Part shown: in pieces, positions 1-64,000 of the stretch | Numbering within the stretch: position 1 is the stretch's first letter | How the letters are laid out: each line of letters begins with the position of its first letter | DNA from: an uncultured Candidatus Saccharibacteria bacterium | Lineage (GTDB): Bacteria; Patescibacteriota; Minisyncoccia; Phycocordibacterales; UBA2100 | Reading direction: 5' to 3' | Length of the DNA: 64,000 nt | NCBI GenBank assembly: GCA_964424265.1 | Contig: CAYRHX010000002.1 | Location: 3,345-67,344, forward strand | Made by a program: the position numbers and the translations under genes | The notes under the pieces: generated by a model | What the model saw: the letters and a program-made list of their open reading frames with translations, nothing else | Told to the model about the DNA's origin: nothing | Databases searched by the model: none

Positions 1-718
1 GTCCGAAAATGCCGTGACCCAATTCATGCGCAAGCTGACTAGGTGCGGTTAGTAAACTCGTATTTACATAGACTGCTGCCGGATTGAGATTACTTTTTGC
101 AAGGGATGCAAACGAGTTGTTTTCCAATCTGATGCCAAAGGAGTCGGCATGTGGGGTTATGAATGTGTTGTTGTTGGGAAGCTCTTTGTTAATAAATATA
201 GGCACTACATACGTGAGGCCGCTTCTCTGTATTGCTCCCTTTCTGTCCTGGGATTTATATTCTAAAAGAGCCGGGGTATCGCCATCGATCAGCACGGAAT
301 CGTACCAGACGTTGAATTTATTCTTATTTGAGCGCAGTGGCTCTATTGCGAACGGCCCGAATGCGACTCCATTTCGAACGGGGCTGCCGTTCCAGCTCAA
401 CATCTCAATTGCAGATGCCTTGAGCTCCTCGAGCGAAGCAAAATTCATCCCCGCCACCACAAGATTTATCCTGTCGGCACTTACAATGTTATGGCCCTGG
501 ACGAGGGGCTGGATGTCTGCTGGCCTTGGGTCAAGGCAGACGCCCTTGGGATCGAGTACATATCCTATGGGGAGGACGGTCTGAACGCCATCAAGATTGG
601 GACACACGTCTGTTGTAGATTCCCCAAACACACTACCTTGGCTATTGGCAGCTGACACAGAATTAGCTGGGAAAAAGAGCAGGAGTCCTGCTACTGCAAA
701 AGCGAGTATTTTGTGCAT
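1..718 (-). CDS. Partial secreted zincin-like metallopeptidase (HELGH motif); N-terminal part only, runs off the left window edge
   Basis: My own translation of the minus strand from the ATG at 716-718 gives MHKILAFAVAGLLLFFPANSVSA (signal peptide) ... SQLAHELGHGIFG at the window edge. The frame is open across 1-718 and is absent from the ORF track because no stop lies in the window. The track ORF 84..584(+) overlaps it and is probably spurious. Confidence 0.5.
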   Translation of the reverse strand, partial: MHKILAFAVAGLLLFFPANSVSAANSQGSVFGESTTDVCPNLDGVQTVLPIGYVLDPKGVCLDPRPADIQPLVQGHNIVSADRINLVVAGMNFASLEELKASAIEMLSWNGSPVRNGVAFGPFAIEPLRSNKNKFNVWYDSVLIDGDTPALLEYKSQDRKGAIQRSGLTYVVPIFINKELPNNNTFITPHADSFGIRLENNSFASLAKSNLNPAAVYVNTSLLTAPSQLAHELGHGIFG

Positions 719-840
719 ACGTGACGAAGTGATGATGAATGGTAAGTGCACAAATTGTTACATGCACTCGAGATGATGCAAGGGGGATGGAACAACTCGC
801 CTCTGTACCTCTTCTCCAAAGCGATATAATCTAGTGGTAT

Positions 841-1305
841 ATGGGTGAAGACCTGGAGAACACGCCTAGTGGTAACATCTTACGATTCCCATCAAGAAAG
901 AAGGTCGGTGGAGAACATGCGCCAGAAACTAATTCCATTGCCCACGTCGTACCGCTTAACCGGATAGAACAATCAAGGAGCGGCGTCGAGATGCTTTCGC
1001 TTTTCACGAATGAGAAGAGAGAACGCGCCATATATGAAAGAAGGCTTGCTACTTTGATGCACACGCCTGAACTCCTCAGTTTCATCCACATGGCACAAGT
1101 ACTCTCCGTTACCATTGAGGATATGAAGGGCGACCGCACGAGGGCCGAATCGCTAGACGAAGCCGCACAAAAACATCTAGTCTACTTTCAGGAAATGAAC
1201 ATGGGGCAACTCGCATCATGTGTGAACTCGGTAGGAATAGATCCATCTGACGACACGATCGCCAACAGCCTTGCGTTGTTTATGACTATTCTGAGAAAAT
1301 CTTGA
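841..1305 (+). CDS. Hypothetical protein (154 aa)
   Basis: ORF with helical charged composition; TATAAT-like box about 15 nt upstream; no recognisable motif. Competing antisense ORF 831..1139 looks like junk. Confidence 0.3.
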   Translation: MGEDLENTPSGNILRFPSRKKVGGEHAPETNSIAHVVPLNRIEQSRSGVEMLSLFTNEKRERAIYERRLATLMHTPELLSFIHMAQVLSVTIEDMKGDRTRAESLDEAAQKHLVYFQEMNMGQLASCVNSVGIDPSDDTIANSLALFMTILRKS

Positions 1306-1314
1306 GCTCGCGCA

Positions 1315-2211
1315 TTATTGACGAGACACATATAGTGTCGCACCAGACGATGTGACGGATTTGAGCTCTATCAAGAGCGCGGCTGGCCAGTTTTTTGTGA
1401 GCACCTTCCCTCCTTGAGGAAGAGAGATCGTCTCCGACTGGAGGCCGCCCTGAACAGGCCCCGTGGCTCTGAGTTTTGCCATTGTGCCAGCAGTCGAGAT
1501 AAGTTCAATTCTGAACGCTCCGTTCAAGAGCGAACCCTGCGCTTCTTGGAGCGCCTGGTGCACGAAGAGTGTCTGGGTAACACTGCCGACAGCAAATGTG
1601 AAATTTACCACCGAGTACTCGGCACCATTGGCGGTCAAGCCCTTTATGCAGTAGCTCAACATTCTTTCCTGGGTGGCTGAATCGGGAACTCCCGTCTGCG
1701 AGAGGCCCTCATCCCTTTGGTACCGCTTGAGATATTCCTCGGTATTCGATCCAAAGATGCCGTCCACGAAGCCTGCCTCTGCCAAGCCATATTTATGAGC
1801 GAGAAACGTTTGCAGGTTTGCGATATCTCCACGAGCGGATGATGATTGAGCCGCGTCGCGATCTCCTATTTTGAAGCCCGTCCTAAATCGTGGGCAAAAC
1901 TGCGTGTTGGATGTGATGGGGGCTGTCGACGGTTTCGGCGCAGGCTTTGCTATAGGTGCGGACTTCGGCGCAGGCGATGATGTGGTTGCCTGTGCGGGAA
2001 TCTGAAGACCGATATCCGACGGTGAAATTGGATTGGGTGATGAAAAGTACCAGACAAACAAGACCACGCTTCCCGTGAGTGCGAGGCCAAGGCCTAATGT
2101 TCGAGTATTCATGTGCTTCGAAAAAATTACGTAATCATCAGCGGAATCTGTAGAGTCTATAGCGCGTGGTCTATGGTGTCGATACAAATATTCTGCGTGA
2201 GAGAGGCTCAC
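1315..2211 (-). CDS. Secreted/membrane-anchored protein with a putative peptidoglycan-binding (PG_binding_1-like) domain
   Basis: N-terminal TM/signal segment, Pro/Ala-rich linker, then LQTFLAHKYGLAEAGFVDGIFGSNTEEYLKRYQRDEGLSQTG, typical of PG-binding domain 1. Confidence 0.5.
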   Translation of the reverse strand: MSLSHAEYLYRHHRPRAIDSTDSADDYVIFSKHMNTRTLGLGLALTGSVVLFVWYFSSPNPISPSDIGLQIPAQATTSSPAPKSAPIAKPAPKPSTAPITSNTQFCPRFRTGFKIGDRDAAQSSSARGDIANLQTFLAHKYGLAEAGFVDGIFGSNTEEYLKRYQRDEGLSQTGVPDSATQERMLSYCIKGLTANGAEYSVVNFTFAVGSVTQTLFVHQALQEAQGSLLNGAFRIELISTAGTMAKLRATGPVQGGLQSETISLPQGGKVLTKNWPAALLIELKSVTSSGATLYVSRQ

Positions 2212-4634
2212 TGAAACATCGAGGTCGATATTTTTTTCAAGACGAGATCAAGAGATGCTAGAGCATTGGCAATCTGAGAATAGTAGTCTTCAAACGGAAG
2301 TAGAGAAAATTGCGCTCTGGATAACTTCGGCGTAATAAGGACATCGAATGAAACTACGTTTGACTGCGCGCCATCGCTGTCACGAATAAGCGTTATGTAG
2401 TAAGTGCCGGGCGGTGTTGGGATTTGCGTTGCAGAAGTCCCCTTACCAACACTGTCATCCATTGTCGTTGGAAATGTAAAGCTAAGACTGCCGCTCGACG
2501 CTCCAGACACACCTGTGACAAAAGCGCCTACCGTTGAAGAAGTGTCGTACACAGACAAGGAGTTGGCGCTTTTAGAGGTATCGAATCCGGATCCGGTGAT
2601 CTCAACGACACTTCCTGCGGCTCCTCGCATCGGACTAATGGCGCTTATGGTGGGCGGGGTAGTAATAGTGAGGAATCGCTCAAGAATTAAAGTGCGATTG
2701 TTGGTCGTATCGGTGACCACGATCGTCAGTGTCCGTGAGCCTACCGTAGATTCCGGCACTTTAAAAGAAATTTGCATGTATGCTCCAGCTCCCGGAGCCG
2801 ACGCGATCGAACTAGGATATGCATCGATAAACCAATCCTCCCCTCCTGAGATTGTCGCTGAGACTGAAACGTCGGACGGCGGACAACTGGCACGGTCTTT
2901 GTTGTTGAGCGTAAATGAAACGTACCCATACGAACCGGATCCAAGTTGTGTTCTACCCGCCATGTCGGCCGCCTCAAACCCGATGAGCTCACACACGACT
3001 GGCTTTACAGCAACCGCAAAGGATGCGGTGGAACGTTTTTTGATAGAGAACGATCCGATGGAAATTCCATGACTATCCCACGCAAACGAGCTTCCCTGCA
3101 TAAGCGCTTGCTGTGAATTCGGATCAATCGCGTAATTCGCATTGATGAGTCGCGGGAATGGGAGATAATCCGGGACGACCTGATTGATATGTATCCCTGC
3201 CGACAGCGGTGAGAGTACGGAATCAAATCCTGTCGGTTGCCTAAACTCAAGATACAGAGGCGCAATTGAAGGTACTGATGGATTCGTTATGACGGCAGCA
3301 CGTACCCCGCTTTGCGCTTCTAGCGGTAAAAGAGTGTAGCTGCCAGTTTGCCGTATGAATACTTTTGACGATGTCGCGAGCCACCCCAATATATCTTTAT
3401 AGAACGCGTTAAAATGCGCCGCCGAATCCCCGTTCCCCATCACGTCAAAAGAGTTTCCATATTCGGAGTGGTAGCAGCCGGTATCCAGAGAAAGGCCTGT
3501 ACAACTCCATGAATTCGCGTGCATCACGCCGAGTTCGTGCCCCATTTCGTGCGCAAGCACATACTCAAAGCCAGACATGTTTGACTTCTGCCATCCGTCA
3601 TCGGGCCATCCAACCCAGCCTTGCGACAGTCGATACGCGCCGCCATTAAATGTCACGTCTGATTTTCCGACAAACGCGCAACCGCCCTGCCACCCATTGA
3701 TGACAAATACTAGACGTCCATAACGCGATAGGTCTATTCGATTTTGAGTGATGTGATTCTTTACTTCTGACTGATCAAGCGTAGGAGAGACACATCCGAG
3801 ATATGAAGAGGTAGGTATTGATATCCAATCAGTGACATCACCAACGAATCGGATGTTCTTATATGATTGTTCATCGTAATATTTCTCGAAATTGCCGGTG
3901 AAAATCATTTTCTTCATTTTGTCTTTGGTCGGTGTATTCGGCAGCCCTGGTTGCGTAATGAGAATGATGAGCGTATTTTGCATACCTACCGTCTCCAGCT
4001 TCGGCTTTTTGAGAACTCTGAATTCTCCTGCGCGCGCCTCCGCAATGATCTTCTTCCCTTTCTGATACCCCTTGATCTCCACGACGGCACCGGAGGTAAG
4101 CGCGGGTGCGCCTCCCGCAAGATAGAGGGAGAAGCGTTCGGTCCCCGTATTTACCTGATAGGCAAAACGCGAATTGCGCTCATTGGAGAAATCGTCGGTA
4201 TGGAGCACGTCAAGAGTGCCGGTGACTGTTGTTTGTATTTCCACTTCTGCTTGGATTGCGCTCGGAAGTTTGGCACGAGCTTCGGGCGAGATCACGTTCC
4301 GGAGAAAGGCCTGAGGATCGCTCTGTGCGAGCTCCTCCATTATCCGTCCTCTTTTTTGGGCGATTTTCAGTTGTTGCGCGGGCGATGTCGACGTGGCGCT
4401 CCGAGCTCCGATACCCGTTATCGCCGGTCGAAGTGTATCGGTAAGAGAACGAAGCTCACGAAGTCCTTTCGTGGATATTCGTTCGGGAATGCGATCAGTC
4501 TCAATCGCTGACAGCGCGATTGGTCCACCAGTGAGTACAATGAGGCCACACAAGACAGCCGCAAATACGAGATGTCGGGCCGAGGTAATCTTCCCTTTCA
4601 CCGGAGCATGGTAACACTCTTTACGTCCCTTCAC
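2208..4634 (-). CDS. Secreted zinc metalloprotease (HExxH...H zincin) with C-terminal IPT/TIG-like domain
   Basis: Signal/TM at N-terminus; VLAHEMGHELGVMHANSW zinc-binding motif; C-terminal ISPMRGAAGSVVEITGSGF resembles an IPT/TIG fold. Four-nt overlap with the downstream gene suggests an operon. Confidence 0.6.
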   Translation of the reverse strand: MKGRKECYHAPVKGKITSARHLVFAAVLCGLIVLTGGPIALSAIETDRIPERISTKGLRELRSLTDTLRPAITGIGARSATSTSPAQQLKIAQKRGRIMEELAQSDPQAFLRNVISPEARAKLPSAIQAEVEIQTTVTGTLDVLHTDDFSNERNSRFAYQVNTGTERFSLYLAGGAPALTSGAVVEIKGYQKGKKIIAEARAGEFRVLKKPKLETVGMQNTLIILITQPGLPNTPTKDKMKKMIFTGNFEKYYDEQSYKNIRFVGDVTDWISIPTSSYLGCVSPTLDQSEVKNHITQNRIDLSRYGRLVFVINGWQGGCAFVGKSDVTFNGGAYRLSQGWVGWPDDGWQKSNMSGFEYVLAHEMGHELGVMHANSWSCTGLSLDTGCYHSEYGNSFDVMGNGDSAAHFNAFYKDILGWLATSSKVFIRQTGSYTLLPLEAQSGVRAAVITNPSVPSIAPLYLEFRQPTGFDSVLSPLSAGIHINQVVPDYLPFPRLINANYAIDPNSQQALMQGSSFAWDSHGISIGSFSIKKRSTASFAVAVKPVVCELIGFEAADMAGRTQLGSGSYGYVSFTLNNKDRASCPPSDVSVSATISGGEDWFIDAYPSSIASAPGAGAYMQISFKVPESTVGSRTLTIVVTDTTNNRTLILERFLTITTPPTISAISPMRGAAGSVVEITGSGFDTSKSANSLSVYDTSSTVGAFVTGVSGASSGSLSFTFPTTMDDSVGKGTSATQIPTPPGTYYITLIRDSDGAQSNVVSFDVLITPKLSRAQFSLLPFEDYYSQIANALASLDLVLKKISTSMFQ

Positions 4635-4666
4635 TCGAAGACGGTGTTAACATCCGTATTTGTGAA

Positions 4667-6808
4667 CTACTTCCTCGCAGCAATCACCGCATCTGCCGCA
4701 GTCTTGGGAACAATCGCGTAATGAGAAAATTCAAGGTTCGGGACGCCGCGGCCCTCGGTCGCGGAACGAAGCTGAGTTGTGAATCCGAAAAGCTCTGAAA
4801 GAGGCACCTTTGCTGTGATGACACGAGCTTGGCCGCGCTCCCCCATTGCTTCGATCGAGCCACGCTTTGCGTTGATCATACCGGTCACATCACCCATAAA
4901 TTTCTCCGGCACTACCACTTCCAACTTCATGATCGGTTCGAGAATGACGGGTCGCGCTTTCGCCATCGCCTCTTGCATAGCGTTGATGGCGGCGAGTTTG
5001 AAGGCGATTTCTGAAGAGTCCACATCGTGCGCAGAGCCGTCATAGAGCTCGACGGAAATATCGACGACGGGGAATCCAGCCTGAATGCCGCGCTCCATCG
5101 CTTCGATAAGGCCCTTTTTCACGGGCTGGATGAATTCCTGTGGAATAACTCCTCCTTTGATGTTGTTGATGAATTCAAAGTGATCCTCTCGCTCGACATT
5201 GTTTTTGATTTTCTTCCCTTCTTCCAGCGGCTCGAGCGGCTTCACGCGGATTTTCACGTGACCGTACTGACCACGGCCACCCGTCTGCTTGATGTGTTTG
5301 TATTCCACATCTGCGGTGCCTTGAATCGTCTCGCGATATGCAACCTGCGGCTTCCCTGTCGTCGCCTGGACGCCAAACTCTCGCTTCATACGATCCACGA
5401 TGATCTCGAGGTGCAGCTCGCCCATGCCCGAGACGATGGTTTCCATGGTTTCAGGGTCGGATTTGATGCGGAAGGTAGGATCTTCGTCGGATAGTTTGGA
5501 GAGTGCCATACCCATCTTTTCTTGGTCGGCTTTTGTGTTGGGCTCGATACGCATCGAGACCACCGGCTCCGGAAAGACGATCGATTCGAGTGCAATCGGA
5601 TGCGCTGCGTCGCAAAGCGTGTGGCCGATCTTCACCTCTTTCATACCGACGGCAGCCGCAATTTCACCGGCGTAGACGATTTTCACGTCTTCACGCTTGT
5701 CGGCCTGGAGCCGCACGATGCGGCCTACGCGCTCTTTTTTGTTGTTGGCAGAGTCGTAGATCGTCTGCCCCGCTTCAAAACTTCCGGAATACACGCGGAA
5801 GAATGAAAGCTGCCCAACGAAAGGATCGGTCTGGATTTTGAATACAAGCGCCGAAAACGGGGCTTCATCCGATGCGGGGCGTGTGTCCTCTTCGCCCGTG
5901 TCAGTATTTATCCCTTTGGCTGGTGGCATATCCAAGGGTGACGGAAGGTAATCGACGACCGCATCAAGCACGAGCTGCACTCCCTTGTTTTTGAGTGAAG
6001 ATCCGGTGAGCACAGGGAAGATCTTGTTCTCAATGACGCCCTTGCGGAGCGTTTCCTGAAGAACTTTGGTAGAGATTTCTTTACCATCCAAAAAATCTGC
6101 CATCACCGCATCGTCATTCTCGACAATGCGCTCAACGAGCTCATCGTGATACTTCTTTGCTTCGGCCTTCATGTGTTCGGGAATATCGTATGGAACAACA
6201 TTCTTACCCATCTCGCCTTCAAATTTGTACGCCTTCATGTGCAGCAGGTCGATGATTCCCTCAAATTTGTCTTCGAGACCGATAGGAATCTGCAGTCGCA
6301 CGGCTTTAGAGGAAAGACGGTCGAGAATGGATGCGTATGACTTTTCAAATGACGCGCCGGTGCGGTCGAGTTTGTTGATATAACAAATGCGCGGCACGTT
6401 GGCCTCCTCCGCATAACGCCAGTTGGTCTCAGACTGCGGCTCGACGCCAGCGACGCCGTCGAACACTACAACCGCGCCATCCAAGACACGCATCGAACGC
6501 TTCACTTCTGAAGTGAAGTCGATGTGTCCGGGGGTGTCGATGATGTTGAAGCGGACCTTTTTCGAGAGATCAGCGCCCATGTAGGTCGGGTTCCAGAAAC
6601 ATGTGATCGCAGCGGCCGTGATCGTGATGCCGCGCTCGCGCTCCTGCTCCATCCAGTCCGTGACCGTATTGCCCTCGTGCACTTCGCCGATCTTGTGCGA
6701 CTCGCCGGTGTAGTAGAGGATGCGCTCAGACGTGGTTGTCTTCCCCGCATCGACGTGCGCAACGATGCCGAAATTTCGTACTTTCTCTAATTGATAGTCT
6801 CGTGCCAT
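4667..6808 (-). CDS. fusA: Translation elongation factor G
   Basis: MARDYQLEKVRNFGIVAHVDAGKTTTSERILYYTG... is full-length EF-G. The track ORF extends 22 codons upstream (to 6874); the Met at MARDY is the likely start. Confidence 0.95.
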   Translation of the reverse strand: MARDYQLEKVRNFGIVAHVDAGKTTTSERILYYTGESHKIGEVHEGNTVTDWMEQERERGITITAAAITCFWNPTYMGADLSKKVRFNIIDTPGHIDFTSEVKRSMRVLDGAVVVFDGVAGVEPQSETNWRYAEEANVPRICYINKLDRTGASFEKSYASILDRLSSKAVRLQIPIGLEDKFEGIIDLLHMKAYKFEGEMGKNVVPYDIPEHMKAEAKKYHDELVERIVENDDAVMADFLDGKEISTKVLQETLRKGVIENKIFPVLTGSSLKNKGVQLVLDAVVDYLPSPLDMPPAKGINTDTGEEDTRPASDEAPFSALVFKIQTDPFVGQLSFFRVYSGSFEAGQTIYDSANNKKERVGRIVRLQADKREDVKIVYAGEIAAAVGMKEVKIGHTLCDAAHPIALESIVFPEPVVSMRIEPNTKADQEKMGMALSKLSDEDPTFRIKSDPETMETIVSGMGELHLEIIVDRMKREFGVQATTGKPQVAYRETIQGTADVEYKHIKQTGGRGQYGHVKIRVKPLEPLEEGKKIKNNVEREDHFEFINNIKGGVIPQEFIQPVKKGLIEAMERGIQAGFPVVDISVELYDGSAHDVDSSEIAFKLAAINAMQEAMAKARPVILEPIMKLEVVVPEKFMGDVTGMINAKRGSIEAMGERGQARVITAKVPLSELFGFTTQLRSATEGRGVPNLEFSHYAIVPKTAADAVIAARK

Positions 6809-6904
6809 ATTTTCTTTAAACAAAAACGCGCTGTGCGCGTCCAAGTAATGTAGCGGAAATTTAGAAAAAAGCAATCATTAAGCGGTGATTGGATACCCAG
6901 GCCG

Positions 6905-7165
6905 CTAATCGTAAATAGTGTGATCGCCGACGATGTGGAGTAGGGCTTCGCCACCAGCAACCCACTCGAACTTGATGCGGTTTTTACGATCGATCCAGAA
7001 GCCTAAGAACCCCTTATATTTACCGTGCAATTTATGTACTTTGAGCCTCTGGTGATTACTTCTATCCCTGAACAACTCGATTTTCTGGAATGCGTCCTCC
7101 TGTAGTTGCGGAGGAAGCTTCTTCAAACTTCGGAAGAACGCCGGCGTAAACCCAACGGTGACCAT
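6905..7165 (-). CDS. Type II toxin, RelE/ParE superfamily
   Basis: 86 aa; ...HKLHGKYKGFLGFWIDRKNRIKFEW..LLHIVGDHTIYD matches the RelE/ParE fold signature; immediately downstream of a small RHH gene with a 4-nt gap. Confidence 0.7.
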   Translation of the reverse strand: MVTVGFTPAFFRSLKKLPPQLQEDAFQKIELFRDRSNHQRLKVHKLHGKYKGFLGFWIDRKNRIKFEWVAGGEALLHIVGDHTIYD

Positions 7166-7169
7166 ACCG

Positions 7170-7388
7170 TTAGAATCTCTTTATCAACTCACGCGGGTCA
7201 CCATAAAGAACCTTCCCTTCTTTCGCCTCCTGCAAAGAGCGCTGCAGAGATGCGAATGTCGAGTCTTCCTCAAGGGCATCTATACTCAATCGCACTGCAT
7301 GCGCTTTGTTTGCCGCTCGGCCACTTTTGACAAGACCCTTGAGAAACCTCTCCTGCTTGGACGTTATGGGCACTGAAATGGTAACCAT
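7170..7388 (-). CDS. Type II antitoxin, ParD-like (ribbon-helix-helix)
   Basis: 72 aa; ISVPITSKQERFLKGLVKSGRAANKAHAVRLSIDALEE resembles the ParD/COG3609 pattern; paired with the downstream toxin. Confidence 0.6.
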   Translation of the reverse strand: MVTISVPITSKQERFLKGLVKSGRAANKAHAVRLSIDALEEDSTFASLQRSLQEAKEGKVLYGDPRELIKRF

Positions 7389-7451
7389 ATGATTTTATAT
7401 TATCGGATATGACAATATCATACGTCCTCCCTCCTTTTTAGCAAGCACAAC

Positions 7452-7480
7452 GAAACGGCCGCCCTATGGGCGGCCGTTTC
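7452..7480. terminator. Perfect 13-bp inverted repeat hairpin (GAAACGGCCGCCC tat GGGCGGCCGTTTC), probably a bidirectional terminator
   Basis: Seen directly; T-rich flank on the plus side; lies between the rpsG 3'-end remnant and the TA module. Confidence 0.5.
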
Positions 7481-7499
7481 TTAGATTATTCTCAAATCG

Positions 7500-7547
7500 T
7501 TACCACGCAAAGTGGGCGAAGGCTTTGTTGGCTTCGGCTAGGCAGGC
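7500..7547 (-). repeat. Duplicated copy of the rpsG 3' end (encodes ...AEANKAFAHFAW*), direct repeat of 8574..8621
   Basis: ttaccacgcaaagtgggcgaaggctttgttggcttcggc is about 90% identical to the true rpsG 3' end ttaccacgcgaagtgggcgaaggccttgttggcttcggc; in frame behind the stop of the 317-aa ORF. Confidence 0.75.
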
Positions 7548-8501
7548 CTAGTAGCTTTTCTCAGGAGGCCTTTCCGTGCAACGATCAGCGGTGGTCACCA
7601 TTTTCTCATATCGCTCACCAGTGTATACGAACCAATACGTATGCAGTTTGTCGTACGCACAGTGGATGTTTACTGCTACGAATGAGGCTATATCCACATC
7701 ATTGATGACCTGGTCTTTGAAGAACACGTGTCGCTTGTCTTTAAAAAAGAAGGTGTTGAAATATCTATCCTCCGGAGCAGCGTCTCGTAAAGGGATACGC
7801 TCTGCTGTTTGAATGTCCATGAGCGTCATGTGTGCATAGTCGACGCTCGTATCGTCGTAATAATGGAGTTCGGCTTTTACACCAAAATCGCCGTTTCCAT
7901 TATTGAATCCTGATAGACCCGCTCGGGGGTCGTTTCTACCTCCCGCTTTTGTTGTCTGTGCTTGATCATTTCGAGCGATGTCGTAAAACGTGATCGACTG
8001 CATTATCATGCGACCAACCGCAGAGGCCACCGATGCTGAAGCATGCGGTTTGCCGATCCCAAATGGGAAGATCGCCTCGAAAGAACTGTCCTGGGTCGCT
8101 CCAATATAGAGATATTCGACAACACCATAATCGCTGGAGCTGTTCCGCGTTCGGTAGATAGTCTCAACGACAGTTTTTCCATCTACGAGAACATTCTCCT
8201 TTTTCTCGACAGAGAACGTCTCGCTGCCGTCAACGGGAACATTGTTGAGTGCCATGTACGGATCGCCGCTTGCACCTCCAGCATAGCAGGTGAGCTGAAT
8301 CCAGTTCGGATGGGCGATATGCGATTGACGTTTGGTGCAATCCCATCCGTTTACAGTGCCAAGTGAAATCCCGATCTCAGTCAATACGAAAGCCGCAGGA
8401 GCAGCGCTTCCTGTAACTGGCTCCGGCATCGGTGTGAAATACCAATAAGCACCGCCGCCAAGAAGAATGGAAGCTGCGAGCACACTGAGATATTTATTCA
8501 T
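7548..8501 (-). CDS. Hypothetical secreted protein (317 aa), cargo between rpsG 3'-end direct repeats
   Basis: Signal peptide MNKYLSVLAASILLGGGAYWYF; no recognisable catalytic motif. Confidence 0.5.
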   Translation of the reverse strand: MNKYLSVLAASILLGGGAYWYFTPMPEPVTGSAAPAAFVLTEIGISLGTVNGWDCTKRQSHIAHPNWIQLTCYAGGASGDPYMALNNVPVDGSETFSVEKKENVLVDGKTVVETIYRTRNSSSDYGVVEYLYIGATQDSSFEAIFPFGIGKPHASASVASAVGRMIMQSITFYDIARNDQAQTTKAGGRNDPRAGLSGFNNGNGDFGVKAELHYYDDTSVDYAHMTLMDIQTAERIPLRDAAPEDRYFNTFFFKDKRHVFFKDQVINDVDIASFVAVNIHCAYDKLHTYWFVYTGERYEKMVTTADRCTERPPEKSY

Positions 8502-8573
8502 AGCTACTATAATAACCCTCTGACTTCGCTCAGGGTAATTTTGCGCCCTTCGATAAACTCAGGGTAAACAAAA

Positions 8574-9035
8574 TTACCACGCGAAGTGGGCGAAGGCCTT
8601 GTTGGCTTCGGCCATGCGGTGCGTCGTCTCTTTCTTCGTGGCAGCAGCGCCTTCACCCTTGTGTGCGGCCCTCAATTCGGCGAGGAGACTCTCGTGCATG
8701 GGCTTGCCCTTGGTGCCCTCAGCCGCTTCTACGATCCAGCGCATACCGAGTGAGAGCTTGCGATTGGGATTCACTTCGCGAGGCACCTGGTAGTTGGCGC
8801 CACCGACGCGGCGTGAGCGTACTTCCACGGAAGGAGATGCCTTCTCAAGCGCCTCTTCGAGGAAGGTGACAGGATCGCCATCTTTCTTCAGCTCATCCAT
8901 CACTTTGTAGACAATCTTGCGGGCAGTATCTTTCTTGCCGCGCTCCATGACGTAGTTGATGAGCTTCGCAACCTTAAAAGATCCGTACACTTCGTCCGGC
9001 TGAGGCTGCATTCTATTTTTTACGGGTCGTCGCAT
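8574..9035 (-). CDS. rpsG: 30S ribosomal protein S7
   Basis: MRRPVKNRMQPQPDEVYGSFKVAKLINYVMERGKKDTARKIVY... is canonical S7. Confidence 0.95.
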   Translation of the reverse strand: MRRPVKNRMQPQPDEVYGSFKVAKLINYVMERGKKDTARKIVYKVMDELKKDGDPVTFLEEALEKASPSVEVRSRRVGGANYQVPREVNPNRKLSLGMRWIVEAAEGTKGKPMHESLLAELRAAHKGEGAAATKKETTHRMAEANKAFAHFAW

Positions 9036-9042
9036 AGGGGTA

Positions 9043-9084
9043 GTGATTAGCCAATGGTGATTAGTGATTAGTGATTAGTGAATT
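9043..9084. repeat. Tandem heptamer repeat (GTGATTA)x3 plus degenerate copies in the rpsL-rpsG intercistronic spacer
   Basis: gtgattag ccaatg gtgatta gtgatta gtgatta gtgaatt, seen directly. Confidence 0.6.
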
Positions 9085-9116
9085 TTGATTTTTTTACTAG
9101 TGACGATTCCCGGTGG

Positions 9117-9533
9117 CTATTTACTCGCCTTCGGCTTCTTCGCACCGTACAGTGACCGGCCTCGGCGTCGCTTGTCTATACCTCCGGTGTCGAGCTTACC
9201 GCGGACGATAGTGTAACGCACACCGATGTCCTTCACGCGACCACCGCGGATGAGGACCACGGAGTGCTCCTGAAGGTTGTGACCCTCGCCTGGGATATAC
9301 GCGGTGACCTCCATACCATTAGTAAGGCGCACACGAGCGATTTTGCGGATTGCAGAGTTTGGTTTGCGGGGAGTCTTGGTCGTCACGCGAGTGCACACAC
9401 CACGCTTGAAAGGTGCAGAGTAGAAAGAGGGGCGGTTTTCCAAAGTATTAAAACCTCGCGAAAGTGCGATGGTCTTGGTGCGCCAGGTCTTCTTGACCCG
9501 ACCCTTGCGCGTAAGCTGATTGATTGTAGACAT
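9117..9533 (-). CDS. rpsL: 30S ribosomal protein S12
   Basis: [15 protein letters not shown]...[24 protein letters not shown]... is canonical S12. Confidence 0.95.
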
Positions 9534-9547
9534 TTTGAATGAAAAAC

Positions 9548-9575
9548 TCCTGCCTACCGGCAGGCAGGCCCTAAG
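9548..9575 (-). terminator. Hairpin CCTGCC-TGCCGGTA-GGCAGG followed by a T-run on the minus strand
   Basis: Sits between the stop of the 107-aa gene and the rpsL start; minus-strand reading is cctgcctgccggtaggcagg agttttt. Confidence 0.45.
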
Positions 9576-9620
9576 GGAGTGCGAGGAGTGTACCTTATGA
9601 GATTTATAAAGTCCAGTTCT

Positions 9621-9944
9621 TTATGACCCACCCTTCACGACGACTTCTGCAAGCGCGTATATGGCTGCAGGAAAATCATCTTTTGGGACATCGCTCATGA
9701 CGCTGTCGACGATACTGAAGTGTTCATGCACAAACTTCTTGCAGCTCTCTTCTGAAACATTTTCAAGACCACCAATCTCCGTAAGAAAACCTCTTATGAG
9801 AGTAACCAGCCTTTCGGCATTTACCACTCTCTCAGAGTTCTCCCGGTACCGTCCTGCCTTCTCGGCAAATGGAAGCCCTTTTTCAGCCTTCTCTTGGTTT
9901 CTTATCATCTGACCAAGTGCCGTACCCTTTTCCCATTCCTTCAT
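9621..9944 (-). CDS. Hypothetical small protein (107 aa)
   Basis: ORF only; no motif. Confidence 0.3.
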   Translation of the reverse strand: MKEWEKGTALGQMIRNQEKAEKGLPFAEKAGRYRENSERVVNAERLVTLIRGFLTEIGGLENVSEESCKKFVHEHFSIVDSVMSDVPKDDFPAAIYALAEVVVKGGS

Positions 9945-9957
9945 ACAATGATTCTAG

Positions 9958-9981
9958 CACGACTACACCCCCGCAATCGTG
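9958..9981. repeat. 24-bp direct repeat (cacgactacacccccgcaatcgtg), copy 1; identical to the last 24 bp of the M50 protease gene
   Basis: Exact 24/24 match with 10685..10708. Confidence 0.8.
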
Positions 9982-9984
9982 GTT

Positions 9985-10509
9985 CTACTCAGTAGCACCT
10001 ATCGTCATATACCCCCCGCCGATTGTCGCTATAACAAAAAGCTCGTCCATCCCTGACGGATACATATACTTGAATCTGATGGCGGACACATTTGGGGATG
10101 TGACCCGAACACCCTGCAACACTGACCCTTCTCGAGGCTTCATTACGGTGGAAAACTTCCCATCATCCCCCATCATTTGCAGGACTTGTGTATTCGGGTC
10201 AAATCTAATAAATCGATCCGAGCCACGTAATATTTCCCCGGCATCTCTCCCATAAAAAACCTTGTCATTGACCTGTTCTCCCGCAGTGCTGTTATCATCA
10301 AGATCTCTCGCATATTTATCCAAATAACCAACACCTTCATCGAAACCTTTCTTGTATCCTTGGTGCTGCAGCTCATTAGCAACGATTGCTCCCCCGGCCA
10401 CTCCTGCCACCGCCGCCCCTATTTTTCCAAGAAGTTGTCTCCGCCCAACATTTTCAGGACCTTTGTCCACGGGACCCTTCCTCGTTAGATCTTCGTTCAT
10501 AATGGGCAA
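9985..10509 (-). CDS. Hypothetical exported protein with twin-arginine-like signal (RRQLLGKIGAAVAGVAGGAIVA)
   Basis: ORF; Tat-like motif; bracketed by the 24-bp direct repeats. Confidence 0.45.
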   Translation of the reverse strand: MPIMNEDLTRKGPVDKGPENVGRRQLLGKIGAAVAGVAGGAIVANELQHQGYKKGFDEGVGYLDKYARDLDDNSTAGEQVNDKVFYGRDAGEILRGSDRFIRFDPNTQVLQMMGDDGKFSTVMKPREGSVLQGVRVTSPNVSAIRFKYMYPSGMDELFVIATIGGGYMTIGATE

Positions 10510-10684
10510 TATATCACGGCCTATGCGTGTCTCGTTAAAGTCCGTGGATAAGTCGTGAAAGCTTTGATCTGAGCCAGATTTTCGCGCTTTTACACCTGCG
10601 TGATTTAATGCTTGCTAATTACGCCTCCTTTCCAAATCAAGCAATTTTGCGTCTTCCTTCAATATAGTAAGTACTGAACTTTGT

Positions 10685-10708
10685 CACGACTACACCCCCG
10701 CAATCGTG
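10685..10708. repeat. 24-bp direct repeat, copy 2 (forms the 3' end, ...HTIAGV*, of the M50 protease gene)
   Basis: Exact match to 9958..9981. Confidence 0.8.
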
Positions 10709-11385
10709 TGGGCGATGAGGTAGATGAAACTTCCGAAGGCATCGCCGAGAAGGAGTATGAAAATAACGATGGCACCCATGCCGAGAAATACATTTTGTTC
10801 CATCTTTGCCCGCCACTCTTCATATCCCCGCGCCAGAGATTGAGGAAGGAGCGACTGCAACACCTTTGACCCATCAAGCGGCGGAATGGGGATGAGGTTG
10901 AAAATGCCGAGCATTATATTTACAACAACGATGACAAAAAGAATATCGCTCATAGAGGCAAGCATCCCTGTACGAATGATGATCGATCCGATGACCGCGA
11001 TTACGAAATTCGACAAGGGTCCTGCAAAAGCAACGATTGCTTCGGAAAAACGGCCGGGGCGTAGATTGTAAGGATTGTACGGTACTGGCTTCGCCCATGC
11101 GAAAAAGAAGGGTGCCTGCGATAAAGCCAACATGACAGGAAGGAGGATCGAACCAAATAGATCGATGTGCGGAATGGGATTGAGTGTAAGTCGGCCAGCA
11201 TAGCGCGCGGTCGGATCCCCAAGCTTCTCGGCAGCAACGCCATGCATCACCTCGTGGATGATCGCAGAAAAGATGATGACCACTATGAGGAAAATCGTGT
11301 CAACAATTTGCATAAGCAGTTGCCGAATGGTACCATGCGCCGCTATATGGCAAGAGTGTGTGAAATAACAGGCAAGAAAAGCCAA
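10690..11385 (-). CDS. Site-2 protease family zinc metalloprotease (peptidase M50)
   Basis: Multi-TM protein with HEVMHGVAAEKLG (HExxH) and downstream FAGPLSNFVIAV LDG motifs typical of M50/SpoIVFB-like proteases. The start may be the internal Met at about 11313, since rpmB starts at 11347 on the other strand. Confidence 0.75.
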   Translation of the reverse strand: MAFLACYFTHSCHIAAHGTIRQLLMQIVDTIFLIVVIIFSAIIHEVMHGVAAEKLGDPTARYAGRLTLNPIPHIDLFGSILLPVMLALSQAPFFFAWAKPVPYNPYNLRPGRFSEAIVAFAGPLSNFVIAVIGSIIIRTGMLASMSDILFVIVVVNIMLGIFNLIPIPPLDGSKVLQSLLPQSLARGYEEWRAKMEQNVFLGMGAIVIFILLLGDAFGSFIYLIAHTIAGV

Positions 11386-11589
11386 GTGGGGGGCGGGTAT
11401 TCCAACCGCGTCCGCGCGACCAAATTCAATCCCACGGGCAAGCGCCGCCGCTTCGTAAACCTCCAGAAAAAGACCCTTTTCATCCCCGAACTCGGCAAGA
11501 AGGTCACCGTAGTGGTATCAGCAAAAGGCTTAAAGACAATGAAGAAACGCGGCGCATTTCTCACGCTCAAGAAGGCGGGGATGATCTAA
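11347..11589 (+). CDS. rpmB: 50S ribosomal protein L28
   Basis: MARVCEITGKKSQVGGGYSNRVRATKFNPTGKRRRFVNLQKK... is canonical L28; the track ORF 11167..11589 over-extends 5'. Confidence 0.85.
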   Translation: MARVCEITGKKSQVGGGYSNRVRATKFNPTGKRRRFVNLQKKTLFIPELGKKVTVVVSAKGLKTMKKRGAFLTLKKAGMI

Positions 11590-12440
11590 ATCTTCTGTAC
11601 GGTTTTGCCGTCGGATACAAACGAGACCGTACCGTCAGTGCACGTGTCTGAAAGCGATATCTGCAGTCGCGCAAACGTGTCGAGTGTTTGCTGGTGCGGA
11701 TGACCGTAGGTGTTGTCACACCCTCGCGAGAGCACACCGTACTCGGGACCAACGAATCCGACGAAGGCAAGTGCCGATGAGGTCTTCGATCCATGGTGTC
11801 CGGCTTTTAACACATCGGACCTTAGCTTCCCGCCGTCCAGAGCGACAAGATACTTTTCGATCGACTGCGGCGCGTCACATGAGAGCATGAAAGCAGTATC
11901 GCCATAGACAAGCCGCGCTACAACACATCCTGTATTCGTCTCGAGGTGCGGTACCAAGCGGTCAGGAAACAATATTTCGAGATACGCACCGCTGCCGAGG
12001 ACGATAATCTGCCCGCGTAACGCCGTCACCTGCCGCGCTTTCTCTTTCGCAATTCTCTCTCCAAGCGTACGCCACATCTGTGTATCACCTTCCACACTCG
12101 ACGTAATCGCCATCCCCACCTCGTACCTATCAAGTACATCAATAAGCCCACCGATATGATCGGCATCGGGATGCGTAGCGATCATTACATCAATACTACG
12201 GTCATACCACGGCATTACATCCGATAGCGCACGCAGCACAGAACTCCCCTTCCCACCGTCGATAAGTACTTGCCGCCCCGACGGGGCATCGATAAATATT
12301 GCGTCACCTTGCCCGACATCAAGAAATGAGACCGTGAGCATTCCACCCCGTTCTCCCCTCAAAACGACATACCAAACACAAGCGGAAATAATAATGAAGA
12401 CAAGGATCGCAATACCTCTTACCTTTGAACTGCGCCGCAT
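11586..12440 (-). CDS. ComEC C-terminal-type metallo-beta-lactamase domain protein (membrane-anchored), separate gene
   Basis: TM helix then LTVSFLDVGQGDAIFIDAPSG...IATHPDADHIGG...KAGHHGSKTSS... is the ComEC/Rec2 lactamase_B domain. Start chosen at MRRSSKVRG; the track ORF extends to 12488. Confidence 0.8.
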   Translation of the reverse strand: MRRSSKVRGIAILVFIIISACVWYVVLRGERGGMLTVSFLDVGQGDAIFIDAPSGRQVLIDGGKGSSVLRALSDVMPWYDRSIDVMIATHPDADHIGGLIDVLDRYEVGMAITSSVEGDTQMWRTLGERIAKEKARQVTALRGQIIVLGSGAYLEILFPDRLVPHLETNTGCVVARLVYGDTAFMLSCDAPQSIEKYLVALDGGKLRSDVLKAGHHGSKTSSALAFVGFVGPEYGVLSRGCDNTYGHPHQQTLDTFARLQISLSDTCTDGTVSFVSDGKTVQKI

Positions 12441-12463
12441 GGAGACAATGATATACTCTCCGC

Positions 12464-13060
12464 ATGCACACATACACTCCAAAAACATTTACCATCTCCG
12501 CACTCGACGGCATCTCTTCGAAATCAATTGAGGAACACTTGGGACTCTACCAAGGCTACGTGAAGAACTTTAATGCTATCTCCAAACAAATCGCGGAGCT
12601 TGCTACGAGTGATGCGGAGAAGTACACGCACGCAATTTCTGAGCTTGTACGTCGGCGCTCGTTTGAATTCGACGGCATGCGATTGCATGAGCTCTACTTT
12701 GCGCAGCTAGAAGGAGGGCCGACGCCACTCACCCAAGGAAGCGCGCTTGAGAAAGTGCTCATGAGCTCCTACGCGCCGTTTACATGCGAGAAAGTGATGA
12801 AGATGATCGGCAGCATGCGCGGGCCCGGCTGGGCAATACTCTATTTCGACCCTGAAGCAAAAGAGCTCCTTACTGGATTTTCTGGAGAACAACACCAAGG
12901 TCACTTCGCTACCCTCCCCATCATCCTCGCACTCGACGTGTGGGAGCACGCGTATCTGCTCGATTATGGCGCGCTCGGCAAGGCAAAATACCTCGACGCA
13001 TTTTTCAAGAATCTGAATTGGGGCGTCATCGAAAGGAGATTTGCTACGGCACAAAAGTAA
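12464..13060 (+). CDS. sodA: Fe/Mn superoxide dismutase
   Basis: ...HELYFAQLEGG...LALDVWEHAYLLDYGALGKAKYLDAFFKNLNW carries the SOD signature DVWEHAYY. Confidence 0.9.
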   Translation: MHTYTPKTFTISALDGISSKSIEEHLGLYQGYVKNFNAISKQIAELATSDAEKYTHAISELVRRRSFEFDGMRLHELYFAQLEGGPTPLTQGSALEKVLMSSYAPFTCEKVMKMIGSMRGPGWAILYFDPEAKELLTGFSGEQHQGHFATLPIILALDVWEHAYLLDYGALGKAKYLDAFFKNLNWGVIERRFATAQK

Positions 13061-13164
13061 CAAACACCAAAGCCCGGTTTCCACAACCAACCCCGCGCCG
13101 CCCTTTCACCCCAGAAAGGTATGGTATTCTGTACCTGTTACACCTTATTTATAATTATTACCTT

Positions 13165-13608
13165 ATGAACCTCGAACGATCATTTCTTATCGGTTTCCTC
13201 GGCAACTACCTGATCAACACTATCGTCGCAGCGATCGTCGCGCTTGCTCCCCGATCGACTACGGGTGGCGTGCTTACCATTCAGTACATACTCTTTGTCG
13301 GCCTCTCCGCAGTCGTGGTCGCAGGACTCGCCAAGTGGTATATGGGTGACGCACCTCGCACCATTAAGAGTGGCGCGCTCTTCGGCGTTATGGGTTTTGT
13401 TGTCGCCGTAGTCACAGCCTTTGTGACGGGTGTCGCCGGAGTCTTGGCTCAAACAGGCTCGTTTTCTGCTGTTGCAGGTGTCTTGCCTAATTTCTGGCCT
13501 TTCATCGCCAACTGGTCGACCCTCTTCCTCGTCGGCTACTGGATAATCCCAGGCGCACTCGTTGGATTCCTCCTCCAACCAAAAAGCGCTCAGCAGCCGA
13601 TGATGTAA
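13165..13608 (+). CDS. Hypothetical integral membrane protein
   Basis: MNLERSFLIGFLGNYLINTIVAAIVA... has several TM segments; the start is uncertain (the track ORF begins at 12940, overlapping sod). Confidence 0.4.
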   Translation: MNLERSFLIGFLGNYLINTIVAAIVALAPRSTTGGVLTIQYILFVGLSAVVVAGLAKWYMGDAPRTIKSGALFGVMGFVVAVVTAFVTGVAGVLAQTGSFSAVAGVLPNFWPFIANWSTLFLVGYWIIPGALVGFLLQPKSAQQPMM

Positions 13609-13628
13609 TCAGCTTCGTACATTGCCAG

Positions 13629-13657
13629 AAAACAGCCGCGCTTGTCGCGGCTGTTTT
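13629..13657. terminator. Bidirectional terminator hairpin AAAACAGCCGCG-cttgt-CGCGGCTGTTTT
   Basis: Seen directly between convergent gene ends. Confidence 0.55.
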
Positions 13658-15138
13658 CATTTACGCAACCACAACCACGCGACGCCCAAGAGTATGTACG
13701 CCCCAAGCATCCACCATGCACTGAAGGCAGGAATCGAGACAGCCGCAAAAGGGAGCGCTGCGAAGGACTGCGCAACGGCGATGATGTACCAAAGCAGTGC
13801 GTACGCTGGCGCCGCGAGAGGAAGCGCATACGAGCCAAACATCATTCCACCCAGTGCCGCAACGAACGACGCGCCCATCGCGTAGGGCACCGCCACGAGT
13901 GCGAGCAGATTGGCGGGCAGTGCAACCAAGGAAAAGAGTCCATTTTGAAAAAGGAGGAGGGGTAAAACTGTGATCTGTGTGGCGACGGTAGACGAGAAAA
14001 TTTCCCGCAAGCCAAATTTTTCTGGCATCCATACGAGTCGCGCTGACAAGGGCTCCGTAAAAAGAATGAGACCGAGTGTTGCGAGTATCGACAACTGGAA
14101 TCCTGGGTCAAAAGCGAGGTACAGCGGATTCCACGCTACCATCCCAAGCGCGACCACACCCAAAATACGGAGAGCTAAGAAGGTGCGCGCCGTCGCACGC
14201 GCGTAGACCGCAATCATGGACATAGCGCCGGCGCGCACCGCGCTCGGAGCTCCGCCCGTCATCAAGACGACAAAAAGCACCGCCGAGGCAATCCCCCCAT
14301 ACTGGACAACTCTGGGAAGAAAGACGAGTCCCCGGCGCACCATGTTGATGACAATAGTGATGTTGTATCCCGAAAGCACCACGACGTGAATGAGAGAAGC
14401 GGTTTTGAACACTTCGGAAAGCTCTTTCCCGATCGAACGTTTGTCACCGACGGTGATTCCCCCCGCAAGTCCTGATTCGGGCTCCGGCAGGACCGCTTGG
14501 AGCCCTGCGAGAAATGTATGCTTCACCGCGATCGCGGATGCTTGCAATATATTGCCGTGATTTTCACCGAGTGATTCCGCCTCGGCGGAGATGAGCATGT
14601 ATCCGATCCCATCTTTTGCGAGAAACATCGGATAATTAAATTGTCGACCCTCGCTCGTACCAAACGATTCGGGTAGTTCGAGGACCCCTTCCACTCGCAC
14701 GGTATCGCCATATGCGATCTTCGTGTGCGCCGGGACCACGGCGAGGATGCCTGTGCGCACGGACACCGACGTACTTCCGACGAGAAGCGCCGTGACGTCG
14801 ACATGTACACGGATGTTGGATTCTCGCACATCAAGGTCACCCACAACCACCCCTTCGACAACGACTTTTGTATTCAAACGCTCATCGAGCACAGAATCCC
14901 CCATCGAGGCCACGCTCGCCACACGCAGCGCACCGAGAGCAAATGCGCACAATGCGATCACAATGAAGATAGAACGACGTACTCCTGATTTCTCAAGCCA
15001 TGAGATGAGCAGCGTGACGAGTGCGAGCAATAAAAGGAAGACGAGCGTGGCAAAGCCGATGAAGAAAAAGGAGCTCACGAAAACGCCGGAAAGAAATCCG
15101 ACGATAACAGCCCACACGATGTGCGTGACCATCGACAC
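13657..15138 (-). CDS. comEC: ComEC/Rec2 N-terminal channel part (DUF4131 + Competence domain), lacks the lactamase domain
   Basis: 493-aa polytopic membrane protein, ...VVLSGYNITIVINMVRRGL...; domain recognition by eye. Confidence 0.75.
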   Translation of the reverse strand: MSMVTHIVWAVIVGFLSGVFVSSFFFIGFATLVFLLLLALVTLLISWLEKSGVRRSIFIVIALCAFALGALRVASVASMGDSVLDERLNTKVVVEGVVVGDLDVRESNIRVHVDVTALLVGSTSVSVRTGILAVVPAHTKIAYGDTVRVEGVLELPESFGTSEGRQFNYPMFLAKDGIGYMLISAEAESLGENHGNILQASAIAVKHTFLAGLQAVLPEPESGLAGGITVGDKRSIGKELSEVFKTASLIHVVVLSGYNITIVINMVRRGLVFLPRVVQYGGIASAVLFVVLMTGGAPSAVRAGAMSMIAVYARATARTFLALRILGVVALGMVAWNPLYLAFDPGFQLSILATLGLILFTEPLSARLVWMPEKFGLREIFSSTVATQITVLPLLLFQNGLFSLVALPANLLALVAVPYAMGASFVAALGGMMFGSYALPLAAPAYALLWYIIAVAQSFAALPFAAVSIPAFSAWWMLGAYILLGVAWLWLRK

Positions 15139-15166
15139 AGCGTATCAAACAAATCCCGCGCGAATC

Positions 15167-15316
15167 TAGAGCACGTTTGAAAACGCTTAACCGGAGTGAG
15201 GGGCGGCATTCCCGAGGAATCCCCGCAGTACGAAGAGTGCGAGGATTGAGGATTTTCCAGCAGGAAAATCCGGGTTCCGAGGGAATACCGCCTCGGAGCA
15301 GAGGTTTTCAAATATG
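15167..15316 (+). mobile_element. MITE-like ~147-bp inverted-repeat element, copy 1
   Basis: TAGAGCACGTTTGAAAAC ... GTTTTCAAATATG terminal inverted repeats; internal perfect hairpin GGATTTTCC-agca-GGAAAATCC and arm pairing GGCGGCATTCCC / GGGAATACCGCC. About 90% identical to 28560..28707. Confidence 0.7.
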
Positions 15317-15318
15317 TT

Positions 15319-15633
15319 CTACAATTTCTTGATATCGAGCTTCTCCAATCGCAGCGCCTTGAACAAGGCGTACACAATGGCAGCAATAATGATGAAGTCT
15401 ATTGCATTGGAGAGAAAGGCTCCGATCTTCACCGATCCGAGTGACCAGCCTGCAAGCGAATCAGCCGATCCGATCAGCGCACCGATAATCGGATTGAGTA
15501 GATCTTGCACAAAAGATGAAACGACCTTCGAAACGGCCGTGCCCAGAATGAATCCTATGGCGAGCCCCATCACGCCCTGTTCCCGTATGAAATTGATGAA
15601 GCCCTGGAATGACCCAACGATATGATCTTGCAT
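15319..15633 (-). CDS. mscL: Large-conductance mechanosensitive channel
   Basis: MQDHIVGSFQGFINFIREQGVMGLAIGFILGTA... is canonical MscL. Confidence 0.85.
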   Translation of the reverse strand: MQDHIVGSFQGFINFIREQGVMGLAIGFILGTAVSKVVSSFVQDLLNPIIGALIGSADSLAGWSLGSVKIGAFLSNAIDFIIIAAIVYALFKALRLEKLDIKKL

Positions 15634-15644
15634 GCTTATTTCTA

Positions 15645-16061
15645 CTATGATTCTTGCGCCTCGTCCATCGCCTCATTCGCGAGTCGATCGGCAACCGTAT
15701 TCTCCTCACGCGGTACGTATACAAATTTGATGCGCAAAAAATCCGCGGAGATCATCGCTCGCACTTTTGCATGCTGCAATTTCAATGCAGGTTCTTTTAT
15801 CTTCCAATGACCTGAGATTTGCTCAACGATAAGTTTGCTGTCGGCACGAACTTCGATCTCACGATCTTCTAAACCCATTTTTTTTGCTTCCCTGAGTGCG
15901 AGCACCACCGCCTCATACTCTGCCCAATTGTTAGTCTGCTCTCCCAAATACTTTTTCACTTCCGCGAGCACGCGCTCCCCCTCTAAAATCACCGCGCCCG
16001 CGCCCGCGGGCCCAGGATTATTTCGAGCGCCGCCGTCGGTGTATATGATTACTTTCGACAC
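15645..16061 (-). CDS. rnhA: Ribonuclease HI
   Basis: IIYTDGGARNNPGPAGAGAVI...NNWAEYEAVVLAL...ENTVADRLANEAMD has the RNase H catalytic residues. Confidence 0.9.
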   Translation of the reverse strand: MSKVIIYTDGGARNNPGPAGAGAVILEGERVLAEVKKYLGEQTNNWAEYEAVVLALREAKKMGLEDREIEVRADSKLIVEQISGHWKIKEPALKLQHAKVRAMISADFLRIKFVYVPREENTVADRLANEAMDEAQES

Positions 16062-16068
16062 AAGAATT

Positions 16069-16836
16069 CTACGCGACGGGAGTATGTCCAGGCGCAGGAG
16101 GAGTTGTTACGGGATTCGCAGGAGCGGGAGCATCAGAGACAACAGCGTTCGGGCAGAGCGTGCGATAGAGGTGCGCCATTGCGAGCAGTGAGACTGGAAT
16201 CGAGACGAGAAGCCCGACCAAGAGAGCAATCGCTCCAAGAATGTTGAGGAGCCCGAGCACGATCGTGAAGAGGATTATTTTACCCGCGACGTGTTGTGTC
16301 GCTCGAAAACTTTCCTTGATTGCGTCACCCGGCCCTTTTCCGGCATCAAGCACAAGATACTGCACAAACGTAAGTCGAGCACTCGCGTAGAGCATCCATG
16401 CCACAGCAAGTAGCGCAATAATCACCACAAGAAGAACGGAGCTCGAACCCATTGTGGGTTTCCCCGAAGCCTGGGCGAGCGCGCCGATAGACATAGCAGC
16501 GACGATACCTGCAACAAAGATGGGGCCCGCGGTAATCGCCCCTTTTAGAATCCCGGCTCCAATATATCGCCAGAAACCGACAGTATTCTTGAACACTGCA
16601 AACGAAGCAGTCTCGACAGAATCATGCGCCCCAAGAAACAAGCGGATCATGCCCATCCCAACAAATATGCCAGCGACGACTGAAAAGATAAATCCCAGAA
16701 CAGGAATCGCGCTAAGCATTTGCAGTGCAAATTGCACGACGAGCAATAAGCACACCGCTCCCACAAAAAACCACGGTCGCCTTTTAAAGGTCTCCCACCC
16801 AAACGTAATCATCTCCCCTATTGAAAATGTATTCAT
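16069..16836 (-). CDS. Hypothetical polytopic membrane protein (DUF975-like), Pro-rich C-terminus
   Basis: TM-rich ORF; weak resemblance only. Confidence 0.4.
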   Translation of the reverse strand: MNTFSIGEMITFGWETFKRRPWFFVGAVCLLLVVQFALQMLSAIPVLGFIFSVVAGIFVGMGMIRLFLGAHDSVETASFAVFKNTVGFWRYIGAGILKGAITAGPIFVAGIVAAMSIGALAQASGKPTMGSSSVLLVVIIALLAVAWMLYASARLTFVQYLVLDAGKGPGDAIKESFRATQHVAGKIILFTIVLGLLNILGAIALLVGLLVSIPVSLLAMAHLYRTLCPNAVVSDAPAPANPVTTPPAPGHTPVA

Positions 16837-16890
16837 AGAAATAGGCTACCACGACTCACAGAAAATCATAGTCCCTCACTTCACAACTCG

Positions 16891-18567
16891 TCATGCCGAG
16901 ATCACGTCTACAATCCGAAGTGCGAGGCCGCCGCGGAAAGTGTCGCGCTCGATCGTGGCGAGTATTCCCGCCGCAACTCCTGGCGCTGGGCACAGAGAAA
17001 AGTCTTCAGGTGATTTGAAGAAATCGAATGCCCGCATGCCGCGACCCGTAGTACGACACTCGAGTAATACTTCGACGTGATTGCCCTCTTTACCGAAACG
17101 CTTCACACCGATCACACGCGCTCCACTCATCAGAAACACAGGCTTTGGATTACCGATACCAAATGGCGCGAGCCTAGAAACATCTTTGAGAAGCGCCCCC
17201 GAGACTTCGGAAAGGGTAAGGATAAATTCGTGCGAGCGCTCTACCTCGACTGACTTCGTCTTCGGTACGCGATTCAATGCTGCCGACAAGGCTTCTGGTA
17301 GACGATGCACGTTGTCATGTGAAACGCTGAAGCCACCTGATGCGTTGTGTCCACCGTACTCTATAAACGCATCGCCGGCCTCGGCAAACAATTCAACAAC
17401 AGAAACCTCGCCGTCGGATCGGCACGATCCTTTTAAATTACCGAGCGCATCCCTTCCCCACATACAGACGACACCGCCGCGATCTCCCATGATTGAATTC
17501 GCCGCAAGTCCCAAGAGTGCGGGCTTCCATTCTGGATTGCCGAGGACGACGATGCGATCTTCTAGTTTGTATCGCGCGTCCACATGATGCCGCGCCTGCT
17601 TCACCACACCAGCAACGACACTCTTGCGTTTGGTATTTAATTTTTCTAATTGCGCGGCAAGCAATTCCGCTCGCCCCACGTCGGCCGTCGTCAAAAGTTC
17701 TAGCGCGAGCATGGGCTCGTCCATCCGAGATGCCGCATTGATGCGGGGCGCAATTGAAAAGCCGATATCATCTTCAGTGATTTCATTTTTCCGCATACGC
17801 GTCTTCTCACAGAGCGCGATGATTCCTGGTCGCGGAGATTTACGCAGAACCTGTAACCCCCAATATGCGAGTGCGCGATTCTCACCGACGAGCGGCACCA
17901 TGTCCGCAACCGCTGCGATCGCGACCATATCGAGCAGCCACTTTTCCCACCCGAGCGGTATATCCACGTAACGTTTTTCTTCGCGCCGACGACCGTCGAT
18001 CAGCATCGCCTGCACAAGCTTAAATGCAACCGCCGCTCCACATAAATGAGGAAAGGGATACCCTTCAATTTTTGGATTGAGAAGCGCATACGCATCCGGG
18101 AGATCTCCAGAAATCTCGTGGTGATCCGTGACGATGACATCAACCCTTTTTTCTTTTGCAAATTTCACTGCCTCAACCGCCTTCGTGCCGACGTCGATCG
18201 TGATGATGAGCGACACGCCGCGCGCGGAAAGCGCAGAGATCGCTTCCGTGTGAAACCCATATCCTTCGCGATCACGGTGCGGAAGATACACTTCGAAATT
18301 TTCATACCCGATCTTACGAAAGAGATCCCCGAGAAGCGCAGCGCCCGGTATCCCATCACAATCAAAGTCCGCGTAGATCGCGATCCGCTCATTGTTATTC
18401 ACCGCCGCATTCACGCGCGCCACCGCCCTGTCCATCCCGTTCAATAAAAAAGGGTCGTGAGTATCTCTCACGTAATCGGGCGCGAGAAAAGCCGCAATAT
18501 TTTCTTCACCCTCTACTTCGCGTCGCGTAAGAAGAGTACGTACCAATTCTGAATATGCAGCAGACAT
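16891..18567 (-). CDS. recJ: Single-stranded-DNA-specific exonuclease RecJ
   Basis: DHH motifs ...IAIYADFDCDGIPGAALL..., DVGT, VIVTDHHE. Confidence 0.9.
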   Translation of the reverse strand: MSAAYSELVRTLLTRREVEGEENIAAFLAPDYVRDTHDPFLLNGMDRAVARVNAAVNNNERIAIYADFDCDGIPGAALLGDLFRKIGYENFEVYLPHRDREGYGFHTEAISALSARGVSLIITIDVGTKAVEAVKFAKEKRVDVIVTDHHEISGDLPDAYALLNPKIEGYPFPHLCGAAVAFKLVQAMLIDGRRREEKRYVDIPLGWEKWLLDMVAIAAVADMVPLVGENRALAYWGLQVLRKSPRPGIIALCEKTRMRKNEITEDDIGFSIAPRINAASRMDEPMLALELLTTADVGRAELLAAQLEKLNTKRKSVVAGVVKQARHHVDARYKLEDRIVVLGNPEWKPALLGLAANSIMGDRGGVVCMWGRDALGNLKGSCRSDGEVSVVELFAEAGDAFIEYGGHNASGGFSVSHDNVHRLPEALSAALNRVPKTKSVEVERSHEFILTLSEVSGALLKDVSRLAPFGIGNPKPVFLMSGARVIGVKRFGKEGNHVEVLLECRTTGRGMRAFDFFKSPEDFSLCPAPGVAAGILATIERDTFRGGLALRIVDVISA

Positions 18568-18628
18568 GCGCGTGATTGTACCTCAACGCCCAACCCGTTG
18601 TCTGCAAAACAAGATTCCTTAGACCGAC

Positions 18629-18916
18629 TCACGAAGAGTTGTGCTTTTTGTAGACACGATCGTGATGGTCAAAGTCAATCAGGCGCACCTCGCGAGCCCT
18701 GATTTCATACAGAAGCACAAACGATCCCTTGACGTGAACGCGTCGATAATTACGGAGCGTGTGTCGTAGGGGCTTTCCAATTTCCGGTTCGCGAACAAGC
18801 TTAGCAAAATGCGCGGTAAGCTCCCGCACCAGATCCGGCTTTTTCTTTTTTAGATGTCGAATTACACGTTCAAAATTGAGAGAGAATGTGAGCGTATATC
18901 TGTCGCCCTCACTCAT
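18629..18916 (-). CDS. Type II toxin, RelE/ParE family
   Basis: 95 aa; ...KLVREPEIGKPLRHTLRNYRRVHVKGSFVLLYEIRAREVRLIDFDHHDRVYKK fits the RelE/ParE pattern. Confidence 0.75.
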   Translation of the reverse strand: MSEGDRYTLTFSLNFERVIRHLKKKKPDLVRELTAHFAKLVREPEIGKPLRHTLRNYRRVHVKGSFVLLYEIRAREVRLIDFDHHDRVYKKHNSS

Positions 18917-18919
18917 AGA

Positions 18920-19186
18920 CTACATTCTTTCGATAAACGCTTGCGCATCTTTAGCCGAAGTAAAGCGTCGACCCTTTCCCCGATCAAGCGCGAGCGATTC
19001 TCGTTCAAGTAATCTCATTTTCTGTTGTGTGACCCTATCGACAATCCCCACGCTGAGCGTGCCGTCAGCAAACGCTCGTGCTGCAAACTTGAGCACCGAT
19101 GCAAATGGGATACCGTCGCGCTTTGCGCGCTTCATTGCCCGAGCTTTGATCTTCGGATCTATATTGAATACAACCTGTGTTGTCAT
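18920..19186 (-). CDS. Type II antitoxin, RHH (RelB/DinJ/ParD-like)
   Basis: 88 aa; VVFNIDPKIKARAMKRAKRDGIPFASVLKFAARAFADG; 3-nt gap to the toxin. Confidence 0.65.
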   Translation of the reverse strand: MTTQVVFNIDPKIKARAMKRAKRDGIPFASVLKFAARAFADGTLSVGIVDRVTQQKMRLLERESLALDRGKGRRFTSAKDAQAFIERM

Positions 19187-19334
19187 GTGTATAGTTTATA
19201 TATAGCTAATATATATGTCAATGCTTAAGGAGAAACAATCTCAAAGCACAGGCAATCGAGGATCCGTGGGGGATGCTCCATATGGACATGGGATTGAATT
19301 TGCTCTCTATATCATATACTTTATACTCTCTTTT

Positions 19335-19742
19335 ATGGAGGACTGTATTTTCTGCAAAATCGTGCGCGGCGAAATACCCTCGTTTAAGGTATACGAGGAT
19401 GCGAATGTGCTGGCCTTTCTCGACATCCATCCCACAAATCCCGGCCACACGCTCGTCGTACCCAAGATACACGCTGAGAATATCTTTGAAATATCATCAG
19501 AATCATGGTCGCAGGTAATGGAGACCGCGCGCAAACTCTCAATCACGATCGAAAACGCGCTCGATGCGAAAGGAATCAACCTCATGATGAACAACCGCGA
19601 GCACGCGGGCCAGGTCGTCGATCATGTACACGTGCACATCGTCCCCCGCTTCACCGGCGACGCACATCGACAGTGGTCGCAGTCATCCTACAAAGACGGC
19701 GAGGCAGAAAAGATCCTTGATAAAATCCGTAAGGGACTCTAA
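19335..19742 (+). CDS. HIT-family (histidine triad) nucleotide hydrolase
   Basis: CIFCKIVRGEIP...HPTNPGHTLVVPK...HVHVHIVPR. Start placed at MEDCIFCKI; the track ORF begins at 19215. Confidence 0.85.
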   Translation: MEDCIFCKIVRGEIPSFKVYEDANVLAFLDIHPTNPGHTLVVPKIHAENIFEISSESWSQVMETARKLSITIENALDAKGINLMMNNREHAGQVVDHVHVHIVPRFTGDAHRQWSQSSYKDGEAEKILDKIRKGL

Positions 19743-22700
19743 AAAGCGACCGGACCAGGACAGGGTCCGTTACTAATCATGGTCGCGCCAGCAGCATTGA
19801 GGTTGCACACGCTTGAGTATGTGACAGGCGGCACGGCTGCACAGGCCACTCCTTGCGGACAAATCCCTCGAGGGGGTGCGCCGCACACCGGCTTATACAA
19901 GTCAGGGCATCTAATGGGGGCTGAGCCGACCTCAACTGTTGCTGTCGCCTTCGCTGTTTTTCCTCCCGAATCACGGACAAGCATTTTCACTGTGTAAGTA
20001 CCCGCACGGGCATAGCTGTGTGTGAACGTCGTTGATTGCGCCACGGCAGCTCCAGGATAGAAGAAGCTAGCGGGGGCGATCCTCGCATACCATTCATCTC
20101 CCCACTCTATTGAATAGGTGAGCGTGCCGTTTTCAGGGTCCGATGCTTGGACTCTCCATGTGCCTGTGGCGCCTACCGCGAGTGTGGTTGGTCCAGAGAA
20201 CGAAGAGATGACGGGAGACTGATTGTCGTCTGAGGATGTAAAGTACGCCCTACAATACGGATCTTGCGTAGGAGATCCTTCTGCCCGGATGCATGCCATC
20301 ATTGTGCACATCGCAGGAGCTCCGGGAGACGATCGGCTGCACGTATTACATCCATCAAACCAGGATTTGCAACGTGGATCCGCTTCGGGATTCGAGGCGG
20401 TAGGGCGACACGCACCTTCGTACGCAAACGTCGCACCATCTGCCCGCATCGCACATGCATTACTGTAGGTCTGCTGGACAGGATTGCACGGTGTCGTGAT
20501 GCATTGCACCTGCTTCGAGCCACAAACCGGATTGTACTCCATCGTACATGCTTGCGGTCCTCCACCCCCACCTTCGCACCATCGCATCATCTGATTACGA
20601 GAGAGTGGGCCGAACATGCCGAGAGCAGGGAGGCCTTGCGACGACTGCCATCTGGAAACTGACTGTGCGGTGACAGATCCGAAGTGGCCCGTGGGGTCGG
20701 TAGTGAAGTATCCCTGTTCTCGCAAGAATTCTTGCAGTCTCCGCACGTCGTCTCCCCAAAGGCCTACTGAGAGATCGCGGTAGAGCGCTTTGCAGATCGG
20801 ATGCTTGGGAGGGACGGGATTGGGGGTTGGCGGTTGTGGAGCCGGTCGACACGCCCCTTCGTATGCAAGCGTCGCGCCATCGGCCTTCATCTTGCACTTG
20901 TTGCCGTATGTCGTCGGCACCGGATCACACGGTGTCGTGATACAAACGATCGGCTTCTTGCCGCAGACGGGTATGTATTCCTCTGTGCATGCGATCGTGA
21001 CTCCGGTATTATTCGCGCAGTTCCCGGCAGTGTCGCGCGTGTAGCCTACAGGTACGCCGATTTGTATATCCTGGATGTTGGCACACGCATCTATTGTCAT
21101 TCCCGTGCATGTCGATGGCCACACTGCGGGACACGGATGAATCGGGCCGATGTGGCAATTTCCGTTGGTCTTGGAATAACCATTGGGTACAACGGCCTGT
21201 GCTCCTAGAATGTTTGGACAGAGATCGGTGATCGAATCTTGCGAGGTGACCGTGATCATCGTGGCGCCTGCCCACACGTCTTGTGTGAAGCTGCCGTTGA
21301 ATTGGTTCACATCAGAAAAGTCGTATATCTTCGCTCGTATTGTGTAGGTGCCTGCCTCTGCGTATGTGTGAATGCCACACGGTGCGTTGCGTCCGTTTTG
21401 CGTGGGATACGTGCCGTCGCCCCAATCAATTGAGAATGTACGGCCGCCAAAGCGGGGCTGATTGTTCGTACACTCTGAAGAAACGAGCGACCTCCATTCT
21501 TCAGGAAAGATAGCCGAGACGGTAAGCGGCGCCTCCCCTGAGGTGGGAGACGCTGAAAATGCCGATATCGGAGGCAAGCACCCAACCCCTCCCACACCTT
21601 CCGCACAAACATGCGGAGCGAGATCAATTATTATAGGGACTGGAACGGGCATTTTATTGTATAGATCTGCCACCTGAGTTTCGGATAGAGCCGTCTTGTA
21701 GTACACGAAGTTTGCCAACGACCCCTTGAAATGATTGATGCCGTTGGGGTAGTAGCCAGGCATATCGTACATGCGACCGATTGAGGGCATCGAATTGTGG
21801 TACCCCCTGTTGTTTGACGCTACGTCGATGGTCTTCACAGGCCGACCATTTAGATACACGGTCGAAGCGCTGCCCGTATTTACCCACGTCATGTGATTCC
21901 AGGTACCTGATATATTCCTCGACAATGGCACTTCGTACTGCCGCGCCGATGCACAACCGCTACCCAAAAGCGAAGATCCATTTTTGTCCGCACGGATAAA
22001 CACCGAATCTGCATCTACCGATAGCACGAGGTCATTTCCGTTGTTGCCATCCGCGTCGGAGAAGATCGTGCCGCAACTCGTACCCATGAAATACACCCAC
22101 GCTCCGATCGTAAATTCGTTTGAATCAGGTACCGGGGTCATCGAAACATACGAGTCAGTGCCATTAAACTGTAGTGGGCCTTTCCATGAGAGGACGGGGG
22201 TGGGTTCGGCAACACTCCCGACCGTGATCGTCGCCGTGCTAATGACCGTATCTTGTACAAGGCCGAGAGAACATGCAATCATGGTGAGAATATTCCCGCT
22301 GCACTTTTCCAAGAGACGCGCCGCGTAGGTGCCGGGACTCGCATACGTATGTGCCTTAAATACCGCGCATTTGTTGGCGAGAAAAGCCTGCTCCGAACAA
22401 CCCATTCCCACATTCAAGGCGAGCGTTGTGCCGTCGCCAAACTCAAGCATGTGCTGCATCGAAGCCTCGCGAGGGATGGTGAAGGTCACGGCAAGTGGAG
22501 CTATGCCCGATGTCGGAGATGCCGTGAACGGTGGGGACACCGACGGTGTCACAACGGGATTGGCAGGAACCTCTGGTCCATTGGACATCACGTACTTAAC
22601 GGCAATACGAACGGTGCTGTCGGAGGCCGTGGTTACATTAAAAGAGCAGATGAGACCGGTGCATCGCACAGGAGTAGTAAACTGGCTCACCGAGCAGGGC

Positions 22701-23626
22701 GTACCGCCGGAGGGAAACGAACACGTTCCTACGCTTTCCGTAAACCTAGGAATATCGATGACGCGAACCGTGTGAACACCTGGATCCACCGACGAAAATG
22801 CCGATGGATTTGATCTCATGTATTTTCCTTGTCCGTCGAGCTGCGCTTCCACTCTTCTTGGGGCCGACTCTGTGGTCATATCTTCGCCCACATGGGTAAC
22901 AGACAAAATCTCTGGTTGCTCAGTGCCAGGCACCATCGGCGTGTACAAAACTACAATGCGCGTAGAGGCTCCTCCGAAAACCTGTATCGGAATGAGGCAA
23001 GTCTTCCCGTCACACAATGGAGAGAAGGGGTATACCGAAACAGAGCAGCGCGTGTCGCCGTTTCTAAATGAGCACGAAGCGACGCGTTCGGCGTATCCGG
23101 AGATATCACGGATCTGTACCACGTGCGACCCCTCAGCGACAGATCCAAAATCTGCAATGTTGCCCGATTTGTTCGAGCCAGAATCGAGCTTCGCTTTGAC
23201 TCCAGAGGGTGGGATCTCGAGCGATCCAATGCCTACGTGTTTCACCGAAATTCTACCGATGCGTGACGTGTCGCTCGGGGCGGGATCCGCTTGCTGGGCG
23301 TTCACGGCAGGTTGACTGTCCGTCCCTCCCGGAGTCCCTGTGGGAGATCCATCACTTGGACCACTTTGGGACGTGCCTTGTGATGCTGATTGGGACGACT
23401 GTGATCCCACCGCGCTATTCGGTGCTCCATCTGGATTTGGATTAGTGCAGCATGCATCTGCTGGCGATACACTATCAGGACCGTCGGGAGAGACGGAGGT
23501 CTCAGAAGGAGATACGCCCGCATCGACACCATCCGCCTCCTCCGCATGTACAATAGATACGTATACAAAAATAGATGCTGCCGCAACGAGGAGACCAATA
23601 AGTGGGAACGCGATTTTTTTGCTCAT
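19739..23626 (-). CDS. Giant secreted multidomain surface protein (1295 aa): signal peptide, Ser/Gly/Pro-rich linker, PKD-like repeats, LamG/concanavalin-like domain, three Kazal-like domains, PG_binding_1-like domain
   Basis: Signal MSKKIAFPLIGLLVAAASIFVYVSIVHA. Kazal-like units EYIPVCGKKPIVCITTPCDPVPTTYGNKCKMKADGATLAYEGAC, EYNPVCGSKQVQCITTPCNPVQQTYSNACAMRADGATFAYEGAC and LYKPVCGAPPRGICPQG...TYSSVCNLNAAGATMISNGPC. PKD-like FGDGT / WGDGTY / IEWGDEWY. LQEFLREQGYFTTDPTGHFGSVTAQSVSRWQ is PG-binding-like. Confidence 0.7.
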   Translation of the reverse strand: MSKKIAFPLIGLLVAAASIFVYVSIVHAEEADGVDAGVSPSETSVSPDGPDSVSPADACCTNPNPDGAPNSAVGSQSSQSASQGTSQSGPSDGSPTGTPGGTDSQPAVNAQQADPAPSDTSRIGRISVKHVGIGSLEIPPSGVKAKLDSGSNKSGNIADFGSVAEGSHVVQIRDISGYAERVASCSFRNGDTRCSVSVYPFSPLCDGKTCLIPIQVFGGASTRIVVLYTPMVPGTEQPEILSVTHVGEDMTTESAPRRVEAQLDGQGKYMRSNPSAFSSVDPGVHTVRVIDIPRFTESVGTCSFPSGGTPCSVSQFTTPVRCTGLICSFNVTTASDSTVRIAVKYVMSNGPEVPANPVVTPSVSPPFTASPTSGIAPLAVTFTIPREASMQHMLEFGDGTTLALNVGMGCSEQAFLANKCAVFKAHTYASPGTYAARLLEKCSGNILTMIACSLGLVQDTVISTATITVGSVAEPTPVLSWKGPLQFNGTDSYVSMTPVPDSNEFTIGAWVYFMGTSCGTIFSDADGNNGNDLVLSVDADSVFIRADKNGSSLLGSGCASARQYEVPLSRNISGTWNHMTWVNTGSASTVYLNGRPVKTIDVASNNRGYHNSMPSIGRMYDMPGYYPNGINHFKGSLANFVYYKTALSETQVADLYNKMPVPVPIIIDLAPHVCAEGVGGVGCLPPISAFSASPTSGEAPLTVSAIFPEEWRSLVSSECTNNQPRFGGRTFSIDWGDGTYPTQNGRNAPCGIHTYAEAGTYTIRAKIYDFSDVNQFNGSFTQDVWAGATMITVTSQDSITDLCPNILGAQAVVPNGYSKTNGNCHIGPIHPCPAVWPSTCTGMTIDACANIQDIQIGVPVGYTRDTAGNCANNTGVTIACTEEYIPVCGKKPIVCITTPCDPVPTTYGNKCKMKADGATLAYEGACRPAPQPPTPNPVPPKHPICKALYRDLSVGLWGDDVRRLQEFLREQGYFTTDPTGHFGSVTAQSVSRWQSSQGLPALGMFGPLSRNQMMRWCEGGGGGPQACTMEYNPVCGSKQVQCITTPCNPVQQTYSNACAMRADGATFAYEGACRPTASNPEADPRCKSWFDGCNTCSRSSPGAPAMCTMMACIRAEGSPTQDPYCRAYFTSSDDNQSPVISSFSGPTTLAVGATGTWRVQASDPENGTLTYSIEWGDEWYARIAPASFFYPGAAVAQSTTFTHSYARAGTYTVKMLVRDSGGKTAKATATVEVGSAPIRCPDLYKPVCGAPPRGICPQGVACAAVPPVTYSSVCNLNAAGATMISNGPCPGPVAF

Positions 23627-23753
23627 GATAAAAAGTGATGTCGAATAATTACTGACATGATATCATTATTCATGCAGACGCCTATCTGCCTTGTGTATTA
23701 CAAGGTTGTGCAGAATGAGAGATTACCTCAACGCCTCGGCCCCTTCAGCGGTG

Positions 23754-24881
23754 TTATTTGAGCGCGTCAGTGCCCGGCAACGCACCCTTCAATAGGTACT
23801 CGAGCATGGCGCCGCCGCCAGTAGACAGAAAGCCGAGCGATTCCTGAGGTACGCCGGTCTTTTCTATAGCTGCAATCGTGTCTCCGCCTCCGATCACTTT
23901 CTTCGCCGTACTTTCTGAAATGAGCTGCGCGATCCCCTGCGTGTAGTGTATGTAGCCACTCTCGTACATGCCCGTCGGGCCCGCCCACAATATAAACTTC
24001 GCTCCCGCAATATGCGGAGCCAGCATCGCAACCGTATCGGGGCCGATATCGACAATCTTATCGTCTGGTTGCACATCTTCCGGCTTCTTTACACGCGCTT
24101 GTCCGTCGGAAGTTTCCGTCGTGACGTCGATAGGAGCGAGGAAGTGCGGATGCTCCAGAATTGACACATCGGGCAATTCTTTGGATATGAGAGAGCGGCC
24201 TACGGGGAGCCCACGCGCCTTGAAGACATCGTTGGCAAGTGCGCCAGTAATGAATACACGATCGTACCTTTCAAGCAGCAACTTGATGAGTGGAGCCTTG
24301 GTCTCAAACTTTGCACCGCCCAGTATCGCAAAAGAGGGTGAGAGCGGCGAACGTGCGGCATCGATCTCGCGCACTTCGTTGCGCATAAGGAGCCCCGCAT
24401 ACGAAGGGAGAAACTTGGTGATGTTGACCATCGTCGTGCTCGTACGGTGAACACTTGGAAACGCATCGTTTACGTATATCTCAGCCAGTGCGGCCAATTC
24501 TTTTCCGAATCCGTCGTCGCCAGAGACTTCACGAGGATCCTGCTGTAAATTCTCAAGAAGCACAACGTCGCCGTCTTTCATCGCCCCGATCGCATCTCGC
24601 ACGATCGCTCCCCTGAGCCCTGGCACAAAAAATACAGGAAAGTACGCCTCCATCGCTTTCGCTACCGGGGCCATGCTATCTTTCGGATCACGCCCAATTT
24701 TCGCCACGACGATAACGCGGGAGCCGCTTTTTACTAGAAAATCTATAGTGGCACACGACTGTTTCAAACGAAACAGGTCGGTCACTTCCCCGCTTTTGTT
24801 TACCGGAAGATCGAGGCCAGCACGCAACAAGACCCGTTTCCCCCTTAATTCACTCAACGGGATTTCATCAATGCATTTCAT
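23754..24881 (-). CDS. pgk: Phosphoglycerate kinase
   Basis: ...VLLRAGLDLPV..., ...FILWAGPTGMYE..., GGGDTIAAIEK...STGGGAMLE are PGK motifs. Confidence 0.9.
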   Translation of the reverse strand: MKCIDEIPLSELRGKRVLLRAGLDLPVNKSGEVTDLFRLKQSCATIDFLVKSGSRVIVVAKIGRDPKDSMAPVAKAMEAYFPVFFVPGLRGAIVRDAIGAMKDGDVVLLENLQQDPREVSGDDGFGKELAALAEIYVNDAFPSVHRTSTTMVNITKFLPSYAGLLMRNEVREIDAARSPLSPSFAILGGAKFETKAPLIKLLLERYDRVFITGALANDVFKARGLPVGRSLISKELPDVSILEHPHFLAPIDVTTETSDGQARVKKPEDVQPDDKIVDIGPDTVAMLAPHIAGAKFILWAGPTGMYESGYIHYTQGIAQLISESTAKKVIGGGDTIAAIEKTGVPQESLGFLSTGGGAMLEYLLKGALPGTDALK

Positions 24882-25630
24882 GCGTTTGATAGTGAGCTCA
24901 TAAGCGCCTCAAATCTCTCCGCATCTTCGCTCGCGCGCCCCACAAGCAGGCCGTGCACATCACCTTCGCGCAGCATTGCTGCCGCACTCGTCTCGTCCAC
25001 TGATCCGCCGTAGAGTATTTTCGTGTTCATTCCGCCTTCACCAAGCAATCCTACAATCGTCTTTCGGATGAAAATCGCCATTTCATGCATGTCGCGCGGA
25101 CTCATGGCGCGTGAGGCGCCAATCGTCCAAAGCGGTTCGTAGGTAATGATAACGCGACTGAGCTTTGTGGGGGTTACGTCGGCCAATCCGGCGCGCAGCT
25201 GGTCCTTCACGGTCGTAAAATATACGCCGTCAGAATTGCGTGCTGTTTCACCTACGCAGAGAATGGGTGTTATGTCGGCCGCGAGAGCAGCTGCCACCTT
25301 TTTCCTCGTATCGTCGTTGGTCTCTCCCATCCCGCGTCGCTCCGCATGGCCAATGAGGACATACGCGATTCCGGCATCCTTCGCCTGAGCGCACGAAATC
25401 TCTCCCGTGTATGCGCCCTTCGATTCAAAATGTACGTTTTGGAGCGCAAATGCAATCCGCTTTCCTTTGTATGCGCTCCGCAACTCTCGCGCGTAGAGTG
25501 CGGGAGGCGCAATAACGACCGATGCGTTCTTTGTACGATCCACGACGCGCTTCGTCGCTTCGAAAAGCTTCTTCGCATCGCGCCACGTCGAAGGATTCAT
25601 CTTCCAATTTCCGACGAGCAAGAATTTCAT
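24878..25630 (-). CDS. tpiA: Triosephosphate isomerase
   Basis: LVGNWKMN...VLIGHAERR...GGSV are TIM motifs; 4-nt overlap with pgk. Confidence 0.9.
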   Translation of the reverse strand: MKFLLVGNWKMNPSTWRDAKKLFEATKRVVDRTKNASVVIAPPALYARELRSAYKGKRIAFALQNVHFESKGAYTGEISCAQAKDAGIAYVLIGHAERRGMGETNDDTRKKVAAALAADITPILCVGETARNSDGVYFTTVKDQLRAGLADVTPTKLSRVIITYEPLWTIGASRAMSPRDMHEMAIFIRKTIVGLLGEGGMNTKILYGGSVDETSAAAMLREGDVHGLLVGRASEDAERFEALMSSLSNA

Positions 25631-25700
25631 TTTGCGATTGTACCACGTGTGACAATTCTCAAGAATCAGACGCCAATATCACTGGTATACTACTGAGAAC

Positions 25701-26177
25701 ATGAGCTACACGAAGCGCGGTGCACGCGCTGGCGTATCGCTAATAGAGATTTTGATGGTAATCGCCATTTTTTTGGTGCTTTTCGTACTGACCACACGCT
25801 CCTTCAGCACAACGAACGCAAGCAAGGCACTCGATACGGAGGCACAGCATATCGTCGCCGAACTCAACAGGGCCAGATCATTGACACTCTCGTCGAAAAA
25901 TTCCCAGCAATATGGTATTCATTTTGCGACCACGAGCATTACGTTATTTCAGAGCGCGACGTATGAAGTCGGAAGCTCAACAAACGACACTGTATTCCTT
26001 CGCACACTCATACAAGTAGCCTCTACGAGCTTCGCGGGAGGAGGGTCCAACGTCGTTTTCGAGCGACTCACGGGAAAGACGACACAAAATGGCACAGTCA
26101 CACTTTCTTTGAGATCTGACGCGTCACGTACAAAGACTGTCACCATATATGCAACTGGTCTCGTTGAAACACAATGA
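25701..26177 (+). CDS. Type IV pilin-like protein (prepilin N-terminal methylation motif)
   Basis: MSYTKRGARAG|VSLIEILMVIAIFLVL... with Glu at +5. Confidence 0.75.
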   Translation: MSYTKRGARAGVSLIEILMVIAIFLVLFVLTTRSFSTTNASKALDTEAQHIVAELNRARSLTLSSKNSQQYGIHFATTSITLFQSATYEVGSSTNDTVFLRTLIQVASTSFAGGGSNVVFERLTGKTTQNGTVTLSLRSDASRTKTVTIYATGLVETQ

Positions 26178-26680
26178 GTATGCAAACACCTCGATCAATA
26201 CGTGGATTTAGCCAAGCGCAACGTGGAACCATGTTGATTGAGTCTGTGGTCGGGATCGGCATCGCGCTAATTACCCTCGTGGGCACGATGTCGGCGTTTT
26301 CCTATCTCTACCGCGCTTCAGTCAACAATATATTGACGGTGCAGGCAGCCTTTCTCGAAGAAGAGGGCCTCGAGGCCGCGCGCATCATGCGCGACAATGC
26401 CTGGAGCAATATCTCCTCGCAAACATCAGGCGCGAGTGTGTATCTTCAATTCAATGGGACAACATGGGCCACAAGCACCAACAATACATTTATCGACGGC
26501 ACGTTTGAACGTAAGGTCGTGTTTACAAATGTGTACCGAGATGCCAATCAAAACATTGCCCCCACGGGCACACTCGACGCCAATATCAAAAAGGTGACCG
26601 TCTCAATATCGTGGCGCGATCACGGCGCGACGACCACACGGTCGCTTGTCACCTATCTTGCAAACGTATTTAACGAATGA
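26174..26680 (+). CDS. Type IV pilin/pseudopilin-like protein
   Basis: ...QRG|TMLIESVVGIGIALITL...; translationally coupled to the previous gene. Confidence 0.7.
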   Translation: MSMQTPRSIRGFSQAQRGTMLIESVVGIGIALITLVGTMSAFSYLYRASVNNILTVQAAFLEEEGLEAARIMRDNAWSNISSQTSGASVYLQFNGTTWATSTNNTFIDGTFERKVVFTNVYRDANQNIAPTGTLDANIKKVTVSISWRDHGATTTRSLVTYLANVFNE

Positions 26681-27219
26681 GTATGAACACAAAGAAACAC
26701 AGGAAGGCTGGCGCGAGTGGAGCCACCATGATCGAGATGCTCGTCTATATATTTATCCTTGTCCTTCTCGTGTCCGCTGTGATCTATACGCTCTTAACGC
26801 TCGGCAATCTCTATCGATCGATCAAGGCGACGGCAGGGATCAAAGCGGCGGCAAACGTCGCGCTTGAACGAATGACGCGAGAAATCCGCGGAGCAACGAG
26901 TATAGATACGGCAAACAGCATTCTCAACGCCTCCCCCGGCAAGGTCACTCTCAATACACTCGATCAAGATGGGGCAACAACGACCGTGGAGTTTCTTATG
27001 ATCGGAAACACACCGCACATTAAAGAAGCGGGGGTAGACATGGGTCCGCTCTCGGGCACAGGTGTACGGGTGACAAGCTTGATTTTCCGGTCAATCACTG
27101 CGGCTCGATCTCAGGGAGTCAAGATCGAAATGCACATCGAGAGCGGCAGCGGCAAGAGTTACAAGACGGAGTCATTCTATGCAACGGCCGTGCTGCGCGG
27201 CTCATACCCCATTCAATAA
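26677..27219 (+). CDS. Type IV pilin/pseudopilin-like protein
   Basis: ...SG|ATMIEMLVYIFILVLL... Confidence 0.7.
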   Translation: MSMNTKKHRKAGASGATMIEMLVYIFILVLLVSAVIYTLLTLGNLYRSIKATAGIKAAANVALERMTREIRGATSIDTANSILNASPGKVTLNTLDQDGATTTVEFLMIGNTPHIKEAGVDMGPLSGTGVRVTSLIFRSITAARSQGVKIEMHIESGSGKSYKTESFYATAVLRGSYPIQ

Positions 27220-27221
27220 GT

Positions 27222-28562
27222 ATGAAAAGCACATTTCACATACAACGTTCGAGACATAAGGAAAGCCGGGGGCAGATCTTGATATTAACGCTCGTATTGT
27301 TTGCCGCTATCGCGGTAACTGCAGTCACGGGGGTTTCCGCACCAATTCTCCGCGAAATCCGCATTGGTAAAGATTTGCAACTCTCCAAACAAAGCTATTA
27401 CACCGCGGAGGCAGGGAGCGAGGACGCATACCATCGCATACGCAGCAACCTTGCCACATCGTTCCCCTCGACCCTCGCGGTAGGCGGCGCAACGACCACC
27501 ATTACTCTCTCCACCATCGACCTATCGAATCAGGAGATCGTCTCCGTCGGCAACATGAATAATCACATACGAACCATCGTAAAAGAAATCACGGTCACTG
27601 ACGGATTCGACTTCAACTTTGCGCTTCAAACAGGCGTGGGCGGTATATCCATGAGTAACAACGCGAGTGTAAACGGCAACGTTTATTCAAGCGGACCGGT
27701 GACGAGCACCAATTCAAATTCAAACCAATATAATTACGTCCATGGGGCTATCGTTTCTGCCGGACCAACCGGGCTTGTGCATCAGATACACTCCACAAGC
27801 AGTGTCTATGCGCACACTATTACCAATTCCACGATTGATAAAGACGCGTACTACATAACCTTCGCAGGCGCCACATCGAGCGTGACCGTATCAGGGGTGA
27901 AGTATCCAAACAGCGCCGACCAACCAACCATCCCGATGCCAATATCCGATGAGCTGATCGCCTCATGGGAGACAGACGCCGTAGCAGGAGGTACCGCCAC
28001 ATGCACAAATGGCACCTACTCGATCACATCGAACGTGACGATCGGTCCAAAGAAAATACCGTGCAACCTATCGATCAGCGGCAGCGGAACCACCGTGACG
28101 CTACGGGGCGCACTCTGGGTCACGGGGAACATCACGATCGCCAACTCCTCAGTTATGAGGGTTGACGATTCTGTAGGGAACAAAAGCGTCCCCGTCATAG
28201 CGGACAAACCAGGTAACAATGCCACGAGCGCGCTTATCTCAATCAGCGGAAGCTCCAACTTCTACGGCTCCACCGGCAACTCGAGCTCATACGTGATGTT
28301 GATTTCGCAAAACAATAGCGCGGAAACAGGGGGCAACAACCTCGCGATAGACATCGTGAATGGCGCTACGGGAAACCTTCTTACGTACGCCGCGCACGGG
28401 CAGGTCCGACTCCAAAATAACGTCAACTTGCGTGAAGTAACCGCATACAAAATCACCCTTCTAAACAACGCGATCGTTAACTACTCGATTGGCCTTGCAC
28501 AGCCGTTGTTTACTTCGGGGGCAGGAGGATCGTGGAAAATTAAGAGATGGAAAGAGCGCTAG
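27222..28562 (+). CDS. Large pilin-like protein (446 aa) with N-terminal hydrophobic pilin-type helix but no Glu5; Thr/Ser/Asn/Gly-rich beta-rich body (possible minor pilin/tip protein)
   Basis: MKSTFHIQRSRHKESRG|QILILTLVLFAAIAV...; last gene of the pilin operon. Confidence 0.5.
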   Translation: MKSTFHIQRSRHKESRGQILILTLVLFAAIAVTAVTGVSAPILREIRIGKDLQLSKQSYYTAEAGSEDAYHRIRSNLATSFPSTLAVGGATTTITLSTIDLSNQEIVSVGNMNNHIRTIVKEITVTDGFDFNFALQTGVGGISMSNNASVNGNVYSSGPVTSTNSNSNQYNYVHGAIVSAGPTGLVHQIHSTSSVYAHTITNSTIDKDAYYITFAGATSSVTVSGVKYPNSADQPTIPMPISDELIASWETDAVAGGTATCTNGTYSITSNVTIGPKKIPCNLSISGSGTTVTLRGALWVTGNITIANSSVMRVDDSVGNKSVPVIADKPGNNATSALISISGSSNFYGSTGNSSSYVMLISQNNSAETGGNNLAIDIVNGATGNLLTYAAHGQVRLQNNVNLREVTAYKITLLNNAIVNYSIGLAQPLFTSGAGGSWKIKRWKER

Positions 28563-28707
28563 AGCATGTTTGAAAACGTTTAACCGGAGTGAGAGGCGGT
28601 ATTTCCGAGGAATCCCCGCAGCACGAAGATTGCGAGGATTGAGGATTTTTCAGCAGGAAAATCCGGGTTCCGAGGGAATACCGCCTCGAAGCGAAGGTTT
28701 GGAAGCA
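28560..28707 (+). mobile_element. MITE-like ~147-bp inverted-repeat element, copy 2
   Basis: TAGAGCATGTTTGAAAACG...GGATTTTTCAGCAGGAAAATCC...GGGAATACCGCC...GGTTTGGAAGCATG; begins on the stop codon of the pilin-like gene and sits between convergent gene ends. Confidence 0.7.
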
Positions 28708-28739
28708 TGCCCTAGCTGTGTCCCAATCACCGTTCCGCG

Positions 28740-29957
28740 TTAAATATTTTGTGAGAGCCCATAGATCGGCGCGATCATGGCGACCGCGAAGAAGCCTACC
28801 GCGCCGCCGATGAAGAGCATGAGGAATGGTTCGATTATGGTCGACATGTCTTTCGTATTGCGATCTACTTCGTCTTCATAAAAGATCGCTATTCGCTTCA
28901 TCATCTCGCCCACATCCCCCGTCTCTTCCCCAACAGCCATCATCTCGCCCACAAACGGAGGGTACAAATCGGGGCGACGCATAAATGCGGCCGAAAGCGG
29001 CTGGCCCGATGAAACCGAGCGCGACGCATCTTCAATGACTGCTCGAAAATACGAATTTTGCACAACATCTTTCACGATAGCGAGCGCACTTATCACATCA
29101 ACGCCCGAGGAAAGAAGCGATGCGATCGTGCGCGCGGTGCGCGCCGCGTTGACCTCGCGAACCATGTTGCCAATGAGTGGGATGTGCAAGAAGCCGAAAT
29201 CGATACTGCGACGTCCCCATGCTGTGCGCGATACGAAATAGATCGTAGCAACAAGGCCAAACACACTCCCGAAAGCGAGAAAGGTGTGCTGAGTGAGAAA
29301 ATTGCTCACCCCGATCACAAACTGTGTCGTGGCAGGTAATTCCCCACCCATTTCTTTAAACGTCGCCGCGAGAGTGGGCACTACTTGCGTCATCATGAGA
29401 TACCCAACACCAACAATTGCTACGAGAATGACGCATGGATATACGAGAGCGCCACGAATCTTTCTTTTCAAGGTATACATGCGCTCGGTTTGATCGGCAA
29501 TTACCTGAAGTGACTGCGATAACCCGCCGCTTTCTTCGCCAGCGCGCACCATGGCAACAAAAAGCCGCGAGAAGACACCCGGATTCTTTGAAAGCGCGCT
29601 GAAGAGCGTGTCTCCCCTTCGCACATCACTCGCCACTTGCGATAACGTGAGCGACATTTTCGCGTTCTTCGTCTGCCGCTCCATGAGCGCAAGCGCTCGC
29701 GAGAGCGAGAGACCCGCGGAAAGCATCGCGCCCAGATTTCGCGCAAAAAGGATTTTCTCATACTCAGTTACGCGCGAAAGCAGCGCGTTCCAATATGTAA
29801 GACTCAGCATGCTTCTGGCCCCCACCTCATGAATGAAGAGGAGATGGGCGCCTTCGCGTCTGATAATGTTGTAGACTTCAAAACGATCTGCAGCATCTGC
29901 GACTCCTTTGTAAATCTCACCGTCGGCCTTTTCCGCCGTGTACGTGTAATGCGCCAT
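28740..29957 (-). CDS. pilC: Type IV pilus assembly platform protein PilC (GspF family)
   Basis: 405 aa, polytopic, two T2SS-F domains (MAHYTYTAEKADGEIYKGV...). Confidence 0.9.
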   Translation of the reverse strand: MAHYTYTAEKADGEIYKGVADAADRFEVYNIIRREGAHLLFIHEVGARSMLSLTYWNALLSRVTEYEKILFARNLGAMLSAGLSLSRALALMERQTKNAKMSLTLSQVASDVRRGDTLFSALSKNPGVFSRLFVAMVRAGEESGGLSQSLQVIADQTERMYTLKRKIRGALVYPCVILVAIVGVGYLMMTQVVPTLAATFKEMGGELPATTQFVIGVSNFLTQHTFLAFGSVFGLVATIYFVSRTAWGRRSIDFGFLHIPLIGNMVREVNAARTARTIASLLSSGVDVISALAIVKDVVQNSYFRAVIEDASRSVSSGQPLSAAFMRRPDLYPPFVGEMMAVGEETGDVGEMMKRIAIFYEDEVDRNTKDMSTIIEPFLMLFIGGAVGFFAVAMIAPIYGLSQNI

Positions 29958-30012
29958 TTATGTTTAGTATAGCGCGCGAAACGCGCCCGAATTTCTTTTT
30001 CCACTCTACACA

Positions 30013-31755
30013 CTACTCGGTAATCACGCGCAGCACTTCTTCGATGGTGGTTACCCCCTGAACAGCTTTGAAGATTCCGTCTTCACTCATGCTGAGCATA
30101 CCCTCGCTTCGCGCCTGTTTGTCGATTGCATCGCCCGTCGCGCCCTTCATGACCAACTCTTTGATCGTCGACACCATTGGTAAGACCTCGTAAATACCGA
30201 CGCGACCCGAAAACCCGCTTGCAGTCACACCATTTTCTTTCGCACGGAAAAAAGGGATGTCCTTCCATAAAGCATTTTGAGCGACGACCTTTTCTTCTTT
30301 CAGCGCCTTAAGCACGGTGGCAGGATCAATGACGTGCTCGAGCATTTCTCTCTCTTCGCGTGAGAGCGTGTACTGTTCTTTGTCGGCGCTTAGGCGTCGG
30401 ACGAGCCGCTGCCCCACTACTACGCGAAGTGTCGAGACGAGAAGAAATGGCTCTACACCCATGTCGAGCAAACGCGCAACAGCTCCGGCAGCAGAATTCG
30501 TGTGCAAGGTGGAGAGCACTAAATGGCCCGTGAGCGCCGCGTTGATCGCAAGAGAGGCTGTTTCTTTGTCGCGAATTTCACCGACCATGATGATGTCCGG
30601 ATCCTGACGAACGAGACTACGAAGGCCGTTGGCAAAGGTAAATCCGATATCCGGTCGCACTTGTGTTTGATTCACACGCGGCATCTGATACTCGATAGGA
30701 TCTTCGATGGTCGAAATATTCACGTCCGGCGTATTCACGATGTCGAGCAGTGTATAGAGCGTTGTCGATTTTCCCGCGCCCGTCGGGCCTGTTGCGAGCA
30801 TCATTCCGGTCGTCTTGCGCATAGCCTCATGCATGCGCTCGAGCGCTACGCCATGAAACCCTATGGATTCGAGCGTAAATCCAGAAATCGAATCGCGCAG
30901 AAGGCGCATGACGATCTTCTCCCCGTAATATATTGGCAAAATCGAAACACGAAAAGAAATCTTCTCACCAGAACTTTCTGCGCCAAACCTTCCATCTTGC
31001 GGCAATCGATGCTCGTCGAGTTTCATATTGGCCAAAACCTTGATGCGTGCGGTGATGGCAGCGGCAGCATGCTTGGGGATCTCCATGGCATCGTGCAAAA
31101 TGCCGTCGATTCGATAGCGGATAAGAAGCGTACCCTCGAGCGGCTCGATGTGAATATCGGAAGCGCCTTGCGCATTTGCGTGCCTGATGAGCGTGTCGAC
31201 AAGGCGGACCGCAGGCACACCCTCGGCCATCTGCTTCAGGTCTTCCTCCTTCACTTCACCCGCGGAACCCTTCTCGAGCGCAGCGGTCTCTCGATGGATG
31301 ACGTCGCCCAAATTATCCTTGAGCTCTTGCTGGTAGAGCTTGAGCGCAAGCTTTATTGATGCGACATCGGTAAGTCGGGGCAGGATTTTCAAATGAGTCT
31401 TCTTCTTTATGAAATCAATCGCTGCCAGATCATCGGTGTCGAGCATCGCCACTTCGAGCTCCTCACCGCGATGATTGTAGGCGATGATGTTGTTGCGGCG
31501 AGCGACAGGCTCAGGGATCATCGAGAGCGTTTCGAATTTGACGTTGGTCCCGGCAAGCGAAACAAACGGAATTCCCAAAATATATGCATAGGTGCGACGC
31601 AACTCATCCTCACCGATGGCATTCTTTGCTTTCAAAACATCCCCCACAGGCTTTCCCGTTTCTTTTGCCTCAGCTTCTGCAATATCAAAATCCTTTTGCG
31701 ATACCAAACCCGCATCAGCGAGAAATGATTTGAGATGTGTATCGGAGATGTACAT
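30013..31755 (-). CDS. pilB: Type IV pilus assembly ATPase PilB (GspE family)
   Basis: Walker A GPTGAGKSTTLY, ...IMVGEIRDKETA..., LVLSTLHTNSAAGAV. Confidence 0.9.
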   Translation of the reverse strand: MYISDTHLKSFLADAGLVSQKDFDIAEAEAKETGKPVGDVLKAKNAIGEDELRRTYAYILGIPFVSLAGTNVKFETLSMIPEPVARRNNIIAYNHRGEELEVAMLDTDDLAAIDFIKKKTHLKILPRLTDVASIKLALKLYQQELKDNLGDVIHRETAALEKGSAGEVKEEDLKQMAEGVPAVRLVDTLIRHANAQGASDIHIEPLEGTLLIRYRIDGILHDAMEIPKHAAAAITARIKVLANMKLDEHRLPQDGRFGAESSGEKISFRVSILPIYYGEKIVMRLLRDSISGFTLESIGFHGVALERMHEAMRKTTGMMLATGPTGAGKSTTLYTLLDIVNTPDVNISTIEDPIEYQMPRVNQTQVRPDIGFTFANGLRSLVRQDPDIIMVGEIRDKETASLAINAALTGHLVLSTLHTNSAAGAVARLLDMGVEPFLLVSTLRVVVGQRLVRRLSADKEQYTLSREEREMLEHVIDPATVLKALKEEKVVAQNALWKDIPFFRAKENGVTASGFSGRVGIYEVLPMVSTIKELVMKGATGDAIDKQARSEGMLSMSEDGIFKAVQGVTTIEEVLRVITE

Positions 31756-31853
31756 GCGAAAAAATCTTACGAGTCACGCGAGCAATGTTTACCCCGCCGA
31801 GAAAGATGGCGCATCTCGTAACACACAAATTATACCACTCTCTCGATTCACAT

Positions 31854-33008
31854 TTACAAACCAGTCTTACCCGCATCTGTACTTTGCAAAATATTTCTTG
31901 TGATGCTCGCGAGCCTCTCCGCATCGGCCAACATGAGCCCAGGGACCGTAATCCCACCCCCAACAACTACAGTGCGACCGTTGACGATCACGCTGCCCGT
32001 TGCCGCATTCCGAATAACGACATTCGCGATTCCGAACATGCGAGCAAGGACATTTTGTGAAACGCTTACATCTTGAATCGAACGGTACGGAAGATGTCTT
32101 TCTTCCCTCGCAAGAATCCCTGAGCGCATAACTATATATTCTGGAAGAAACTCAAAAGAGAAAAAGATCTTCCATAAAATGGGATGAGCAAGATTTCCAA
32201 CAATCAGCACGGGCACTAAGATCATATTCGCCATAAGTAAATACCCTTCCAGCCCCATCATCGCGGCAATAGACAGATCTCTATTCTGACCCCGAGCAAA
32301 TATCAACGTATTGAGCGCGAATATAATGATAATCGCGGTACCGAGCCCGACAAGCGTATACAAAAGGACCCATCGACGGGAAACGGGAAACACGCTACTA
32401 GATATTCCCTGCGGAACGACGACCTTTGCTACCGGAGCAGAATGGGGCTCGGTAGACGGCATCGAACCGAGAGCGCCTGAGGGTTCACCCGATCCATGTG
32501 CGACACGCCTCAGCAGCAACTCTTTTAGACCTTCCGCAGCCGCGTAATCAACGCCATCGATATGTGCTTCCATCGCCGACACGGCCGTCGCGCTTGCGAT
32601 GTGAACATCGTAGAGGCCCATGATCCGATCCAGAATGTCTTGGTCTACGTACACATCTTGTATCTTCTGAAATTGCACATGAATCTCGGCGGGAGCAAAT
32701 ACGCCCTTCTTGATCGTGATGAATTGATTATTGATATCGTAAAAGTATCGACGAATGTACACTCGCACGAACCATGCGTACAGAACGATAAACAAGATCC
32801 CTAGTAGAGCTACCCAAAAACTAAAGAATGCCGCCACGGATGGCGACATTTGACCTCCCTCACCACCGACTGGAAGACTGATCAACCACAGCGATACCGG
32901 AATGATTTCAAGAAGCACAAACGCGACGACGAGAAAAGGAATCCGTTCTATCATCTTCTTCCAAAACTTCCTGGGGCTTAATGGATACTTTGACTGTAAG
33001 GTGGGCAT
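31854..33008 (-). CDS. Membrane protein with duplicated bacterial PH (bPH_2/YdbT-like) domains
   Basis: Two TM pairs, each followed by a bPH-like segment (...ITIKKGVFAPAEIHVQFQKIQDVYV... / ...REERHLPYRSIQDVSVSQN...). Confidence 0.55.
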   Translation of the reverse strand: MPTLQSKYPLSPRKFWKKMIERIPFLVVAFVLLEIIPVSLWLISLPVGGEGGQMSPSVAAFFSFWVALLGILFIVLYAWFVRVYIRRYFYDINNQFITIKKGVFAPAEIHVQFQKIQDVYVDQDILDRIMGLYDVHIASATAVSAMEAHIDGVDYAAAEGLKELLLRRVAHGSGEPSGALGSMPSTEPHSAPVAKVVVPQGISSSVFPVSRRWVLLYTLVGLGTAIIIIFALNTLIFARGQNRDLSIAAMMGLEGYLLMANMILVPVLIVGNLAHPILWKIFFSFEFLPEYIVMRSGILAREERHLPYRSIQDVSVSQNVLARMFGIANVVIRNAATGSVIVNGRTVVVGGGITVPGLMLADAERLASITRNILQSTDAGKTGL

Positions 33009-33213
33009 ACATCTTGGGACAAATAATAAGCGCTACTGGCATGATATCACTGGTTTAGGTACACACATGCGGCGAATTAACTTTCCTGATCGCGCGACAA
33101 GGTAAAACCCTGTCGCGTACTTCAAAGTGCAAGCGCGACCCAGTGCGCCTCAAAGATCCCCGCAAGCGAATCGTGAAACTTGTGGCTTTGTGCAAAGAAC
33201 GTCAATGTTCCGT

Positions 33214-33498
33214 TCATGACGAACCATTCAACTTTTTAAATTCTGTTACGGGAATAAACTTCCTCATATCTTCAGCGCTGTTTGCTCCATATTTATGGAC
33301 CAATACAGTTGGCTCACCTGACGTGTGGTCTTGTATGACCCCAAGAACCTGCCAATCACCCTCAATGGTGCCGTCGGATCGTTTCACCATCGCTTTGTCC
33401 CCTACTTTAATGCCAAAATTCTCTGGCGTGGACGTGCTAACACGGTGTTCCATTTCAGGAGGTGCAGCTTTCCTTCGAAACATTCCCTCTAAACCCAT
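33214..33498 (-). CDS. Hypothetical small protein (94 aa)
   Basis: ORF only. Confidence 0.3.
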   Translation of the reverse strand: MGLEGMFRRKAAPPEMEHRVSTSTPENFGIKVGDKAMVKRSDGTIEGDWQVLGVIQDHTSGEPTVLVHKYGANSAEDMRKFIPVTEFKKLNGSS

Positions 33499-33647
33499 AA
33501 CGTATGTATTTATCAGTAATATTGATTATGGTAGCACGGGGGGTCGATCTGTCCTTTAGTCTAGACTGCCGTACTCGAATCAATTCCACTATGCGAAGTC
33601 GGGGGTATTGCCTTCGACCTTGCATACAGGCGGGGCGAAGTTTTTTC

Positions 33648-33675
33648 TTGACACCGAGCCCCTCTGATATATACT
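33648..33675 (+). promoter_or_regulatory. Putative sigma70 promoter TTGACA-16-TATACT upstream of nusA, followed by leader hairpin CCGCC-cta-GGCGG + T-tract (33685-33710)
   Basis: Seen directly in the sequence. Confidence 0.45.
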
Positions 33676-33758
33676 GTCTACATTCGTTCCGCCCTAGGCG
33701 GACGTTTTCTTTAAAAGGCGTGCCTATAAACTACTAACTAAGGACTACAAGCTATCTT

Positions 33759-34967
33759 ATGGCTCTATTCGACCTCAAATCACTCAATTCGGCTCTCGAC
33801 GAGCTCCAGCAGGAGCGCGGTATCTCGCGCGAAAGCGTAACCGAGGCACTCTCGACTGCCCTAGCCGCCGCATACCGCCGCGAGTACGGAAAGCGCGGGC
33901 AAATCATCCGTGCGACATTTAACCCAACGACGGGCGACATGGAATTCCGCCAGGCAAAGATCGTCGTCGACAACACGCTCGTGCGCGCAGAAGGAGAAGA
34001 CGCGGGTGACGATGATCACCGCTCACGATTCAACCCGGAGCAGCACATCATGATAGAGGACGCGCGACGTATCAAGCGCGATGCGCAACTCGACGAAGAG
34101 ATATCGTTCCCTCTTGAACCCCAGGAAGATTTTGGACGCATTGCCGCGCAAGCTGCAAAGCAGGTCATCATGCAGAAGGTCCGTGAAGCGGAGCGCGCGA
34201 GCATCATCACCGAGTACGGACAGCGCGAAGGCGACATCGTGACGGGTCACGTGCAACGCTTCGAGCGAGGCAACCTTTTCGTCGACCTTGGTCGCGCGAC
34301 AGCCATTCTCCCCTATGATGAACAGATCCCTGGCGAGCGGTATCGACAAGGTGAGCGCGTGCGCGCACTCCTCTTGCGCGTCGACGAAGGCGTACGTGGC
34401 ACATTCATTCGCCTCTCTCGTTCTCACCCCCGCTTTCTTACCAAACTTTTCGAGGCAGAAGTACCTGAAATGGCGAGCGGCATTGTGGAAGTTAAGGGTA
34501 TTGTGCGAGAGCCCGGCAGCCGCGCCAAGATCGCGGTGTTCTCCAACGACGACCATGTAGATCCTGTGGGCGCTCTCGTGGGTCAGCGCGGCGTACGAGT
34601 CGCGGTCGTCACATCCGAGCTCGGCGGAGAGAAAATCGATGTCATCGAATGGTCTGCAGATCCTGTGGCATACGTAAAAGAATCTCTCAAGCCTGCACAG
34701 GTACACTCAGTCGAACTCATTGAGTCCGAGGCTCGCGCAATCGTACAGGTCGCTGAAGATCAGCAGTCGCTCGCGATTGGCCGCGGGGGCCAGAATGTGC
34801 GCTTGGCAGCACGACTTACCGGCTGGAAGATCGACATCCGATCTGCCGGAGGCGAACAGGTCGCAAGTGCGGATGAAACGGCCGTAGAGACCCCTGAAGA
34901 GACCGTCGCGGAAGCTGCCGCTACTGAAACACCGGCCGAACAGCCAGAAGAAACTTCGAAAGAGTAA
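33759..34967 (+). CDS. nusA: Transcription termination/antitermination factor NusA
   Basis: N-terminal domain, S1 (GDIVTGHVQRFERGNLFVDLG), KH1/KH2 (...LAIGRGGQNVRLAARLTGWKIDI...). Confidence 0.9.
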   Translation: MALFDLKSLNSALDELQQERGISRESVTEALSTALAAAYRREYGKRGQIIRATFNPTTGDMEFRQAKIVVDNTLVRAEGEDAGDDDHRSRFNPEQHIMIEDARRIKRDAQLDEEISFPLEPQEDFGRIAAQAAKQVIMQKVREAERASIITEYGQREGDIVTGHVQRFERGNLFVDLGRATAILPYDEQIPGERYRQGERVRALLLRVDEGVRGTFIRLSRSHPRFLTKLFEAEVPEMASGIVEVKGIVREPGSRAKIAVFSNDDHVDPVGALVGQRGVRVAVVTSELGGEKIDVIEWSADPVAYVKESLKPAQVHSVELIESEARAIVQVAEDQQSLAIGRGGQNVRLAARLTGWKIDIRSAGGEQVASADETAVETPEETVAEAAATETPAEQPEETSKE

Positions 34968-35066
34968 TATTCAATTCGAAATTCAACGCGCGGCGCGCCC
35001 AAGGCGCGCCGCTTTCGTATCCCCTGAAGACTTTTCAAACACGTCATTTCTGTTACACTCTCATCT

Positions 35067-35606
35067 ATGAACCTCTGGCACGATATACCTCTCGGCGAAA
35101 GTGCGCCCGAAGAATTTAATGTGATTGTAGAGATCCCTCGCGGCTCGCACAATAAATACGAGATCGACAAAGAGACTGGCCTTATCAAACTCGATCGCGT
35201 CAATTTCTCTGCTTCCCCATACCCTTTTGATTATGGTTTTGCGCCACAAACGCTCTGGGACGATGGCGATGCGCTCGATGCCGTCATCCTCACCACCAAT
35301 CCGATTCCCCCAGGCATCTTGGTCACCGTGCGCCCTGTCGGCATCATGGAAATGACAGACGACGGTGAGTCCGACGACAAGATTATTTGCGTTCCCACCG
35401 AAGACATCCGCTTTGATAATGTAAAAAACATTGAGGATGTGAATCCACACACACTCAAAGAGATGAAGCATTTCTTCGAGCACAACAAGGCACTCAAGAA
35501 GAAGCCGGTCCCTATCACCGTCCACGGATTCAAGGGGCGCGACGACGCGCTCGCCGCTATCAAAAAGTCGGTTGAGACGTACAACAAGAAATTCCCTAAG
35601 AAGTAA
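35067..35606 (+). CDS. ppa: Inorganic pyrophosphatase
   Basis: ...NVIVEIPRGSHNKYEIDKETG...DGDALDAVIL... are family I PPase motifs. Confidence 0.9.
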   Translation: MNLWHDIPLGESAPEEFNVIVEIPRGSHNKYEIDKETGLIKLDRVNFSASPYPFDYGFAPQTLWDDGDALDAVILTTNPIPPGILVTVRPVGIMEMTDDGESDDKIICVPTEDIRFDNVKNIEDVNPHTLKEMKHFFEHNKALKKKPVPITVHGFKGRDDALAAIKKSVETYNKKFPKK

Positions 35607-35609
35607 GTC

Positions 35610-35909
35610 TTGAGTTGTCCACTCCCTCCGTCGCTACACGAGGATAACTCGTGGCTATACTATAATGAAACCCTTATGCCTACGAACCAACAGCTTCCTC
35701 CTCCCACTCCCCCTTTTGATCCCGTAGATCATCTTCTACCGCCGGCTCACGCGCGATCACCCATCGGGCCGACCATTGGGATCATAATCATCATTCTCAT
35801 TCTGATTACCGGGGCTATCTACCTCTGGCGCACTAGCGCAGACCACCCGAATCGAAACGACAATCTACCCCTCATCCCCGGAGATATCGCGAGTGAAGCG
35901 ACTCAATAA
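35610..35909 (+). CDS. Hypothetical small Pro-rich membrane protein
   Basis: ORF with a single TM (IGIIIIILILITGAIYLW). Confidence 0.3.
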   Translation: MSCPLPPSLHEDNSWLYYNETLMPTNQQLPPPTPPFDPVDHLLPPAHARSPIGPTIGIIIIILILITGAIYLWRTSADHPNRNDNLPLIPGDIASEATQ

Positions 35910-35970
35910 GCTCTCTTTTCATACTTTTTCCCCGAACACGCGCCTCTTGGCCGTGGTGTAAGATTGTGAC

Positions 35971-36933
35971 ATGAGCGAGAGCCCTCAATTTATCGGGAGA
36001 AAGTACTCCGACGAAGAACGAGCTGACCTGCGAGAAGTGTTAATGGAGCGGTCCAAAGACTCACTACGGCCACTTGAGGGTGAGTTCGAAAAGACTCCGG
36101 AAGAACTGCATATAATCGAGGTTGCGAACGATCTGCTCCGCATGGAACTTGATTCGCTCGGAATCCCCAATTACCGATCTATAGAGCCAGCGAGAGTCCA
36201 CATGTTGACGGGCGATGTTTACACCAAACATTTCCCTCATTTAGCATCTGCGTGGGGTCACGTTACTTCGTCCACCGATATGATCGTAGTAAACAAGGAA
36301 TTTGCTGCCTCACCGTTGATACAATTTGCAGTCACTTTGCATGAAATGATACATCGCGCCTCCACCATGAGATTCTACGAACCTAAAAATGGCAGGATTA
36401 CCACTGCCCGAAGTGGCTATAAAATCAACTCTCCCTGGAAGGAGACGCTTGGGTATGACGAATTAGCCGGCTTCAACGAAACGATTGTGGAGTACACAGA
36501 AAAAAAGATCGTCGCCAATGAAAGCAACACGCTGCAACGAGAGTTCGGTGTTTCGAATGATGCGTTGCAACGGATACCGTATCCATACGCCATATACGCC
36601 CCCCTCTTGCACACGATTTCGCGTGGCATCGCAGCGAACAAAGAAATTCCTATTCAGCGCGTGTTAGATACGCTGGAGCGAGGGCAATTCCAAAAAACGA
36701 TCCTGGCACTAAAAGACCTAGAACCCGCCTTCGGCAAAGGAGCGTTGCGAGTCCTCGCATGTCTCGGCGCGCTCTCAGATCCGAGTGCGCGGACACACAT
36801 AGACAATATGGTCTCACAATATTTTGATACTGAAAACGAAAACGATCGTTTCGATACAATGGCGCGTATTCGAGAGGTCTTCGAGAAATACCTGAAGCGG
36901 CAGGTAGTAAAAGCTGCCCCTGCGAACCGATAG
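35971..36933 (+). CDS. Hypothetical protein with HExxH motif (LHEMIHRAS), possible metallopeptidase-like
   Basis: ORF; single motif only. Confidence 0.35.
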   Translation: MSESPQFIGRKYSDEERADLREVLMERSKDSLRPLEGEFEKTPEELHIIEVANDLLRMELDSLGIPNYRSIEPARVHMLTGDVYTKHFPHLASAWGHVTSSTDMIVVNKEFAASPLIQFAVTLHEMIHRASTMRFYEPKNGRITTARSGYKINSPWKETLGYDELAGFNETIVEYTEKKIVANESNTLQREFGVSNDALQRIPYPYAIYAPLLHTISRGIAANKEIPIQRVLDTLERGQFQKTILALKDLEPAFGKGALRVLACLGALSDPSARTHIDNMVSQYFDTENENDRFDTMARIREVFEKYLKRQVVKAAPANR

Positions 36934-36985
36934 CAGCCACGAATCACTTCTTGGGCCTTAGATCGTTTTCTGTTACACTCGCGCG

Positions 36986-38101
36986 ATGATGAGTACCATA
37001 ACAAACACGAGGGTCACGCGAGATGACAAAGCGTGGGAGGTTGAGATTGTTGGCGAAATCTCCGTTGAGGTACTTGCGAAGTATCGCGAACATGCCCTCA
37101 AGGACATCCAGAGAGAGGCGAAGCTCGATGGCTTCCGTCCTGGCAAAGCGCCGATCGATCGTATCCTCCAGGTCTACGGAGAACCAGCCATAATGCGCGA
37201 GGCCGCACAGCAAGCAATACAGAATGAACTGCCAGAATTTCTCGCGTCAGAGAAACTACTGATCATAGAGTCACCGCGCGTGACGACCGACGCACCAGAA
37301 GCTGGAAAGCCACTCAAATTCACAGCCCGCGCCGCCTTGGCGCCTTCTATCGAGTTGGCTGATTACAAAGAGCTAGCGGCGCAGCATCCGGCTATCAGCG
37401 AAAGTGACGTTTCTGTCTCTGATGAGGAGCACTCGCAAGCAATGACCCATCTCAGGCGTGAACGCGCTCGCATCGACAAAATAGAGGCGGGCACGGAAAC
37501 ACAAAAGGCCGCTGACGAATCTCGTTCGATGAAGGAGGAAGAACTGCCCGTGCTGGACGACGCGTTCGTCCAATCGTTGGGATACGAAAGCTCGGAGAAG
37601 TTTTCCGAAGCGCTTCGTGCAAACATCAAGACCGAGAAAGAGATGCAGGCGCGCGAAAAACGCCGCGCTGCCATCCTCGACACCCTCGTGAGAAATTCGA
37701 AAATTTCATACCCCGCCGCGCTTCGTGAATACGAGCTCGACGATATGGAGGCGCGAGTCAAGGACGATCTCGCTCGTGCAAATCAAACCTTCGAGGGCTA
37801 TCTCGCACAAACCAAAAAGACACGAGAACAGCTCCGCACCGATTGGCAGGAAGCCGCCGACAAACGCGCAAAGGTCCGACTCATCCTTACGGATATTGCA
37901 CGCAAAGAAAGAGTCGAGCCAGATGAAAAGGCTCTCGAGCACGAACTCGAGCATGCTCGCAAGCGTTACCCACAAGCAGATCCGATCGCCCTGCGCGCCC
38001 ATATCGCCCACGCTATGCGCAACGATGCAACCCTTAGATTCCTCGAGGGCGACACGACCCCGCAGGAGCACCATCATCACGAGCACGCGCACAGTCATTA
38101 G
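36986..38101 (+). CDS. tig: Trigger factor (short form; PPIase domain apparently absent; His-rich C-terminal tail)
   Basis: N-terminal ribosome-binding signature GFRPGKAP in ...AKLDGFRPGKAPIDRILQVYG...; ends ...QEHHHHEHAHSH. Confidence 0.7.
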   Translation: MMSTITNTRVTRDDKAWEVEIVGEISVEVLAKYREHALKDIQREAKLDGFRPGKAPIDRILQVYGEPAIMREAAQQAIQNELPEFLASEKLLIIESPRVTTDAPEAGKPLKFTARAALAPSIELADYKELAAQHPAISESDVSVSDEEHSQAMTHLRRERARIDKIEAGTETQKAADESRSMKEEELPVLDDAFVQSLGYESSEKFSEALRANIKTEKEMQAREKRRAAILDTLVRNSKISYPAALREYELDDMEARVKDDLARANQTFEGYLAQTKKTREQLRTDWQEAADKRAKVRLILTDIARKERVEPDEKALEHELEHARKRYPQADPIALRAHIAHAMRNDATLRFLEGDTTPQEHHHHEHAHSH

Positions 38102-38170
38102 ACCTGTCGTGACCACGTATTCTCTATCCAATCTCTGGAGGTGCGCCCCACATGCTAAAGTAAGAAAGCT

Positions 38171-38701
38171 ATGAAGAATCCGTCTCAGGAGGAGGGACAA
38201 AAGGCGTTTCTTGCGGCATACGATGCGTATGGAGATGCGATCTTTCGCTTCCTCACTATGAAAATCGCGGATCGAGAAACGGCGCGAGACCTCACGCAGG
38301 AAACGTTTACCCGCGCATGGGATTTTTGTGTAGAGGGCGGAGAGATACGTGAGTGGAAGCCATTCCTCTACCGCACTGCGTACAACCTCGTCGTCGACAC
38401 GTATCGGAAGAAAAAGTCGGTCTCGCTCGATGCGCTCATTGATGATGATGGATTCGCGATCTCCGATGATGGAGTGGGCCAAAAGAATTCGATGGAGAAG
38501 GCCGAGATGAGAGAAGTCCGGGCAGCGATTGATAAGCTCGATCCCTCGTACCGCGACATCATTGCACTGCGATATGTCGAAGATCTTCCTCCGAAAGAGA
38601 TCGCGAGCATGATGGGGCTTTCCGAAAATGTCGTTTCTGTAAGAATCCACCGCGGCGTCGAGAAATTGCGACAACTCCTCAGCCCCCAAAAAAGCATATG
38701 A
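38171..38701 (+). CDS. ECF-type RNA polymerase sigma-70 factor
   Basis: Region 2 (...ETFTRAWDF...YRTAYNLVVDTYRKK) and region 4 (IALRYVEDLPPKEIASMMGLSENVVSVRIHRGVEKLR). Confidence 0.85.
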   Translation: MKNPSQEEGQKAFLAAYDAYGDAIFRFLTMKIADRETARDLTQETFTRAWDFCVEGGEIREWKPFLYRTAYNLVVDTYRKKKSVSLDALIDDDGFAISDDGVGQKNSMEKAEMREVRAAIDKLDPSYRDIIALRYVEDLPPKEIASMMGLSENVVSVRIHRGVEKLRQLLSPQKSI

Positions 38702-39717
38702 AATTTCCAGGCATCTTTACAAAAGAGAACGACCGCGATATCGCGGAGCGTATGAAACACGCCGCACAGATCACCATGGATGATGCGTCGCGTGAACGCA
38801 TGCGGGCACACCTTTTTGAGTACACGAAGGTACGCCCGGTACGTTCGGCTACATCGCGCGTGGCGAATCACAACCAATTGTTGGCATTCCTTTCGCATAT
38901 CCGCCCGATGCCCGTAGTCGCAGCGTTACTCATCGTAGTACTGAGCGGTAGCACCGTCGCCGCATCGGAAAACGCGCTGCCAGGTGACATCCTCTATTCG
39001 ATCAAAGTACATGTCACGGAAGAGGTGCGCGCCTCTCTTGCCGTGTCTCCAAAAGCAAAAGCTGATTGGGCTCTTGCGCGCGCCGAACGCCGTCTTGAAG
39101 AGGCGGCAACCCTTGAGCTCGCGGGAAATCTCGACGAAGTGACGCGCGCAGAGATAGATACAAATTTGGATGAACACGTACTCTTCGCGAGCGAAAACGG
39201 CCAGAAGCTTGGAGAAAGCGAGCGCGCCTCCATCACAGAAATAGAAGATACGATCGCTGCCGTCCGCATCGCTCGCGAAAATGTATTTGGCCAGCACCCT
39301 AAATCCCTCGCGGCCAATGTGGAGGCAGAGATTGCCGTCCCCGAAGTAATGACCATGAGTACGGTCTTCGAAGCGCCTCAAGAGAAATCGGTGGTGGTTC
39401 AGCGCATGGAAATAATTGAAAAACCTGAAGTCAGGTCGCGCGGTAATCGCACTGCAGCGAGAGTACGGATCGACGCAGCAAAAAAGTTTCTCGAAACTCG
39501 CAAAAACCTCAACGAGAAAGCGCGCGCAGAGGTCGCAGAACAAATTAAGATCGCGGCCGACACACTCTCATCAGGCGACGACAAGGCTTCCCGCGGTGAC
39601 GAAGAAGACGCCGCATCCGAATTTAAACATGCGCTCGAAGAAGCGACTGAGGCGGGCATACTTCTTTCAAAAGACACGGACGAGAGCGCGGAGCGAGAGG
39701 ATGCGTCGGGATTTTGA
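38698..39717 (+). CDS. Putative anti-sigma factor / DUF5667-like membrane protein (cognate to the ECF sigma)
   Basis: Translationally coupled (4-nt overlap) to the ECF sigma gene; cytoplasmic N-terminus, single TM (PVVAALLIVVLSGSTVAA), helical extracytoplasmic domain. Confidence 0.45.
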   Translation: MKFPGIFTKENDRDIAERMKHAAQITMDDASRERMRAHLFEYTKVRPVRSATSRVANHNQLLAFLSHIRPMPVVAALLIVVLSGSTVAASENALPGDILYSIKVHVTEEVRASLAVSPKAKADWALARAERRLEEAATLELAGNLDEVTRAEIDTNLDEHVLFASENGQKLGESERASITEIEDTIAAVRIARENVFGQHPKSLAANVEAEIAVPEVMTMSTVFEAPQEKSVVVQRMEIIEKPEVRSRGNRTAARVRIDAAKKFLETRKNLNEKARAEVAEQIKIAADTLSSGDDKASRGDEEDAASEFKHALEEATEAGILLSKDTDESAEREDASGF

Positions 39718-39747
39718 AAAATCTTATATTGGAGTATACTTTTTCAC

Positions 39748-40386
39748 ATGAATACAAAAGCGCGCATTCGGCCTACTGGCCTCAGTACTACCTCGCTCGG
39801 CGCTCGGGCGCAAATGTTGGTCCCGATGGTAATAGAGAAGACCTCTTCAGGCGAGCGCGCGTTTGATATCTACTCGCGACTCCTCAAGGAACGCATCGTT
39901 TTCTTGGGCGGCCCCATCGATAGCGATGTCGCCAACCTCGTCGTTGCTCAGTTTCTCTTCCTTGCATCCGAAGACCCGAAAAAAGATATTTCTTTCTATA
40001 TCAACTCCCCTGGCGGCCACGTATCCGCCGGCCTCGCGATTTTGGACACAATGAACCACATCCAACCCAACGTCTCGACTGTATGTGTGGGAATGGCCGC
40101 ATCGATGGCGGCGGTCCTGCTCTCTGCGGGAGAAAAGGGTAAGCGCTTCGTATTGCCAAATGCGGAGGTGATGATCCACCAACCAAGCGGAGGAGCCGAG
40201 GGTCAGGCTACCGATATTGAGATTACCGCAAAGCAGATACTCAAACTGCGCGAGCGTCTCAACAAAATACTTGCCAAAAATACGGGTCAAAAGCTGGAGA
40301 AAATCTCGGCCGATGTAGAGCGCGACTTCTTCATGAGTGCGGAAGAATCGGTAAAATACGGCGTGGTGGACAAGATATTGAGCTGA
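39748..40386 (+). CDS. clpP: ATP-dependent Clp protease proteolytic subunit
   Basis: ...[24 protein letters not shown]...[14 protein letters not shown]...[10 protein letters not shown]...[10 protein letters not shown] carries the Ser-His-Asp triad context. Confidence 0.9.
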
Positions 40387-40587
40387 AATAGCCCGAAAAG
40401 GGACTCCTGAGTCGGCCGGTGGTCATTTTTTCCTCTCGTGGTATATTTGTTGTGTACCAATTTAGCATGTGTATGAAATTCAATTTCGTTTCCAGTGAGC
40501 TGCGTGTGATGCCTCTAGCACTTATTCGTGATTTCTCAATCGAAGTCGGCCTGATGCGCGCATAACCTCACGCGGGAGCATCCGCGT

Positions 40588-42117
40588 ATGTCACTAAAAA
40601 TCATTTTATTCCTGCTCGCCAGTGCGGGCCTTGTCGGTATCGGGATCGGATATTACCTCCGAGTTATTATTTCGTTAGGTAAACGCGGCTCAATGGAGCT
40701 CGAGATCAGGAAAATGATGCTCGACGCGGAGGAGCGTGCCAAGAAGATTTCTGAAGAGGCCGACCAGCGTGCAAAACACAAGGAGGAGCACGCGACCGAT
40801 GGATTGAAGGAGCGCGAGAAGGAGCTCAAGCAAGTGGAAGAGCGTCTCATTCGCAAAGAAGAGCTGCTCGACAAGCGTCAGACTAACCTCGATTCGGAGC
40901 AAGAATCGCTCGCGAAGAAAAACGAGGATGTGATCGCCTCGAAGGCGCGCGTTGAGGAGCTTGCCCGCGCACAGCAAGAAAAACTCGAGAAAATCGCTGG
41001 ACTTTCTGCAGAGGAAGCCAAGGCTGATCTCATAAAATCAGTCGAGAAACAATCCGAAACAGACATCGAGAGCCGCATGCGTAAGCTAGAGATCTCCGGC
41101 AACGACCAGCTCGAACATCGTGCGAAGGAAATCCTCACAACCGCAATTCATCGCCTCGGCAATTCAGTAGTCTCCGACGTCCTTGCAACGACCATTTCGC
41201 TGCCCAACGAGGAAATCAAAGGCAAAATCATCGGCAAGGAAGGTCGCAACATTCGCGCGTTTGAGCGTGCGACAGGTGTCGATGTCATCGTCGACGACAC
41301 ACCGGGCACCATCACCCTCTCTTCGTACGATCCGATCCGCCGACAGATCGCGCGCATTGCGCTCGAGAATCTGATCATCGACGGACGCATCCAACCCGCA
41401 AAGATCGAGGAGTCCGTGCAGAAAGCTGAGCAAGAAATCAACAACATCATCAAGAAAAAAGGCACCGAAGCCGCCTTCGAAGCACGCGTCACCAACCTTG
41501 ACCCCAAGCTCCTTATGATCCTCGGTCGTCTCTACTTCCGCTCGAGCTATGGGCAAAACGTCCTCGATCACTCGGTGGAAGTCGCGCACTTGGCCGGCAT
41601 GCTCGCCGCTGAGCTTGGCGCAAACGAGGCAACAGCTCGCGCAGGCGCGCTCTTCCATGACATCGGCAAAGCGGTCGACCACGAAGTGCCTGGTACGCAC
41701 GTAGAGATCGGTCGCCGCATCTTGCAGAAATTTGGCGTTGGAGAAGACGTGGTAAAGGCGATGCAAGCGCACCACGAAGAATACCCATACGAAACGCCCG
41801 AATCCATGATCGTGCAAGTAGCCGACGCGATTTCTGGCGCACGCCCTGGCGCACGCCGCGACTCAGTAGAAAACTACATCAAGCGACTCACTGAGCTCGA
41901 AGCAATCGCCAATGGCAATCCGGGCGTCGAAAAGAGCTATGCAATCGCCGCAGGACGCGAAGTCCGCGTCATTGTGAAGCCCGCTGAAATCACCGACCTC
42001 GATGCACGCAAACTCGCCCGCGACATCGCGGACAAAATAGAAAAAGACATGCAATACCCCGGAGAGATCAAGATCTCCGTCATTCGCGAAACCCGCGTGA
42101 TCGAGTACGCGAGATAG
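40588..42117 (+). CDS. rny: Ribonuclease Y
   Basis: N-terminal TM, coiled coil, KH (...IIGKEGRNIRAFERATGVDVIVDD...), HD (HSVEVAHLAGMLAAELG...ALFHDIGKAVDHE). Confidence 0.9.
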   Translation: MSLKIILFLLASAGLVGIGIGYYLRVIISLGKRGSMELEIRKMMLDAEERAKKISEEADQRAKHKEEHATDGLKEREKELKQVEERLIRKEELLDKRQTNLDSEQESLAKKNEDVIASKARVEELARAQQEKLEKIAGLSAEEAKADLIKSVEKQSETDIESRMRKLEISGNDQLEHRAKEILTTAIHRLGNSVVSDVLATTISLPNEEIKGKIIGKEGRNIRAFERATGVDVIVDDTPGTITLSSYDPIRRQIARIALENLIIDGRIQPAKIEESVQKAEQEINNIIKKKGTEAAFEARVTNLDPKLLMILGRLYFRSSYGQNVLDHSVEVAHLAGMLAAELGANEATARAGALFHDIGKAVDHEVPGTHVEIGRRILQKFGVGEDVVKAMQAHHEEYPYETPESMIVQVADAISGARPGARRDSVENYIKRLTELEAIANGNPGVEKSYAIAAGREVRVIVKPAEITDLDARKLARDIADKIEKDMQYPGEIKISVIRETRVIEYAR

Positions 42118-42149
42118 CGCAAACAAGGAGATTTTGATACAGTGGCCAC

Positions 42150-42383
42150 ATGAAGTCCCGTTACTCGTATCAAATCTTTCTGCGACCAGAGCAAGAGGGT
42201 GGCTATACAGTTATTGTCCCATCTCTGCCCGGATGCGTGACCTACGGAAAGACCGTTGAAGAAGCCAACGAAATGGCCGAAGATGCTATCCGCGGCTACC
42301 TTGCCAGCATGCGCAAACACGGAGAGAAAATCCCTTTGGAAGACAAGGGGAACATCATCGCCACAGCAACAGTGGCAGTTTGA
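42150..42383 (+). CDS. hicB: HicB-family antitoxin
   Basis: YSYQIFLRPEQEGGYTVIVPSLPGCVTYGKTVEEANEMAEDAIRGYL is HicB/UPF0150-like. Confidence 0.75.
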   Translation: MKSRYSYQIFLRPEQEGGYTVIVPSLPGCVTYGKTVEEANEMAEDAIRGYLASMRKHGEKIPLEDKGNIIATATVAV

Positions 42384-42601
42384 CCAGTATGCCCCGGCTG
42401 CCGTCGCGCACAGGCAAACAAATCGTCCGCATTCTGCTGCAGAATGGCTTCGTACTCGACCACGTTACCGGCAGTCACCATATCTTTGTCAACATAGACA
42501 CGAGTCGTCGAGTAACTATTACTGTTCACAATAAAGATATTCCCAAAGGAACACTTCGGGAGATTCTCAAGCAAGCCGGATTGTCCGCAGAGGATTTGTA
42601 G
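42380..42601 (+). CDS. hicA: HicA-family mRNA interferase toxin
   Basis: KQIVRILLQNGFVLDHVTGSHHIFV... is HicA/YcfA-like; 4-nt overlap with hicB. Confidence 0.8.
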   Translation: MTSMPRLPSRTGKQIVRILLQNGFVLDHVTGSHHIFVNIDTSRRVTITVHNKDIPKGTLREILKQAGLSAEDL

Positions 42602-42610
42602 GCGAGTTTC

Positions 42611-42700
42611 GTAGATAAAATAGAAAAGGATGCGCAATACCCAGGAGAAATTAAAGTAAGCGTGATACGAGAGACACGGGCTATCGAGTACGCTAGATAG
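42611..42700 (+). repeat. Diverged duplicate of the rny 3' end (encodes [28 protein letters not shown]), direct repeat of 42027..42117
   Basis: About 75% nt identity and 25/28 aa identity to the true rny C-terminus; follows the hicA stop in frame. Confidence 0.75.
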
Positions 42701-42859
42701 TGGCTCTACAAAGCCATCCGGGTTGCGCCAGTCCGCCAAGCATATCAACCTACCATAACCTGTGGATATCCGCACTTTGTCAATTGACAGGCGGAAAATA
42801 CGGCTCAAAATGGTCATATAGAGGTCGAGTGCGCATTTAATATTTAAGAATAAAATAGT

Positions 42860-43135
42860 ATGGCAAATAAAATGGATTTGGTTGAGAAGGTCGCTTCCAC
42901 GATCGGCTGCACAAAAGCAGATGGCGAGCGCGCAGTGGAGGCGGTTATCGCTACCATCACTGAATGCTTGAAGCGTGGTGATGAAGTGTCGATCGCTGGC
43001 TTGGGGATTTTCCAGGCGAAGACTCGTGCTGGTCGCACGGGCCGCAACCCACGTACAGGGGCAACGATTCAGATCAAGGCGATGAAAGTGCCAAAGTTCC
43101 GCGCCTCAAAGACGTTGAAGGATGCAGTGAAGTAA
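42860..43135 (+). CDS. hup: DNA-binding protein HU
   Basis: MANKMDLVEKVAS...GDEVSIAGLGIFQAKTRAGRTGRNPRTGATIQIKAMKVPKFRASKTLKDAV is canonical HU. Confidence 0.9.
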   Translation: MANKMDLVEKVASTIGCTKADGERAVEAVIATITECLKRGDEVSIAGLGIFQAKTRAGRTGRNPRTGATIQIKAMKVPKFRASKTLKDAVK

Positions 43136-43157
43136 CGCGAGGATTTTCTCGAGAAAA

Positions 43158-43190
43158 CAAAAACCGCCCGAGGGCGGTTTTTGTTTTTCG
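43158..43190 (+). terminator. Rho-independent terminator AAAACCGCCCGAGGGCGGTTTTTGTTTTT after hup
   Basis: Seen directly. Confidence 0.75.
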
Positions 43191-43264
43191 TGTGCGGGAT
43201 GGGAGAATCGGACTCCCATTTCGAGTTTGGAAAACTCGCGTGTTACCATTACACCAATCCCGCA

Positions 43265-43936
43265 TTAATGAACACCTAACACCAGATCCGACCAGGCAAG
43301 TATTTTCCTTGCCAAGAACACACCGAATCTCTTCTCGCCCAAGCCATTGACCGAGAGGTGCACCGTTCCGTGTGGAAGTTTGCCCGACTTAAACGCCTTT
43401 TTGTTTTTACGCCAATCAACTACTGTCTTTTGGAATTGGCTCATCGGAATGGTAGTCTTTTCCGACCAAAACTGCAAACTTTGTCTCTCGTTACAATCTG
43501 GATATATATGTAACCGTATCTTCAAATTATTCTTCTTGAGCCCTACGGCCTTTGTAAACCACTTGATCATGAAATTTATTATCGCTGGATTCGAGTTCAC
43601 AAACCTAATCTGCTGCGTCGACTTCGCTCCTTCCCCAATATACAGTCCGAGTCCGAGCATGAAAAGATCGCGGCGAGAAAGGTGGCCGACATCATCCTTT
43701 GCTTCTACTCGTGCGCGTTCGAGCGACTCCCTCTTCAGCTTACTCTTAGCTTCGCCAGAAGCAGCCCGAGCATTACCAATACGCTGTATCGTCTCAGTAT
43801 TAGGAATATACGGCACATCAGCGAGCCAGATAGCCAATGTGCTCTTTGATACACCCGCCACCTTCGCAATGTAATTATACGAGTGCCCATCCTTACGTAG
43901 AGCGATCGCGGTCATTCGCGCGTGGGCCTTTGTCAT
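43265..43936 (-). CDS. HTH-domain protein with LAGLIDADG-like motif (possible free-standing homing-endonuclease-like gene)
   Basis: N-terminal HTH (ALRKDGHSYNYIAKVAGVSKSTLAIWL), then DLFMLGLGLYIGEGAKS...QIRFVNSNPAIINFMIKWF resembling the LAGLIDADG core plus following beta-strands; recognised by eye only. Confidence 0.4.
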   Translation of the reverse strand: MTKAHARMTAIALRKDGHSYNYIAKVAGVSKSTLAIWLADVPYIPNTETIQRIGNARAASGEAKSKLKRESLERARVEAKDDVGHLSRRDLFMLGLGLYIGEGAKSTQQIRFVNSNPAIINFMIKWFTKAVGLKKNNLKIRLHIYPDCNERQSLQFWSEKTTIPMSQFQKTVVDWRKNKKAFKSGKLPHGTVHLSVNGLGEKRFGVFLARKILAWSDLVLGVH

Positions 43937-44040
43937 ACTTACATCGTATAGTAGCAGTGCTCATCATCGAAGGTTCGATAATTTGCACAACACCTGGGCA
44001 AATCCTTGAGTCTGCGGCAAATACAACGTACATTGCCTCA

Positions 44041-45159
44041 ATGCATCCTTTCGTTCGATCTTTCCTCGCATTCGTCGGCGTCATCGCCGTCGCGGCTTCA
44101 ATATTTCTCCTCTTACCAAAGACGAGCCTCGCCCCTGTACAACAAACAACGGACCAACCGGACATAAACATGGAGGCAACACCTGTTTCTTCGAAAGGAT
44201 CGTCACCATCTACAACACCCACCAAGACTACTACTACTTCAAAGATCCCGGTGCCTGCGAAAGCGGCGCCCATAAGCGAAGCCATACGCATCACAAATCC
44301 GTATCCATTTCCCCCACCCTCAACAGAATCCGTGACGCGAGCTGCTCGAGCAGCGCTCGTCAACATCTTCTGCATTTCAAGTAATCGCACCTTCAAATCA
44401 GTCTCGGGCTCCGGCGTCGTAATCGACCCGAGAGGGGTCATACTCACCAACGCTCATGTTGCCCAATATGTACTCTTATCTGCTCGACCTGAGCTTGGAA
44501 TATCGTGCACAGTGCGCTCCGGGGCGCCCGCTATTGCCCGATGGCGCGCCCAGGTGCTCTATATTCCTCCAATATGGGTGCAATCACACGCCTCTGAGAT
44601 ACTCTACAGTAAAACTGCGAGTGCGGGCGAACATGATTATTCTCTGCTTCTCATTACTGGATCGGTCGACAATACCACCACGAGCCCCTTCCCCTTTTTG
44701 CCAGTCGACGTGCGCGAGGCTGTTGCATTTCCTGGTGACCAAATCTTGGTGGCAAGTTATCCCGCAGAATTCCTTGGTGGCGTGAACGCGCAATTCAACC
44801 TCCATCCGGTGAGCTCGATTACAACCATCGGGCAATTATATGCATTCTTCGCAGAAACCGCTGACATATTTTCACTTGGCAGTATCATAGAAGCTCAGAG
44901 CGGCTCGTCCGGCGGCGCAGCAGTCAATATGTGGGGGCACTTGGTTGGTTTGGTCACTGCCACAAGTGATGGAGAAACGACCGCAGATCGAGATCTCCGC
45001 GCGCTCTCTATGAGTTACGTAAATCGAGACATTGCAGTACAAACAGGACTGGATTTGGCACAGATTTTAACTGGTGATGTGGCCGCATATGCGATCGACT
45101 TCAACGCACGCATCTCACCCATTCTCATAGCGCTATATCTTCCCCACATCTCCTTGTAG
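44041..45159 (+). CDS. Membrane-anchored/secreted trypsin-like serine protease (S1 family)
   Basis: TM/signal, then ...GVILTNAHVAQYV... (His), ...GSSGGAAVNMWGHLVGLVTA (Ser). Start placed at MHPFVRSF; the track ORF begins at 43837, overlapping the upstream gene. Confidence 0.65.
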   Translation: MHPFVRSFLAFVGVIAVAASIFLLLPKTSLAPVQQTTDQPDINMEATPVSSKGSSPSTTPTKTTTTSKIPVPAKAAPISEAIRITNPYPFPPPSTESVTRAARAALVNIFCISSNRTFKSVSGSGVVIDPRGVILTNAHVAQYVLLSARPELGISCTVRSGAPAIARWRAQVLYIPPIWVQSHASEILYSKTASAGEHDYSLLLITGSVDNTTTSPFPFLPVDVREAVAFPGDQILVASYPAEFLGGVNAQFNLHPVSSITTIGQLYAFFAETADIFSLGSIIEAQSGSSGGAAVNMWGHLVGLVTATSDGETTADRDLRALSMSYVNRDIAVQTGLDLAQILTGDVAAYAIDFNARISPILIALYLPHISL

Positions 45160-45162
45160 TAA

Positions 45163-45233
45163 TCGGGGTGCCCAGAATCGAACTGGGTCTACTTGGTCCC
45201 AAACCAAGCGTACTACCGGTATACGACACCCCG
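45163..45233 (-). tRNA. tRNA-Pro (anticodon UGG)
   Basis: Minus-strand read CGGGGTG-tc-GTATACCGGTAGTACG-CTTGG-TTTGGGA-CCAAG-taga-CCCAG-TTCGATT-CTGGG-CACCCCG-A. Acceptor, anticodon and T arms are clean; the D-arm is slightly irregular; CCA is not encoded. Confidence 0.75.
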
Positions 45234-46054
45234 CCGCGCCCTTCATGATTTTACGAAGGAGGGTTGCGCGCATGCTACCACAAAAAGTACGCGATACGAA
45301 AAACGGTGCGAGAATATCCGGCTGATTTGCACCTTGGCAACAAACCATTAGCGTTGCCTCTGCACCTCCACTCGCGGTTCACGTGTAACATCCAATATTC
45401 GGGACTTATCCCGTCAAGTGGGTAGTTTATCCCCACAACACTAACGAAAAAGTGTCAAAATAGTGTGCCATAATACATGACAAGACCGCCTCTTTGGACA
45501 GTGCGTGGGAGGTCGTAAAAGCAATTTGCTTTTTCCCCGTGCTTTGCCCCAATAGGCGGTCTTACCTCCTAAGTATACCCGATATTTTGGGGTTTTTGTC
45601 GAAAAACCTAGTGTTGGGGATATTCCTTTATTAGCCTTAATCTAAGCCCTAAAACATGGCGAAGAATGAAAGAACCCACCCGACCCCAGCGAAATTGGCG
45701 GCAAAAGGTCTTCGTGGGGAGCATCTGACAAAAAAAGAAAATCTCCGAGTATACGGAAGTCTTTTGACTCAGACACCCGATAAGAAACGTCGCTAGAGAC
45801 GCTTAATGCGCCTCACGGCTCTCTTAGGTATCCAACACGGCGACCCCCACGGTTTAAATCCATCGTGGGGGTTTCTGTGTGTAGAAAAGATATACCAATC
45901 TCCCTTTTCAGCTATAAAATAAGCCACAGTTTCCTGTAGGAAGGGTAACGTAAGCCCCTCAATGTCCTCATCATTGAACCACCCTAAATGACTGTAGGTG
46001 TCTATCCACTCTATACGGTATTTATACCCCTTGCGTGGGATAGTACCCCAATAT

Positions 46055-46145
46055 TCTGGTGATTAGGGCATGTTTGAAAACGCTTAACCGAGAGCGAGAG
46101 ACGGTATTCCCGAGGAATCCCCGCAGCACGAGGAGTGCGAGGTAC
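46055..46145 (+). mobile_element. MITE-like element, copy 3 (5' half only, truncated)
   Basis: TAGGGCATGTTTGAAAACGCTTAACCGAGAGCGAGAGACGGTATTCCCGAGGAATCCCCGCAGCACGAGGAGTGCGAGG then diverges; matches the left arm of copies 1 and 2. Confidence 0.6.
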
Positions 46146-46186
46146 GAACTCGATCTATTCGTCTCTAAAGGACAAGATCTTGTCCT

Positions 46187-46567
46187 TTATAGATTCCCCT
46201 CCAATGCTTGCTCAAATAGCCTACATGTGGCCGTTTTTGTGCTGTTATTAAGAATTACTCCGACCACATCAATTTGATACTCACGCTTGTCCTTTATCGT
46301 CTCCATATAGAGAGATGCTGTACGCGCGATTTTCCTCAATTTTCTAGCATCCACCAGCTCTTCCGGACGGTAATCAGGGCTTTCACGTGAAACCGTCTTT
46401 ACCTCCACAAATCTGACTACCCCATCTTTTTCACCGATAATGTCGATCTCGCCCCATTTTTTTCTATAATTCCGTACAGTTATTGTGTACCCCTTTCTCT
46501 CCAAAAATTTGCAGGCGACATCCTCGCCCGCGCTTCCGACCTCCTTACGTGCGTAGCCATCGATCAT
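46187..46567 (-). CDS. YraN-family (UPF0102) PD-(D/E)xK endonuclease-like protein
   Basis: ...GSAGEDVACKFLERKGYTITVRNYRKKWGEIDIIGEKDGVVRFVEVKT... Start placed at MIDGYARK; the track ORF has a 46-codon N-terminal extension (to 46705). Confidence 0.65.
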   Translation of the reverse strand: MIDGYARKEVGSAGEDVACKFLERKGYTITVRNYRKKWGEIDIIGEKDGVVRFVEVKTVSRESPDYRPEELVDARKLRKIARTASLYMETIKDKREYQIDVVGVILNNSTKTATCRLFEQALEGNL

Positions 46568-46958
46568 ATACCTCGCATTATAGTCCAAATTATAGACAGG
46601 GTTCACGTGTAACGATCTCCAGGCGTTACTTAAGAAACGTCCCCCGGCCTTGTCCTTTACGGTTTTTGCACCTTCGATCCCCAAAATACGCCCGAGATGC
46701 GTCATATTCCTGCGGGAGCGAGTGTTTCATGTCCAAATAACGACTGTTGTCCGTTATCCACATATCCACTGAGTTGTCCCCAGTTTCGCAAAAAAGCTAT
46801 GAAACGCGAGCTTAATACTATCGGAAGGAATCTCCGTTGTTTCGGACACACCAACTCACCTGTCCTATAGAAAATACGGCTTCAACAAAGGACAAATTCA
46901 CTATCTACAACACAAAATTCCCTTGACTCCAATACCATATATAGAATAGGTTTGCCGT

Positions 46959-47930
46959 ATGAATAGAGCACGAGGACATGTTTCATATTATCAATTGTCC
47001 CTTCTTATAATTGTCGGGAGTCTTCTTTTGGTAACATTTGCACTCCCAACACATGCGTCAGCGCTCGAGATCTCGGCCCAGACTGCACAGATTTTGCCTC
47101 TTGGGGGAAATGGTTGCGCACCCATCGCCGCACGAGACTTTACTCCCTATATCTACGACGGCGCTTTGCACTCTTTTGAGTTTACCGTGCCAGATTCGTC
47201 CTACGTTGCGCTCGTTGGCTCGGTAGGAAATACCTCGATACCTTTCCAGCGCTTCACCCGCGGGATACGTGCGGATGGTACGCTCAGAATCCACATGGAT
47301 GTGGAAACGACTTCCGTCAGCGGATCACTGCCACTTTCTGTAACCTTGCTCTCTGCACGCTCTGGTCAGCCTGTCTGCCTAAGCATTATCTCCACCAATG
47401 TAGGTACGGCGCCTACGGCATACGTCCCAAGCGTTTCTTCGGACACCGTGCCAGCTCCTGAAAGCGTGACCGCAGCTCCAACCAATCCTGAGGAAGCGGA
47501 AACGACTCCCACAGTAACAGCAGGGGGAGAGAGTCCTTCTGGTGTCACTGCCGCACCCGTCGTGGGCACGTTGAAAAACCCGTTGCGCAACATTTGCTCA
47601 TCTGACGCTGTGGCTTTTCGCACATGGCTGATACTCCTCGTACTCTTTACGCTCCTTGTGGGCGGATCTCTCTGGGCTGAATTCCCAATGTCTTTGCCAT
47701 GGGCACGCACACCGGAGCGGGTTGCAACCATTATTCTCGCACTACTGCTCGCGCTCCTTGCTTTCTGGTACTTATCGGTCTCATGCCGCGCAGCGTTGTG
47801 GATGCCGATCTTGGCATTTCTTATCACGGTCCTCGGTCTGCTCGCCGCGTTTTGGAATCACCCACGTGTCACACAGCTTTTGCTCGTACAAGACGCGAAG
47901 ACCATCAAACTTCCTCAAGCAAAAAAGTAG
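46959..47930 (+). CDS. Hypothetical exported protein with C-terminal multi-TM anchor
   Basis: Signal peptide (LLIIVGSLLLVTFALPTHASA), Thr/Pro/Ser-rich linker, three C-terminal TM helices. Confidence 0.45.
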   Translation: MNRARGHVSYYQLSLLIIVGSLLLVTFALPTHASALEISAQTAQILPLGGNGCAPIAARDFTPYIYDGALHSFEFTVPDSSYVALVGSVGNTSIPFQRFTRGIRADGTLRIHMDVETTSVSGSLPLSVTLLSARSGQPVCLSIISTNVGTAPTAYVPSVSSDTVPAPESVTAAPTNPEEAETTPTVTAGGESPSGVTAAPVVGTLKNPLRNICSSDAVAFRTWLILLVLFTLLVGGSLWAEFPMSLPWARTPERVATIILALLLALLAFWYLSVSCRAALWMPILAFLITVLGLLAAFWNHPRVTQLLLVQDAKTIKLPQAKK

Positions 47931-47992
47931 GCCGAGCCACATTGCTGGCTTACTCAAGTGCTGTATAATCCGCTGCACTGCTTTTGCAGAGC

Positions 47993-48063
47993 GCGGGTAT
48001 GGTTTAGTGGTAGAACGCGTCCTTGCCAAGGACGAGAGCGGAGTTCGATTCTCCGTACCCGCA
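47993..48063 (+). tRNA. tRNA-Gly (anticodon GCC)
   Basis: GCGGGTA-t-GGTTTAGTGGTAGAAC-GCGTCC-TTGCCAA-GGACG-agag-CGGAG-TTCGATT-CTCCG-TACCCGC-A. Confidence 0.85.
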
Positions 48064-48127
48064 CAGACGAACCGCTTGTTTGTATTTAGACTCTCGTCCG
48101 CGTATGATGCATTGGTTGGTTTATTAG

Positions 48128-48199
48128 GCTCCCGTGGTGAAACGGATATCACAACAGTCTTCGGAACTGTCGTTCCAGGTTCGAATCCTGGCGGGAGCA
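48128..48199 (+). tRNA. tRNA-Arg (anticodon UCG)
   Basis: GCTCCCG-tg-GTGAAACGGATATCAC-a-ACAGT-CTTCGGA-ACTGT-cgtt-CCAGG-TTCGAAT-CCTGG-CGGGAGC-A. Confidence 0.8.
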
Positions 48200-48227
48200 A
48201 TGGCGTATCTTTTCGAGTTACAATATT

Positions 48228-49700
48228 GTGATGAAATCGAACGAACTGCCGATTCCGCAAGAGGTGCTTTCCCTCTGCAAGACACTGAAAGAGGCCCACT
48301 TCGACGCCTATTTGGTGGGCGGATGCGTCCGAGATCTGCTGCTCAACAAAGAACCCAAGGATTGGGATATTACGACGAATGCGACCCCCGAAAAGATACA
48401 AGATCTTTTTGAAGAGACCTTTTATGAAAACGACTACGGCACGGTCGGCATCGTCACGCAATCAGAAAATCCGCGATTGAAAGTGGTGGAGGTGACCCCA
48501 TATCGCATGGAGGGGAAGTATTCAAACGCGCGCCATCCAGACACCGTCAGCTTCAGCACAAATTTATCAGAAGATCTAAAACGACGAGATCTTACCATCA
48601 ACGCTATCGCCTACGACCCAACCACACATACGCTCGTCGACGAGCACGGCGGTAGAGATGACGTCGCTAGGCGACGCATTAAGACTGTCGGCAATCCGCA
48701 CGCACGATTCGAGGAGGATGCGCTGCGGATGCTGCGGGCTGTCCGGTTATCTGCCGAACTCGATTTCGTTATAGACGCAGAAACCATGGCTGGGATTTCC
48801 GCACAAGCTGAGCAGCTAAAAAAGATCTCTCGCGAACGCGTACGTGATGAACTCATTCGGATTCTCGAAAGCGATCGCCCTATGCAGGCGCTGTATGTGG
48901 CCCAAAAGCTCGGTCTTTTACGGCATGTCATTCCCGAACTCGAGGAGGGGATCGGGTGCGCGCAAAACCAAGCGCATTCCTTTGATGTGTTCGAGCACCT
49001 TATGCGCGCGCTCCAATATGCGGCAGATCAGAAATGGTCACTCGATGTGCGCCTTGCCGCGCTCCTCCACGATGTGGGCAAGCCAGCGACCCGATTGTGG
49101 TCGGATGAGAAAAAAGACTGGACATTCCACGGACACGACGTGGTGAGCGCAAAGATGACAAAACGAATTCTTGCTGATTTACGCTTTCCCAAAGAAACAA
49201 TCGAGAAGGTATCTAAACTCGTCCGATTGCATATGTTTTTCTCCGATCCCGACCAAATCACCCTCTCCGCAGTTCGTCGCGTCATATCAAAGGTTGGTAC
49301 GGAACACATTACCGATCTCCTCAACCTACGCGTATGTGATCGTATCGGTACAGGGAGGCCCAAGGCGCATCCCTTTCGCCTGCGCAAATATATGTCTATG
49401 GTGGACGAAGCGATGCGAGATCCGGTATCGGTCGCGATGCTCAAAATCAATGGCACACGCCTCATTGAGCTTGGGGAGACCCCTGGACCCCGGATCGGCT
49501 GGATTCTACATGCACTTCTTGAGGAAGTGCTCGATGATCCGACCAAAAACACCGAAAACTACTTGGAGCAACGCTCAGGAGAGCTCAGGAATATGGAGTT
49601 CGAGGCATTAAAATCGCTCGGAGAAGCTGGGAAGGATCGGAAGGAGGGAGAAGATGATGCGGCAGTACAGGAATTGCGCAAAAAGCATCGTGTGAGCTAA
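48228..49700 (+). CDS. cca: CCA-adding tRNA nucleotidyltransferase with HD domain
   Basis: ...AYLVGGCVRDLLL...DWDITT... and ...RRDLTINAIAYD... are PolyA_pol head motifs; HD domain ...LLHDVGKP... Confidence 0.9.
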   Translation: MMKSNELPIPQEVLSLCKTLKEAHFDAYLVGGCVRDLLLNKEPKDWDITTNATPEKIQDLFEETFYENDYGTVGIVTQSENPRLKVVEVTPYRMEGKYSNARHPDTVSFSTNLSEDLKRRDLTINAIAYDPTTHTLVDEHGGRDDVARRRIKTVGNPHARFEEDALRMLRAVRLSAELDFVIDAETMAGISAQAEQLKKISRERVRDELIRILESDRPMQALYVAQKLGLLRHVIPELEEGIGCAQNQAHSFDVFEHLMRALQYAADQKWSLDVRLAALLHDVGKPATRLWSDEKKDWTFHGHDVVSAKMTKRILADLRFPKETIEKVSKLVRLHMFFSDPDQITLSAVRRVISKVGTEHITDLLNLRVCDRIGTGRPKAHPFRLRKYMSMVDEAMRDPVSVAMLKINGTRLIELGETPGPRIGWILHALLEEVLDDPTKNTENYLEQRSGELRNMEFEALKSLGEAGKDRKEGEDDAAVQELRKKHRVS

Positions 49701-50070
49701 CCCTGCTTCGCCAAAGCTACGCAGGATGCCGCTTCGCGGCAAAAGAAAATGCCGCCTCACCTGGCGACCCGTTTCTATTTTTAGGTCGCCGCCGTGAAGC
49801 GGCATTTAGTGTGTCTCCGTGCCTCTAAAAGCGACTTGAGATAATGATTTTCGGTACGTTTGCATTCAATCGATCACAGAGGTGATCGTATATATTTTAT
49901 GCGAGAGTACTTAGTATCGTTTTTACTCGTTTGCTTTTTGTGCAACGAGAGACAGAAAGAACATTCAGGAACTCTATTGAGTTCCTACAAGCAATAATAA
50001 CCTTCTATCGGACACTGTAAAGGACATGCTGGGGATAACCCTGTCCTTTATCGGACACGCCAAAAAGCGG

Positions 50071-50868
50071 CTACAAATCTATGTCCAATAAGATCGGGCA
50101 GTGATCTGATCCAGTGAAGCTGGGAAGAATCTTGGCAGTAGATATATTGGGAGCTAACCGCTTGCTCACGAAGAAGTAATCAATGCGCCACCCGATATTG
50201 CGCTCTCGCGCATTTCCAAAGTTACTCCACCAGCTGTAGTGCCCGTCACCCTGCGTGAACATTCTAAACGTATCGACAAATCCCGCAGCAATGATCCGGT
50301 CGACCCCTTCGCGCTCTTCTTTGGTAAACCCGTGCTCACCCTCATTGGCCTTTGGGTTGGCCAAATCATCCGGCGTATGCGCCACATTGAGATCACCACA
50401 GAAGATGACCGGCTTCTTCTTCTCGAGCTGCGTCATAAACGCCAAAAATGCTGGATCCCAGTGCTTGTGCCGCAGCGTAAGGCGACTGAGATCTGGTTTT
50501 GAATTGGGGGTATAGACGTTGACCACATAAAAGCTCTCAAACTCTGCCGTAACGACCCGCCCCTCTTCATTTGGATCGCCATATCCGTCTTTGAGCTTGT
50601 ATTTCTTGAGAATATCATCTGGGAAACCGAAAATAAGGCTCAGGGGCTTGCTTTTCGAGAAGATGGCTGTGCCGGCATACCCCTTGCGACCTTTCGAGGA
50701 ATTCCAATACTCATCGTATTCGGGCAAGTCCACTTCCGACTGATGCTCCTCGGCCTTCGTCTCCTGGAAGCACGCCATATCTGGTTTCACTTTCTCGAGA
50801 AAAGGGACGAGGGCGCCCTTGCGATGAATGCTCCGAATTCCATTTACATTCCACGAAATCAGTTTCAT
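50071..50868 (-). CDS. xth: Exodeoxyribonuclease III (AP endonuclease)
   Basis: MKLISWNVNGIRS...CFQETK...FCGDLNVAH...SWWS...GWRIDYFF...GSDHCPI. Confidence 0.9.
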   Translation of the reverse strand: MKLISWNVNGIRSIHRKGALVPFLEKVKPDMACFQETKAEEHQSEVDLPEYDEYWNSSKGRKGYAGTAIFSKSKPLSLIFGFPDDILKKYKLKDGYGDPNEEGRVVTAEFESFYVVNVYTPNSKPDLSRLTLRHKHWDPAFLAFMTQLEKKKPVIFCGDLNVAHTPDDLANPKANEGEHGFTKEEREGVDRIIAAGFVDTFRMFTQGDGHYSWWSNFGNARERNIGWRIDYFFVSKRLAPNISTAKILPSFTGSDHCPILLDIDL

Positions 50869-50886
50869 GAAGAAATCCTATCACGC

Positions 50887-51822
50887 CTACTTCCTCCGCT
50901 TTCCGTGGAAAGATTTGTGCACCTCTCGGAGATGCTTGTCGGTCACGTGCGTATAGACCTGCGTCGTTGCAATGTTGGCGTGTCCAAGAAGCGCCTGCAC
51001 CGAGCGAAGGTCCGCCCCATTTTCGAGTAGATCGGTGGCAAAGCTGTGGCGGATCACGTGCGGTGTCACTTTGCGTGTGATGCCCGCCTTAATCGCATAC
51101 TGCTTCACAAGCCGCTCGACTGATCGGGGAGTGATGCGCGAAAGATCTTTGTTTACCCTAAGCGTAGTCGAAAAGCCTTTTCCACCACCTTTCCCATACG
51201 ACACAAACAGGGCATCACTCATATCACCCCGCTTTTTGATATACGCCGCGACCGCTTCCTTCGCAGAAGGAGAGAGGAAGACCACGCGTACTTTCTCACC
51301 CTTGCCACGTACCGAAAACTCGTCGCGCGTGAGATCAAGATCCTGATTCAAATTACACAACTCCGACACACGCAAGCCTGTAGAAAAAAGTAGCTCAAGT
51401 ATCGCGCGATCACGGAGCGCGGGAAGCTCGTCGCCTGTCGGCGCTTTCATGATGCGATTCAACTCATCGGCAGTGATGAGATCGAGATCGCGGCCACCCA
51501 CTTTCGCAAGCTCGATGCGCTCGGGATTGAGCGATTCGACATCGCGCTTGCGAAGAAACTTGAGGAACGCGCGTAGCGCAATGAGGTGGTAATTTTGCGT
51601 GTTCTTCTTCATCGTGCCCGCGACGCCACTCGAGCGATTAAGCGTAATCCGAAATTCACGGACCTTCTGCTCTGTGATATCACGCGGGGAAGAGACCTTT
51701 GCGAAATTGAGAAAACGCATGATGTAGCGATCGTAATTTTCGACCGTCTTCACGCTCCGTCCTTTTTCGATCTCGATGTATTCGAGGAATTGCGTTTTGA
51801 GAGATTTGAGGTCAGTGGCCAC
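50887..51822 (-). CDS. xerD: Tyrosine site-specific recombinase, XerC/XerD family
   Basis: N-terminal SAM-like domain; catalytic core ...TGLRVSEL... / ...HVIRHSFATDLLENGADLRSVQALLGHANIATTQVYTHV. Confidence 0.85.
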   Translation of the reverse strand: MATDLKSLKTQFLEYIEIEKGRSVKTVENYDRYIMRFLNFAKVSSPRDITEQKVREFRITLNRSSGVAGTMKKNTQNYHLIALRAFLKFLRKRDVESLNPERIELAKVGGRDLDLITADELNRIMKAPTGDELPALRDRAILELLFSTGLRVSELCNLNQDLDLTRDEFSVRGKGEKVRVVFLSPSAKEAVAAYIKKRGDMSDALFVSYGKGGGKGFSTTLRVNKDLSRITPRSVERLVKQYAIKAGITRKVTPHVIRHSFATDLLENGADLRSVQALLGHANIATTQVYTHVTDKHLREVHKSFHGKRRK

Positions 51823-51931
51823 ACACCTATTTTATCAACAATATTGTGCGACGCGACATTTGCCTATCCCTAGATCTTGTGGTTCAATACTTCCGCCGCA
51901 AAACTATAGCGCTTTGCGGTAAGGAGGGACA

Positions 51932-52120
51932 ATGGCAGAAAGACAGGAATCGCTCGGCCTGACGGCCGAGCAGATCAACGCTATCCTCTGGGGCCCTGGG
52001 GGCTCCGAGGATCACCCCAACGGAGGGATCGGTATCACCCGCGCCGAAGCGCGGGCCAACCGATCAATCGACTTCGGGGGCGACCGCGTCCCCGGGGTAG
52101 AAGACTCGCCCTCCGAGTAG
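51932..52120 (+). CDS. Hypothetical small Gly-rich protein (62 aa) with perfect Shine-Dalgarno and own terminator
   Basis: TAAGGAGGG 5 nt before the ATG; upstream hairpin CCGCAAA-N10-TTTGCGG; downstream hairpin GGGAAGGGGCG..CGCCTCTTCCC + T-rich tract (about 52125-52170). Confidence 0.35.
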   Translation: MAERQESLGLTAEQINAILWGPGGSEDHPNGGIGITRAEARANRSIDFGGDRVPGVEDSPSE

Positions 52121-52250
52121 GGCGCGGGGGGAAGGGGCGAGCACTGAGCCGCCTCTTCCCACCAATTTTTATTTCAAATACTTCCTCGTGAGAGATTAGT
52201 CTCAATCCAAAGTGGTGGTTTTTCTCTACTAAAATTCGGGGTCGCCACAA

Positions 52251-52308
52251 ATTACCGGGATTCCCCGCTTCTTGACACATTACCGGGATTCCCGGTAATA
52301 TTACCGGG
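52251..52308 (+). promoter_or_regulatory. Promoter/operator: TTGACA (52272-77) -18- TAATAT (52296-301) with 21-bp perfect palindrome ATTACCGGGATTCCCGGTAAT (52279-99) in the spacer, plus two more ATTACCGGG half-sites (52251-59, 52300-08)
   Basis: Seen directly; the -10 ends 8 nt before the ATG of the GHKL-ATPase gene (near-leaderless). Confidence 0.5.
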
Positions 52309-52309
52309 T

Positions 52310-53272
52310 ATGAAGATTCATCTCCCAAATAGTGCGTGGTTGGGGAATATTGATCCATTCCTACGACAATTCGATCCTACCAATCCAAATGAACTCCTCA
52401 TTACAGCAAATAAAAAATGGATCTCCGTACACCCTGTGATACTCACAATGATCGCCTCACTCGGGCAAACTGTCTCACCCAAGCATATCTCTTGCGAGGC
52501 ACTCGAAGCGACTTCGAAACATTACTTTGAGCGAATGGGGTTGTTTGCATTCCTCAAGATCGACTCTGGCATCAGGGTAATAAGTCATGAGCCTGCCGGC
52601 CGCTTCGTCCCTCTCACGCAGATCAAGACAGCATCGGAGCTCACGCAGTTTATAACTGACATGATCCCCCTCCTCCACCTTACGCCCTCCCACGCAGAAC
52701 CAATTCGCTATATCGTTAGTGAGCTGGTGCGCAATGTAATTGAACATGCAAGATCTCCGCACGGCGCGTTCGTCGCTGCGCAATACTATGAAAAGAGCAA
52801 CTCGATCCGCATCGGTATCAGCGATGTTGGAGTGGGTATTAGAAAAACAATCAGTACATCGTACCCAGTGTCAGACGATCTTTCAGCAATACAACTTGCG
52901 CTGATGCCCGGTATCACAGGAACAACCCGACGCGAGGGAGGTACCGAACAAAATGCAGGGGCCGGATTGTTCTTCATCAAATCTATTGCATCGGTAAACG
53001 GCGATTTCTTTGCAATGTATAGTGGAACTGGATTATACAAACTCCTCAAACAACACTCAAAGAAGCGGCACGTCCTTCACGCTAATCCAGAAAAAGATCG
53101 GCATTCATCGGGCAACAATTTTCCTGCATGGCCCGGGACTGCAGTCGGCATTGACATGAAGCTGGACGAAAACGAGACATTTTCAACACTTCTAGACCAT
53201 ATACGAAACACCTACTCTCGAGCCGTGCGTGAACGACGACAATCTCGTTACAAGAAACCTACCTTTATATGA
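52310..53272 (+). CDS. GHKL/HATPase_c-domain protein with N-terminal domain of unknown function (320 aa)
   Basis: N-box IVSELVRNVIEHA, G1 ISDVGVGI, G2 NAGAGLFFIKS; no His-kinase DHp/HisKA region; N-terminal 130 aa unrecognised. Confidence 0.6.
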   Translation: MKIHLPNSAWLGNIDPFLRQFDPTNPNELLITANKKWISVHPVILTMIASLGQTVSPKHISCEALEATSKHYFERMGLFAFLKIDSGIRVISHEPAGRFVPLTQIKTASELTQFITDMIPLLHLTPSHAEPIRYIVSELVRNVIEHARSPHGAFVAAQYYEKSNSIRIGISDVGVGIRKTISTSYPVSDDLSAIQLALMPGITGTTRREGGTEQNAGAGLFFIKSIASVNGDFFAMYSGTGLYKLLKQHSKKRHVLHANPEKDRHSSGNNFPAWPGTAVGIDMKLDENETFSTLLDHIRNTYSRAVRERRQSRYKKPTFI

Positions 53273-53559
53273 CACTTATTGATCTTCATGCGGCAGTCGG
53301 TGATTTTGCCGAAAACAAAGACATCGCACGCGACATTCGTTTACAGAAGATTATTCCCGCCCTAGAACGAGGGGAAGAAGTAGTTCTTGATTTCGAATCC
53401 GTCTCTGGAGCGACGCAATCTTTTATACACGCTCTGATCAGCGATGTATTTCGACTCTATGGCAGCGATACACTGGATCACATCACTTTCAAGAATTGCA
53501 ACGAAACAGTCCAGAAGGTCATCACTATCGTATCCGAATATATGCAAGAATCAACGTAA
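53269..53559 (+). CDS. DUF4325-like STAS-fold protein (96 aa), translationally coupled to the GHKL protein
   Basis: ...VVLDFESVSGATQSFIHALISDVFRLYG... matches the DUF4325 (STAS-like) pattern as I recall it; 4-nt start/stop overlap (ATGA). Confidence 0.55.
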   Translation: MTLIDLHAAVGDFAENKDIARDIRLQKIIPALERGEEVVLDFESVSGATQSFIHALISDVFRLYGSDTLDHITFKNCNETVQKVITIVSEYMQEST

Positions 53560-53619
53560 GGCACCGATCGTTTGGCTAAGTCAAGAAAACCGCCTCTCTG
53601 CGTGCGCCCCTATGGTCAC

Positions 53620-54780
53620 CTATCGTAGGTATTTTTTCTTCTTCAATTTTTCAGGCAAAAAAGATTCGGTATCACCTGTCCCGAGTTTACTCGAGGGATA
53701 CATTTCATATCCCTTTCCATAATCCAATCCCTTCATGAGCTTCGTCGGTGCGTTGCGTACCTTGAGAGGGATGAGGAGATTGCCGAATTTTTTTACATCA
53801 TCGAGTGCCTCGAAAATCGCGTCGTACGCACGACGATCTTTTTTGCACTGTGCCAAGTAGGCGACGCCGTGCGCGAGGTTGATCGTCGCTTCTGGATATC
53901 CGATTTTATTGACCGCTTCAAACACCGCGTTGGCGACGACGAGTGCGGTCGGCTGAGCGAGGCCGATGTCTTCACTCGCAAAAATCACCATGCGTCGCGC
54001 GATAAATTTGGGATCCTCACCAGCTTCTACCATGCGCGCGAGGTAATAGAGCGCCGCATCTGGCTGCGATGCACGCATTGATTTTATGAGTGCAGAGATG
54101 GTGTTGTAATGCTCCTCGCCCCTTTTGTCGTAACGAAGATGCTTCGACTGCACCGCTTCCTTGAGCGTGTCGATCGTGATCTTGCCGTATAGATTCTGCG
54201 CAGTTTCGAGCGTCGTGATCGCCTGTCGCGCATCACCGCCCGCCATTTGAAAGAGCCACTCGCGCGCGGCCTTCGGCAATTTGATTTTCGTGCGGGCAAG
54301 TATTCTTTCCATCTCCACTTCGCTGTGCTCGTTCAACACAAACACGCGACAACGTGAGAGAAGGGGAGCAATAATCTCGAAGCTCGGATTTTCTGTCGTC
54401 GCACCAATGAGCGTGATGTCACCGCGCTCTACAAAGGGCAAGAGAAAATCTTGTTGCGCTTTATTGAAACGATGGATCTCGTCGACGAAAAGTATCTTGG
54501 GCCGCTGCGTAAGGAGCGTACCTCGACCCCCGATGACCTTTTTAATATCTTCTTTCCCAGAGTCCACGGCCGACAATTCATAAAACTCCGCTCCCACCGC
54601 GTTTGCGTAGATGCGCGCGAGCGTGGTCTTGCCGCTACCCGGCGGCCCCCACAGAATAAAGGAAAATAGCTCCTTCTTTTCTGTCGCAACACGTAGGGGT
54701 TTGCCCGCACCTACCAAATGCTCCTGCCCCACGAAATCTGCCAAGACCTTCGGCCGCACCCTTGACGCAAGTGGTTCCAT
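53620..54780 (-). CDS. rarA: Replication-associated recombination protein A (AAA+)
   Basis: ...ILWGPPGSGKTTLARIYAN..., ILFVDEIHRFNKAQQD, C-terminal MgsA helical domain. Confidence 0.9.
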   Translation of the reverse strand: MEPLASRVRPKVLADFVGQEHLVGAGKPLRVATEKKELFSFILWGPPGSGKTTLARIYANAVGAEFYELSAVDSGKEDIKKVIGGRGTLLTQRPKILFVDEIHRFNKAQQDFLLPFVERGDITLIGATTENPSFEIIAPLLSRCRVFVLNEHSEVEMERILARTKIKLPKAAREWLFQMAGGDARQAITTLETAQNLYGKITIDTLKEAVQSKHLRYDKRGEEHYNTISALIKSMRASQPDAALYYLARMVEAGEDPKFIARRMVIFASEDIGLAQPTALVVANAVFEAVNKIGYPEATINLAHGVAYLAQCKKDRRAYDAIFEALDDVKKFGNLLIPLKVRNAPTKLMKGLDYGKGYEMYPSSKLGTGDTESFLPEKLKKKKYLR

Positions 54781-54860
54781 GGGTTCATTTTACGCTGATT
54801 CTCCTTATACACACACTCGAGATCTTGCACATCCAAACATATGCGTTATCTTATCGGTAT

Positions 54861-55397
54861 ATGAATATACAAACCATCATCATCGGCATCGTCGTTATTA
54901 TCGTTATTGCAGTAGGCGGATACGGAATTTATAGTTCAAAAATGACTGCACCGGCTCCGACAACAGGCGCCACGGCCGCCCAGGCAACGGGTACACCTCC
55001 CACAGGAGGCGCAGATCAGGTACAAGGTCAGGACGTGAAGATAGGCACTGGCAGGGAAGCGAAGCCTGGAGACACAGTGTCCGTCCTTTACGCAGGCAAG
55101 TTCACTGACGGAACAGTATTTGATAGCTCGGCGGCACACGGCGGTACGCCGCTCACGTTTGTCTTGGGGTCAGATGGCCTCATCCCAGGATTCCAGGTGG
55201 GTATCAACACGATGAAAGAAGGTGGTCAGCGACTGCTCTCCATCCCCCCAGCTCTTGGGTACGGAGCACAGGATGTAAAGGATCCAACCGGCAAGGTCAT
55301 TATTCCAGCGAATTCCACCCTCATCTTCGAGGTGGAGCTCGTGAAAGTATCCGATACGCCAACTCCGGCTGCCACAACGACCGCACCTAAGCAATAA
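54861..55397 (+). CDS. FKBP-type peptidyl-prolyl cis-trans isomerase with N-terminal TM anchor
   Basis: ...VSVLYAGKFTDGTVFDSS...PLTFVLGSDGLIPGFQVGINTMKEGG...IPPALGYG...IPANSTLIFEVELVKV. Start at MNIQTIIIG; the track ORF starts at 54762, overlapping rarA. Confidence 0.8.
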   Translation: MNIQTIIIGIVVIIVIAVGGYGIYSSKMTAPAPTTGATAAQATGTPPTGGADQVQGQDVKIGTGREAKPGDTVSVLYAGKFTDGTVFDSSAAHGGTPLTFVLGSDGLIPGFQVGINTMKEGGQRLLSIPPALGYGAQDVKDPTGKVIIPANSTLIFEVELVKVSDTPTPAATTTAPKQ

Positions 55398-55421
55398 CCC
55401 CTCCGCTACAAAGCATCACTC

Positions 55422-55460
55422 AAAACCCCCTCGCGGCCGCCGGTCGCGAGGGGGTTTTCC
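55422..55460 (+). terminator. Rho-independent terminator AAAACCCCCTCGCG-gccgccgg-TCGCGAGGGGGTTTT
   Basis: Seen directly. Confidence 0.75.
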
Positions 55461-55495
55461 TTGCGTAAAGCCATGGAATGTGATATCGTTCAAAA

Positions 55496-55762
55496 ATGCT
55501 TACGAAGCGAAAGAAGGCCAACGAAATCGTCAAATCCCGCCGTCATGAGACAGACACGGGGTCACCTGAGGTACAGGTAACCATTTTGACGCGACGAATC
55601 GAGGAGCTTTCTGCGCACCTAGACAAGAATCGTAAGGATAAACACGGTCGCCGCGGTCTTTTGGGCCTCGTCGCAGACCGTCGCAAGCATTTGAAGTACC
55701 TTGAGGCCAACAACAAGCGCTCATACGGCACCTTAATCAAGAAACTTGGGCTCAAGAAGTAA
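55496..55762 (+). CDS. rpsO: 30S ribosomal protein S15
   Basis: ...HETDTGSPEVQVTILTRRIEELSAHLDKNRKDKHGRRGLLGLVADRRKHLKYL... is canonical S15. Confidence 0.9.
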   Translation: MLTKRKKANEIVKSRRHETDTGSPEVQVTILTRRIEELSAHLDKNRKDKHGRRGLLGLVADRRKHLKYLEANNKRSYGTLIKKLGLKK

Positions 55763-55888
55763 GCTCCGAGCACGGCTGCTCGAGGTTTTGGTAGTATTTT
55801 TTCTTGGTGAGTGATATATTCTGTGTAGAGGATATTTTTATATACATTCCACTAGTGACTGCACCCTAGTGGCTAACTAACTTTATTT

Positions 55889-56509
55889 ATGGCAATCATC
55901 AAACATCCAGAGCAGCGTGTCGGCGTATTCGTCGATACCCAAAACCTTTACCATAGCGCGAAGAATCTCTACCACGCACGAGTCAACTTCGGCAACGTAC
56001 TCAAAGATGCGGTCGGTGAGCGGCGCCTCATACGCGCGCGTGCCTACATGGTAACCACGGAAACGGGAGAAGAAAAAGCGTTCCTCGAAGCGCTTACAAA
56101 AATGGGCATCGAGCCGAAGACAAAAGATCTTCAGATCTTTTATGGAGGTGCAAAAAAGGCCGATTGGGACGTCGGTATGGCCGTCGATGCGATCACTGCA
56201 TCCACCAAACTCGACACCGTCATCCTCTTCACAGGCGATGGTGATTTCATTCCTCTTGTAGAATACTTGAAGATCCATGCGGGTTGTCAGGTGGAAGTGG
56301 TTTCATTCGGCCGCTCAACATCGGGCAAACTGCGAGAAGCTACCGACCACTTCCTAGACCTCGACGAAGATCCAAAGCGTTACCTCATCAACTACCGCGG
56401 CCCTTCCGGTCGTCCACGCACAGGACGCGGGATAAAAAGCAATTCCGACATCCGAGTATCGGCGCCCGACGATTCGATCGCACCAAACGACTTCGACGCA
56501 TCAGCGTAG
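55889..56509 (+). CDS. NYN-domain (LabA-like) protein
   Basis: RVGVFVDTQNLYHSA...LFTGDGDFIPLVEYL is NYN/PIN-like. Confidence 0.65.
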   Translation: MAIIKHPEQRVGVFVDTQNLYHSAKNLYHARVNFGNVLKDAVGERRLIRARAYMVTTETGEEKAFLEALTKMGIEPKTKDLQIFYGGAKKADWDVGMAVDAITASTKLDTVILFTGDGDFIPLVEYLKIHAGCQVEVVSFGRSTSGKLREATDHFLDLDEDPKRYLINYRGPSGRPRTGRGIKSNSDIRVSAPDDSIAPNDFDASA

Positions 56510-56537
56510 GGAGAATTACGGGGGTTTAGTAGCGCAC

Positions 56538-57521
56538 CTAGCGTCCGCGCATCTCACGACGAGAAGAAATGTAGGCGAAGGTTATGAAGACCAGTCCGAT
56601 CAAGCCCGTGATGACCTCCGGCACGTGCATGAAGATCCCGAGCAACATCGAGAGCGCGAGCCCGAAGATTGCCCAGTGTGCACCGTGTTCGAGATAGGGA
56701 AGTGCGTCCAGTGTCTTTGCGCGCACCAGGTAGACGGTAAATGAACGCACAAACAGGGCCCCAATACCCAATCCTGTAATGATCACGGGGAGTACCGAGG
56801 TGATTGCAAACGCGCCGACTACCCCGTCGAGGGAGAAGGCGGAATCAAGTACGTTGAGGTACACGAAGAGTGCCGCGCCTCCTGTAGCTACGGCAGTACC
56901 CGTTTCCATTTCGAACGACTGCGCAATACCTTCGACTACGATAAAAAGTACGACTCCGATAAGTCCTGCGATAAGGAGCGTCGCCGCATCGTGCGGCACC
57001 ACAAACGCACACCCGAGAAGCACCACGAGCACGAGAGCAATCTCGATCGCCTCAATACCACCCCATCGCGAGAGATGTCTCTCGATGACATGTATCCAAT
57101 GGACGGTCTTTTTGTGGTTAAAAAAGTATTTCAGTGAGACAAGGAGGAGAAACGAACTCCCAAACGACGCGATCGCGACGTGGGCACCGGCGAGATATTC
57201 TCCATATTTGACCGCATCGAAAAATGCGAGCTTCGTGACAAAAATCGGAGAGAGGCCCGCTGCTGCTGCAACGATGAGTATCGGGAGCACGAATCGAGTA
57301 CCGAACACGGCAACAGGAATCCCCCAGACGAGAAAACGTCTTTGCCACACGGCATTCATACGCTTAAGCACCTTCGCGTTTACCACTGCGTTGTCGAATG
57401 AAAGAGTTGTCTCGAGTACCGCAAGAAGCATTGCGAAGAAGAGCGCGTTCAACCCACCCCAGATATAGACACCTATAAAGGCCGCGGTGGAGACGACAGC
57501 AGGGAAAATAAACACTCTCAT
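56538..57521 (-). CDS. TerC-family / DUF475 integral membrane protein
   Basis: ...LAVLETTLSFDNAVVNA... conserved TerC-like motif; about 9 TM helices. Confidence 0.55.
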   Translation of the reverse strand: MRVFIFPAVVSTAAFIGVYIWGGLNALFFAMLLAVLETTLSFDNAVVNAKVLKRMNAVWQRRFLVWGIPVAVFGTRFVLPILIVAAAAGLSPIFVTKLAFFDAVKYGEYLAGAHVAIASFGSSFLLLVSLKYFFNHKKTVHWIHVIERHLSRWGGIEAIEIALVLVVLLGCAFVVPHDAATLLIAGLIGVVLFIVVEGIAQSFEMETGTAVATGGAALFVYLNVLDSAFSLDGVVGAFAITSVLPVIITGLGIGALFVRSFTVYLVRAKTLDALPYLEHGAHWAIFGLALSMLLGIFMHVPEVITGLIGLVFITFAYISSRREMRGR

Positions 57522-57558
57522 AACAATGCGGGTATCCTACCACACCGACACGGCCCTC

Positions 57559-57603
57559 TTGACGCGCCACAGACCTTTGTTATAATTTGGTTATAACATA
57601 ACC
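57559..57603 (+). promoter_or_regulatory. Putative promoter TTGACG-16-TATAAT followed by inverted repeat GGTTATAAC-ATAACC (57589-57603) upstream of the AbrB-Doc TA operon
   Basis: Seen directly; a plausible autoregulatory operator. Confidence 0.45.
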
Positions 57604-57614
57604 GCCTTACATGT

Positions 57615-57857
57615 ATGTCCCAAAAAGTCATCGTTGTTGGTAATTCGCTCGCAGTCACCATCCCAAAGGAATCAGCCAAGAGACTCGGCCTTAGTGCAGG
57701 CGACACCCTTGAATTCTCCGAGCACCCATCGACGCGCGCGTTTACAATGCGCGCACAGAAGGACACCTATTCAGACGTTAATCCCGACGTAGTCATGTGG
57801 ACCAATGCGTTTATCGACAAAAATAGGAAACTCTTGGTTCGGCTCGCAGATAAGTAG
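57615..57857 (+). CDS. AbrB/MazE/SpoVT-type antitoxin
   Basis: VIVVGNSLAVTIPKESAKRLGLSAGDTLEF is a swapped-hairpin beta-barrel signature. Confidence 0.7.
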   Translation: MSQKVIVVGNSLAVTIPKESAKRLGLSAGDTLEFSEHPSTRAFTMRAQKDTYSDVNPDVVMWTNAFIDKNRKLLVRLADK

Positions 57858-57858
57858 C

Positions 57859-58257
57859 ATGAACTACCTTTCGGCTGCGGATATTCTTGCTATTCACGAC
57901 CGCCTCATCGAAGAAACAGGCGGCATGTTGGGCGTGCGCGAAGAAAATCTATTGCAATCCATCGCACAACGCCCCAAGACCTCCTTCGGAGACGTAGAGC
58001 AATTTCCGGATATTTTCACGAAAGCGGCCGTGTACCTTGAATCCATTGCGACCTACCATGTCTTTCTCGATGGCAACAAACGCACCGCGCTTTCTGCAGC
58101 GGCAGTGTTTCTACGCCTCAATGGATACGAAGCGACCTTTCCAATCGCAGCGACGGAGGAATTCATGGTTGCAGCGGCACAGCGGAAATATTCACTCGAG
58201 CAAATCGCCGCCTGGCTGAAATCCCGCTCAAAGCGAACCCCTCGAAAGGAATACTGA
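57859..58257 (+). CDS. doc: Doc (death-on-curing) Fic-family toxin
   Basis: ...YHVFLDGNKRTALSAAAVFLRLNGY... is the Doc motif HxFx(D/N)GNKR. Start at MNYLSAADIL, 1 nt after the antitoxin stop; the track ORF starts at 57805. Confidence 0.8.
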   Translation: MNYLSAADILAIHDRLIEETGGMLGVREENLLQSIAQRPKTSFGDVEQFPDIFTKAAVYLESIATYHVFLDGNKRTALSAAAVFLRLNGYEATFPIAATEEFMVAAAQRKYSLEQIAAWLKSRSKRTPRKEY

Positions 58258-58444
58258 CACAGAAACATTGCGAGAAAAATTGGATGAGGAACCGCCCTGC
58301 GCAGGCCCCGATTACGTGCCGGTGAAAAAATAGCGCGAGGAGAAAATTGTGGTATAGTGCAGACATTAGTAAATAGCTGTGGCGGGCGGATAGGCAGTGT
58401 TGACCATATGGCTCACTACTGAAATCCGATCGTCACTCAAAAAA

Positions 58445-60625
58445 ATGGAAAAGAAAGTATATTCTCTCGAAATCGGGGGGAAGACGATGTCTGCCGAGTT
58501 CAACGACTGGGCAGATCAGGCGAATGGTTCGGTCTTGGTGCGCTACGGCAATAGCGCGGTTCTTGCGACGGCAGTGATGGGAAAAGAATCCGACAAAGAT
58601 TATTTCCCACTCTCCGTCGAATACGAGGAGAAGTTTTATGCAGCAGGGGCAATCCTTGGCTCACGATTTATGCGCCGCGAAGGCAGGCCTTCAGATGAAG
58701 CGATTCTTTCCGGCCGCATCGTCGACCGCACCATTCGTCCACTCTTCCCAAAAGGAATGAAGCGCGAAGTCCAGGTCATTATCACAGTGCTCTCTATTGA
58801 GGAATACGACACCGACATCTTGGCGGTAAACGCCGCGTCTCTCGCGCTCGCCACATCCAACATACCGTGGAACGGGCCTGTTTCTTCGGTACGCATCGGG
58901 GTGGAGGAAGGCGATGACACGCTGATCGTAAATCCGACGTACAAACAGCGCGAGGAAGAGCTTCCACCCAAAGCGCTCCTGGACCTAACTGCTTGCGGAA
59001 AAGACGGACTCATCAACATGATAGAAGTTGGCGCACGCGAGATCGGAGAATCGACACTTGAAAAAGCGCTGGCACGTTCGAGCGAAGAGATTGAAAAGAT
59101 CCAAGCATGGCAGAAGTCGATCATCGCCGAGCGCGGCAAGACGAAATGGGATTTCAAATCACCGGAAGCAACGCCAGAAATGGTCGCAGAATTCGCAGAG
59201 CTCGTCGAACCAAAACTCAAGGCTTCAGGCGGCAAACTTCCAAAATCAGAATTGGGTCCGATGAAGGCTGAGTGGATGAAAGCGGCAACGGAGAAACTTC
59301 CCGAGACACCAAAAGGGCAACTCGACGCATACTATGAAGAGCGCCTCGACGCCTTCGTCCACGACCTTGCAATCAACGAAGGGAAGCGTGTCGATGGCCG
59401 CGCACTCGACCAAATCCGACCACTCTTTGCACAGGCTGGCGGCGTTTCACCCGTCATCCACGGCACGGGCATCTTCTATCGTGGTGAGACGCATGTACTC
59501 GCGGCACTCACGCTTGGAGGCCCTGGTGATGCACAACTCATCGACACGATCGAGTTTCAGGATACGAAGAAGACCTTCATGCTCCACTACAACTTCCCGC
59601 CTTTCTCAGTGGGTGAGACAGGGCGCGTCGGTGGATTCAACCGTCGCATGACTGGCCACGGCGCACTCGCAGAGAAAGCATTGCGTGTAATGATGCCATC
59701 GAAAGATGTATTTCCGTATACCGTTCGCATCGTTTCTGAATGCCTCGCCTCTAATGGATCGACTTCGATGGCGACCGTTTGCGCTGGTACGCTCGCTCTC
59801 ATGGACGCAGGGGTCCCTATCGCTCGCCCCGTCGCAGGAATTGCAATGGGCATGATGTCTGACTCAAAAGCAGGAAAGTACAAGGTGCTCACCGACATTC
59901 AGGGGCCAGAAGACCACCACGGCGATATGGATTTCAAGGTCGCAGGAACGTCAGAGGGCGTCACCGCCGTACAAATGGATGTGAAGGTGGAAGGAGTGCC
60001 GCTTAAGACGCTTACCGAGGCATTCATCCAGGCAAAACGAGCGCGCATGCAGATCCTCGACGTCATCACAAAAGAAATCTCAGCGCCACGAACAAATATC
60101 TCAGATCGGGCTCCAAAGATCCTCACACTTGTCGTGAAAAAGGATCAGATCGGACTCGTCATCGGCCCTGGCGGCAAAATGATCAATGGTATCCGTGAGC
60201 GCACCGGCGTCGACGACATCACGATCGAGGAAGACGGCACCGTGTTCATCACCGGCAAAAATGGCTCTGCTGAGGCCGCGTTCAAAGAGATCAGCGACCT
60301 CACGCGAGAATATATGGTGGGTGATCGATTTGAGGGCGAAGTAGTGCGTCTCATGGATTTCGGCGCATTCGTAAAAATCGGACCCAACAATGACGGACTC
60401 GTGCACGTCTCCGAAGTTGCGCCGTTCCGCATCGCAAAAATCACTGACGCGGTGCGCATTGGCGACATCGTACCAGTCGTACTCAAAGAGATTGACGAGA
60501 AAGGGCGGTATAATCTTTCCATCAAAGCAGCAGATCCTGAATGGGCCACTCGAAAGGGTCTCAAGCCGGATCAAAGCGGAGATTCACATGCCGGACGAAG
60601 CGAAAGACCACGACGCACTTACTAA
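58445..60625 (+). CDS. pnp: Polyribonucleotide nucleotidyltransferase (PNPase)
   Basis: Two RNase PH domains, KH (...IGPGGKMINGIRERTG...), S1 (GDRFEGEVVRLMDFGAFVKIG). Start at MEKKVYSLEIGG; extended -10 TGGTATAGT lies about 90 nt upstream. Confidence 0.9.
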   Translation: MEKKVYSLEIGGKTMSAEFNDWADQANGSVLVRYGNSAVLATAVMGKESDKDYFPLSVEYEEKFYAAGAILGSRFMRREGRPSDEAILSGRIVDRTIRPLFPKGMKREVQVIITVLSIEEYDTDILAVNAASLALATSNIPWNGPVSSVRIGVEEGDDTLIVNPTYKQREEELPPKALLDLTACGKDGLINMIEVGAREIGESTLEKALARSSEEIEKIQAWQKSIIAERGKTKWDFKSPEATPEMVAEFAELVEPKLKASGGKLPKSELGPMKAEWMKAATEKLPETPKGQLDAYYEERLDAFVHDLAINEGKRVDGRALDQIRPLFAQAGGVSPVIHGTGIFYRGETHVLAALTLGGPGDAQLIDTIEFQDTKKTFMLHYNFPPFSVGETGRVGGFNRRMTGHGALAEKALRVMMPSKDVFPYTVRIVSECLASNGSTSMATVCAGTLALMDAGVPIARPVAGIAMGMMSDSKAGKYKVLTDIQGPEDHHGDMDFKVAGTSEGVTAVQMDVKVEGVPLKTLTEAFIQAKRARMQILDVITKEISAPRTNISDRAPKILTLVVKKDQIGLVIGPGGKMINGIRERTGVDDITIEEDGTVFITGKNGSAEAAFKEISDLTREYMVGDRFEGEVVRLMDFGAFVKIGPNNDGLVHVSEVAPFRIAKITDAVRIGDIVPVVLKEIDEKGRYNLSIKAADPEWATRKGLKPDQSGDSHAGRSERPRRTY

Positions 60626-61967
60626 CAACGGCGCTACCGCGCGTGCCACACCCGTGCCGATCGCACCACCCGCAGCATCACAAATCGATGAAGCGGTGAT
60701 TCTTGAAGAGCACATCACGCCGCACAACCCCCCACAAAATCCGACGCCTGCCCCAAATCCTTCTGTCCCGCTATCCTCTACAGCAGCGATTCCAACATCG
60801 CCAACTCCACCCATACCCGGACCGATACCACCCCCAAAAGCAACAATATCCGCGCCAGAAACCCCAATCCCCGTGGAGCCTCACCCCCTTGCGCCTACAA
60901 TACGCGCGCAGGATCCGACCGAAGCAGCCGCCACGGTGGCGAATATTTTACAAGCGGTCAAACTTCCAGAACGCTATTCGCAAAAAGGCTCTGCCGACGC
61001 TAAGATACCGCCCCCTTCGACCGCGCCATCTACTGAAGCTGAGCCCGCTCCCGCTGTTGCGCGGACGCCGCCCACACAAAACGCGTCAACTCTAATAAGT
61101 CCGGTGCATACCCTCAAAGATGACCTCGTAGATGTCTCGCGCGAACAGAAGATGTCTCTCGTGCACGCTGTATCGCTCGAAGAAGATCGTCGCGCACATA
61201 CAAAAGGCGCGTCAGAAACACCCGCTGTTCAGAAACAAACAAAAAAGACCTTTACGATTCTCTTGGCGGTTGTTCTCTTGCTTGTGATTGGCGGAGGATT
61301 GCTTTTCACAACACTGAGCCTTATGAAGAAACCCGGAGATATCGCTCCGGCCATGAGCTCATCATCACTTCTCTTTGCAGAGGCAAGCGTTACGCTTCCG
61401 CTTACGAATAACTCACCCATAGATGTGCGAAGTACACTCCGAGCACAGCGGACCTCGAATGATCAAACGCTCGGATCGATCACTCGCATTCTTCCGTATG
61501 TCACGATCAAAGATGCGGACGGAAATACACAAGACATCCCGGCGACCTTCTCTCAATTCATGAAGAGCCTCGGTGGGCATATACCCGATGATCTTCTGCG
61601 GGCTCTTGGAGACGAATTTTTCCTAGGACTTCACACGATCGATAAAAACGCCCCACTCATGATCATCCCGGTAAAATCCTACGACCGCGCCTTCGCTGGG
61701 ATGCTCGCGTGGGAGCCATCTCTCAACACGGATCTCGTCCCGTTATTTACGGAAATACCTTCAATCACAAACCAGGACGAACTCCCCCAAACGCGCCTCT
61801 ACCAGGATTTGGTGATCCGAAACCACGATGTACGAGCGCTCAAAGACGACCGTGGAGAAATCCAACTCTATTATTCTTTCCCAAATCAAAATACGCTTGT
61901 GATCGCAGAAAGCCCCTACTCATTTACGGAAATCCTGAGTCGACTCCAGGCAGAACGGAAACTCTAG
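60588..61967 (+). CDS. Hypothetical Pro-rich single-pass membrane protein (459 aa)
   Basis: Start at MPDEAKDHD (overlaps the pnp 3' end by 38 nt in another frame); Pro-rich N-terminus, TM (TFTILLAVVLLLVIGGGLLF), globular C-terminal domain of unknown type. Confidence 0.45.
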   Translation: MPDEAKDHDALTNNGATARATPVPIAPPAASQIDEAVILEEHITPHNPPQNPTPAPNPSVPLSSTAAIPTSPTPPIPGPIPPPKATISAPETPIPVEPHPLAPTIRAQDPTEAAATVANILQAVKLPERYSQKGSADAKIPPPSTAPSTEAEPAPAVARTPPTQNASTLISPVHTLKDDLVDVSREQKMSLVHAVSLEEDRRAHTKGASETPAVQKQTKKTFTILLAVVLLLVIGGGLLFTTLSLMKKPGDIAPAMSSSSLLFAEASVTLPLTNNSPIDVRSTLRAQRTSNDQTLGSITRILPYVTIKDADGNTQDIPATFSQFMKSLGGHIPDDLLRALGDEFFLGLHTIDKNAPLMIIPVKSYDRAFAGMLAWEPSLNTDLVPLFTEIPSITNQDELPQTRLYQDLVIRNHDVRALKDDRGEIQLYYSFPNQNTLVIAESPYSFTEILSRLQAERKL

Positions 61968-62001
61968 CCTAAGTACACGGATTGTTGGTATACTATCGCG
62001 C

Positions 62002-62373
62002 ATGGATACACTCACCGAGGGGCAGTTGGAAGAATTGCGAGCATTACTCGAGGCTGAACGTGATTCTCTGGAAGAAGAGCTCGCGAATCATGGACGCATC
62101 AAGGGCGGAGACGGTGATTGGCAGGGCAGCTCGGGAGGGCTCGAGGGGATAGAGGCAGACCCTACCGACGCCGCTGATCAGATTGAAGAATTAGTGACCA
62201 ATGTGCCACTCGTCGAGGAGATGGAACGCCGCCATCGTGAAATTATGTCGGCGCTTGAGCGAATGGAGGGGAAGACATATGGGATATGCGAAGTCTCCAA
62301 AGAATCCATCCCTTTTAAACGACTCGAGGCCAATCCCGCTGCACGCACCTGCATCAAGCACGCCCAGTCTTAG
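62002..62373 (+). CDS. DksA/TraR-family-like protein (degenerate C4 zinc finger)
   Basis: Acidic coiled-coil N-terminus (QLEELRALLEAERDSLEEEL) and C-terminal ...YGICEVSKESIPFKRLEANPAARTCIKHA. Confidence 0.45.
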   Translation: MDTLTEGQLEELRALLEAERDSLEEELANHGRIKGGDGDWQGSSGGLEGIEADPTDAADQIEELVTNVPLVEEMERRHREIMSALERMEGKTYGICEVSKESIPFKRLEANPAARTCIKHAQS

Positions 62374-62389
62374 CTGTTACAATTGTGCC

Positions 62390-63958
<1,569 letters not shown>

Positions 63959-64000
63959 GTAGGGTATGAGCAACGAAAAATTGCCGGGACGAAAGCCTGC

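What the first reader, a model, noticed from the sequence alone, without database searches (positions are those of the whole stretch)
7500..8621. Cargo gene inserted at the 3' end of rpsG, flanked by duplicated rpsG termini, inside the str operon
The last ~45 bp of rpsG (…AEANKAFAHFAW*) occur twice in direct orientation: the functional copy at 8574-8621 and a ~90%-identical remnant at 7500-7547. They bracket exactly one gene (317-aa signal-peptide protein, 7548-8501), and the remnant is in frame behind that gene's stop codon. This is the footprint of an element that integrates into a gene's 3' end and carries a replacement terminus (as tyrosine-recombinase islands do at tRNA 3' ends), or of homologous-recombination capture. 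It places a secreted-protein gene between rpsG and fusA in one of the most conserved operons in bacteria.
Basis: seen in the sequence. Interest (0 to 1): 0.7.

Follow-up and report, generated by a model that had tools for sequence, protein, structure and literature searches.

The report
Insertion scar after ribosomal protein S7
In this Paceibacteria-like (CPR) bacterium a small secreted-protein gene sits just after the ribosomal protein S7 gene, followed by a leftover copy of the S7 gene's last 39-44 bases; this is one of about a dozen such scars found in related genomes, and it marks a hot spot for gene gain rather than a new kind of mobile element.

Summary
The last 39 nt of rpsG (8574-8612) recur at 7500-7538 with 37/39 identity, or 40/44 when extended. 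The two copies bracket exactly one ORF (7548-8501, 317 aa), and the remnant is in frame behind its stop codon.

A relative (L088) has the empty site: its rpsG end lines up with the window's remnant and leads straight into the same toxin-antitoxin pair.

The event is not unique. In this clade the rpsG-fusA gap ranges from 5 nt to more than 4 kb and holds unrelated genes. Leftover 3' ends of rpsG, M50 peptidase, fusA and a ComEC-type gene bracket inserts in at least seven other contigs, including a second case in this window (9958-9981 and 10685-10708).

- The repeats end at the stop codon in nearly all cases, but their upstream boundary varies (24 to about 125 nt).
- None of the cargo genes examined is an integrase.
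- Differences between copies are mainly at third codon positions.
- L098 and L174 each carry two remnants.

This favours host recombination anchored in the conserved gene ("insertion with long target duplication") over a site-specific element. The exact pathway is inferred, not shown.

The parts
8574..9035 (-). rpsG (ribosomal protein S7, 153 aa), intact
   Evidence: Pfam Ribosomal_S7, E = 3e-48. It is 97% identical in protein to P0003 (L087).
8574..8617 (-). Functional copy of the duplicated rpsG 3' terminus (core 8574-8612, ...AEANKAFAHFAW*)
8502..8573 (-). 72-nt spacer between the rpsG stop and the ORF317 start. It folds into a stem that pairs GGUAAUUUUGU (including the stop codon) with a downstream GCAAAAUUACC.
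   Evidence: fold z = -3.75. Its function was not tested.
7548..8501 (-). ORF317, the bracketed gene. It has an N-terminal hydrophobic helix (signal peptide or anchor), an N-domain at residues about 30-172, and a C-terminal region with DKNYY-like repeats at about 208-313.
   Evidence: It belongs to a real protein family: 70 hits at E <= 1e-3 and N-domain homologues of 170-220 aa. The Pfam DKNYY match is weak (E = 8e-4, below the curated cut-off). In the AF2 model the N-domain has pLDDT 80-97 and the C-terminal part is poor. The fold resembles PsbP/DcrB/LpqN only weakly (best E = 1.3e-3). GC3 is 50.9% against a window mean of 57.2 +/- 4.4.
7500..7543 (-). Non-functional remnant of the rpsG 3' terminus (core 7500-7538, 37/39 identical to the functional copy; both differences are synonymous third-position transitions)
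   Evidence: It occupies the position of the real S7 end in the empty-site relative L088. It is also colinear with the S7 end plus downstream sequence of L182 and L094.
7452..7480 (-). 13-bp perfect hairpin, terminator-like. It is probably the original rpsG terminator.
   Evidence: I5; z = -3.6. Remnants in L095, L098 and L174 are also followed by hairpins.
7170..7388 (-). ParD-like antitoxin (72 aa). It lies outside the duplication and is part of the ancestral context.
   Evidence: NCBIfam TIGR02606, E = 1.4e-5, below the curated cut-off. Orthologues follow S7 in L087, L088 and L094.
6905..7165 (-). RelE/StbE-like toxin (86 aa)
   Evidence: NCBIfam TIGR02385, weak (E = 8e-3). It is conserved in L087 and L088.
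4667..6808 (-). fusA (EF-G), the next conserved gene
9117..9533 (-). rpsL (S12), upstream neighbour
10685..10708 (-). Second scar in the window, functional copy: the last 19 nt of the M50 peptidase gene (10690-11313) plus 5 nt beyond the stop
   Evidence: (D8), 7 and 94: a perfect 24-nt repeat with 0 matches expected by chance.
9958..9981 (-). Remnant of the M50 3' terminus. Together with 10685-10708 it brackets ORF174 (9985-10509), which has an RRQLL motif that looks Tat-like by eye.
   Evidence: L087 has M50 followed directly by rpsL, 73 nt apart. The M50 terminus is also duplicated in L105.

Best explanation
The repeat is the scar of a gene insertion made by the host's own recombination machinery, not by a dedicated recombinase.

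Shown:
- The ancestral arrangement was rpsG, then a terminator hairpin, then the ParD/RelE-like pair, then fusA, as L088 still shows as far as its contig reaches (rpsG end to the toxin gene).
- A 1,074-bp unit now sits at the rpsG end. It consists of one copy of the last 39-44 nt of rpsG, a 72-nt spacer and ORF317.
- The displaced rpsG end remains as a dead remnant in front of the old terminator.

Inferred:
- DNA from a related lineage, in which an ORF317-type gene naturally follows rpsG, paired with the resident rpsG through the conserved coding sequence.
- It was then fixed in one of two ways. Either a circularised fragment integrated by a single crossover (Campbell-type), or one end recombined homologously and the other joined illegitimately inside the last 40-odd bases of the resident rpsG (homology-facilitated illegitimate recombination).
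- Either route leaves an intact rpsG, the cargo, and a 3' fragment of rpsG whose homology stops exactly at the stop codon.

The same process recurs in this clade at rpsG, M50, fusA and a ComEC-type gene. It can act serially, leaving arrays of remnants.
For: 1. Empty site. The window's remnant-to-antitoxin stretch is colinear with L088's S7 end-to-antitoxin stretch. The remnant plus its downstream sequence also matches the S7 end plus downstream sequence of L182 and L094.

2. Hot spot. The S7-to-EF-G gap ranges from 5 nt (L107) to more than 4 kb, with unrelated genes in each lineage. In 74 loci from diverse bacteria the gap is mostly under 100 nt.

3. Recurrent scars. There are 10 beyond the window's two, listed in the full report: six rpsG remnants (L095, two in L098, two in L174, L010), M50 and ComEC-type in L105, and fusA in L150 and L030. 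In 145 loci, 8 of 55 direct repeats in CPR loci abut a gene's stop codon. About 2 would be expected by my own rough estimate. The figure for non-CPR loci is 0 of 18.

4. No recombinase. ORF317, HicBA, MazF-like and the other cargo genes tested show no integrase. Neighbours within about 6 kb show none either. One insert in L150 holds a Y1 (IS200-like) gene.

5. Homology ends at the stop codon, and even the stop codon differs between copies (TAA versus TAG in L095 and L098). The upstream boundary varies from 24 to about 125 nt.

6. Coding-type divergence. Across 11 repeat pairs there are 72 differences, distributed 14/10/48 over codon positions 1, 2 and 3 (p = 8e-9 against an even split). Eight of the 11 remnants keep a stop codon at the homologous position. 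The ComEC-type remnant in L105 encodes a different tail of the same length. Remnant 1 in L098 matches L095's allele at 58/59 positions but its own gene at only 51/59. These remnants are therefore 3' ends of other alleles.

7. Native position of the cargo. ORF317 homologues lie directly after S7, without a remnant, in L175 and L177.

8. Arrays. L098 reads S7, HicBA, remnant 1, a PaaX-like gene, remnant 2. In L174 two S7 termini flank an ORF317 homologue.

9. Plausibility. ComEC genes lie in the window's own population. Saccharibacteria show ComEC-dependent natural transformation, and com genes are conserved across CPR (PMC10633639). Single crossover of circularised fragments duplicates part of the homologous locus (PMC3240628). 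Insertions with long target duplication and no mobility genes are known, mostly in competent species (PMC2853133).
Against: - No donor genome was found, so no junction microhomology or mosaic breakpoint in rpsG could be shown. Lineages are so diverged (third-position identity 51-64% between the window and L087) that sliding-window tests are uninformative.
- For the window itself the two copies differ at only 2 sites, so an in-situ duplication cannot be excluded for this particular event.
- Three of the eight rpsG remnants start near the same point, -42 to -39, at the Met141 codon (window, L174 copy 1, L098 remnant 2). A site-specific core would predict this.
- The enrichment in CPR over non-CPR loci is weak, about p = 0.03 by my own binomial estimate, and the sampling was not independent.
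- L098's backbone is not L095-like. So it is unclear whether the remnant or the functional end is the foreign one.
- Natural transformation delivers linear single strands, which does not obviously produce circles.
Confidence: 0.55

Rival explanations
1. Mirror-image import. ORF317 is the native neighbour of rpsG, as in L175 and L177. The block that came in is the rpsG 3' fragment plus hairpin plus toxin-antitoxin pair, from a donor arranged like L088. The homologous anchor was on the right, in fusA, and an illegitimate join occurred just after ORF317. The mechanism is the same as in the best explanation, but the cargo is different.
For: - ORF317-family genes follow S7 natively in L175 and L177.
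- Toxin-antitoxin modules are typical mobile cargo. HicBA and MazEF-like modules are the cargo in L098 and L105.
- The remnant's two variant bases (AAA, TTT) match L088, L089, L094 and L095 rather than the window's own rpsG or L087.
- In L098 the remnant is the copy that looks foreign.
Against: - The toxin-antitoxin pair is shared at the same position by L087, L088, L094 and the window, which suggests it is older than ORF317 in this sub-clade.
- The closest relative, L087, has the pair but an unrelated 167-aa gene in the ORF317 slot.
- ORF317 has a lower GC3 than the local background.
Confidence: 0.2
2. Site-specific integrative element. A small cassette carries an attP that mimics the rpsG 3' end. 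It is inserted by a tyrosine or serine recombinase encoded elsewhere, or since deleted, as genomic islands do at tRNA 3' ends.
For: - Direct repeats flank the insert, and the gene's end is restored.
- rpsG is hit repeatedly, and three remnants begin at about -42.
- Arrays of remnants resemble tandem accretion at att sites.
- In L174 an ORF317 homologue has S7 termini on both sides while the gene upstream is not S7.
Against: - No recombinase gene was found in the cargo genes examined or near the window insert.
- Repeat lengths range from 24 to about 125 nt, and four different target genes are involved.
- Cargo lies on either strand and is unrelated between events.
- No match to the degenerate rpsG-terminus pattern was found in 2.9 million viral contigs. 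ORF317 has no match in phage genomes.
- No attC-like or terminal inverted repeats are present.
Confidence: 0.15
3. In-situ target duplication. A staggered double-strand break, or a transposase-like cut, at the rpsG end was filled in around a captured fragment, producing a 39-44-nt target-site duplication from a single template.
For: - The window's copies are nearly identical (37/39), and the M50 pair is perfect (24/24).
- One related insert, in L150, contains a Y1 (IS200-like) transposase gene.
Against: - The duplication ends exactly at the stop codon in 5 of the 6 cases inspected base by base, although nothing in a staggered cut would respect a codon boundary.
- Stop codons differ between copies.
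- The pooled differences show a third-position excess (48 of 72). By my own rough estimate, neutral decay of a dead copy would give only about 45%.
- Some remnants match foreign alleles better than their own gene.
- The lengths are far beyond known transposon target-site duplications (established knowledge).
- No terminal inverted repeats are present.
Confidence: 0.05
4. Not an insertion at all. The similarity would be due to a conserved regulatory or RNA element downstream of rpsG, to chance, or to an assembly chimera.
For: The remnant plus hairpin folds stably.
Against: - Zero matches expected by chance.
- Single-copy relatives lack any second copy (L087, L088, L089, L107 and others).
- No Rfam family matches there.
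- Four independent assemblies carry both copies.
Confidence: 0.02

Closest known systems
Insertion with long target duplication (described for restriction-modification genes in Helicobacter pylori, Haemophilus influenzae, Neisseria and others; Furuta, Abe and Kobayashi 2010, PMC2853133)
   Same: - A short gene block is flanked by direct repeats longer than 30 bp.
- A related genome holds one copy at an uninterrupted site.
- No integrase or transposase is present.
- The repeats can overlap the 3' end of the upstream gene (46-bp repeats in H. influenzae).
- It is mostly seen in naturally competent bacteria.
- The mechanism is unresolved there too.
   Different: - The cargo here is a secreted or anchored protein, and toxin-antitoxin pairs or unknown ORFs in relatives, not restriction-modification genes.
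- The repeats are almost entirely coding 3' termini, and all but one end at the stop codon.
- Differences between copies carry a coding (allelic) signature.
- The same gene end is hit repeatedly, giving arrays.
- The hosts are CPR/Patescibacteria.
Homology-facilitated illegitimate recombination, and single-crossover integration of circularised fragments (PMC3240628 and the work it cites in Acinetobacter, Streptococcus pneumoniae and Pseudomonas stutzeri)
   Same: - One homologous anchor is enough to fix foreign DNA.
- In the E. coli experiments most products carried a duplication of part of the homologous locus (109-950 bp), created by single crossover of a circular molecule lacking part of the homologous fragment. 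This is the same architecture as seen here.
   Different: - Those are laboratory events with defined donors.
- Here the donor, the junction microhomology and the route (transformation or another) are all unknown.
- The duplicated segments here are shorter (24 to about 125 nt).
Integrase-borne genomic islands at tRNA or protein-gene 3' ends (general knowledge, not tested against a specific family here)
   Same: The element supplies a replacement 3' end, leaves the old one as a direct repeat, and can accumulate in tandem.
   Different: Here there is no integrase, the cargo is tiny (0.1-1.7 kb), repeat lengths vary, and there are several target genes.
Integration hot spots or 'minimal mobile elements' between conserved genes, as in Neisseria (recalled from the literature, not checked here)
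   Same: A slot between two conserved genes holds different whole-gene cassettes in different lineages. They are presumed to be exchanged by transformation and flanking homology.
   Different: That model uses two homologous flanks and leaves no duplicated gene ends. Here a scar is left in a minority of lineages.
Integron cassette arrays (general knowledge)
   Same: Small promoter-poor cassettes accumulate in series at one point, with the newest nearest the insertion point (inferred here for L098 and L174).
   Different: There is no IntI, no attI and no attC inverted-repeat sites. The separators here are fragments of a housekeeping gene.

Membership tests
Insertion with long target duplication (criteria in PMC2853133) | The insert is flanked by direct repeats longer than 30 bp | tested here: met
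   Core of 39 nt (37/39), or 44 nt (40/44) extended.
Insertion with long target duplication (criteria in PMC2853133) | A related genome carries a single copy of the repeat at an uninterrupted site, and both flanks align with it | tested here: met
   In L088 the S7 end leads to the antitoxin, colinear with the window's remnant and its downstream sequence. L182 and L094 also align. The relatives are distant (S7 about 80% nt identity), not the same species.
Insertion with long target duplication (criteria in PMC2853133) | No other mobile-element genes (integrase, transposase, prophage) in the insert, and an insert shorter than 20 kb | tested here: met
   The insert is 1,074 bp with one ORF and no mobility domain. 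Neighbours within about 6 kb are housekeeping genes or unknown.
Insertion with long target duplication (criteria in PMC2853133) | The cargo is a restriction-modification system (this is how the class was originally screened) | tested here: not met
   The cargo is a PsbP/DcrB-like domain plus DKNYY-like repeats. This is a screening criterion rather than a mechanistic one.
Integrase-mediated island at a gene 3' end | A tyrosine or serine recombinase gene within or adjacent to the element | tested here: not met
   none in the window insert, and none among the cargo genes tested in related inserts.
Integrase-mediated island at a gene 3' end | The same att core (fixed boundaries) in independent insertions at the same gene | tested here: inconclusive
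   The upstream boundaries of rpsG remnants are -27, -25/-37, -39/-44, -42, -42, -59 and about -125. Three cluster near -42 and the rest do not.
Integrase-mediated island at a gene 3' end | Excision to a circular form and an empty site within the same population | not testable with these tools
   No read-level data are available. All six contigs of this population carry the insert.
Integron gene cassette | An attC site (imperfect inverted repeats) at the cassette end, with IntI and attI nearby | tested here: not met
   No inverted repeat lies at the cassette boundaries. No integrase is nearby.
Transposon / insertion sequence | Terminal inverted repeats, a transposase, and a short target-site duplication (usually 2-15 bp) | tested here: not met
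   No terminal inverted repeats and no transposase. The duplication is 39-44 nt.
Homology-facilitated illegitimate recombination / Campbell-type single crossover | One copy of the repeat derives from foreign (donor) DNA homologous to the target gene | tested here: inconclusive
   Pooled scars show coding-type divergence (14/10/48 by codon position, p = 8e-9) and foreign-allele matches (L098: 58/59 against 51/59). The window's own pair has only 2 differences.
Homology-facilitated illegitimate recombination / Campbell-type single crossover | Microhomology at the illegitimate junction, and an identifiable donor | not testable with these tools
   No donor genome was recovered. The closest ORF317 homologue is 61% identical over a 96-residue fragment, and 50-55% for longer homologues.

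The most novel reading that the evidence does not exclude
CPR bacteria may move small gene cassettes (toxin-antitoxin pairs, secreted proteins) without any recombinase. The cassette would use a fragment of a highly conserved gene's 3' end as a portable address.

The cassette plus one repeat would loop out by recombination between the two direct repeats. It could then re-enter at the same gene in a distant lineage by RecA-dependent single crossover. Arrays would build up behind rpsG, fusA and similar genes, much as integrons build cassette arrays.

Two observations would be direct traces of such transfer: the foreign-allele remnant in L098, and the ORF317 homologue in L174, which is flanked by S7 termini although the upstream gene is not S7.
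Probability: 0.2. Interest if true: 0.7.

Novelty: new variant of a known kind. Interest (0 to 1): 0.45.

Why it matters
CPR/Patescibacteria have small genomes with few recognisable mobile elements, so how they gain genes is poorly understood.

These stop-codon-bounded leftovers of conserved gene ends are a simple, searchable footprint of gene gain. They point to host recombination anchored in conserved genes, probably fed by natural competence, as one route.

They also show that the rpsG-fusA junction, normally among the most stable in bacteria, is a turnover hot spot in this clade.

The footprint could be used across the phylum to date and count insertion events. It could also help settle the mechanism of "insertion with long target duplication", which remains unresolved.

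For this window alone the biology is modest: one accessory envelope protein of unknown function.

Tried and rejected
- **Population variants.** Exact-protein look-ups of S7 and ORF317 found only the same population, with no empty allele.
- **Genome scan with S7.** The best hits were only about 60% identical, so the scan served mainly as a cross-phylum control.
- **Mosaic test in rpsG.** Sliding-window and third-position identity tests for a breakpoint were uninformative, because synonymous sites are near saturation between lineages.
- **ORF167 of L087.** I tested whether it is a diverged allele of ORF317, since both start MNKYL. BLASTP shows no homology. L100's 339-aa ORF is also unrelated.
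- **Truncated cargo in L174.** I considered that its 213-aa homologue was cut at an illegitimate junction. This was rejected: stand-alone N-domain proteins of 170-220 aa are the norm for the family.
- **Phage or plasmid origin.** The degenerate rpsG-terminus pattern has no match in viral contigs. ORF317 has no tblastn match in phage genomes.
- **Extending L174.** A search with its downstream partial ORF returned nothing.
- **Known RNA.** Rfam finds only four tRNAs in the window.
- **In-frame remnant as read-through extension.** Judged coincidental. The remnants read for frame in the window (M50), L098 (remnant 1) and L174 (copy 2) are not in frame, and nothing here suggests TAG reassignment.
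- **Function of ORF317.** The fold search gave only weak PsbP/DcrB/LpqN-like similarity (best E = 1.3e-3), so no function is claimed.
Full report
**1. The observation**

All genes in this region lie on the minus strand. In order they are:
- M50 peptidase, 10690-11313
- ORF174, 9985-10509
- ORF107, 9621-9944
- rpsL, 9117-9533
- rpsG, 8574-9035
- ORF317, 7548-8501
- a ParD-like antitoxin, 7170-7388
- a RelE-like toxin, 6905-7165
- fusA, 4667-6808

The last 39 nt of rpsG (8574-8612) recur at 7500-7538 with two mismatches. Extended to 44 nt the identity is 40/44. No such match occurs in 100 shuffles of the window.

Both copies read AEANKAFAHFAW* and bracket exactly ORF317. The remnant is in frame after the ORF's TAG plus 9 nt. 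The remnants read for frame in the window (M50), L098 (remnant 1) and L174 (copy 2) are not in frame, so I treat this as coincidence.

Four independent assemblies of the same population carry both copies. One correction: the remnant is followed by a 13-bp hairpin (7452-7480) and a toxin-antitoxin pair, not directly by fusA.

**2. The organism and the empty site**

S7 and its neighbours place the contig among Paceibacteria/Kaiserbacteria-like CPR bacteria.

L088 (S7 92% identical in protein) has the S7 stop, then about 105 nt, then an orthologous antitoxin and toxin. Aligned, the window's remnant sits exactly where L088's real rpsG end sits, and the toxin-antitoxin operator palindrome follows at the same distance.

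The remnant plus downstream sequence is also colinear with the S7 end plus downstream sequence of L182 and L094.

The closest relative found, L087 (S7 97% identical in protein, 87% in DNA), has an unrelated 167-aa ORF in the same slot and no remnant.

**3. A hot spot, not a violated sanctuary**

In 74 loci from diverse bacteria where both genes could be placed, the rpsG-fusA gap is mostly under 100 nt. Among about 18 lineages of this clade with S7 at least 76% identical:
- only L107 keeps the two genes 5 nt apart;
- the others hold 0.66 kb to more than 4 kb of lineage-specific genes. These include toxin-antitoxin pairs, small membrane proteins, a uracil-DNA glycosylase, a Mu Gam-like protein and a PaaX-like regulator.

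The M50-rpsL gap is equally variable, from 73 nt to 2.3 kb.

**4. The scar recurs**

Scanning downstream of each conserved gene for a second copy of its last 60-70 nt gave the following:

| Gene end | Locus | Repeat | Cargo |
|---|---|---|---|
| rpsG | L095 | 25 nt, perfect | 72-aa membrane ORF |
| rpsG | L098, remnant 1 | about 125 nt, interrupted by 31 nt | HicB/HicA |
| rpsG | L098, remnant 2 | at about 3612-3656, followed by a hairpin | PaaX-like gene (minus strand) |
| rpsG | L174 | two copies | flank the closest full-length ORF317 homologue |
| rpsG | L010 | 21/23, 111 nt after the stop | none |
| M50 | window | 24/24 at 9958-9981 and 10685-10708 | ORF174 |
| M50 | L105 | about 75 nt | 353-aa ORF on the opposite strand |
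| fusA | L150 | 69 nt | a 249-aa ORF and a Y1 (IS200-like) gene, lying before tuf |
| fusA | L030 | 29 nt | not examined |
| ComEC-type metallo-beta-lactamase gene | L105 | 92 nt by BLAST (114 nt compared) | MazF-like toxin plus a neighbouring ORF, minus strand |

A blind self-comparison of 145 loci (1.41 Mb) gave these counts:
- In CPR loci, 8 of 55 direct repeats abut the stop codon of an ORF of at least 100 aa. I estimate about 2 would be expected by chance.
- In non-CPR loci the figure is 0 of 18.
- The contrast between CPR and non-CPR loci is only suggestive. By my own binomial estimate p is about 0.03, and the sampling was not independent.

**5. Anatomy common to the scars**

- The downstream boundary is the stop codon in nearly every case. 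Sequence beyond it is unrelated, and even the stop codon can differ (TAA versus TAG). The exception is the window's M50 repeat, which runs 5 nt beyond the stop.
- The upstream boundary varies from 24 to about 125 nt.
- The remnant is followed by what looks like the ancestral downstream sequence. Examples are the window against L088, L095 against L099 and L108, and L150 against L151.
- Cargo genes are unrelated to each other, lie on either strand, span 0.1-1.7 kb, and none of those examined is an integrase.
- Over 11 repeat pairs (535 nt) there are 72 differences, distributed 14/10/48 over codon positions 1, 2 and 3 (p = 8e-9 against an even split). Eight of 11 remnants keep a stop codon at the homologous position.
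- The ComEC-type remnant in L105 encodes a different C-terminal tail of the same length.
- L098's remnant 1 matches L095's rpsG at 58/59 positions but its own gene at 51/59, although L098's backbone is not L095-like.

Many remnants are therefore 3' ends of other alleles that diverged while still coding. They are not decayed copies made in place. For the window's own pair only two differences exist, both synonymous, so this point cannot be settled for it.

**6. The cargo**

ORF317 is a real gene.
- A full HMMER scan finds 70 relatives at E <= 1e-3.
- Residues about 30-172 match a family of stand-alone proteins of 170-220 aa.
- Residues about 208-313 match DKNYY-type repeats. The Pfam match (E = 8e-4) is below the curated cut-off.
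- In the AlphaFold model the N-domain is confident (pLDDT 80-97) and the C-terminal part is poor.
- The N-domain resembles PsbP/DcrB/LpqN-type extracytoplasmic domains only weakly (best E = 1.3e-3, TM-score about 0.5 per target length).
- An N-terminal hydrophobic helix suggests export or membrane anchoring.

Family members lie immediately after rpsG, without a remnant, in L175 and in L177-L179. So the family is a habitual occupant of this slot in some lineages. This is what one expects of a donor for rpsG-anchored transfer.

GC3 is 50.9% for ORF317, 46.5% for ORF174 and 47.2% for ORF107. All are below the window's long-ORF mean of 57.2 +/- 4.4.

**7. Mechanism**

The data fit recombination anchored in the conserved coding sequence. 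Two routes are possible:
- a single crossover between the chromosome and a circularised fragment carrying a gene end plus cargo;
- a homologous crossover on one side plus an illegitimate join inside the resident gene's last 24 to about 125 nt.

Either route yields an intact gene, the cargo, and a 3' fragment of the gene, with homology ending at the stop codon because donor and recipient differ beyond it. Repeating the process at the functional gene end pushes older cargo and remnants downstream, giving the arrays seen in L098 and inferred for L174.

Support from the literature:
- Single crossover of circularised fragments produced duplications of 109-950 bp at the homologous locus in E. coli (PMC3240628).
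- Insertion with long target duplication and without mobility genes is documented, mostly in naturally competent species, with 46-bp repeats overlapping gene 3' ends in H. influenzae (PMC2853133).
- Saccharibacteria are naturally transformable in a ComEC-dependent way, and com genes are conserved across CPR (PMC10633639). ComEC-type genes lie a few kb from this locus.

None of these steps was observed here. No donor, junction microhomology or mosaic breakpoint could be shown, because the available relatives are near synonymous saturation.

**8. Rivals**

- **Mirror image.** The toxin-antitoxin block, with a hitch-hiking rpsG fragment, may be what came in, anchored in fusA, with ORF317 native. 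It uses the same mechanism and cannot be excluded. The shared position of the pair in L087, L088 and L094 argues mildly against it.
- **Site-specific element with an integrase in trans or lost.** It explains the repeated use of rpsG, the arrays, and the three remnants starting near -42. It is disfavoured by the absence of any recombinase, the variable boundaries, the four different target genes, the lack of inverted repeats, and the absence of the sequence from viral contigs.
- **In-situ staggered-break duplication.** It does not explain the stop-codon boundary, the differing stop codons, or the coding-type divergence.
- **Regulatory element, chance or assembly artefact.** All three are excluded.

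**9. Comparison with known systems and verdict**

The window's event meets the three structural criteria of "insertion with long target duplication": repeats over 30 bp, an empty site in a relative, and no mobility genes. It differs in four ways:
- the cargo is different;
- the repeats are coding termini bounded by the stop codon;
- the divergence between copies has an allelic signature;
- the event recurs serially in CPR genomes.

I rate it a new variant of a known kind. The finding is real and its second proposed mechanism is the better one. The str-operon setting is less remarkable than it looked, because the junction is a clade-wide hot spot.

The more interesting result is the family of about a dozen scars. 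They give a searchable footprint of how these reduced genomes acquire genes.

Noticed in passing
window 9958-9981 and 10685-10708: A perfect 24-nt direct repeat consists of the last 19 nt of the M50 peptidase gene plus 5 nt beyond the stop. It brackets ORF174 (9985-10509), which has an RRQLL motif that looks Tat-like by eye. The architecture matches the rpsG scar. L087 has M50 followed directly by rpsL, and L105 has an independent M50-terminus remnant.
   Followed up: yes
window 15166-15321, 28559-28714 and 46064-46142: An intergenic element of about 156 nt is present in two full copies (89% identical) and one half copy. It folds into one long imperfect hairpin with inverted ends (DNA fold z = -5.5) and matches no Rfam family. 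It looks like a MITE- or REP-like repeat.
   Followed up: partly
L174 1-106: Upstream of the first S7-terminus copy is not rpsG. It is the end of a gene reading ...YVALTRAMSELHVVALKG*, which looks by eye like a superfamily-1 helicase C-terminus. That gene stops 6 nt before the copy. The contig is only 1,194 bp, and a search to extend it found nothing.
   Followed up: partly
window 7539-7543; L174 65; L098 about 3612: Three of the eight rpsG remnants begin within a few bases of the Met141 codon of S7 (-42 to -39). This could be chance (I estimate p of about 0.1) or a preferred junction.
   Followed up: partly
L150 8085-8112 and 8825-8852: Inside the insert bracketed by the fusA terminus, the Y1 (IS200-like) transposase gene (8136-8810) is itself flanked by a 28-nt direct repeat (96% identical).
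   Followed up: no
L176 1-28 and 133-155: A distant ORF317-family member (P0125) lies downstream of what looks like a tRNA 3' end. A second partial copy of that 3' end lies about 105 nt further on.
   Followed up: no
L099 6515-6566 / 8142-8192 and 6952-6978 / 8205-8231; L069 4350-4431 / 5975-6071: These direct repeats link the region upstream of M50 or rpsL with the region just before or after rpsG. They may be duplicated promoter or leader segments, or further recombination scars.
   Followed up: no
window 8502-8585: The rpsG stop codon and the following bases (GGUAAUUUUGU) pair with GCAAAAUUACC 23 nt downstream, within the spacer that came with the insert. This could be a terminator or a translational element for ORF317.
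   Followed up: no
window 20403-20551 and 20844-20992: A 149-nt internal direct repeat (about 70-77% identical) lies inside the 1,295-aa ORF 19739-23626. It probably reflects a repeated protein domain.
   Followed up: no

Follow-up and report, generated by a model that had tools for sequence, protein, structure and literature searches.

The 3' end of a gene encoding a site-2 protease family (M50) protein is duplicated in the 64-kb stretch of DNA that we analyzed as a whole (hereafter the window), the functional tail and an identical 24-nt copy lying on either side of a single small gene, c171 (Table 1). This duplication is one case of a clade-wide pattern, found beside housekeeping genes, in which a gene tail is followed by a small cargo and then by a second tail. 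Codon differences between the paired tails suggest that the duplications at rny, rpsG and fusA are scars left when alleles of different lineages recombined. For the M50 repeat itself, our preferred reading is that of a recombination scar between alleles in a putative hotspot between M50 and rpsL, a reading that we hold at roughly even confidence.

Table 1. Features discussed in the text, with their positions in the window
Feature	Position	Strand	Remarks
M50 (site-2 protease family), host gene of the duplicated tail	10690..11313	-	from ATG; longest ORF to 11385
H1, functional M50 tail + 5 nt	10685..10708	-	sense-strand hairpin: 10-bp stem, 4-nt loop
c171 upstream region, 184 nt between H1 and c171 start	10501..10684	-	unlike the sequence after H2
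c171, bracketed gene	9985..10500	-	171 aa from ATG; 174 aa from TTG at 10509
H2, identical 24 nt	9958..9981	-	3 nt past c171 stop, 13 nt before p107 start
p107, second orphan in the M50-rpsL slot	9621..9944	-	no bracketing repeats
Ancestral rpsL leader (GGTACACTCCTCGCACTCCC, hairpin, then TTTTTCAT)	9534..9620	-	directly 3' of the M50 stop in empty-site relatives
Functional rpsG tail (AEANKAFAHFAW and stop), H1 of second case	8574..8617	-	
c317, bracketed by rpsG tail copies	7548..8501	-	signal-peptide-like N-terminus; no assigned function
rpsG tail copy	7500..7543	-	directly past c317 stop, then terminator hairpin
ParD-like antitoxin (7170-7388) and RelE-like toxin (6905-7165)	6905..7388	-	weak NCBIfam matches, below curated cut-offs
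Functional rny tail, H1 of third case	42031..42117	+	
HicB antitoxin (42150-42383) and HicA toxin (42380-42601), between rny tail copies	42150..42601	+	
Diverged rny tail copy, ~87 nt	42614..42700	+	65/87 nt identical
ComEC (DNA-uptake channel)	13657..15138	-	part of the uptake machinery assumed by the mechanism
Pilus ATPase/platform genes	28740-31755		uptake machinery assumed by the mechanism
Xer-type tyrosine recombinase, 311 aa	50887..51822	-	only recombinase in the window; 40 kb from the repeats

An exact copy of the M50 gene end flanks an orphan gene

The 24-mer CACGACTACACCCCCGCAATCGTG is present as two exact copies in the window (H1 and H2 in Table 1, in plus-strand coordinates), as the first-pass annotation had reported, with 727 nt from start to start and 703 nt in between. 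No further match was found in the window even with 3 mismatches allowed, and the number of matches expected by chance is 0 (100 shuffles). On the coding (minus) strand the repeat reads C ACG ATT GCG GGG GTG TAG TCGTG, that is, the third base of a His codon, the codons for T-I-A-G-V, the stop and 5 nt past the M50 gene, 19 of its 24 nt being coding; the C-terminal HTIAGV and stop that had been assigned to it are therefore encoded in full from the threonine onwards, and the histidine contributes its third base only. The M50 reading frame is intact beside its duplicated tail, and H2 does lie 3 nt downstream of the stop of the bracketed gene (TAG at 9985-9987), as claimed. We found no similarity past the 24 nt on either side of the copies; a candidate for a decayed extension, TGAAGGAA after both copies, was not significant. 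Among direct-repeat pairs within 4 kb in the window, 17 or more matching bases were reached by three gene-tail pairs only, those at M50, rpsG and rny.

A chance repeat or an assembly artefact can be set aside with near certainty. The same arrangement and spacing recur in seven separate contigs, one per sample or run, which excludes an artefact of assembly, chance predicts no match at all, and the position at a gene end parallels that of the two other cases in the window. A search for exact matches in 241 million metagenome records returned none, so that the 24-mer is no widespread motif, the alternative that the first-pass annotation had said would refute its reading.

The 24-mer is also a hairpin with a 10-bp stem, and both repeat boundaries coincide exactly with the hairpin foot. 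Hairpins or imperfect palindromes of this quality make up 0.2-0.4% of the 24-mers in the window. Seven of the 10 pairs are Watson-Crick and the remaining three are all G.U on the sense strand, with predicted folding energies of -11.5 kcal/mol for the sense RNA, -2.5 for the antisense RNA and -3.4 for single-stranded DNA; with these three wobble pairs, the sequence is as compatible with folding as RNA or single-stranded DNA as with a palindrome bound by a protein. A U-tract is missing after both copies, hence the element does not qualify as an intrinsic terminator, and the hairpin was present in 0 of 81 M50 tails from relatives. Given this match between repeat and hairpin, the event at M50 may have been directed by structure or mediated by a recombinase.

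The bracketed gene probably starts at the ATG at 10500 (171 aa), the form that is also found in public databases. Its product is an orphan, the single distant homologue (P0122) being encoded in another genomic context, adjoining tsaE. The protein has an N-terminal RR motif and hydrophobic stretch followed by a beta-rich C-terminal domain, and the motif, RRQLLGKIGAAVAGVAGG, is kept as RREALRTIGGAAVGFAAG in P0122, the only known homologue; the twin-arginine (Tat) signal that the first-pass annotation had assigned to the protein is putative. Signal models from Pfam and NCBIfam gave no match to c171, neither tatA nor tatC was seen in the 64-kb window, and structure prediction from the two-sequence alignment reached a pLDDT of 42. 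No NCBIfam name was obtained for c171, p107 or c317.

The interval between M50 and rpsL is variable in relatives

In six related loci (L012, L013, L015, L022, L053 and L096), in which M50 is up to 76% identical, the gap from M50 to rpsL measures 43-75 nt, and M50 is followed by a conserved rpsL leader. In the window this leader lies directly upstream of rpsL, indicating that both c171 and p107 are additions. In other relatives the slot is occupied by unrelated genes. Sequence comparison thus supports the placement of c171 in a variable slot, an apparent accessory-gene hotspot between M50 and rpsL, and the view that the repeats delimit a single gene at the 3' end of M50 is upheld by the same variability and by the empty slot in six loci. 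The proposed search for empty sites succeeded in part: M50 leads straight to rpsL in relatives, but an M50-p107 junction without c171 was present in no database strain (look-ups via p107 and via c171). A copy of the M50 tail was found in none of about 80 related loci. Three contigs (L006-L008) that seemed to have a different upstream gene in fact carry this M50, whose reading frame stays open further upstream.

Gene-tail copies recur at rny, rpsG and fusA

The layout seen at M50 had been likened to that of insertions at rpsG and rny, and we observed it at both genes in the window and again in relatives. The rny tail duplication, which encloses a HicB-HicA pair, is far longer than the first-pass annotation had recognized. 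Its second tail differs from the functional one by 15 synonymous and 4 conservative codon changes and has a GC3 of 0.36 against 0.65 in the gene body (p=0.004), indicative of foreign codon usage, a native-versus-foreign call that GC3 makes clear for this copy only. At rpsG, the core of the copy is identical to the functional tail at 37 of 39 positions, and both mismatches are synonymous. In L016 and L015, homologues of the neighboring ParD-like and RelE-like genes likewise precede a copy of the rpsG tail. The bracketed gene c317 shares no homology with its positional counterpart in L096.

A protein-level scan gave 129 for rny and 69 for rpsG, far above a background of about 45-55. Copies of the rny tail follow differing cargo in L099, L100, L102, L126 and L136, the ancestral order in most of 77 loci being rny and then the HU gene, usually ~150-300 nt apart; rpsG tail copies occur in L009, L015, L016 and L025, and two remnants of a fusA tail in L015. 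Between host tail and copy, the six rny pairs show 70 synonymous and 13 nonsynonymous codon differences, a ratio with P~1e-16 under duplication followed by neutral decay in place, and the rpsG and fusA pairs have the same synonymous bias. These synonymous differences indicate that the rny, rpsG and fusA copies come from functional genes of other lineages and are not target duplications. The left boundary of the copies varies (24-106 nt before the stop overall, 35-106 for rny and 24-52 for rpsG) and on the right every copy ends at the stop codon, as expected if homology stops at the gene end and the other joint is arbitrary. Comparison of L099 with L102 revealed a mosaic, with 88% identity in the cassette, 91% at the junction, 83% in the rny body and 73-74% in both tails. 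The idea that the first tail of L099 and the second tail of L102 are one allele, swapped by crossover position, was not supported (65% identity).

The inserts at these slots span 0.6-1.5 kb. Cargo at the recurring slots is unrelated and consists mostly of toxin-antitoxin pairs, the bracketed units representing four families of such pairs; HicAB, a MazF-type toxin and Phd/ParE pass Pfam cut-offs, and the YafQ/RelB and MazE matches are weak. Toxin-antitoxin cargo probably prevails because addictive modules survive attempts at deletion. In the three cases in the window the second tail begins 0-12 nt from the stop codon of the cargo, a spacing tighter than that of random joints unless trimming or selection acts. 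The tail copy is in frame with the cargo gene for HicA and c317 and out of frame for c171 and in L016, and we attribute the in-frame cases to chance.

A proposed recombination scar and competing explanations for the M50 repeat

The cases at rny, rpsG and fusA have the features of a recombination scar, with one junction at the end of homology and the other at an arbitrary position, tails from two different alleles and no recombinase among the insert ORFs scanned; at M50, the copies are identical and both boundaries fall at the hairpin foot. The M50 pair, with 24 of 24 nt identical, carries no synonymous signal, its kinship with the other cases being one of architecture alone. If the M50 repeat is a recombination scar, a c171-bearing allele and a c171-less allele would have recombined, and the identity of the copies implies that donor and recipient were the same or very closely related strains. 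One junction would have been homologous, or a single crossover would have occurred inside the M50 tail, and the other junction would have been illegitimate, yielding the last 19 nt of M50 and 5 further nt on both sides of a 703-nt c171 segment. The incoming DNA may have been either c171 or the right-hand block comprising the tail copy and p107. The route that we infer is uptake by natural transformation and then recombination that is either homology-facilitated and illegitimate or of the Campbell type; natural competence is documented for Patescibacteria (PMC10633639), and ComEC and pilus genes of the assumed uptake machinery are encoded in the window. The same process would then be seen at rpsG and rny here and, in related Patescibacteria, at the rny, rpsG and fusA genes; every such event would produce the order host gene tail, small cargo and second tail, the gene remaining intact. 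The identical flanks of c171 would permit its scarless loss.

Several observations speak against such a scar, among them the tight spacing between cargo stop and second tail, the lack of an M50 tail copy in the related loci and the lack of an empty M50-p107 junction in the databases. Homology of 24-100 nt at 70-85% identity is short for RecA-type recombination, and microhomology at the joints is not evident. Boundaries at the hairpin foot are not predicted by a random illegitimate joint and are predicted by a recombinase core or by a structure-directed staggered cut.

If the 24-mer were the common core of an att site, c171 would be a non-autonomous cassette bounded by attL and attR and mobilized by a tyrosine recombinase in trans, which we regard as rather unlikely. 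The identity block coincides exactly with a 24-bp imperfect palindrome, which in size and symmetry matches the minimal core of a tyrosine recombinase, the copies are perfect, the gene is restored as in icd/e14, and a tyrosine recombinase is encoded within the window. However, that enzyme, the sole one in the window, scores as a housekeeping XerC/XerD/XerA protein and is remote from the repeats, and no recombinase was found in the c171 cassette or adjoining it, nor did the 30 larger ORFs scanned in relatives, in the M50-rpsL, rpsG-fusA and rny-HU slots, include a recombinase or transposase; the matching recombinase for which the first-pass annotation had proposed to search was thus not recovered in these places. 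Moreover, the 24-mer has no other copy in the window or the metagenome records, the lack of the hairpin in the relatives' M50 tails speaks against a conserved attB, and the non-Watson-Crick pairs, all of them sense-strand G.U, fit RNA or single-stranded DNA folding equally. At rny and rpsG the boundaries of the sister cases vary, and no motif is common to the three repeats in the window; with these results and the foreign-allele copies, the single 3'-end-targeted insertion mechanism that had been proposed for all three is not supported. Gene-tail direct repeats and an intact gene are what integrase-mediated insertion at gene 3' ends leaves behind, yet no dedicated integrase was found in the cassette, in the window or among the 30 ORFs scanned in the relatives' slots, and one crossover point is not seen at rny and rpsG, M50 being a single case. 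As an att core, the 24-mer would consist of a 6-bp spacer between imperfect inverted arms of 9 bp each, and the enzyme would be the Xer-like protein or one encoded elsewhere in the genome.

A true target-site duplication would result from a structure-directed staggered cut at the hairpin feet, ligation of c171 and gap filling, a geometry that can be likened to CRISPR repeat duplication or casposon integration. We consider this improbable: the boundaries do lie at the hairpin foot, the copies are identical and the hairpin is restricted to the lineage with the duplication, but the window holds no candidate Cas1 and no transposase, terminal inverted repeats are missing at 9982 and 10684, the palindrome is mismatched at 3 of 10 pairs as double-stranded DNA and folds weakly as single-stranded DNA, and there is one instance only, since the sister cases cannot be target duplications. 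It is equally improbable that the 24-mer was kept as a functional RNA stem-loop (a U-less terminator, a stabilizer or a processing site) needed by both the M50 and the c171 message. The strand-specific fold and the location of both copies at ORF ends would suit such a role; against it, function would preserve structure and not 24/24 identity, a copying event would still be required, the U-tract is lacking, the relatives' M50 genes do without the hairpin and ordinary terminators end other genes in the window. Only slightly less doubtful is an undescribed cassette mover in this clade, which would bring small cassettes to the 3' ends of essential genes and carry cargo together with a portable functional host-gene tail; at M50, the corresponding reading is a structure-specific enzyme that would cut at both hairpin feet. 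If such a mover existed, the tail copy could be a homology arm that targets the gene of the next host, or a decoy that catches cassette-free DNA and shields the cargo, typically an addiction module, from curing by transformation.

Other classes of mobile or repetitive DNA fit poorly. Transposons and insertion sequences duplicate their target sites as identical short repeats of fixed length, whereas the sister duplications range from 24 to 106 nt and their copies diverge by synonymous changes. An integron cassette is not indicated, integron-integrase models scoring far below cut-off for the Xer-like protein, and the repeat belongs to the coding sequence of M50, with homology to the M50 tails of relatives. 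REP or BIME elements do not apply to two copies in 64 kb of which 19 of 24 nt are coding. As regards a diversity-generating retroelement, the 24-nt M50 repeat has no mismatch, in the other tail pairs the mismatches are synonymous, at third positions and of every type, unlike a template-adenine pattern, and the annotated window contains no reverse transcriptase, RVT_3 matching only beside RNase_H on a 138-aa RNase H-type protein.

Comparison with known systems

Integrative and conjugative elements and their derivatives (ICE, IME and CIME) insert at the 3' ends of genes such as fda, rpsI and rpmG in streptococci. They share with the present cases the direct repeats of the target gene's 3' end, and a reused site leaves remnants, comparable to the two fusA tails in L015; in those elements, however, a dedicated integrase generates the repeats as fixed att cores, and no integrase, fixed core or shared motif is found here. 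In mitochondria of Allomyces, a free-standing homing-endonuclease gene carries a foreign gene tail into atp6. That system resembles ours in the foreign C-terminal segment fused to a resident gene, the mobile ORF and the displaced native tail, but its driver is a DNA endonuclease, and no endonuclease domain was detected in the cargo described here, which consists of RNase-type toxins, regulators and orphans. Homology-facilitated illegitimate recombination during natural transformation is known in Acinetobacter, S. pneumoniae and Pseudomonas stutzeri (PMC3240628). This process likewise anchors one end by homology and joins the other illegitimately, needs no recombinase gene and fits the boundary pattern, although it is usually reported with deletion in the recipient and not with a short duplication.

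A close parallel in layout is the icd-e14-icdC locus of E. coli K-12, in which a displaced C-terminal pseudo-copy follows the insert (PMC13626634, where Hill, Gray and Brody are cited). There too a functional tail, inserted DNA and a displaced tail copy of the same gene succeed one another, and the tails differ mostly synonymously, recombination restoring a chimeric working gene (PMC13626634). In contrast to e14, which is 15 kb long and has its own integrase and a fixed crossover, the present inserts are of 0.6-1.5 kb, without a recombinase and with variable boundaries, and unlike the e14 tails the M50 pair is only 24 nt long and identical. Tycheposons, which belong with the integrative elements at gene 3' ends, leave partial tRNAs (10.1101/2020.12.28.424599). 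For toxin-antitoxin islets that lack recombinases, spread by recombination at flanking core genes has been proposed (PMC13617665). Like the inserts reported here, such islets are tiny, contain toxin-antitoxin genes only, lie between conserved genes without mobile-element genes and turn over rapidly at certain spots, but duplicated gene tails were not described for them. Since a double crossover in both flanks would leave no tail copy, something further is needed to account for the copies, for instance a single crossover or an illegitimate joint. Our literature search, whose coverage was incomplete, found no paper in which duplicated gene tails are described beside toxin-antitoxin islets or from Patescibacteria.

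In Patescibacteria, with their tiny genomes and scarcity of recognizable mobile elements, little is understood of gene gain and loss. The duplicated tails provide a marker, readable from sequence alone, of single gene-flux events beside core genes, and the pattern ties toxin-antitoxin islets to a concrete recombination outcome. Where codon usage in the second tail is still that of another lineage, the putative scar would also record the involvement of foreign DNA. The M50 hairpin, if not a coincidence, would point to a structure-directed insertion activity.

An exact 24-nt repeat brackets the c171 gene

An exact search of the window located CACGACTACACCCCCGCAATCGTG at two sites, one at the 3' end of the Peptidase_M50 (site-2 protease) gene and the other just beyond c171, the gene enclosed between them, confirming the first-pass annotation in its description of a 24-bp repeat that brackets a gene. 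When three mismatches were permitted no further site emerged in the window, where none is expected by chance, and 241 million metagenome records contained no instance of the 24-mer, which argues against the widespread motif that the annotation had named as the refuting alternative. The local genes all lie on the minus strand; in their orientation the repeat reads C ACG ATT GCG GGG GTG TAG TCGTG, and no similarity extends outside these 24 nt on either flank of either copy. An assembly artefact is excluded because both copies, at a 727-nt spacing, are shared by seven separate contigs, one each from seven samples or runs.

Coordinates of repeats, gene tails and associated genes in the window
Feature	Position	Strand	Remarks
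ParD/RelE-like pair	6905-7388		
rpsG tail copy	7500-7543	-	directly past stop of 317-aa gene (c317), just ahead of terminator hairpin
rpsG functional tail, last 39-44 nt	8574-8617	-	
Repeat copy past c171	9958-9981	-	starts 3 nt past c171 stop, ends 13 nt ahead of p107 start
c171	9985-10500 (from ATG)	-	171 aa; the ATG form is that in public data
Repeat copy in M50	10685-10708	-	last His-codon base, T-I-A-G-V, stop codon, 5 further bases
Peptidase_M50 gene	10690-11313	-	
88-aa ORF + ParE	about 18600-19200		
HicAB	42150-42601		
HicB	42150-42383	+	after rny stop
HicA	42380-42601	+	after HicB
rny tail copy	42614-42700	+	encodes copy of RNase Y C-terminus
MazE-like + Fic	about 57600-58300		

c171 and p107 were added to a short M50-rpsL spacer

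The source population belongs to the Patescibacteria (Paceibacteria/Kaiserbacteria-like), and the order ComEC - SOD - metallo-beta-lactamase-fold protein - L28 - M50 - rpsL - rpsG - … - fusA is kept in dozens of related genomes. ComEC appears split into separate genes in the window (11586-15138), with DUF4131 and Competence at 13657-15138 and the metallo-beta-lactamase-fold part at 11586-12488; superoxide dismutase and a 147-aa gene on the other strand lie between them, an order conserved clade-wide. In six relatives with M50 identities of up to 76% (L012, L013, L015, L022, L053 and L096), the M50 stop is 43-75 nt from rpsL, and this short spacer holds a conserved leader, …TAGTACACTCCTCGCACTCCC…GGGAGTTTTTCAT…ATG. 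Since the leader lies directly upstream of rpsL in the window, both c171 and p107, a 107-aa orphan ORF in the same slot, were added to the ancestral short spacer. Unrelated genes fill the slot in other relatives, such as two ORFs in L095 (M50 80% identical). The empty site for which the annotation had proposed to look is thus represented by the short spacers of the six relatives, but not by a same-strain junction lacking c171, because no p107 contig without c171 was found.

Among 5.8 billion proteins c171 retrieved only itself, and among 1.8 billion cluster representatives a sole distant relative, P0122 (37% identity, E = 2e-10), whose gene, in an unrelated setting next to tsaE, is not flanked by repeats; the search returned no relatives of p107. 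Judging by its full-length alignment with P0122 and the motifs common to both (RR, KVF, EIL, FIRFD, DGK, PRE, YP.G and GGY), c171 is a real gene. In both proteins the RR motif is N-terminal and precedes a hydrophobic stretch, and the c171 N-terminus could be read as a Tat-type signal or as a membrane anchor; c171 matched no signal model, and no Tat genes were seen within the window. A poor structure model (pLDDT 42) has an N-terminal helix and a beta-rich C-terminal domain.

Second gene tails recur at rny, rpsG and fusA

The window has three direct-repeat pairs of 17 or more matching bases spaced within 4 kb, and all three are gene-tail pairs. The rpsG pair has a 39-nt core with two mismatches, both synonymous. 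In the rny region (40588-42700), where rny stops at 42117, the duplication noticed by the first-pass annotation exists, but the 18-mer it reported is too short, the true extent being ~87 nt, of which 65 bases are identical (15 synonymous and 4 conservative codon changes). The rny copy has a GC3 of 0.36 versus 0.65 in the gene body (p = 0.004), whereas the functional rny tail matches the gene; codon usage in the copy is foreign, and only one TAG stands between HicA and the copy, which share a reading frame. In L099, one of the related loci from metagenomes, this codon-usage situation seems reversed. A protein-level scan of every ORF tail against the downstream 3 kb scored rny at 129 and rpsG at 69, with a background maximum of ~45-55, far below both. 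A 149-nt internal repeat (20403-20551 and 20844-20992, 70% identity) within the gene for a 1295-aa PKD/Laminin_G/PG_binding surface protein also caused a false tail-copy hit for a spurious antisense ORF. Four toxin-antitoxin-type pairs occupy these 64 kb of a small genome.

The annotation was right that c171 is bracketed by a duplicated gene end, as are the inserts at rpsG and rny, and the pattern is broader than it knew. Among 77 metagenomic rny loci, rny is usually followed by an HU gene, mostly ~150-300 nt away, and five further loci carry an insert and then an rny-tail copy. In L099, L100 and L102 the insert is a homologous pair on the opposite strand with YafQ/ParE-toxin and RelB-antitoxin matches under Pfam cut-offs, in L136 a PemK/MazF toxin (strong match) with a weak MazE-like antitoxin match, and in L126 a TrmB-type regulator with an unknown ORF. 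Copies of the rpsG tail occur in L016, L015, L009 and L025, that of L016 directly behind a homologue of the window's ParD/RelE-like pair, and in L015 (8782-9668) fusA is followed by a Phd/ParE pair and two successive fusA-tail remnants. The remnants end in …VQDDIIMSRK* and …VQDDIIASRK*, which suggests repeated events at one site. L009 has a solo rpsG-tail copy (8327-8406) 46 nt past the rpsG stop, with all eight codon differences within ANKAFAHFAW synonymous and the cargo genes downstream of the copy rather than between copies. In L025 (10092-11411) a 439-aa ORF 3.3 kb downstream of rpsG ends in an rpsG-like tail, …QEIAESNGVFAHFT*, which makes it an in-frame fusion of a tail copy with another gene. 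In L074 (1064-2618), from a Patescibacteria genome that is more distant, a 106-aa ORF has its tail (…RQKRWKNYKKDFISIINPQILSFSKKTK) copied ~1.2 kb downstream (score 119), and the pattern may thus reach beyond the str-operon and rny sites. Inserts without a tail copy were present at many loci.

Second tails at rny, rpsG and fusA diverged inside functional genes

Across six rny pairs, host tail and copy differ by 70 synonymous and 13 nonsynonymous codons. Had the two been identical at birth and the downstream copy decayed freely, ~60% of the differing codons would be nonsynonymous (our rough estimate, to which the result is insensitive), and under this null the observed ratio has P ~1e-16. The rpsG and fusA pairs show the same synonymous bias, and the second tails therefore diverged inside working genes of other lineages, which rules out target-site duplication for the rny, rpsG and fusA copies. 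Between L099 and L102, identity is 88% in the cassette, 91% at the cassette-to-copy junction and 83% in the rny body, but only 73-74% in both tails; recombination has made mosaics of these tails, and the downstream copy was apparently overwritten from functional alleles.

The copies always end at the stop codon, whereas their left boundary varies (35-106 nt for rny, 24-52 nt for rpsG). Such tails would arise when an allele carrying an insert recombines with one lacking it, often from a different lineage. One junction would then mark the end of homology, which is the conserved gene's stop codon, and the other would be a single crossover or an illegitimate joint anywhere within the tail. The incoming DNA may have been either cargo with its tail or a cassette-free block starting in the donor's gene tail, the possibility of the latter being shown by the arrangement in L009. 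ComEC and pilus components are encoded in the genomes, and members of the phylum have been shown to be naturally competent (PMC10633639). Recombinase-free toxin-antitoxin islets that lie between core genes and are proposed to spread by flank recombination have been reported from other bacteria, without mention of tail duplications (PMC13617665). The same architecture is classical in E. coli, where icd runs on into prophage e14, with a displaced icdC fragment, synonymously different, on the far side (PMC13626634); there, however, the insertion depends on an integrase that uses a fixed site. The annotation had instead proposed one 3'-end-targeted insertion mechanism with a matching recombinase, for which the overall pattern gives no support: no recombinase or transposase was present among 30 larger ORFs scanned in the relatives' slots, whose cargo is heterogeneous, boundaries vary, and the sole recombinase in the window, of Xer type, is 40 kb away. 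The predominance of toxin-antitoxin cargo probably reflects selection against loss of an addictive module. Gene-end duplication at insertions is known; the present cases, from Patescibacteria, mostly enclose toxin-antitoxin pairs and have no integrase. Tail duplications can serve to mark gene flux in a phylum that is poorly understood, and the pattern gives a testable mechanism, plus one odd hairpin.

The M50 repeat coincides with a lineage-specific hairpin

Unlike the rny, rpsG and fusA pairs, the M50 copies are identical and hence carry no information on origin; if two alleles took part, their donors belonged to a single strain or to very close ones, and the event could also have occurred within one genome. 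On the sense strand the 24-mer is an exact end-to-end hairpin of 10 pairs (7 Watson-Crick and 3 G.U) with a GGGG loop, folding at -11.5 kcal/mol versus -2.5 for the antisense strand. End-to-end hairpins with 9 or more pairs account for only 0.17% of window 24-mers, folds that reach -11.5 kcal/mol for 0.3%, and Watson-Crick symmetry of at least 7/10 for 0.4%. The inner stem consists of the conserved I-A-G-V/M-stop codons, whereas the outer five pairs (CACGA…TCGTG) occur in this lineage only, and the duplicated unit is therefore bounded by a lineage-specific palindrome; in 81 relatives no fold of the same 24 positions goes below -6.1 kcal/mol. Such a unit would not be expected from a random joint, whereas a recombinase core site, a staggered cut at the hairpin or cruciform, or exonuclease trimming stopped at the hairpin would each predict the M50 boundaries. 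No terminal inverted repeats were found on the c171 segment and no U-tract past either copy, and we consider the site-specific and structure-directed readings, taken together, possible but rather unlikely for the M50 pair, with recombination between alleles preferred for the pattern as a whole.

Another hairpin, in the rpsL leader (9549-9568), is of a short GGGA/TCCC type in relatives and has been expanded in this lineage (CCTGCCTGCCGGTAGGCAGG, then TTTTT), where, just ~15 nt ahead of the rpsL start, it is scored as a terminator.

What the first reader, a model, noticed from the sequence alone, without database searches (positions are those of the whole stretch)
11586..15138. ComEC split into two separately encoded parts separated by sod and a membrane-protein gene
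The competence channel ComEC normally is one polypeptide (DUF4131-Competence-Lactamase_B). Here the channel part (13657-15138) and a membrane-anchored metallo-beta-lactamase part (11586-12440) are distinct same-strand genes. They are interrupted by two opposite-strand genes (superoxide dismutase, hypothetical membrane protein) and a bidirectional terminator. Either this is a functional split (nuclease delivered in trans) or a rearrangement disrupted comEC. Together with pilB/pilC/pilins and comM it defines the DNA-uptake capacity of this organism.
Basis: partly seen in the sequence, partly recalled or inferred. Interest (0 to 1): 0.55.

Follow-up and report, generated by a model that had tools for sequence, protein, structure and literature searches.

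The report
ComEC naturally split into two genes
In this ultra-small (Patescibacteria) bacterium and its whole class, the DNA-uptake protein ComEC is made from two separate genes, a membrane channel and a membrane-anchored DNA-cutting enzyme, with an unrelated superoxide dismutase gene wedged between them. This is an old, conserved arrangement and not a broken gene.

Summary
13657-15138(-) encodes the ComEC channel half (DUF4131/OB fold plus a complete Competence domain). 11586-12440(-) encodes one transmembrane helix plus a ComEC-type metallo-beta-lactamase nuclease. Aligned to a solved full-length ComEC, the halves cover residues 9-494 and 512-789 of 801. The break therefore lies in the cytoplasmic TM10-TM11 loop and no segment is missing. 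All catalytic residues are kept.

It is not a recent disruption or an assembly error:
- The same layout occurs in three independent assemblies of this organism.
- It occurs in 32 of 39 species-level relatives (Kaiserbacteria, Nomurabacteria, Parcubacteria, Paceibacterota). None has a fused gene.
- sod lies on the opposite strand between the halves in those 32. In the simplest loci it is the only gene there.
- The halves co-evolve (r=0.82), and the nuclease is the better conserved.
- The nearest fused ComECs are from Chloroflexota.

Best reading: a two-subunit ComEC whose nuclease, anchored by its own TM11-like helix, works beside the channel. The two halves are separate transcription units. 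Physical assembly is inferred, not shown.

It was already reported that CPR ComEC lacks the MBL fusion. I found no description of the separately encoded syntenic nuclease or of the sod wedge. Verdict: new variant of a known system, moderate interest.

The parts
13657..15138 (-). ComEC channel half: three N-terminal TM helices, OB fold (DUF4131), and the Competence domain up to the TM10 equivalent. 493 aa, ending ...WLWLRK*.
   Evidence: Pfam DUF4131 at 5e-22; Competence at 4.8e-40 covering 2-268/270. Aligns to full-length ComEC 30bt_A residues 9-494. 120 closest homologues are all 485-540 aa with the same two domains.
11586..12440 (-). ComEC nuclease half: short basic N-terminus (MRRSSKVRG), one TM helix equivalent to ComEC TM11, then a metallo-beta-lactamase nuclease domain. 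284 aa.
   Evidence: TIGR00361 positions 417-663 at 2e-30. PDB ComEC 30bt_A residues 512-789 at E 1.4e-30 and 9ic4 at E 8e-30. H90-x-D92-x-D94-H95, D189 and H215-H216-G-S218 are conserved in 42 homologues. The MBL part of the AF2 model matches 9ic4 with TM-score 0.84.
12441..12463 (.). 23-bp divergent intergenic region between the nuclease gene and sod. It carries a conserved AGTATATCAT element (minus-strand reading). Candidate back-to-back -10 boxes.
   Evidence: Sequence read directly. The same motif sits at the same place in relatives L007, L010-L014, L018 and L023. It is not a general motif of the window. The promoter function is inferred.
12464..13060 (+). Fe/Mn superoxide dismutase gene lying between the two ComEC halves on the opposite strand. 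It is a conserved part of the arrangement, not a ComEC component.
   Evidence: Pfam Sod_Fe_C at 2e-16. PDB Fe-SOD 1wb8 at E 1.4e-24, with the metal ligands aligned. It lies between the halves in 32 of 39 related species loci.
13165..13608 (+). 147-aa multi-pass membrane protein of unknown family. A lineage-specific extra gene between sod and the channel gene.
   Evidence: No Pfam or NCBIfam hit. 82% identical to a 147-aa gene in the same position in relative L004. Absent from the minimal loci, where only sod fits between the halves.
13628..13658 (.). Bidirectional intrinsic-terminator-like hairpin (13-bp perfect stem, 5-nt loop, A-run and U-run flanks) between the convergent membrane-protein and channel genes. 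It overlaps the stop codon of the channel gene.
   Evidence: Sequence. Fold energies of -22.7 and -24.0 kcal/mol, z -4.3 and -4.6.

Best explanation
This is a naturally split, functional ComEC. One gene makes the DNA-binding OB fold plus the membrane channel. A second gene, transcribed separately, makes the strand-degrading nuclease as a single-pass membrane protein with its N-terminus in the cytoplasm and its catalytic domain outside.

The break lies in the cytoplasmic loop between the last two transmembrane helices of canonical ComEC (TM10 and TM11). The nuclease therefore keeps its own TM11-like anchor. I infer that it sits next to the channel entrance in the membrane, positioned by lateral helix packing and by the small OB-fold/nuclease contact seen in full-length structures. 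There it would degrade the non-transported strand while the other strand enters.

The arrangement most likely arose once, in an ancestor of the Paceibacteria (Parcubacteria) lineage of Patescibacteria. The likeliest route is a fission in which a reverse-oriented sod gene came to lie inside comEC. It has been kept by selection since.

Shown: homology of both halves, completeness, intact active site, conservation, co-inheritance and separate transcription-unit layout.

Inferred: physical association, nuclease activity, and the direction of the evolutionary event (fission).
For: 1. Completeness. The N half aligns to residues 9-494 and the C half to residues 512-789 of the 801-residue solved ComEC 30bt_A. 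The Pfam Competence domain is complete.
2. ComEC identity of the MBL. All six PDB matches are ComEC, and the top NCBIfam hits are the C-terminal thirds of the ComEC models.
3. Active site. H-x-D-x-D-H, D189 and HHGS are invariant or nearly so in 42 stand-alone homologues. They correspond to the residues shown to be essential in PMC12455585.
4. Conservation. More than 7,500 homologues were found, and the top 120 are all about 284 aa. About 140 of the 150 best 50%-identity cluster representatives are stand-alone. The top 120 channel homologues all lack an MBL.
5. Synteny. 32 of 39 species loci show channel(+), sod(-), nuclease(+). None is fused. In eight loci only sod fits in the 560-700 bp gap.
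6. Co-inheritance. Pairwise identities of the two halves correlate at r=0.82, against a permutation maximum of 0.27.
7. Structural plausibility. The concatenated halves model as one ComEC-like protein with mean pLDDT 93 and pTM 0.71, and the nuclease's N-terminal helix is placed as TM11. In the cryo-EM structure TM10 and TM11 are peripheral, TM11 is mobile, and the nuclease domain is tethered flexibly and oriented only by a small OB-fold contact (PMC13539106).
8. Topology. The nuclease starts MRRSSKVRG (basic) before its helix, and the channel half ends ...LRK. This places both ends of the break on the cytoplasmic side.
9. Independent assemblies agree.
Against: - No experiment or chain-chain prediction shows that the two proteins bind. 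The AF2 model was a forced single chain, and its alignment contained fused homologues, so it shows compatibility only. pLDDT is lowest (63-81) around the junction and TM11.
- In vitro, ComEC nuclease activity is higher when the OB fold is on the same polypeptide (PMC12455585). A split could therefore cost activity unless the two halves assemble.
- The halves are in different transcription units, with a terminator after the channel gene and the nuclease sharing a divergent region with sod.
- In at least two relatives (L035, L042) no channel gene lies within about 7 kb upstream of the nuclease.
- The direction of the event (fission or retained pre-fusion state) is not resolved. An NJ tree shows only one clean split between fused and stand-alone forms.
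- The rest of this genome was not available to exclude a second comEC.
Confidence: 0.75

Rival explanations
1. The nuclease half no longer works as part of ComEC. It acts as a free-standing membrane-anchored surface nuclease, analogous to EndA of Streptococcus pneumoniae. It would cut environmental or host DNA for uptake or nucleotide scavenging without docking on the channel.
For: The two genes are in separate transcription units, and the nuclease shares a conserved 23-bp divergent region with sod. In L035 and L042 the nuclease gene is not near a channel gene. The nuclease is better conserved than the channel, with mean pairwise identity 49% against 39%. CPR bacteria lack nucleotide synthesis and are thought to scavenge DNA (PMC6744442). 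A nuclease acting in trans has a precedent in S. pneumoniae (PMC12455585).
Against: Channel-sod-nuclease synteny is retained in 32 of 39 species across deep divergence. The TM11-like helix is retained and aligns with ComEC TM11. The two halves co-evolve. In a Saccharibacterium, comEC was dispensable for growth, which argues against a feeding role there (PMC10633639).
Confidence: 0.18
2. The two-gene state is ancestral. ComEC began as a channel plus a separate membrane nuclease, these fused in other bacteria, and Patescibacteria retain the pre-fusion arrangement.
For: Published ancestral-state reconstruction favours a Competence-only ancestor with later domain gains (PMC6299819). [quoted passage not shown] The NJ tree of the nuclease domain has a single bipartition between 24 fused and about 178 stand-alone sequences, which fits one event in either direction. 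Stand-alone ComEC-like TM-MBL proteins also exist in two Clostridia MAGs.
Against: The closest fused relatives (44% identity) are from Chloroflexota, and fused forms are widespread across distant phyla (PMC6299819). A reverse-oriented sod exactly at the former linker, with the two halves co-oriented, looks like an insertional fission. The tree is unrooted and sampling was biased toward the query.
Confidence: 0.1
3. A recent rearrangement or an assembly error disrupted a normal comEC, so that one or both halves are pseudogenes.
For: Opposite-strand genes and a terminator lie between the halves, which on a single genome could suggest disruption.
Against: The arrangement is identical in three independent assemblies. 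Both reading frames are intact in 32 species. The active site is conserved, and the nuclease is 63-76% identical across relatives. No relative carries a fused version.
Confidence: 0.02
4. The MBL gene is an unrelated paralogous hydrolase that happens to lie near a ComEC lacking its nuclease domain.
For: Pfam sees only a generic Lactamase_B domain at 3.6e-09, and NCBI names the relatives 'MBL fold metallo-hydrolase'.
Against: The best family and structure matches are all ComEC C-termini, and they include the preceding TM helix. It carries the ComEC-specific H-x-D-x-D-H variant of the motif. Synteny and co-evolution link it to the channel gene.
Confidence: 0.03

Closest known systems
Canonical single-chain ComEC/Rec2 (DUF4131-Competence-Lactamase_B; e.g. 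Bacillus subtilis ComEC, and the Neomoorella carbonis ComEC cryo-EM structure 30bt)
   Same: It has the same three modules in the same order, the same topology, a complete Competence domain, and the same nuclease motif H-x-D-x-D-H / D / HHGS. The TM helix before the nuclease is retained.
   Different: It is encoded by two genes cut in the TM10-TM11 loop. The two genes are 1.2 kb apart, with sod and a membrane-protein gene on the other strand and a terminator between them, so they are separate transcription units.
ComEC forms without an MBL domain ('DC' profile of Pimentel & Zhang 2018, PMC6299819; CPR ComEC family of Meheust et al. 2019, PMC6744442)
   Same: The channel gene on its own has exactly this DC architecture. 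The absence of the fusion in CPR genomes is already published.
   Different: Those papers treat the MBL as lost or never gained. Here a ComEC-type MBL with its own anchor is encoded nearby and co-inherited, so the domain is relocated to a second polypeptide and not missing.
Streptococcus pneumoniae ComEC plus EndA (nuclease supplied by a separate membrane protein)
   Same: The strand-degrading nuclease is a separate membrane-bound protein acting with the ComEC channel (PMC12455585).
   Different: EndA is not an MBL-fold protein (my own knowledge; not tested here) and is not derived from ComEC. Here the trans-acting nuclease is the ComEC domain itself.
Naturally split polytopic membrane proteins produced by gene fission (e.g. 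split Doa10, PMC3464245; insertional fission of cox2, PMC5374615)
   Same: A multi-pass membrane protein is divided at a loop into complementary genes whose products are thought to reassemble. For cox2, the fission is by insertion (titles and abstracts).
   Different: These are eukaryotic or organellar examples. They were listed by a literature search only, and I did not read them in detail.

Membership tests
ComEC/Rec2 (TIGR00361; Pfam DUF4131 + Competence + Lactamase_B) | Complete Competence (PF03772) transmembrane channel domain | tested here: met
   4.8e-40, 138 bits against a cut-off of 23, model positions 2-268/270 in the 493-aa protein.
ComEC/Rec2 (TIGR00361; Pfam DUF4131 + Competence + Lactamase_B) | N-terminal DUF4131 / OB fold | tested here: met
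   PF13567 at 5e-22, 78.8 bits against a cut-off of 31.6. Beta-strands at residues 91-193 in the AF2 model.
ComEC/Rec2 (TIGR00361; Pfam DUF4131 + Competence + Lactamase_B) | ComEC-type MBL nuclease domain with catalytic H-x-D-x-D-H, D and HHGS, preceded by a TM helix | tested here: met
   TIGR00361 positions 417-663 at 2e-30. PDB ComEC E 1.4e-30, residues 512-789. Residues conserved in 42 homologues. TM-score 0.84 to 9ic4.
ComEC/Rec2 (TIGR00361; Pfam DUF4131 + Competence + Lactamase_B) | All modules on one polypeptide; whole-protein score above the equivalog cut-off (190 bits) | tested here: not met
   Two ORFs separated by 1,216 bp and two opposite-strand genes. The halves score 57.1 and 105.6 bits, both below 190.05.
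ComEC/Rec2 (TIGR00361; Pfam DUF4131 + Competence + Lactamase_B) | Required for DNA import; Mn-dependent degradation of the non-transported strand | not testable with these tools
   Needs genetics or biochemistry. Only a Saccharibacterium comEC has been tested in CPR (PMC10633639).
Two-subunit (heteromeric) ComEC, as proposed here | Physical association of the channel protein and the nuclease protein | tested here: inconclusive
   A forced single-chain AF2 model is confident (pLDDT 93, pTM 0.71) but was guided by fused homologues. Co-evolution r=0.82 is compatible but also expected from shared vertical descent.
Fe/Mn superoxide dismutase (intervening gene) | Sod_Fe_C and Sod_Fe_N domains with the four metal ligands | tested here: met
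   Sod_Fe_C at 2e-16. Sod_Fe_N reaches only 21.4 bits, below the cut-off of 27. Full-length match to Fe-SOD 1wb8 at E 1.4e-24. By my reading of that alignment, His25, the His of 'MRLHELY', and the D and H of 'DVWEHAY' align with conserved residues.

The most novel reading that the evidence does not exclude
Splitting the nuclease from the channel has made it an independently regulated module. The nuclease gene shares a conserved 23-bp back-to-back (possibly leaderless) promoter region with sod, while the channel gene is terminated separately. The cell could therefore vary the nuclease:channel ratio. That would let it switch between destructive DNA 'feeding' at the surface and strand-preserving transformation, possibly tied to oxidative conditions.
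Probability: 0.2. Interest if true: 0.65.

Novelty: new variant of a known kind. Interest (0 to 1): 0.5.

Why it matters
ComEC is the universal gateway for transforming DNA, and its first full-length structures date only from 2025-2026. [quoted passage not shown] In vitro work reports higher nuclease activity when the OB fold is on the same polypeptide.

A whole class of bacteria that has kept the nuclease on a separate polypeptide for a very long time is a natural experiment on that question. It predicts that ComEC cut in the TM10-TM11 loop still works. It also gives a soluble or easily tagged nuclease subunit for interaction studies.

There is a practical consequence too. Surveys that score ComEC domain 'loss' from single-protein architectures (including the statement that CPR lack the MBL fusion) undercount nuclease-competent systems. 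Annotation of these genomes as 'MBL fold metallo-hydrolase' hides half of the DNA-uptake machine.

The finding bears on how Patescibacteria, which depend on external nucleotides and are naturally transformable, process DNA at their surface.

Tried and rejected
- AF2 on the concatenated halves without an alignment gave an unusable model (pLDDT 40).
- Block alignments containing only window and P-id rows were misaligned by MAFFT: the N-only rows showed only 20-30% identity to the query (A2, A4). This was solved by adding fused Chloroflexota ComECs as guide rows (A5).
- My first query for the 147-aa membrane protein was one base out of frame (start 13166 instead of 13165). The 'MEMB' rows should be ignored. 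The correct comparison is.
- Cluster look-ups to obtain taxonomy for distant stand-alone nucleases returned almost no names.
- The two Clostridia stand-alone homologues have no competence genes nearby, so they say nothing about a wider split.
- Text searches for any paper describing a split or separately encoded ComEC nuclease found none. The library is incomplete, so this is absence of evidence only.
- The AGTATATCAT element is not a general promoter motif of the window.


Full report
**What is there.**
- On the minus strand, 13657-15138 encodes a 493-aa protein with DUF4131 (5e-22) and a complete Competence domain (4.8e-40, model positions 2-268 of 270).
- Also on the minus strand, 11586-12440 encodes a 284-aa protein. 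[quoted passage not shown]
- Between them on the plus strand lie a Fe/Mn superoxide dismutase (12464-13060) and a 147-aa membrane protein with no family match. Its start is 13165, not 13166 as I first used.
- A perfect 13-bp hairpin with A- and U-runs on either side lies at 13628-13658. It overlaps the stop codon of the channel gene and folds at -22.7/-24.0 kcal/mol on the two strands.
- Composition is smooth across both junctions, and there are no Ns or frame breaks.

**Is the MBL gene really the missing part of ComEC?** Yes.
- NCBIfam places it on positions 417-663 of the 663-position ComEC_Rec2 model (2e-30) and on 470-735 of PRK11539. The channel protein occupies positions 112-356 of ComEC_Rec2.
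- Against the PDB, all six matches of the 284-aa protein are ComEC. The best is the full-length ComEC 30bt_A (E 1.4e-30), with query residues 11-279 aligned to chain residues 512-789.
- The channel protein aligns to residues 9-494 of the same chain.
- Together the two products tile 801-residue ComEC, leaving only about 17 residues uncovered.
- The cryo-EM paper (PMC13539106) describes a short cytoplasmic helix, CH1, between TM10 and TM11, which corresponds to this uncovered stretch. TM10 and TM11 are peripheral to the channel, and TM11 is mobile enough to be missing in one protomer. The nuclease domain is said to be held by a flexible linker and oriented by a small contact with the OB fold.
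- The cut is therefore at the structurally most tolerant place. The nuclease keeps TM11 as its own N-in signal anchor: MRRSSKVRG, then IAILVFIIISACVWYVVL.

**Active site.** Stedman et al. (PMC12455585) showed that H598-x-D600-x-D602-H603 and D700 are needed for nuclease activity, and that H725 and S728 contribute to substrate binding. In the alignment to their crystal construct 9ic4 these correspond to H90, D92, D94, H95, D189, H215 and S218 here. In an alignment of 42 stand-alone homologues extracted from related loci, all are invariant except D92, which is conserved in at least 80%.

**Conservation and synteny.**
- A search of 5.8 billion proteins with the nuclease half returned more than 7,500 hits. 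The best 120 are all 265-320 aa and 62-76% identical. Where named, they come from Kaiserbacteria, Uhrbacteria, Paceibacterota or 'Patescibacteria group'.
- The channel half returned 120 best hits of 485-540 aa, all DUF4131+Competence without an MBL.
- An exhaustive phmmer scan of 1.84 billion 50%-identity representatives gave 51,176 hits. Of the best 150, about 140 are stand-alone (about 270-310 aa) and only two are full-length fused ComECs.
- The exact protein occurs on contigs from three different samples with the same neighbours. Relatives at 76% and 67% identity show the same order: MscL, channel, variable small genes, sod(-), nuclease(+), L28(-), M50 protease.
- A scan of one genome per GTDB species gave 41 loci. 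I mapped the window's proteins onto them.
- Of 39 Patescibacteria loci, 32 have channel(+), sod(-), nuclease(+). One (Yonathbacteria, L037) has channel and nuclease without sod. Two (L035, L042) have no channel gene within about 7 kb upstream. Four have too little upstream sequence to judge. None has an open frame joining the two halves.
- In eight loci the space between the channel stop and the nuclease start is only 560-700 bp and is filled by sod alone. The 147-aa membrane gene of this window is therefore a later addition in the Kaiserbacteria branch (82% identical in L004).
- Pairwise identities of the two halves across 31 species correlate at r=0.82 (maximum of 500 label permutations 0.27). 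The nuclease is the better conserved half, at 49% against 39% mean identity.

**Origin.** The closest fused ComEC, P0352 (818 aa, 44% identical over the nuclease part), and its relatives are from Chloroflexota (Promineifilum, Anaerolineae). A neighbour-joining tree of the nuclease region put all 24 fused sequences on one side of a single branch and about 178 stand-alone ones on the other. That means one event, but the tree is unrooted and the sampling biased. I favour fission by a reverse-oriented sod landing in the linker for three reasons:
- fused ComEC is widespread in distant phyla;
- the two halves are co-oriented and flank sod exactly;
- the anchor helix is homologous to TM11.

The alternative, a retained pre-fusion state, is not excluded.

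**Structure check.**
- A single-sequence AF2 run of the concatenated halves failed (pLDDT 40).
- An alignment of the concatenate with 35 fused Chloroflexota ComECs, 54 channel-only and 58 nuclease-only homologues (A5) gave a model with mean pLDDT 93.0 and pTM 0.71.
- The model has three N-terminal helices, a beta-rich OB region (residues 91-193) and a long helical bundle. The nuclease's first helix (model residues 500-521) follows the last helix of the channel half (474-493). Confidence dips to 63-81 only around that junction.
- Foldseek finds the ComEC nuclease crystal structure 9ic4 as the top hit (TM-score 0.84 on the target, rmsd 2.6 Å).
- Full-length ComEC entries were not in the fold library, and the other libraries were offline.
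- The model shows that the halves are compatible with a canonical ComEC fold. It does not prove that the two separate chains bind.

**Transcription layout.** The channel gene ends in the bidirectional hairpin. The nuclease gene starts 23 bp from the divergent sod start. That 23-bp spacer contains AGTATATCAT (minus-strand reading). Variants of the element recur at the same place in relatives (L007, L010-L014, L018, L023), but it is not a common motif in the window. Its two strands offer TATCAT 7 nt before the nuclease ATG and TATACT 6 nt before the sod ATG. That would fit back-to-back promoters for leaderless mRNAs, which is an inference only. The generic promoter scan found nothing significant.

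**Literature.**
- Pimentel & Zhang 2018 (PMC6299819) catalogued ComEC domain profiles and interpreted the differences as gains and losses.
- Meheust et al. [quoted passage not shown]
- Wang et al. 2023 (PMC10633639) showed that comEC is required for natural transformation, and is not essential for growth, in a Saccharibacterium.
- None of these, nor the 2025-2026 structural papers, nor phrase searches, mention a separately encoded ComEC-type nuclease or the sod insertion.
- Some pipelines (JGI) already label both genes 'competence protein ComEC'.

**Verdict.** The 'functional split' reading is supported and the 'disrupted gene' reading rejected. The arrangement is a clade-wide, two-gene variant of ComEC. 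Whether the nuclease docks on the channel (my preferred reading) or acts as an independent surface nuclease remains open.

**Context.** PilB, PilC, pseudopilins, ComM and RecJ lie in the same window. This fits an active DNA-uptake apparatus.

Noticed in passing
window 12441-12463: The 23-bp spacer between the divergent nuclease and sod start codons carries a conserved AGTATATCAT element, with variants at the same place in at least eight related species. Its two strands give -10-like hexamers 7 and 6 nt from the two ATGs. This suggests back-to-back promoters for leaderless mRNAs.
   Followed up: partly
window 12464-13060 and loci L007-L044: sod sits on the opposite strand between the two ComEC halves in 32 of 39 related species, and in eight of them it is the only gene there. 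Nothing explains why this particular gene is fixed at this spot. A link between a Mn/Fe enzyme and a Mn-dependent nuclease is pure speculation.
   Followed up: partly
L045 6974-7927 and L046 617-1471: Two Clostridia MAGs encode stand-alone, ComEC-like TM+MBL proteins (32-33% identity to the window's nuclease). The neighbours in L045 (GDSL lipase, RCC1 repeats, GNAT, FGGY kinase) are unrelated to competence.
   Followed up: partly
protein cluster P0283 (721 aa; members P0391, P0393, P0394): These proteins have the ComEC-type MBL at the N-terminus (residues 45-291) followed by about 430 further residues, including a second matched stretch. This is an unexplored architecture of the same nuclease.
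   Followed up: no
L035 and L042 (related loci): The stand-alone nuclease gene is present, but no channel gene or sod lies within about 7 kb upstream. In some lineages the two halves have become unlinked.
   Followed up: partly
window 19739-23626 (-): A 1,295-aa predicted surface protein combines LamG/concanavalin-like, peptidoglycan-binding, Kazal/pacifastin-like inhibitor and PKD domains. It could be a host-interaction protein of an epibiotic bacterium.
   Followed up: no
window 15319-16061 (-) and related loci: The block MscL, RNase H, a DUF975-like membrane protein and RecJ lies upstream of the channel gene. It is conserved in the Kaiserbacteria relatives (L001, L004, L006).
   Followed up: no
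window 12464-13060: The SOD is divergent. Pfam Sod_Fe_N scores below its cut-off (21.4 against 27 bits), and the usual 'KHH' segment after the first ligand His reads 'GLYQGY'. The four metal ligands still align.
   Followed up: partly
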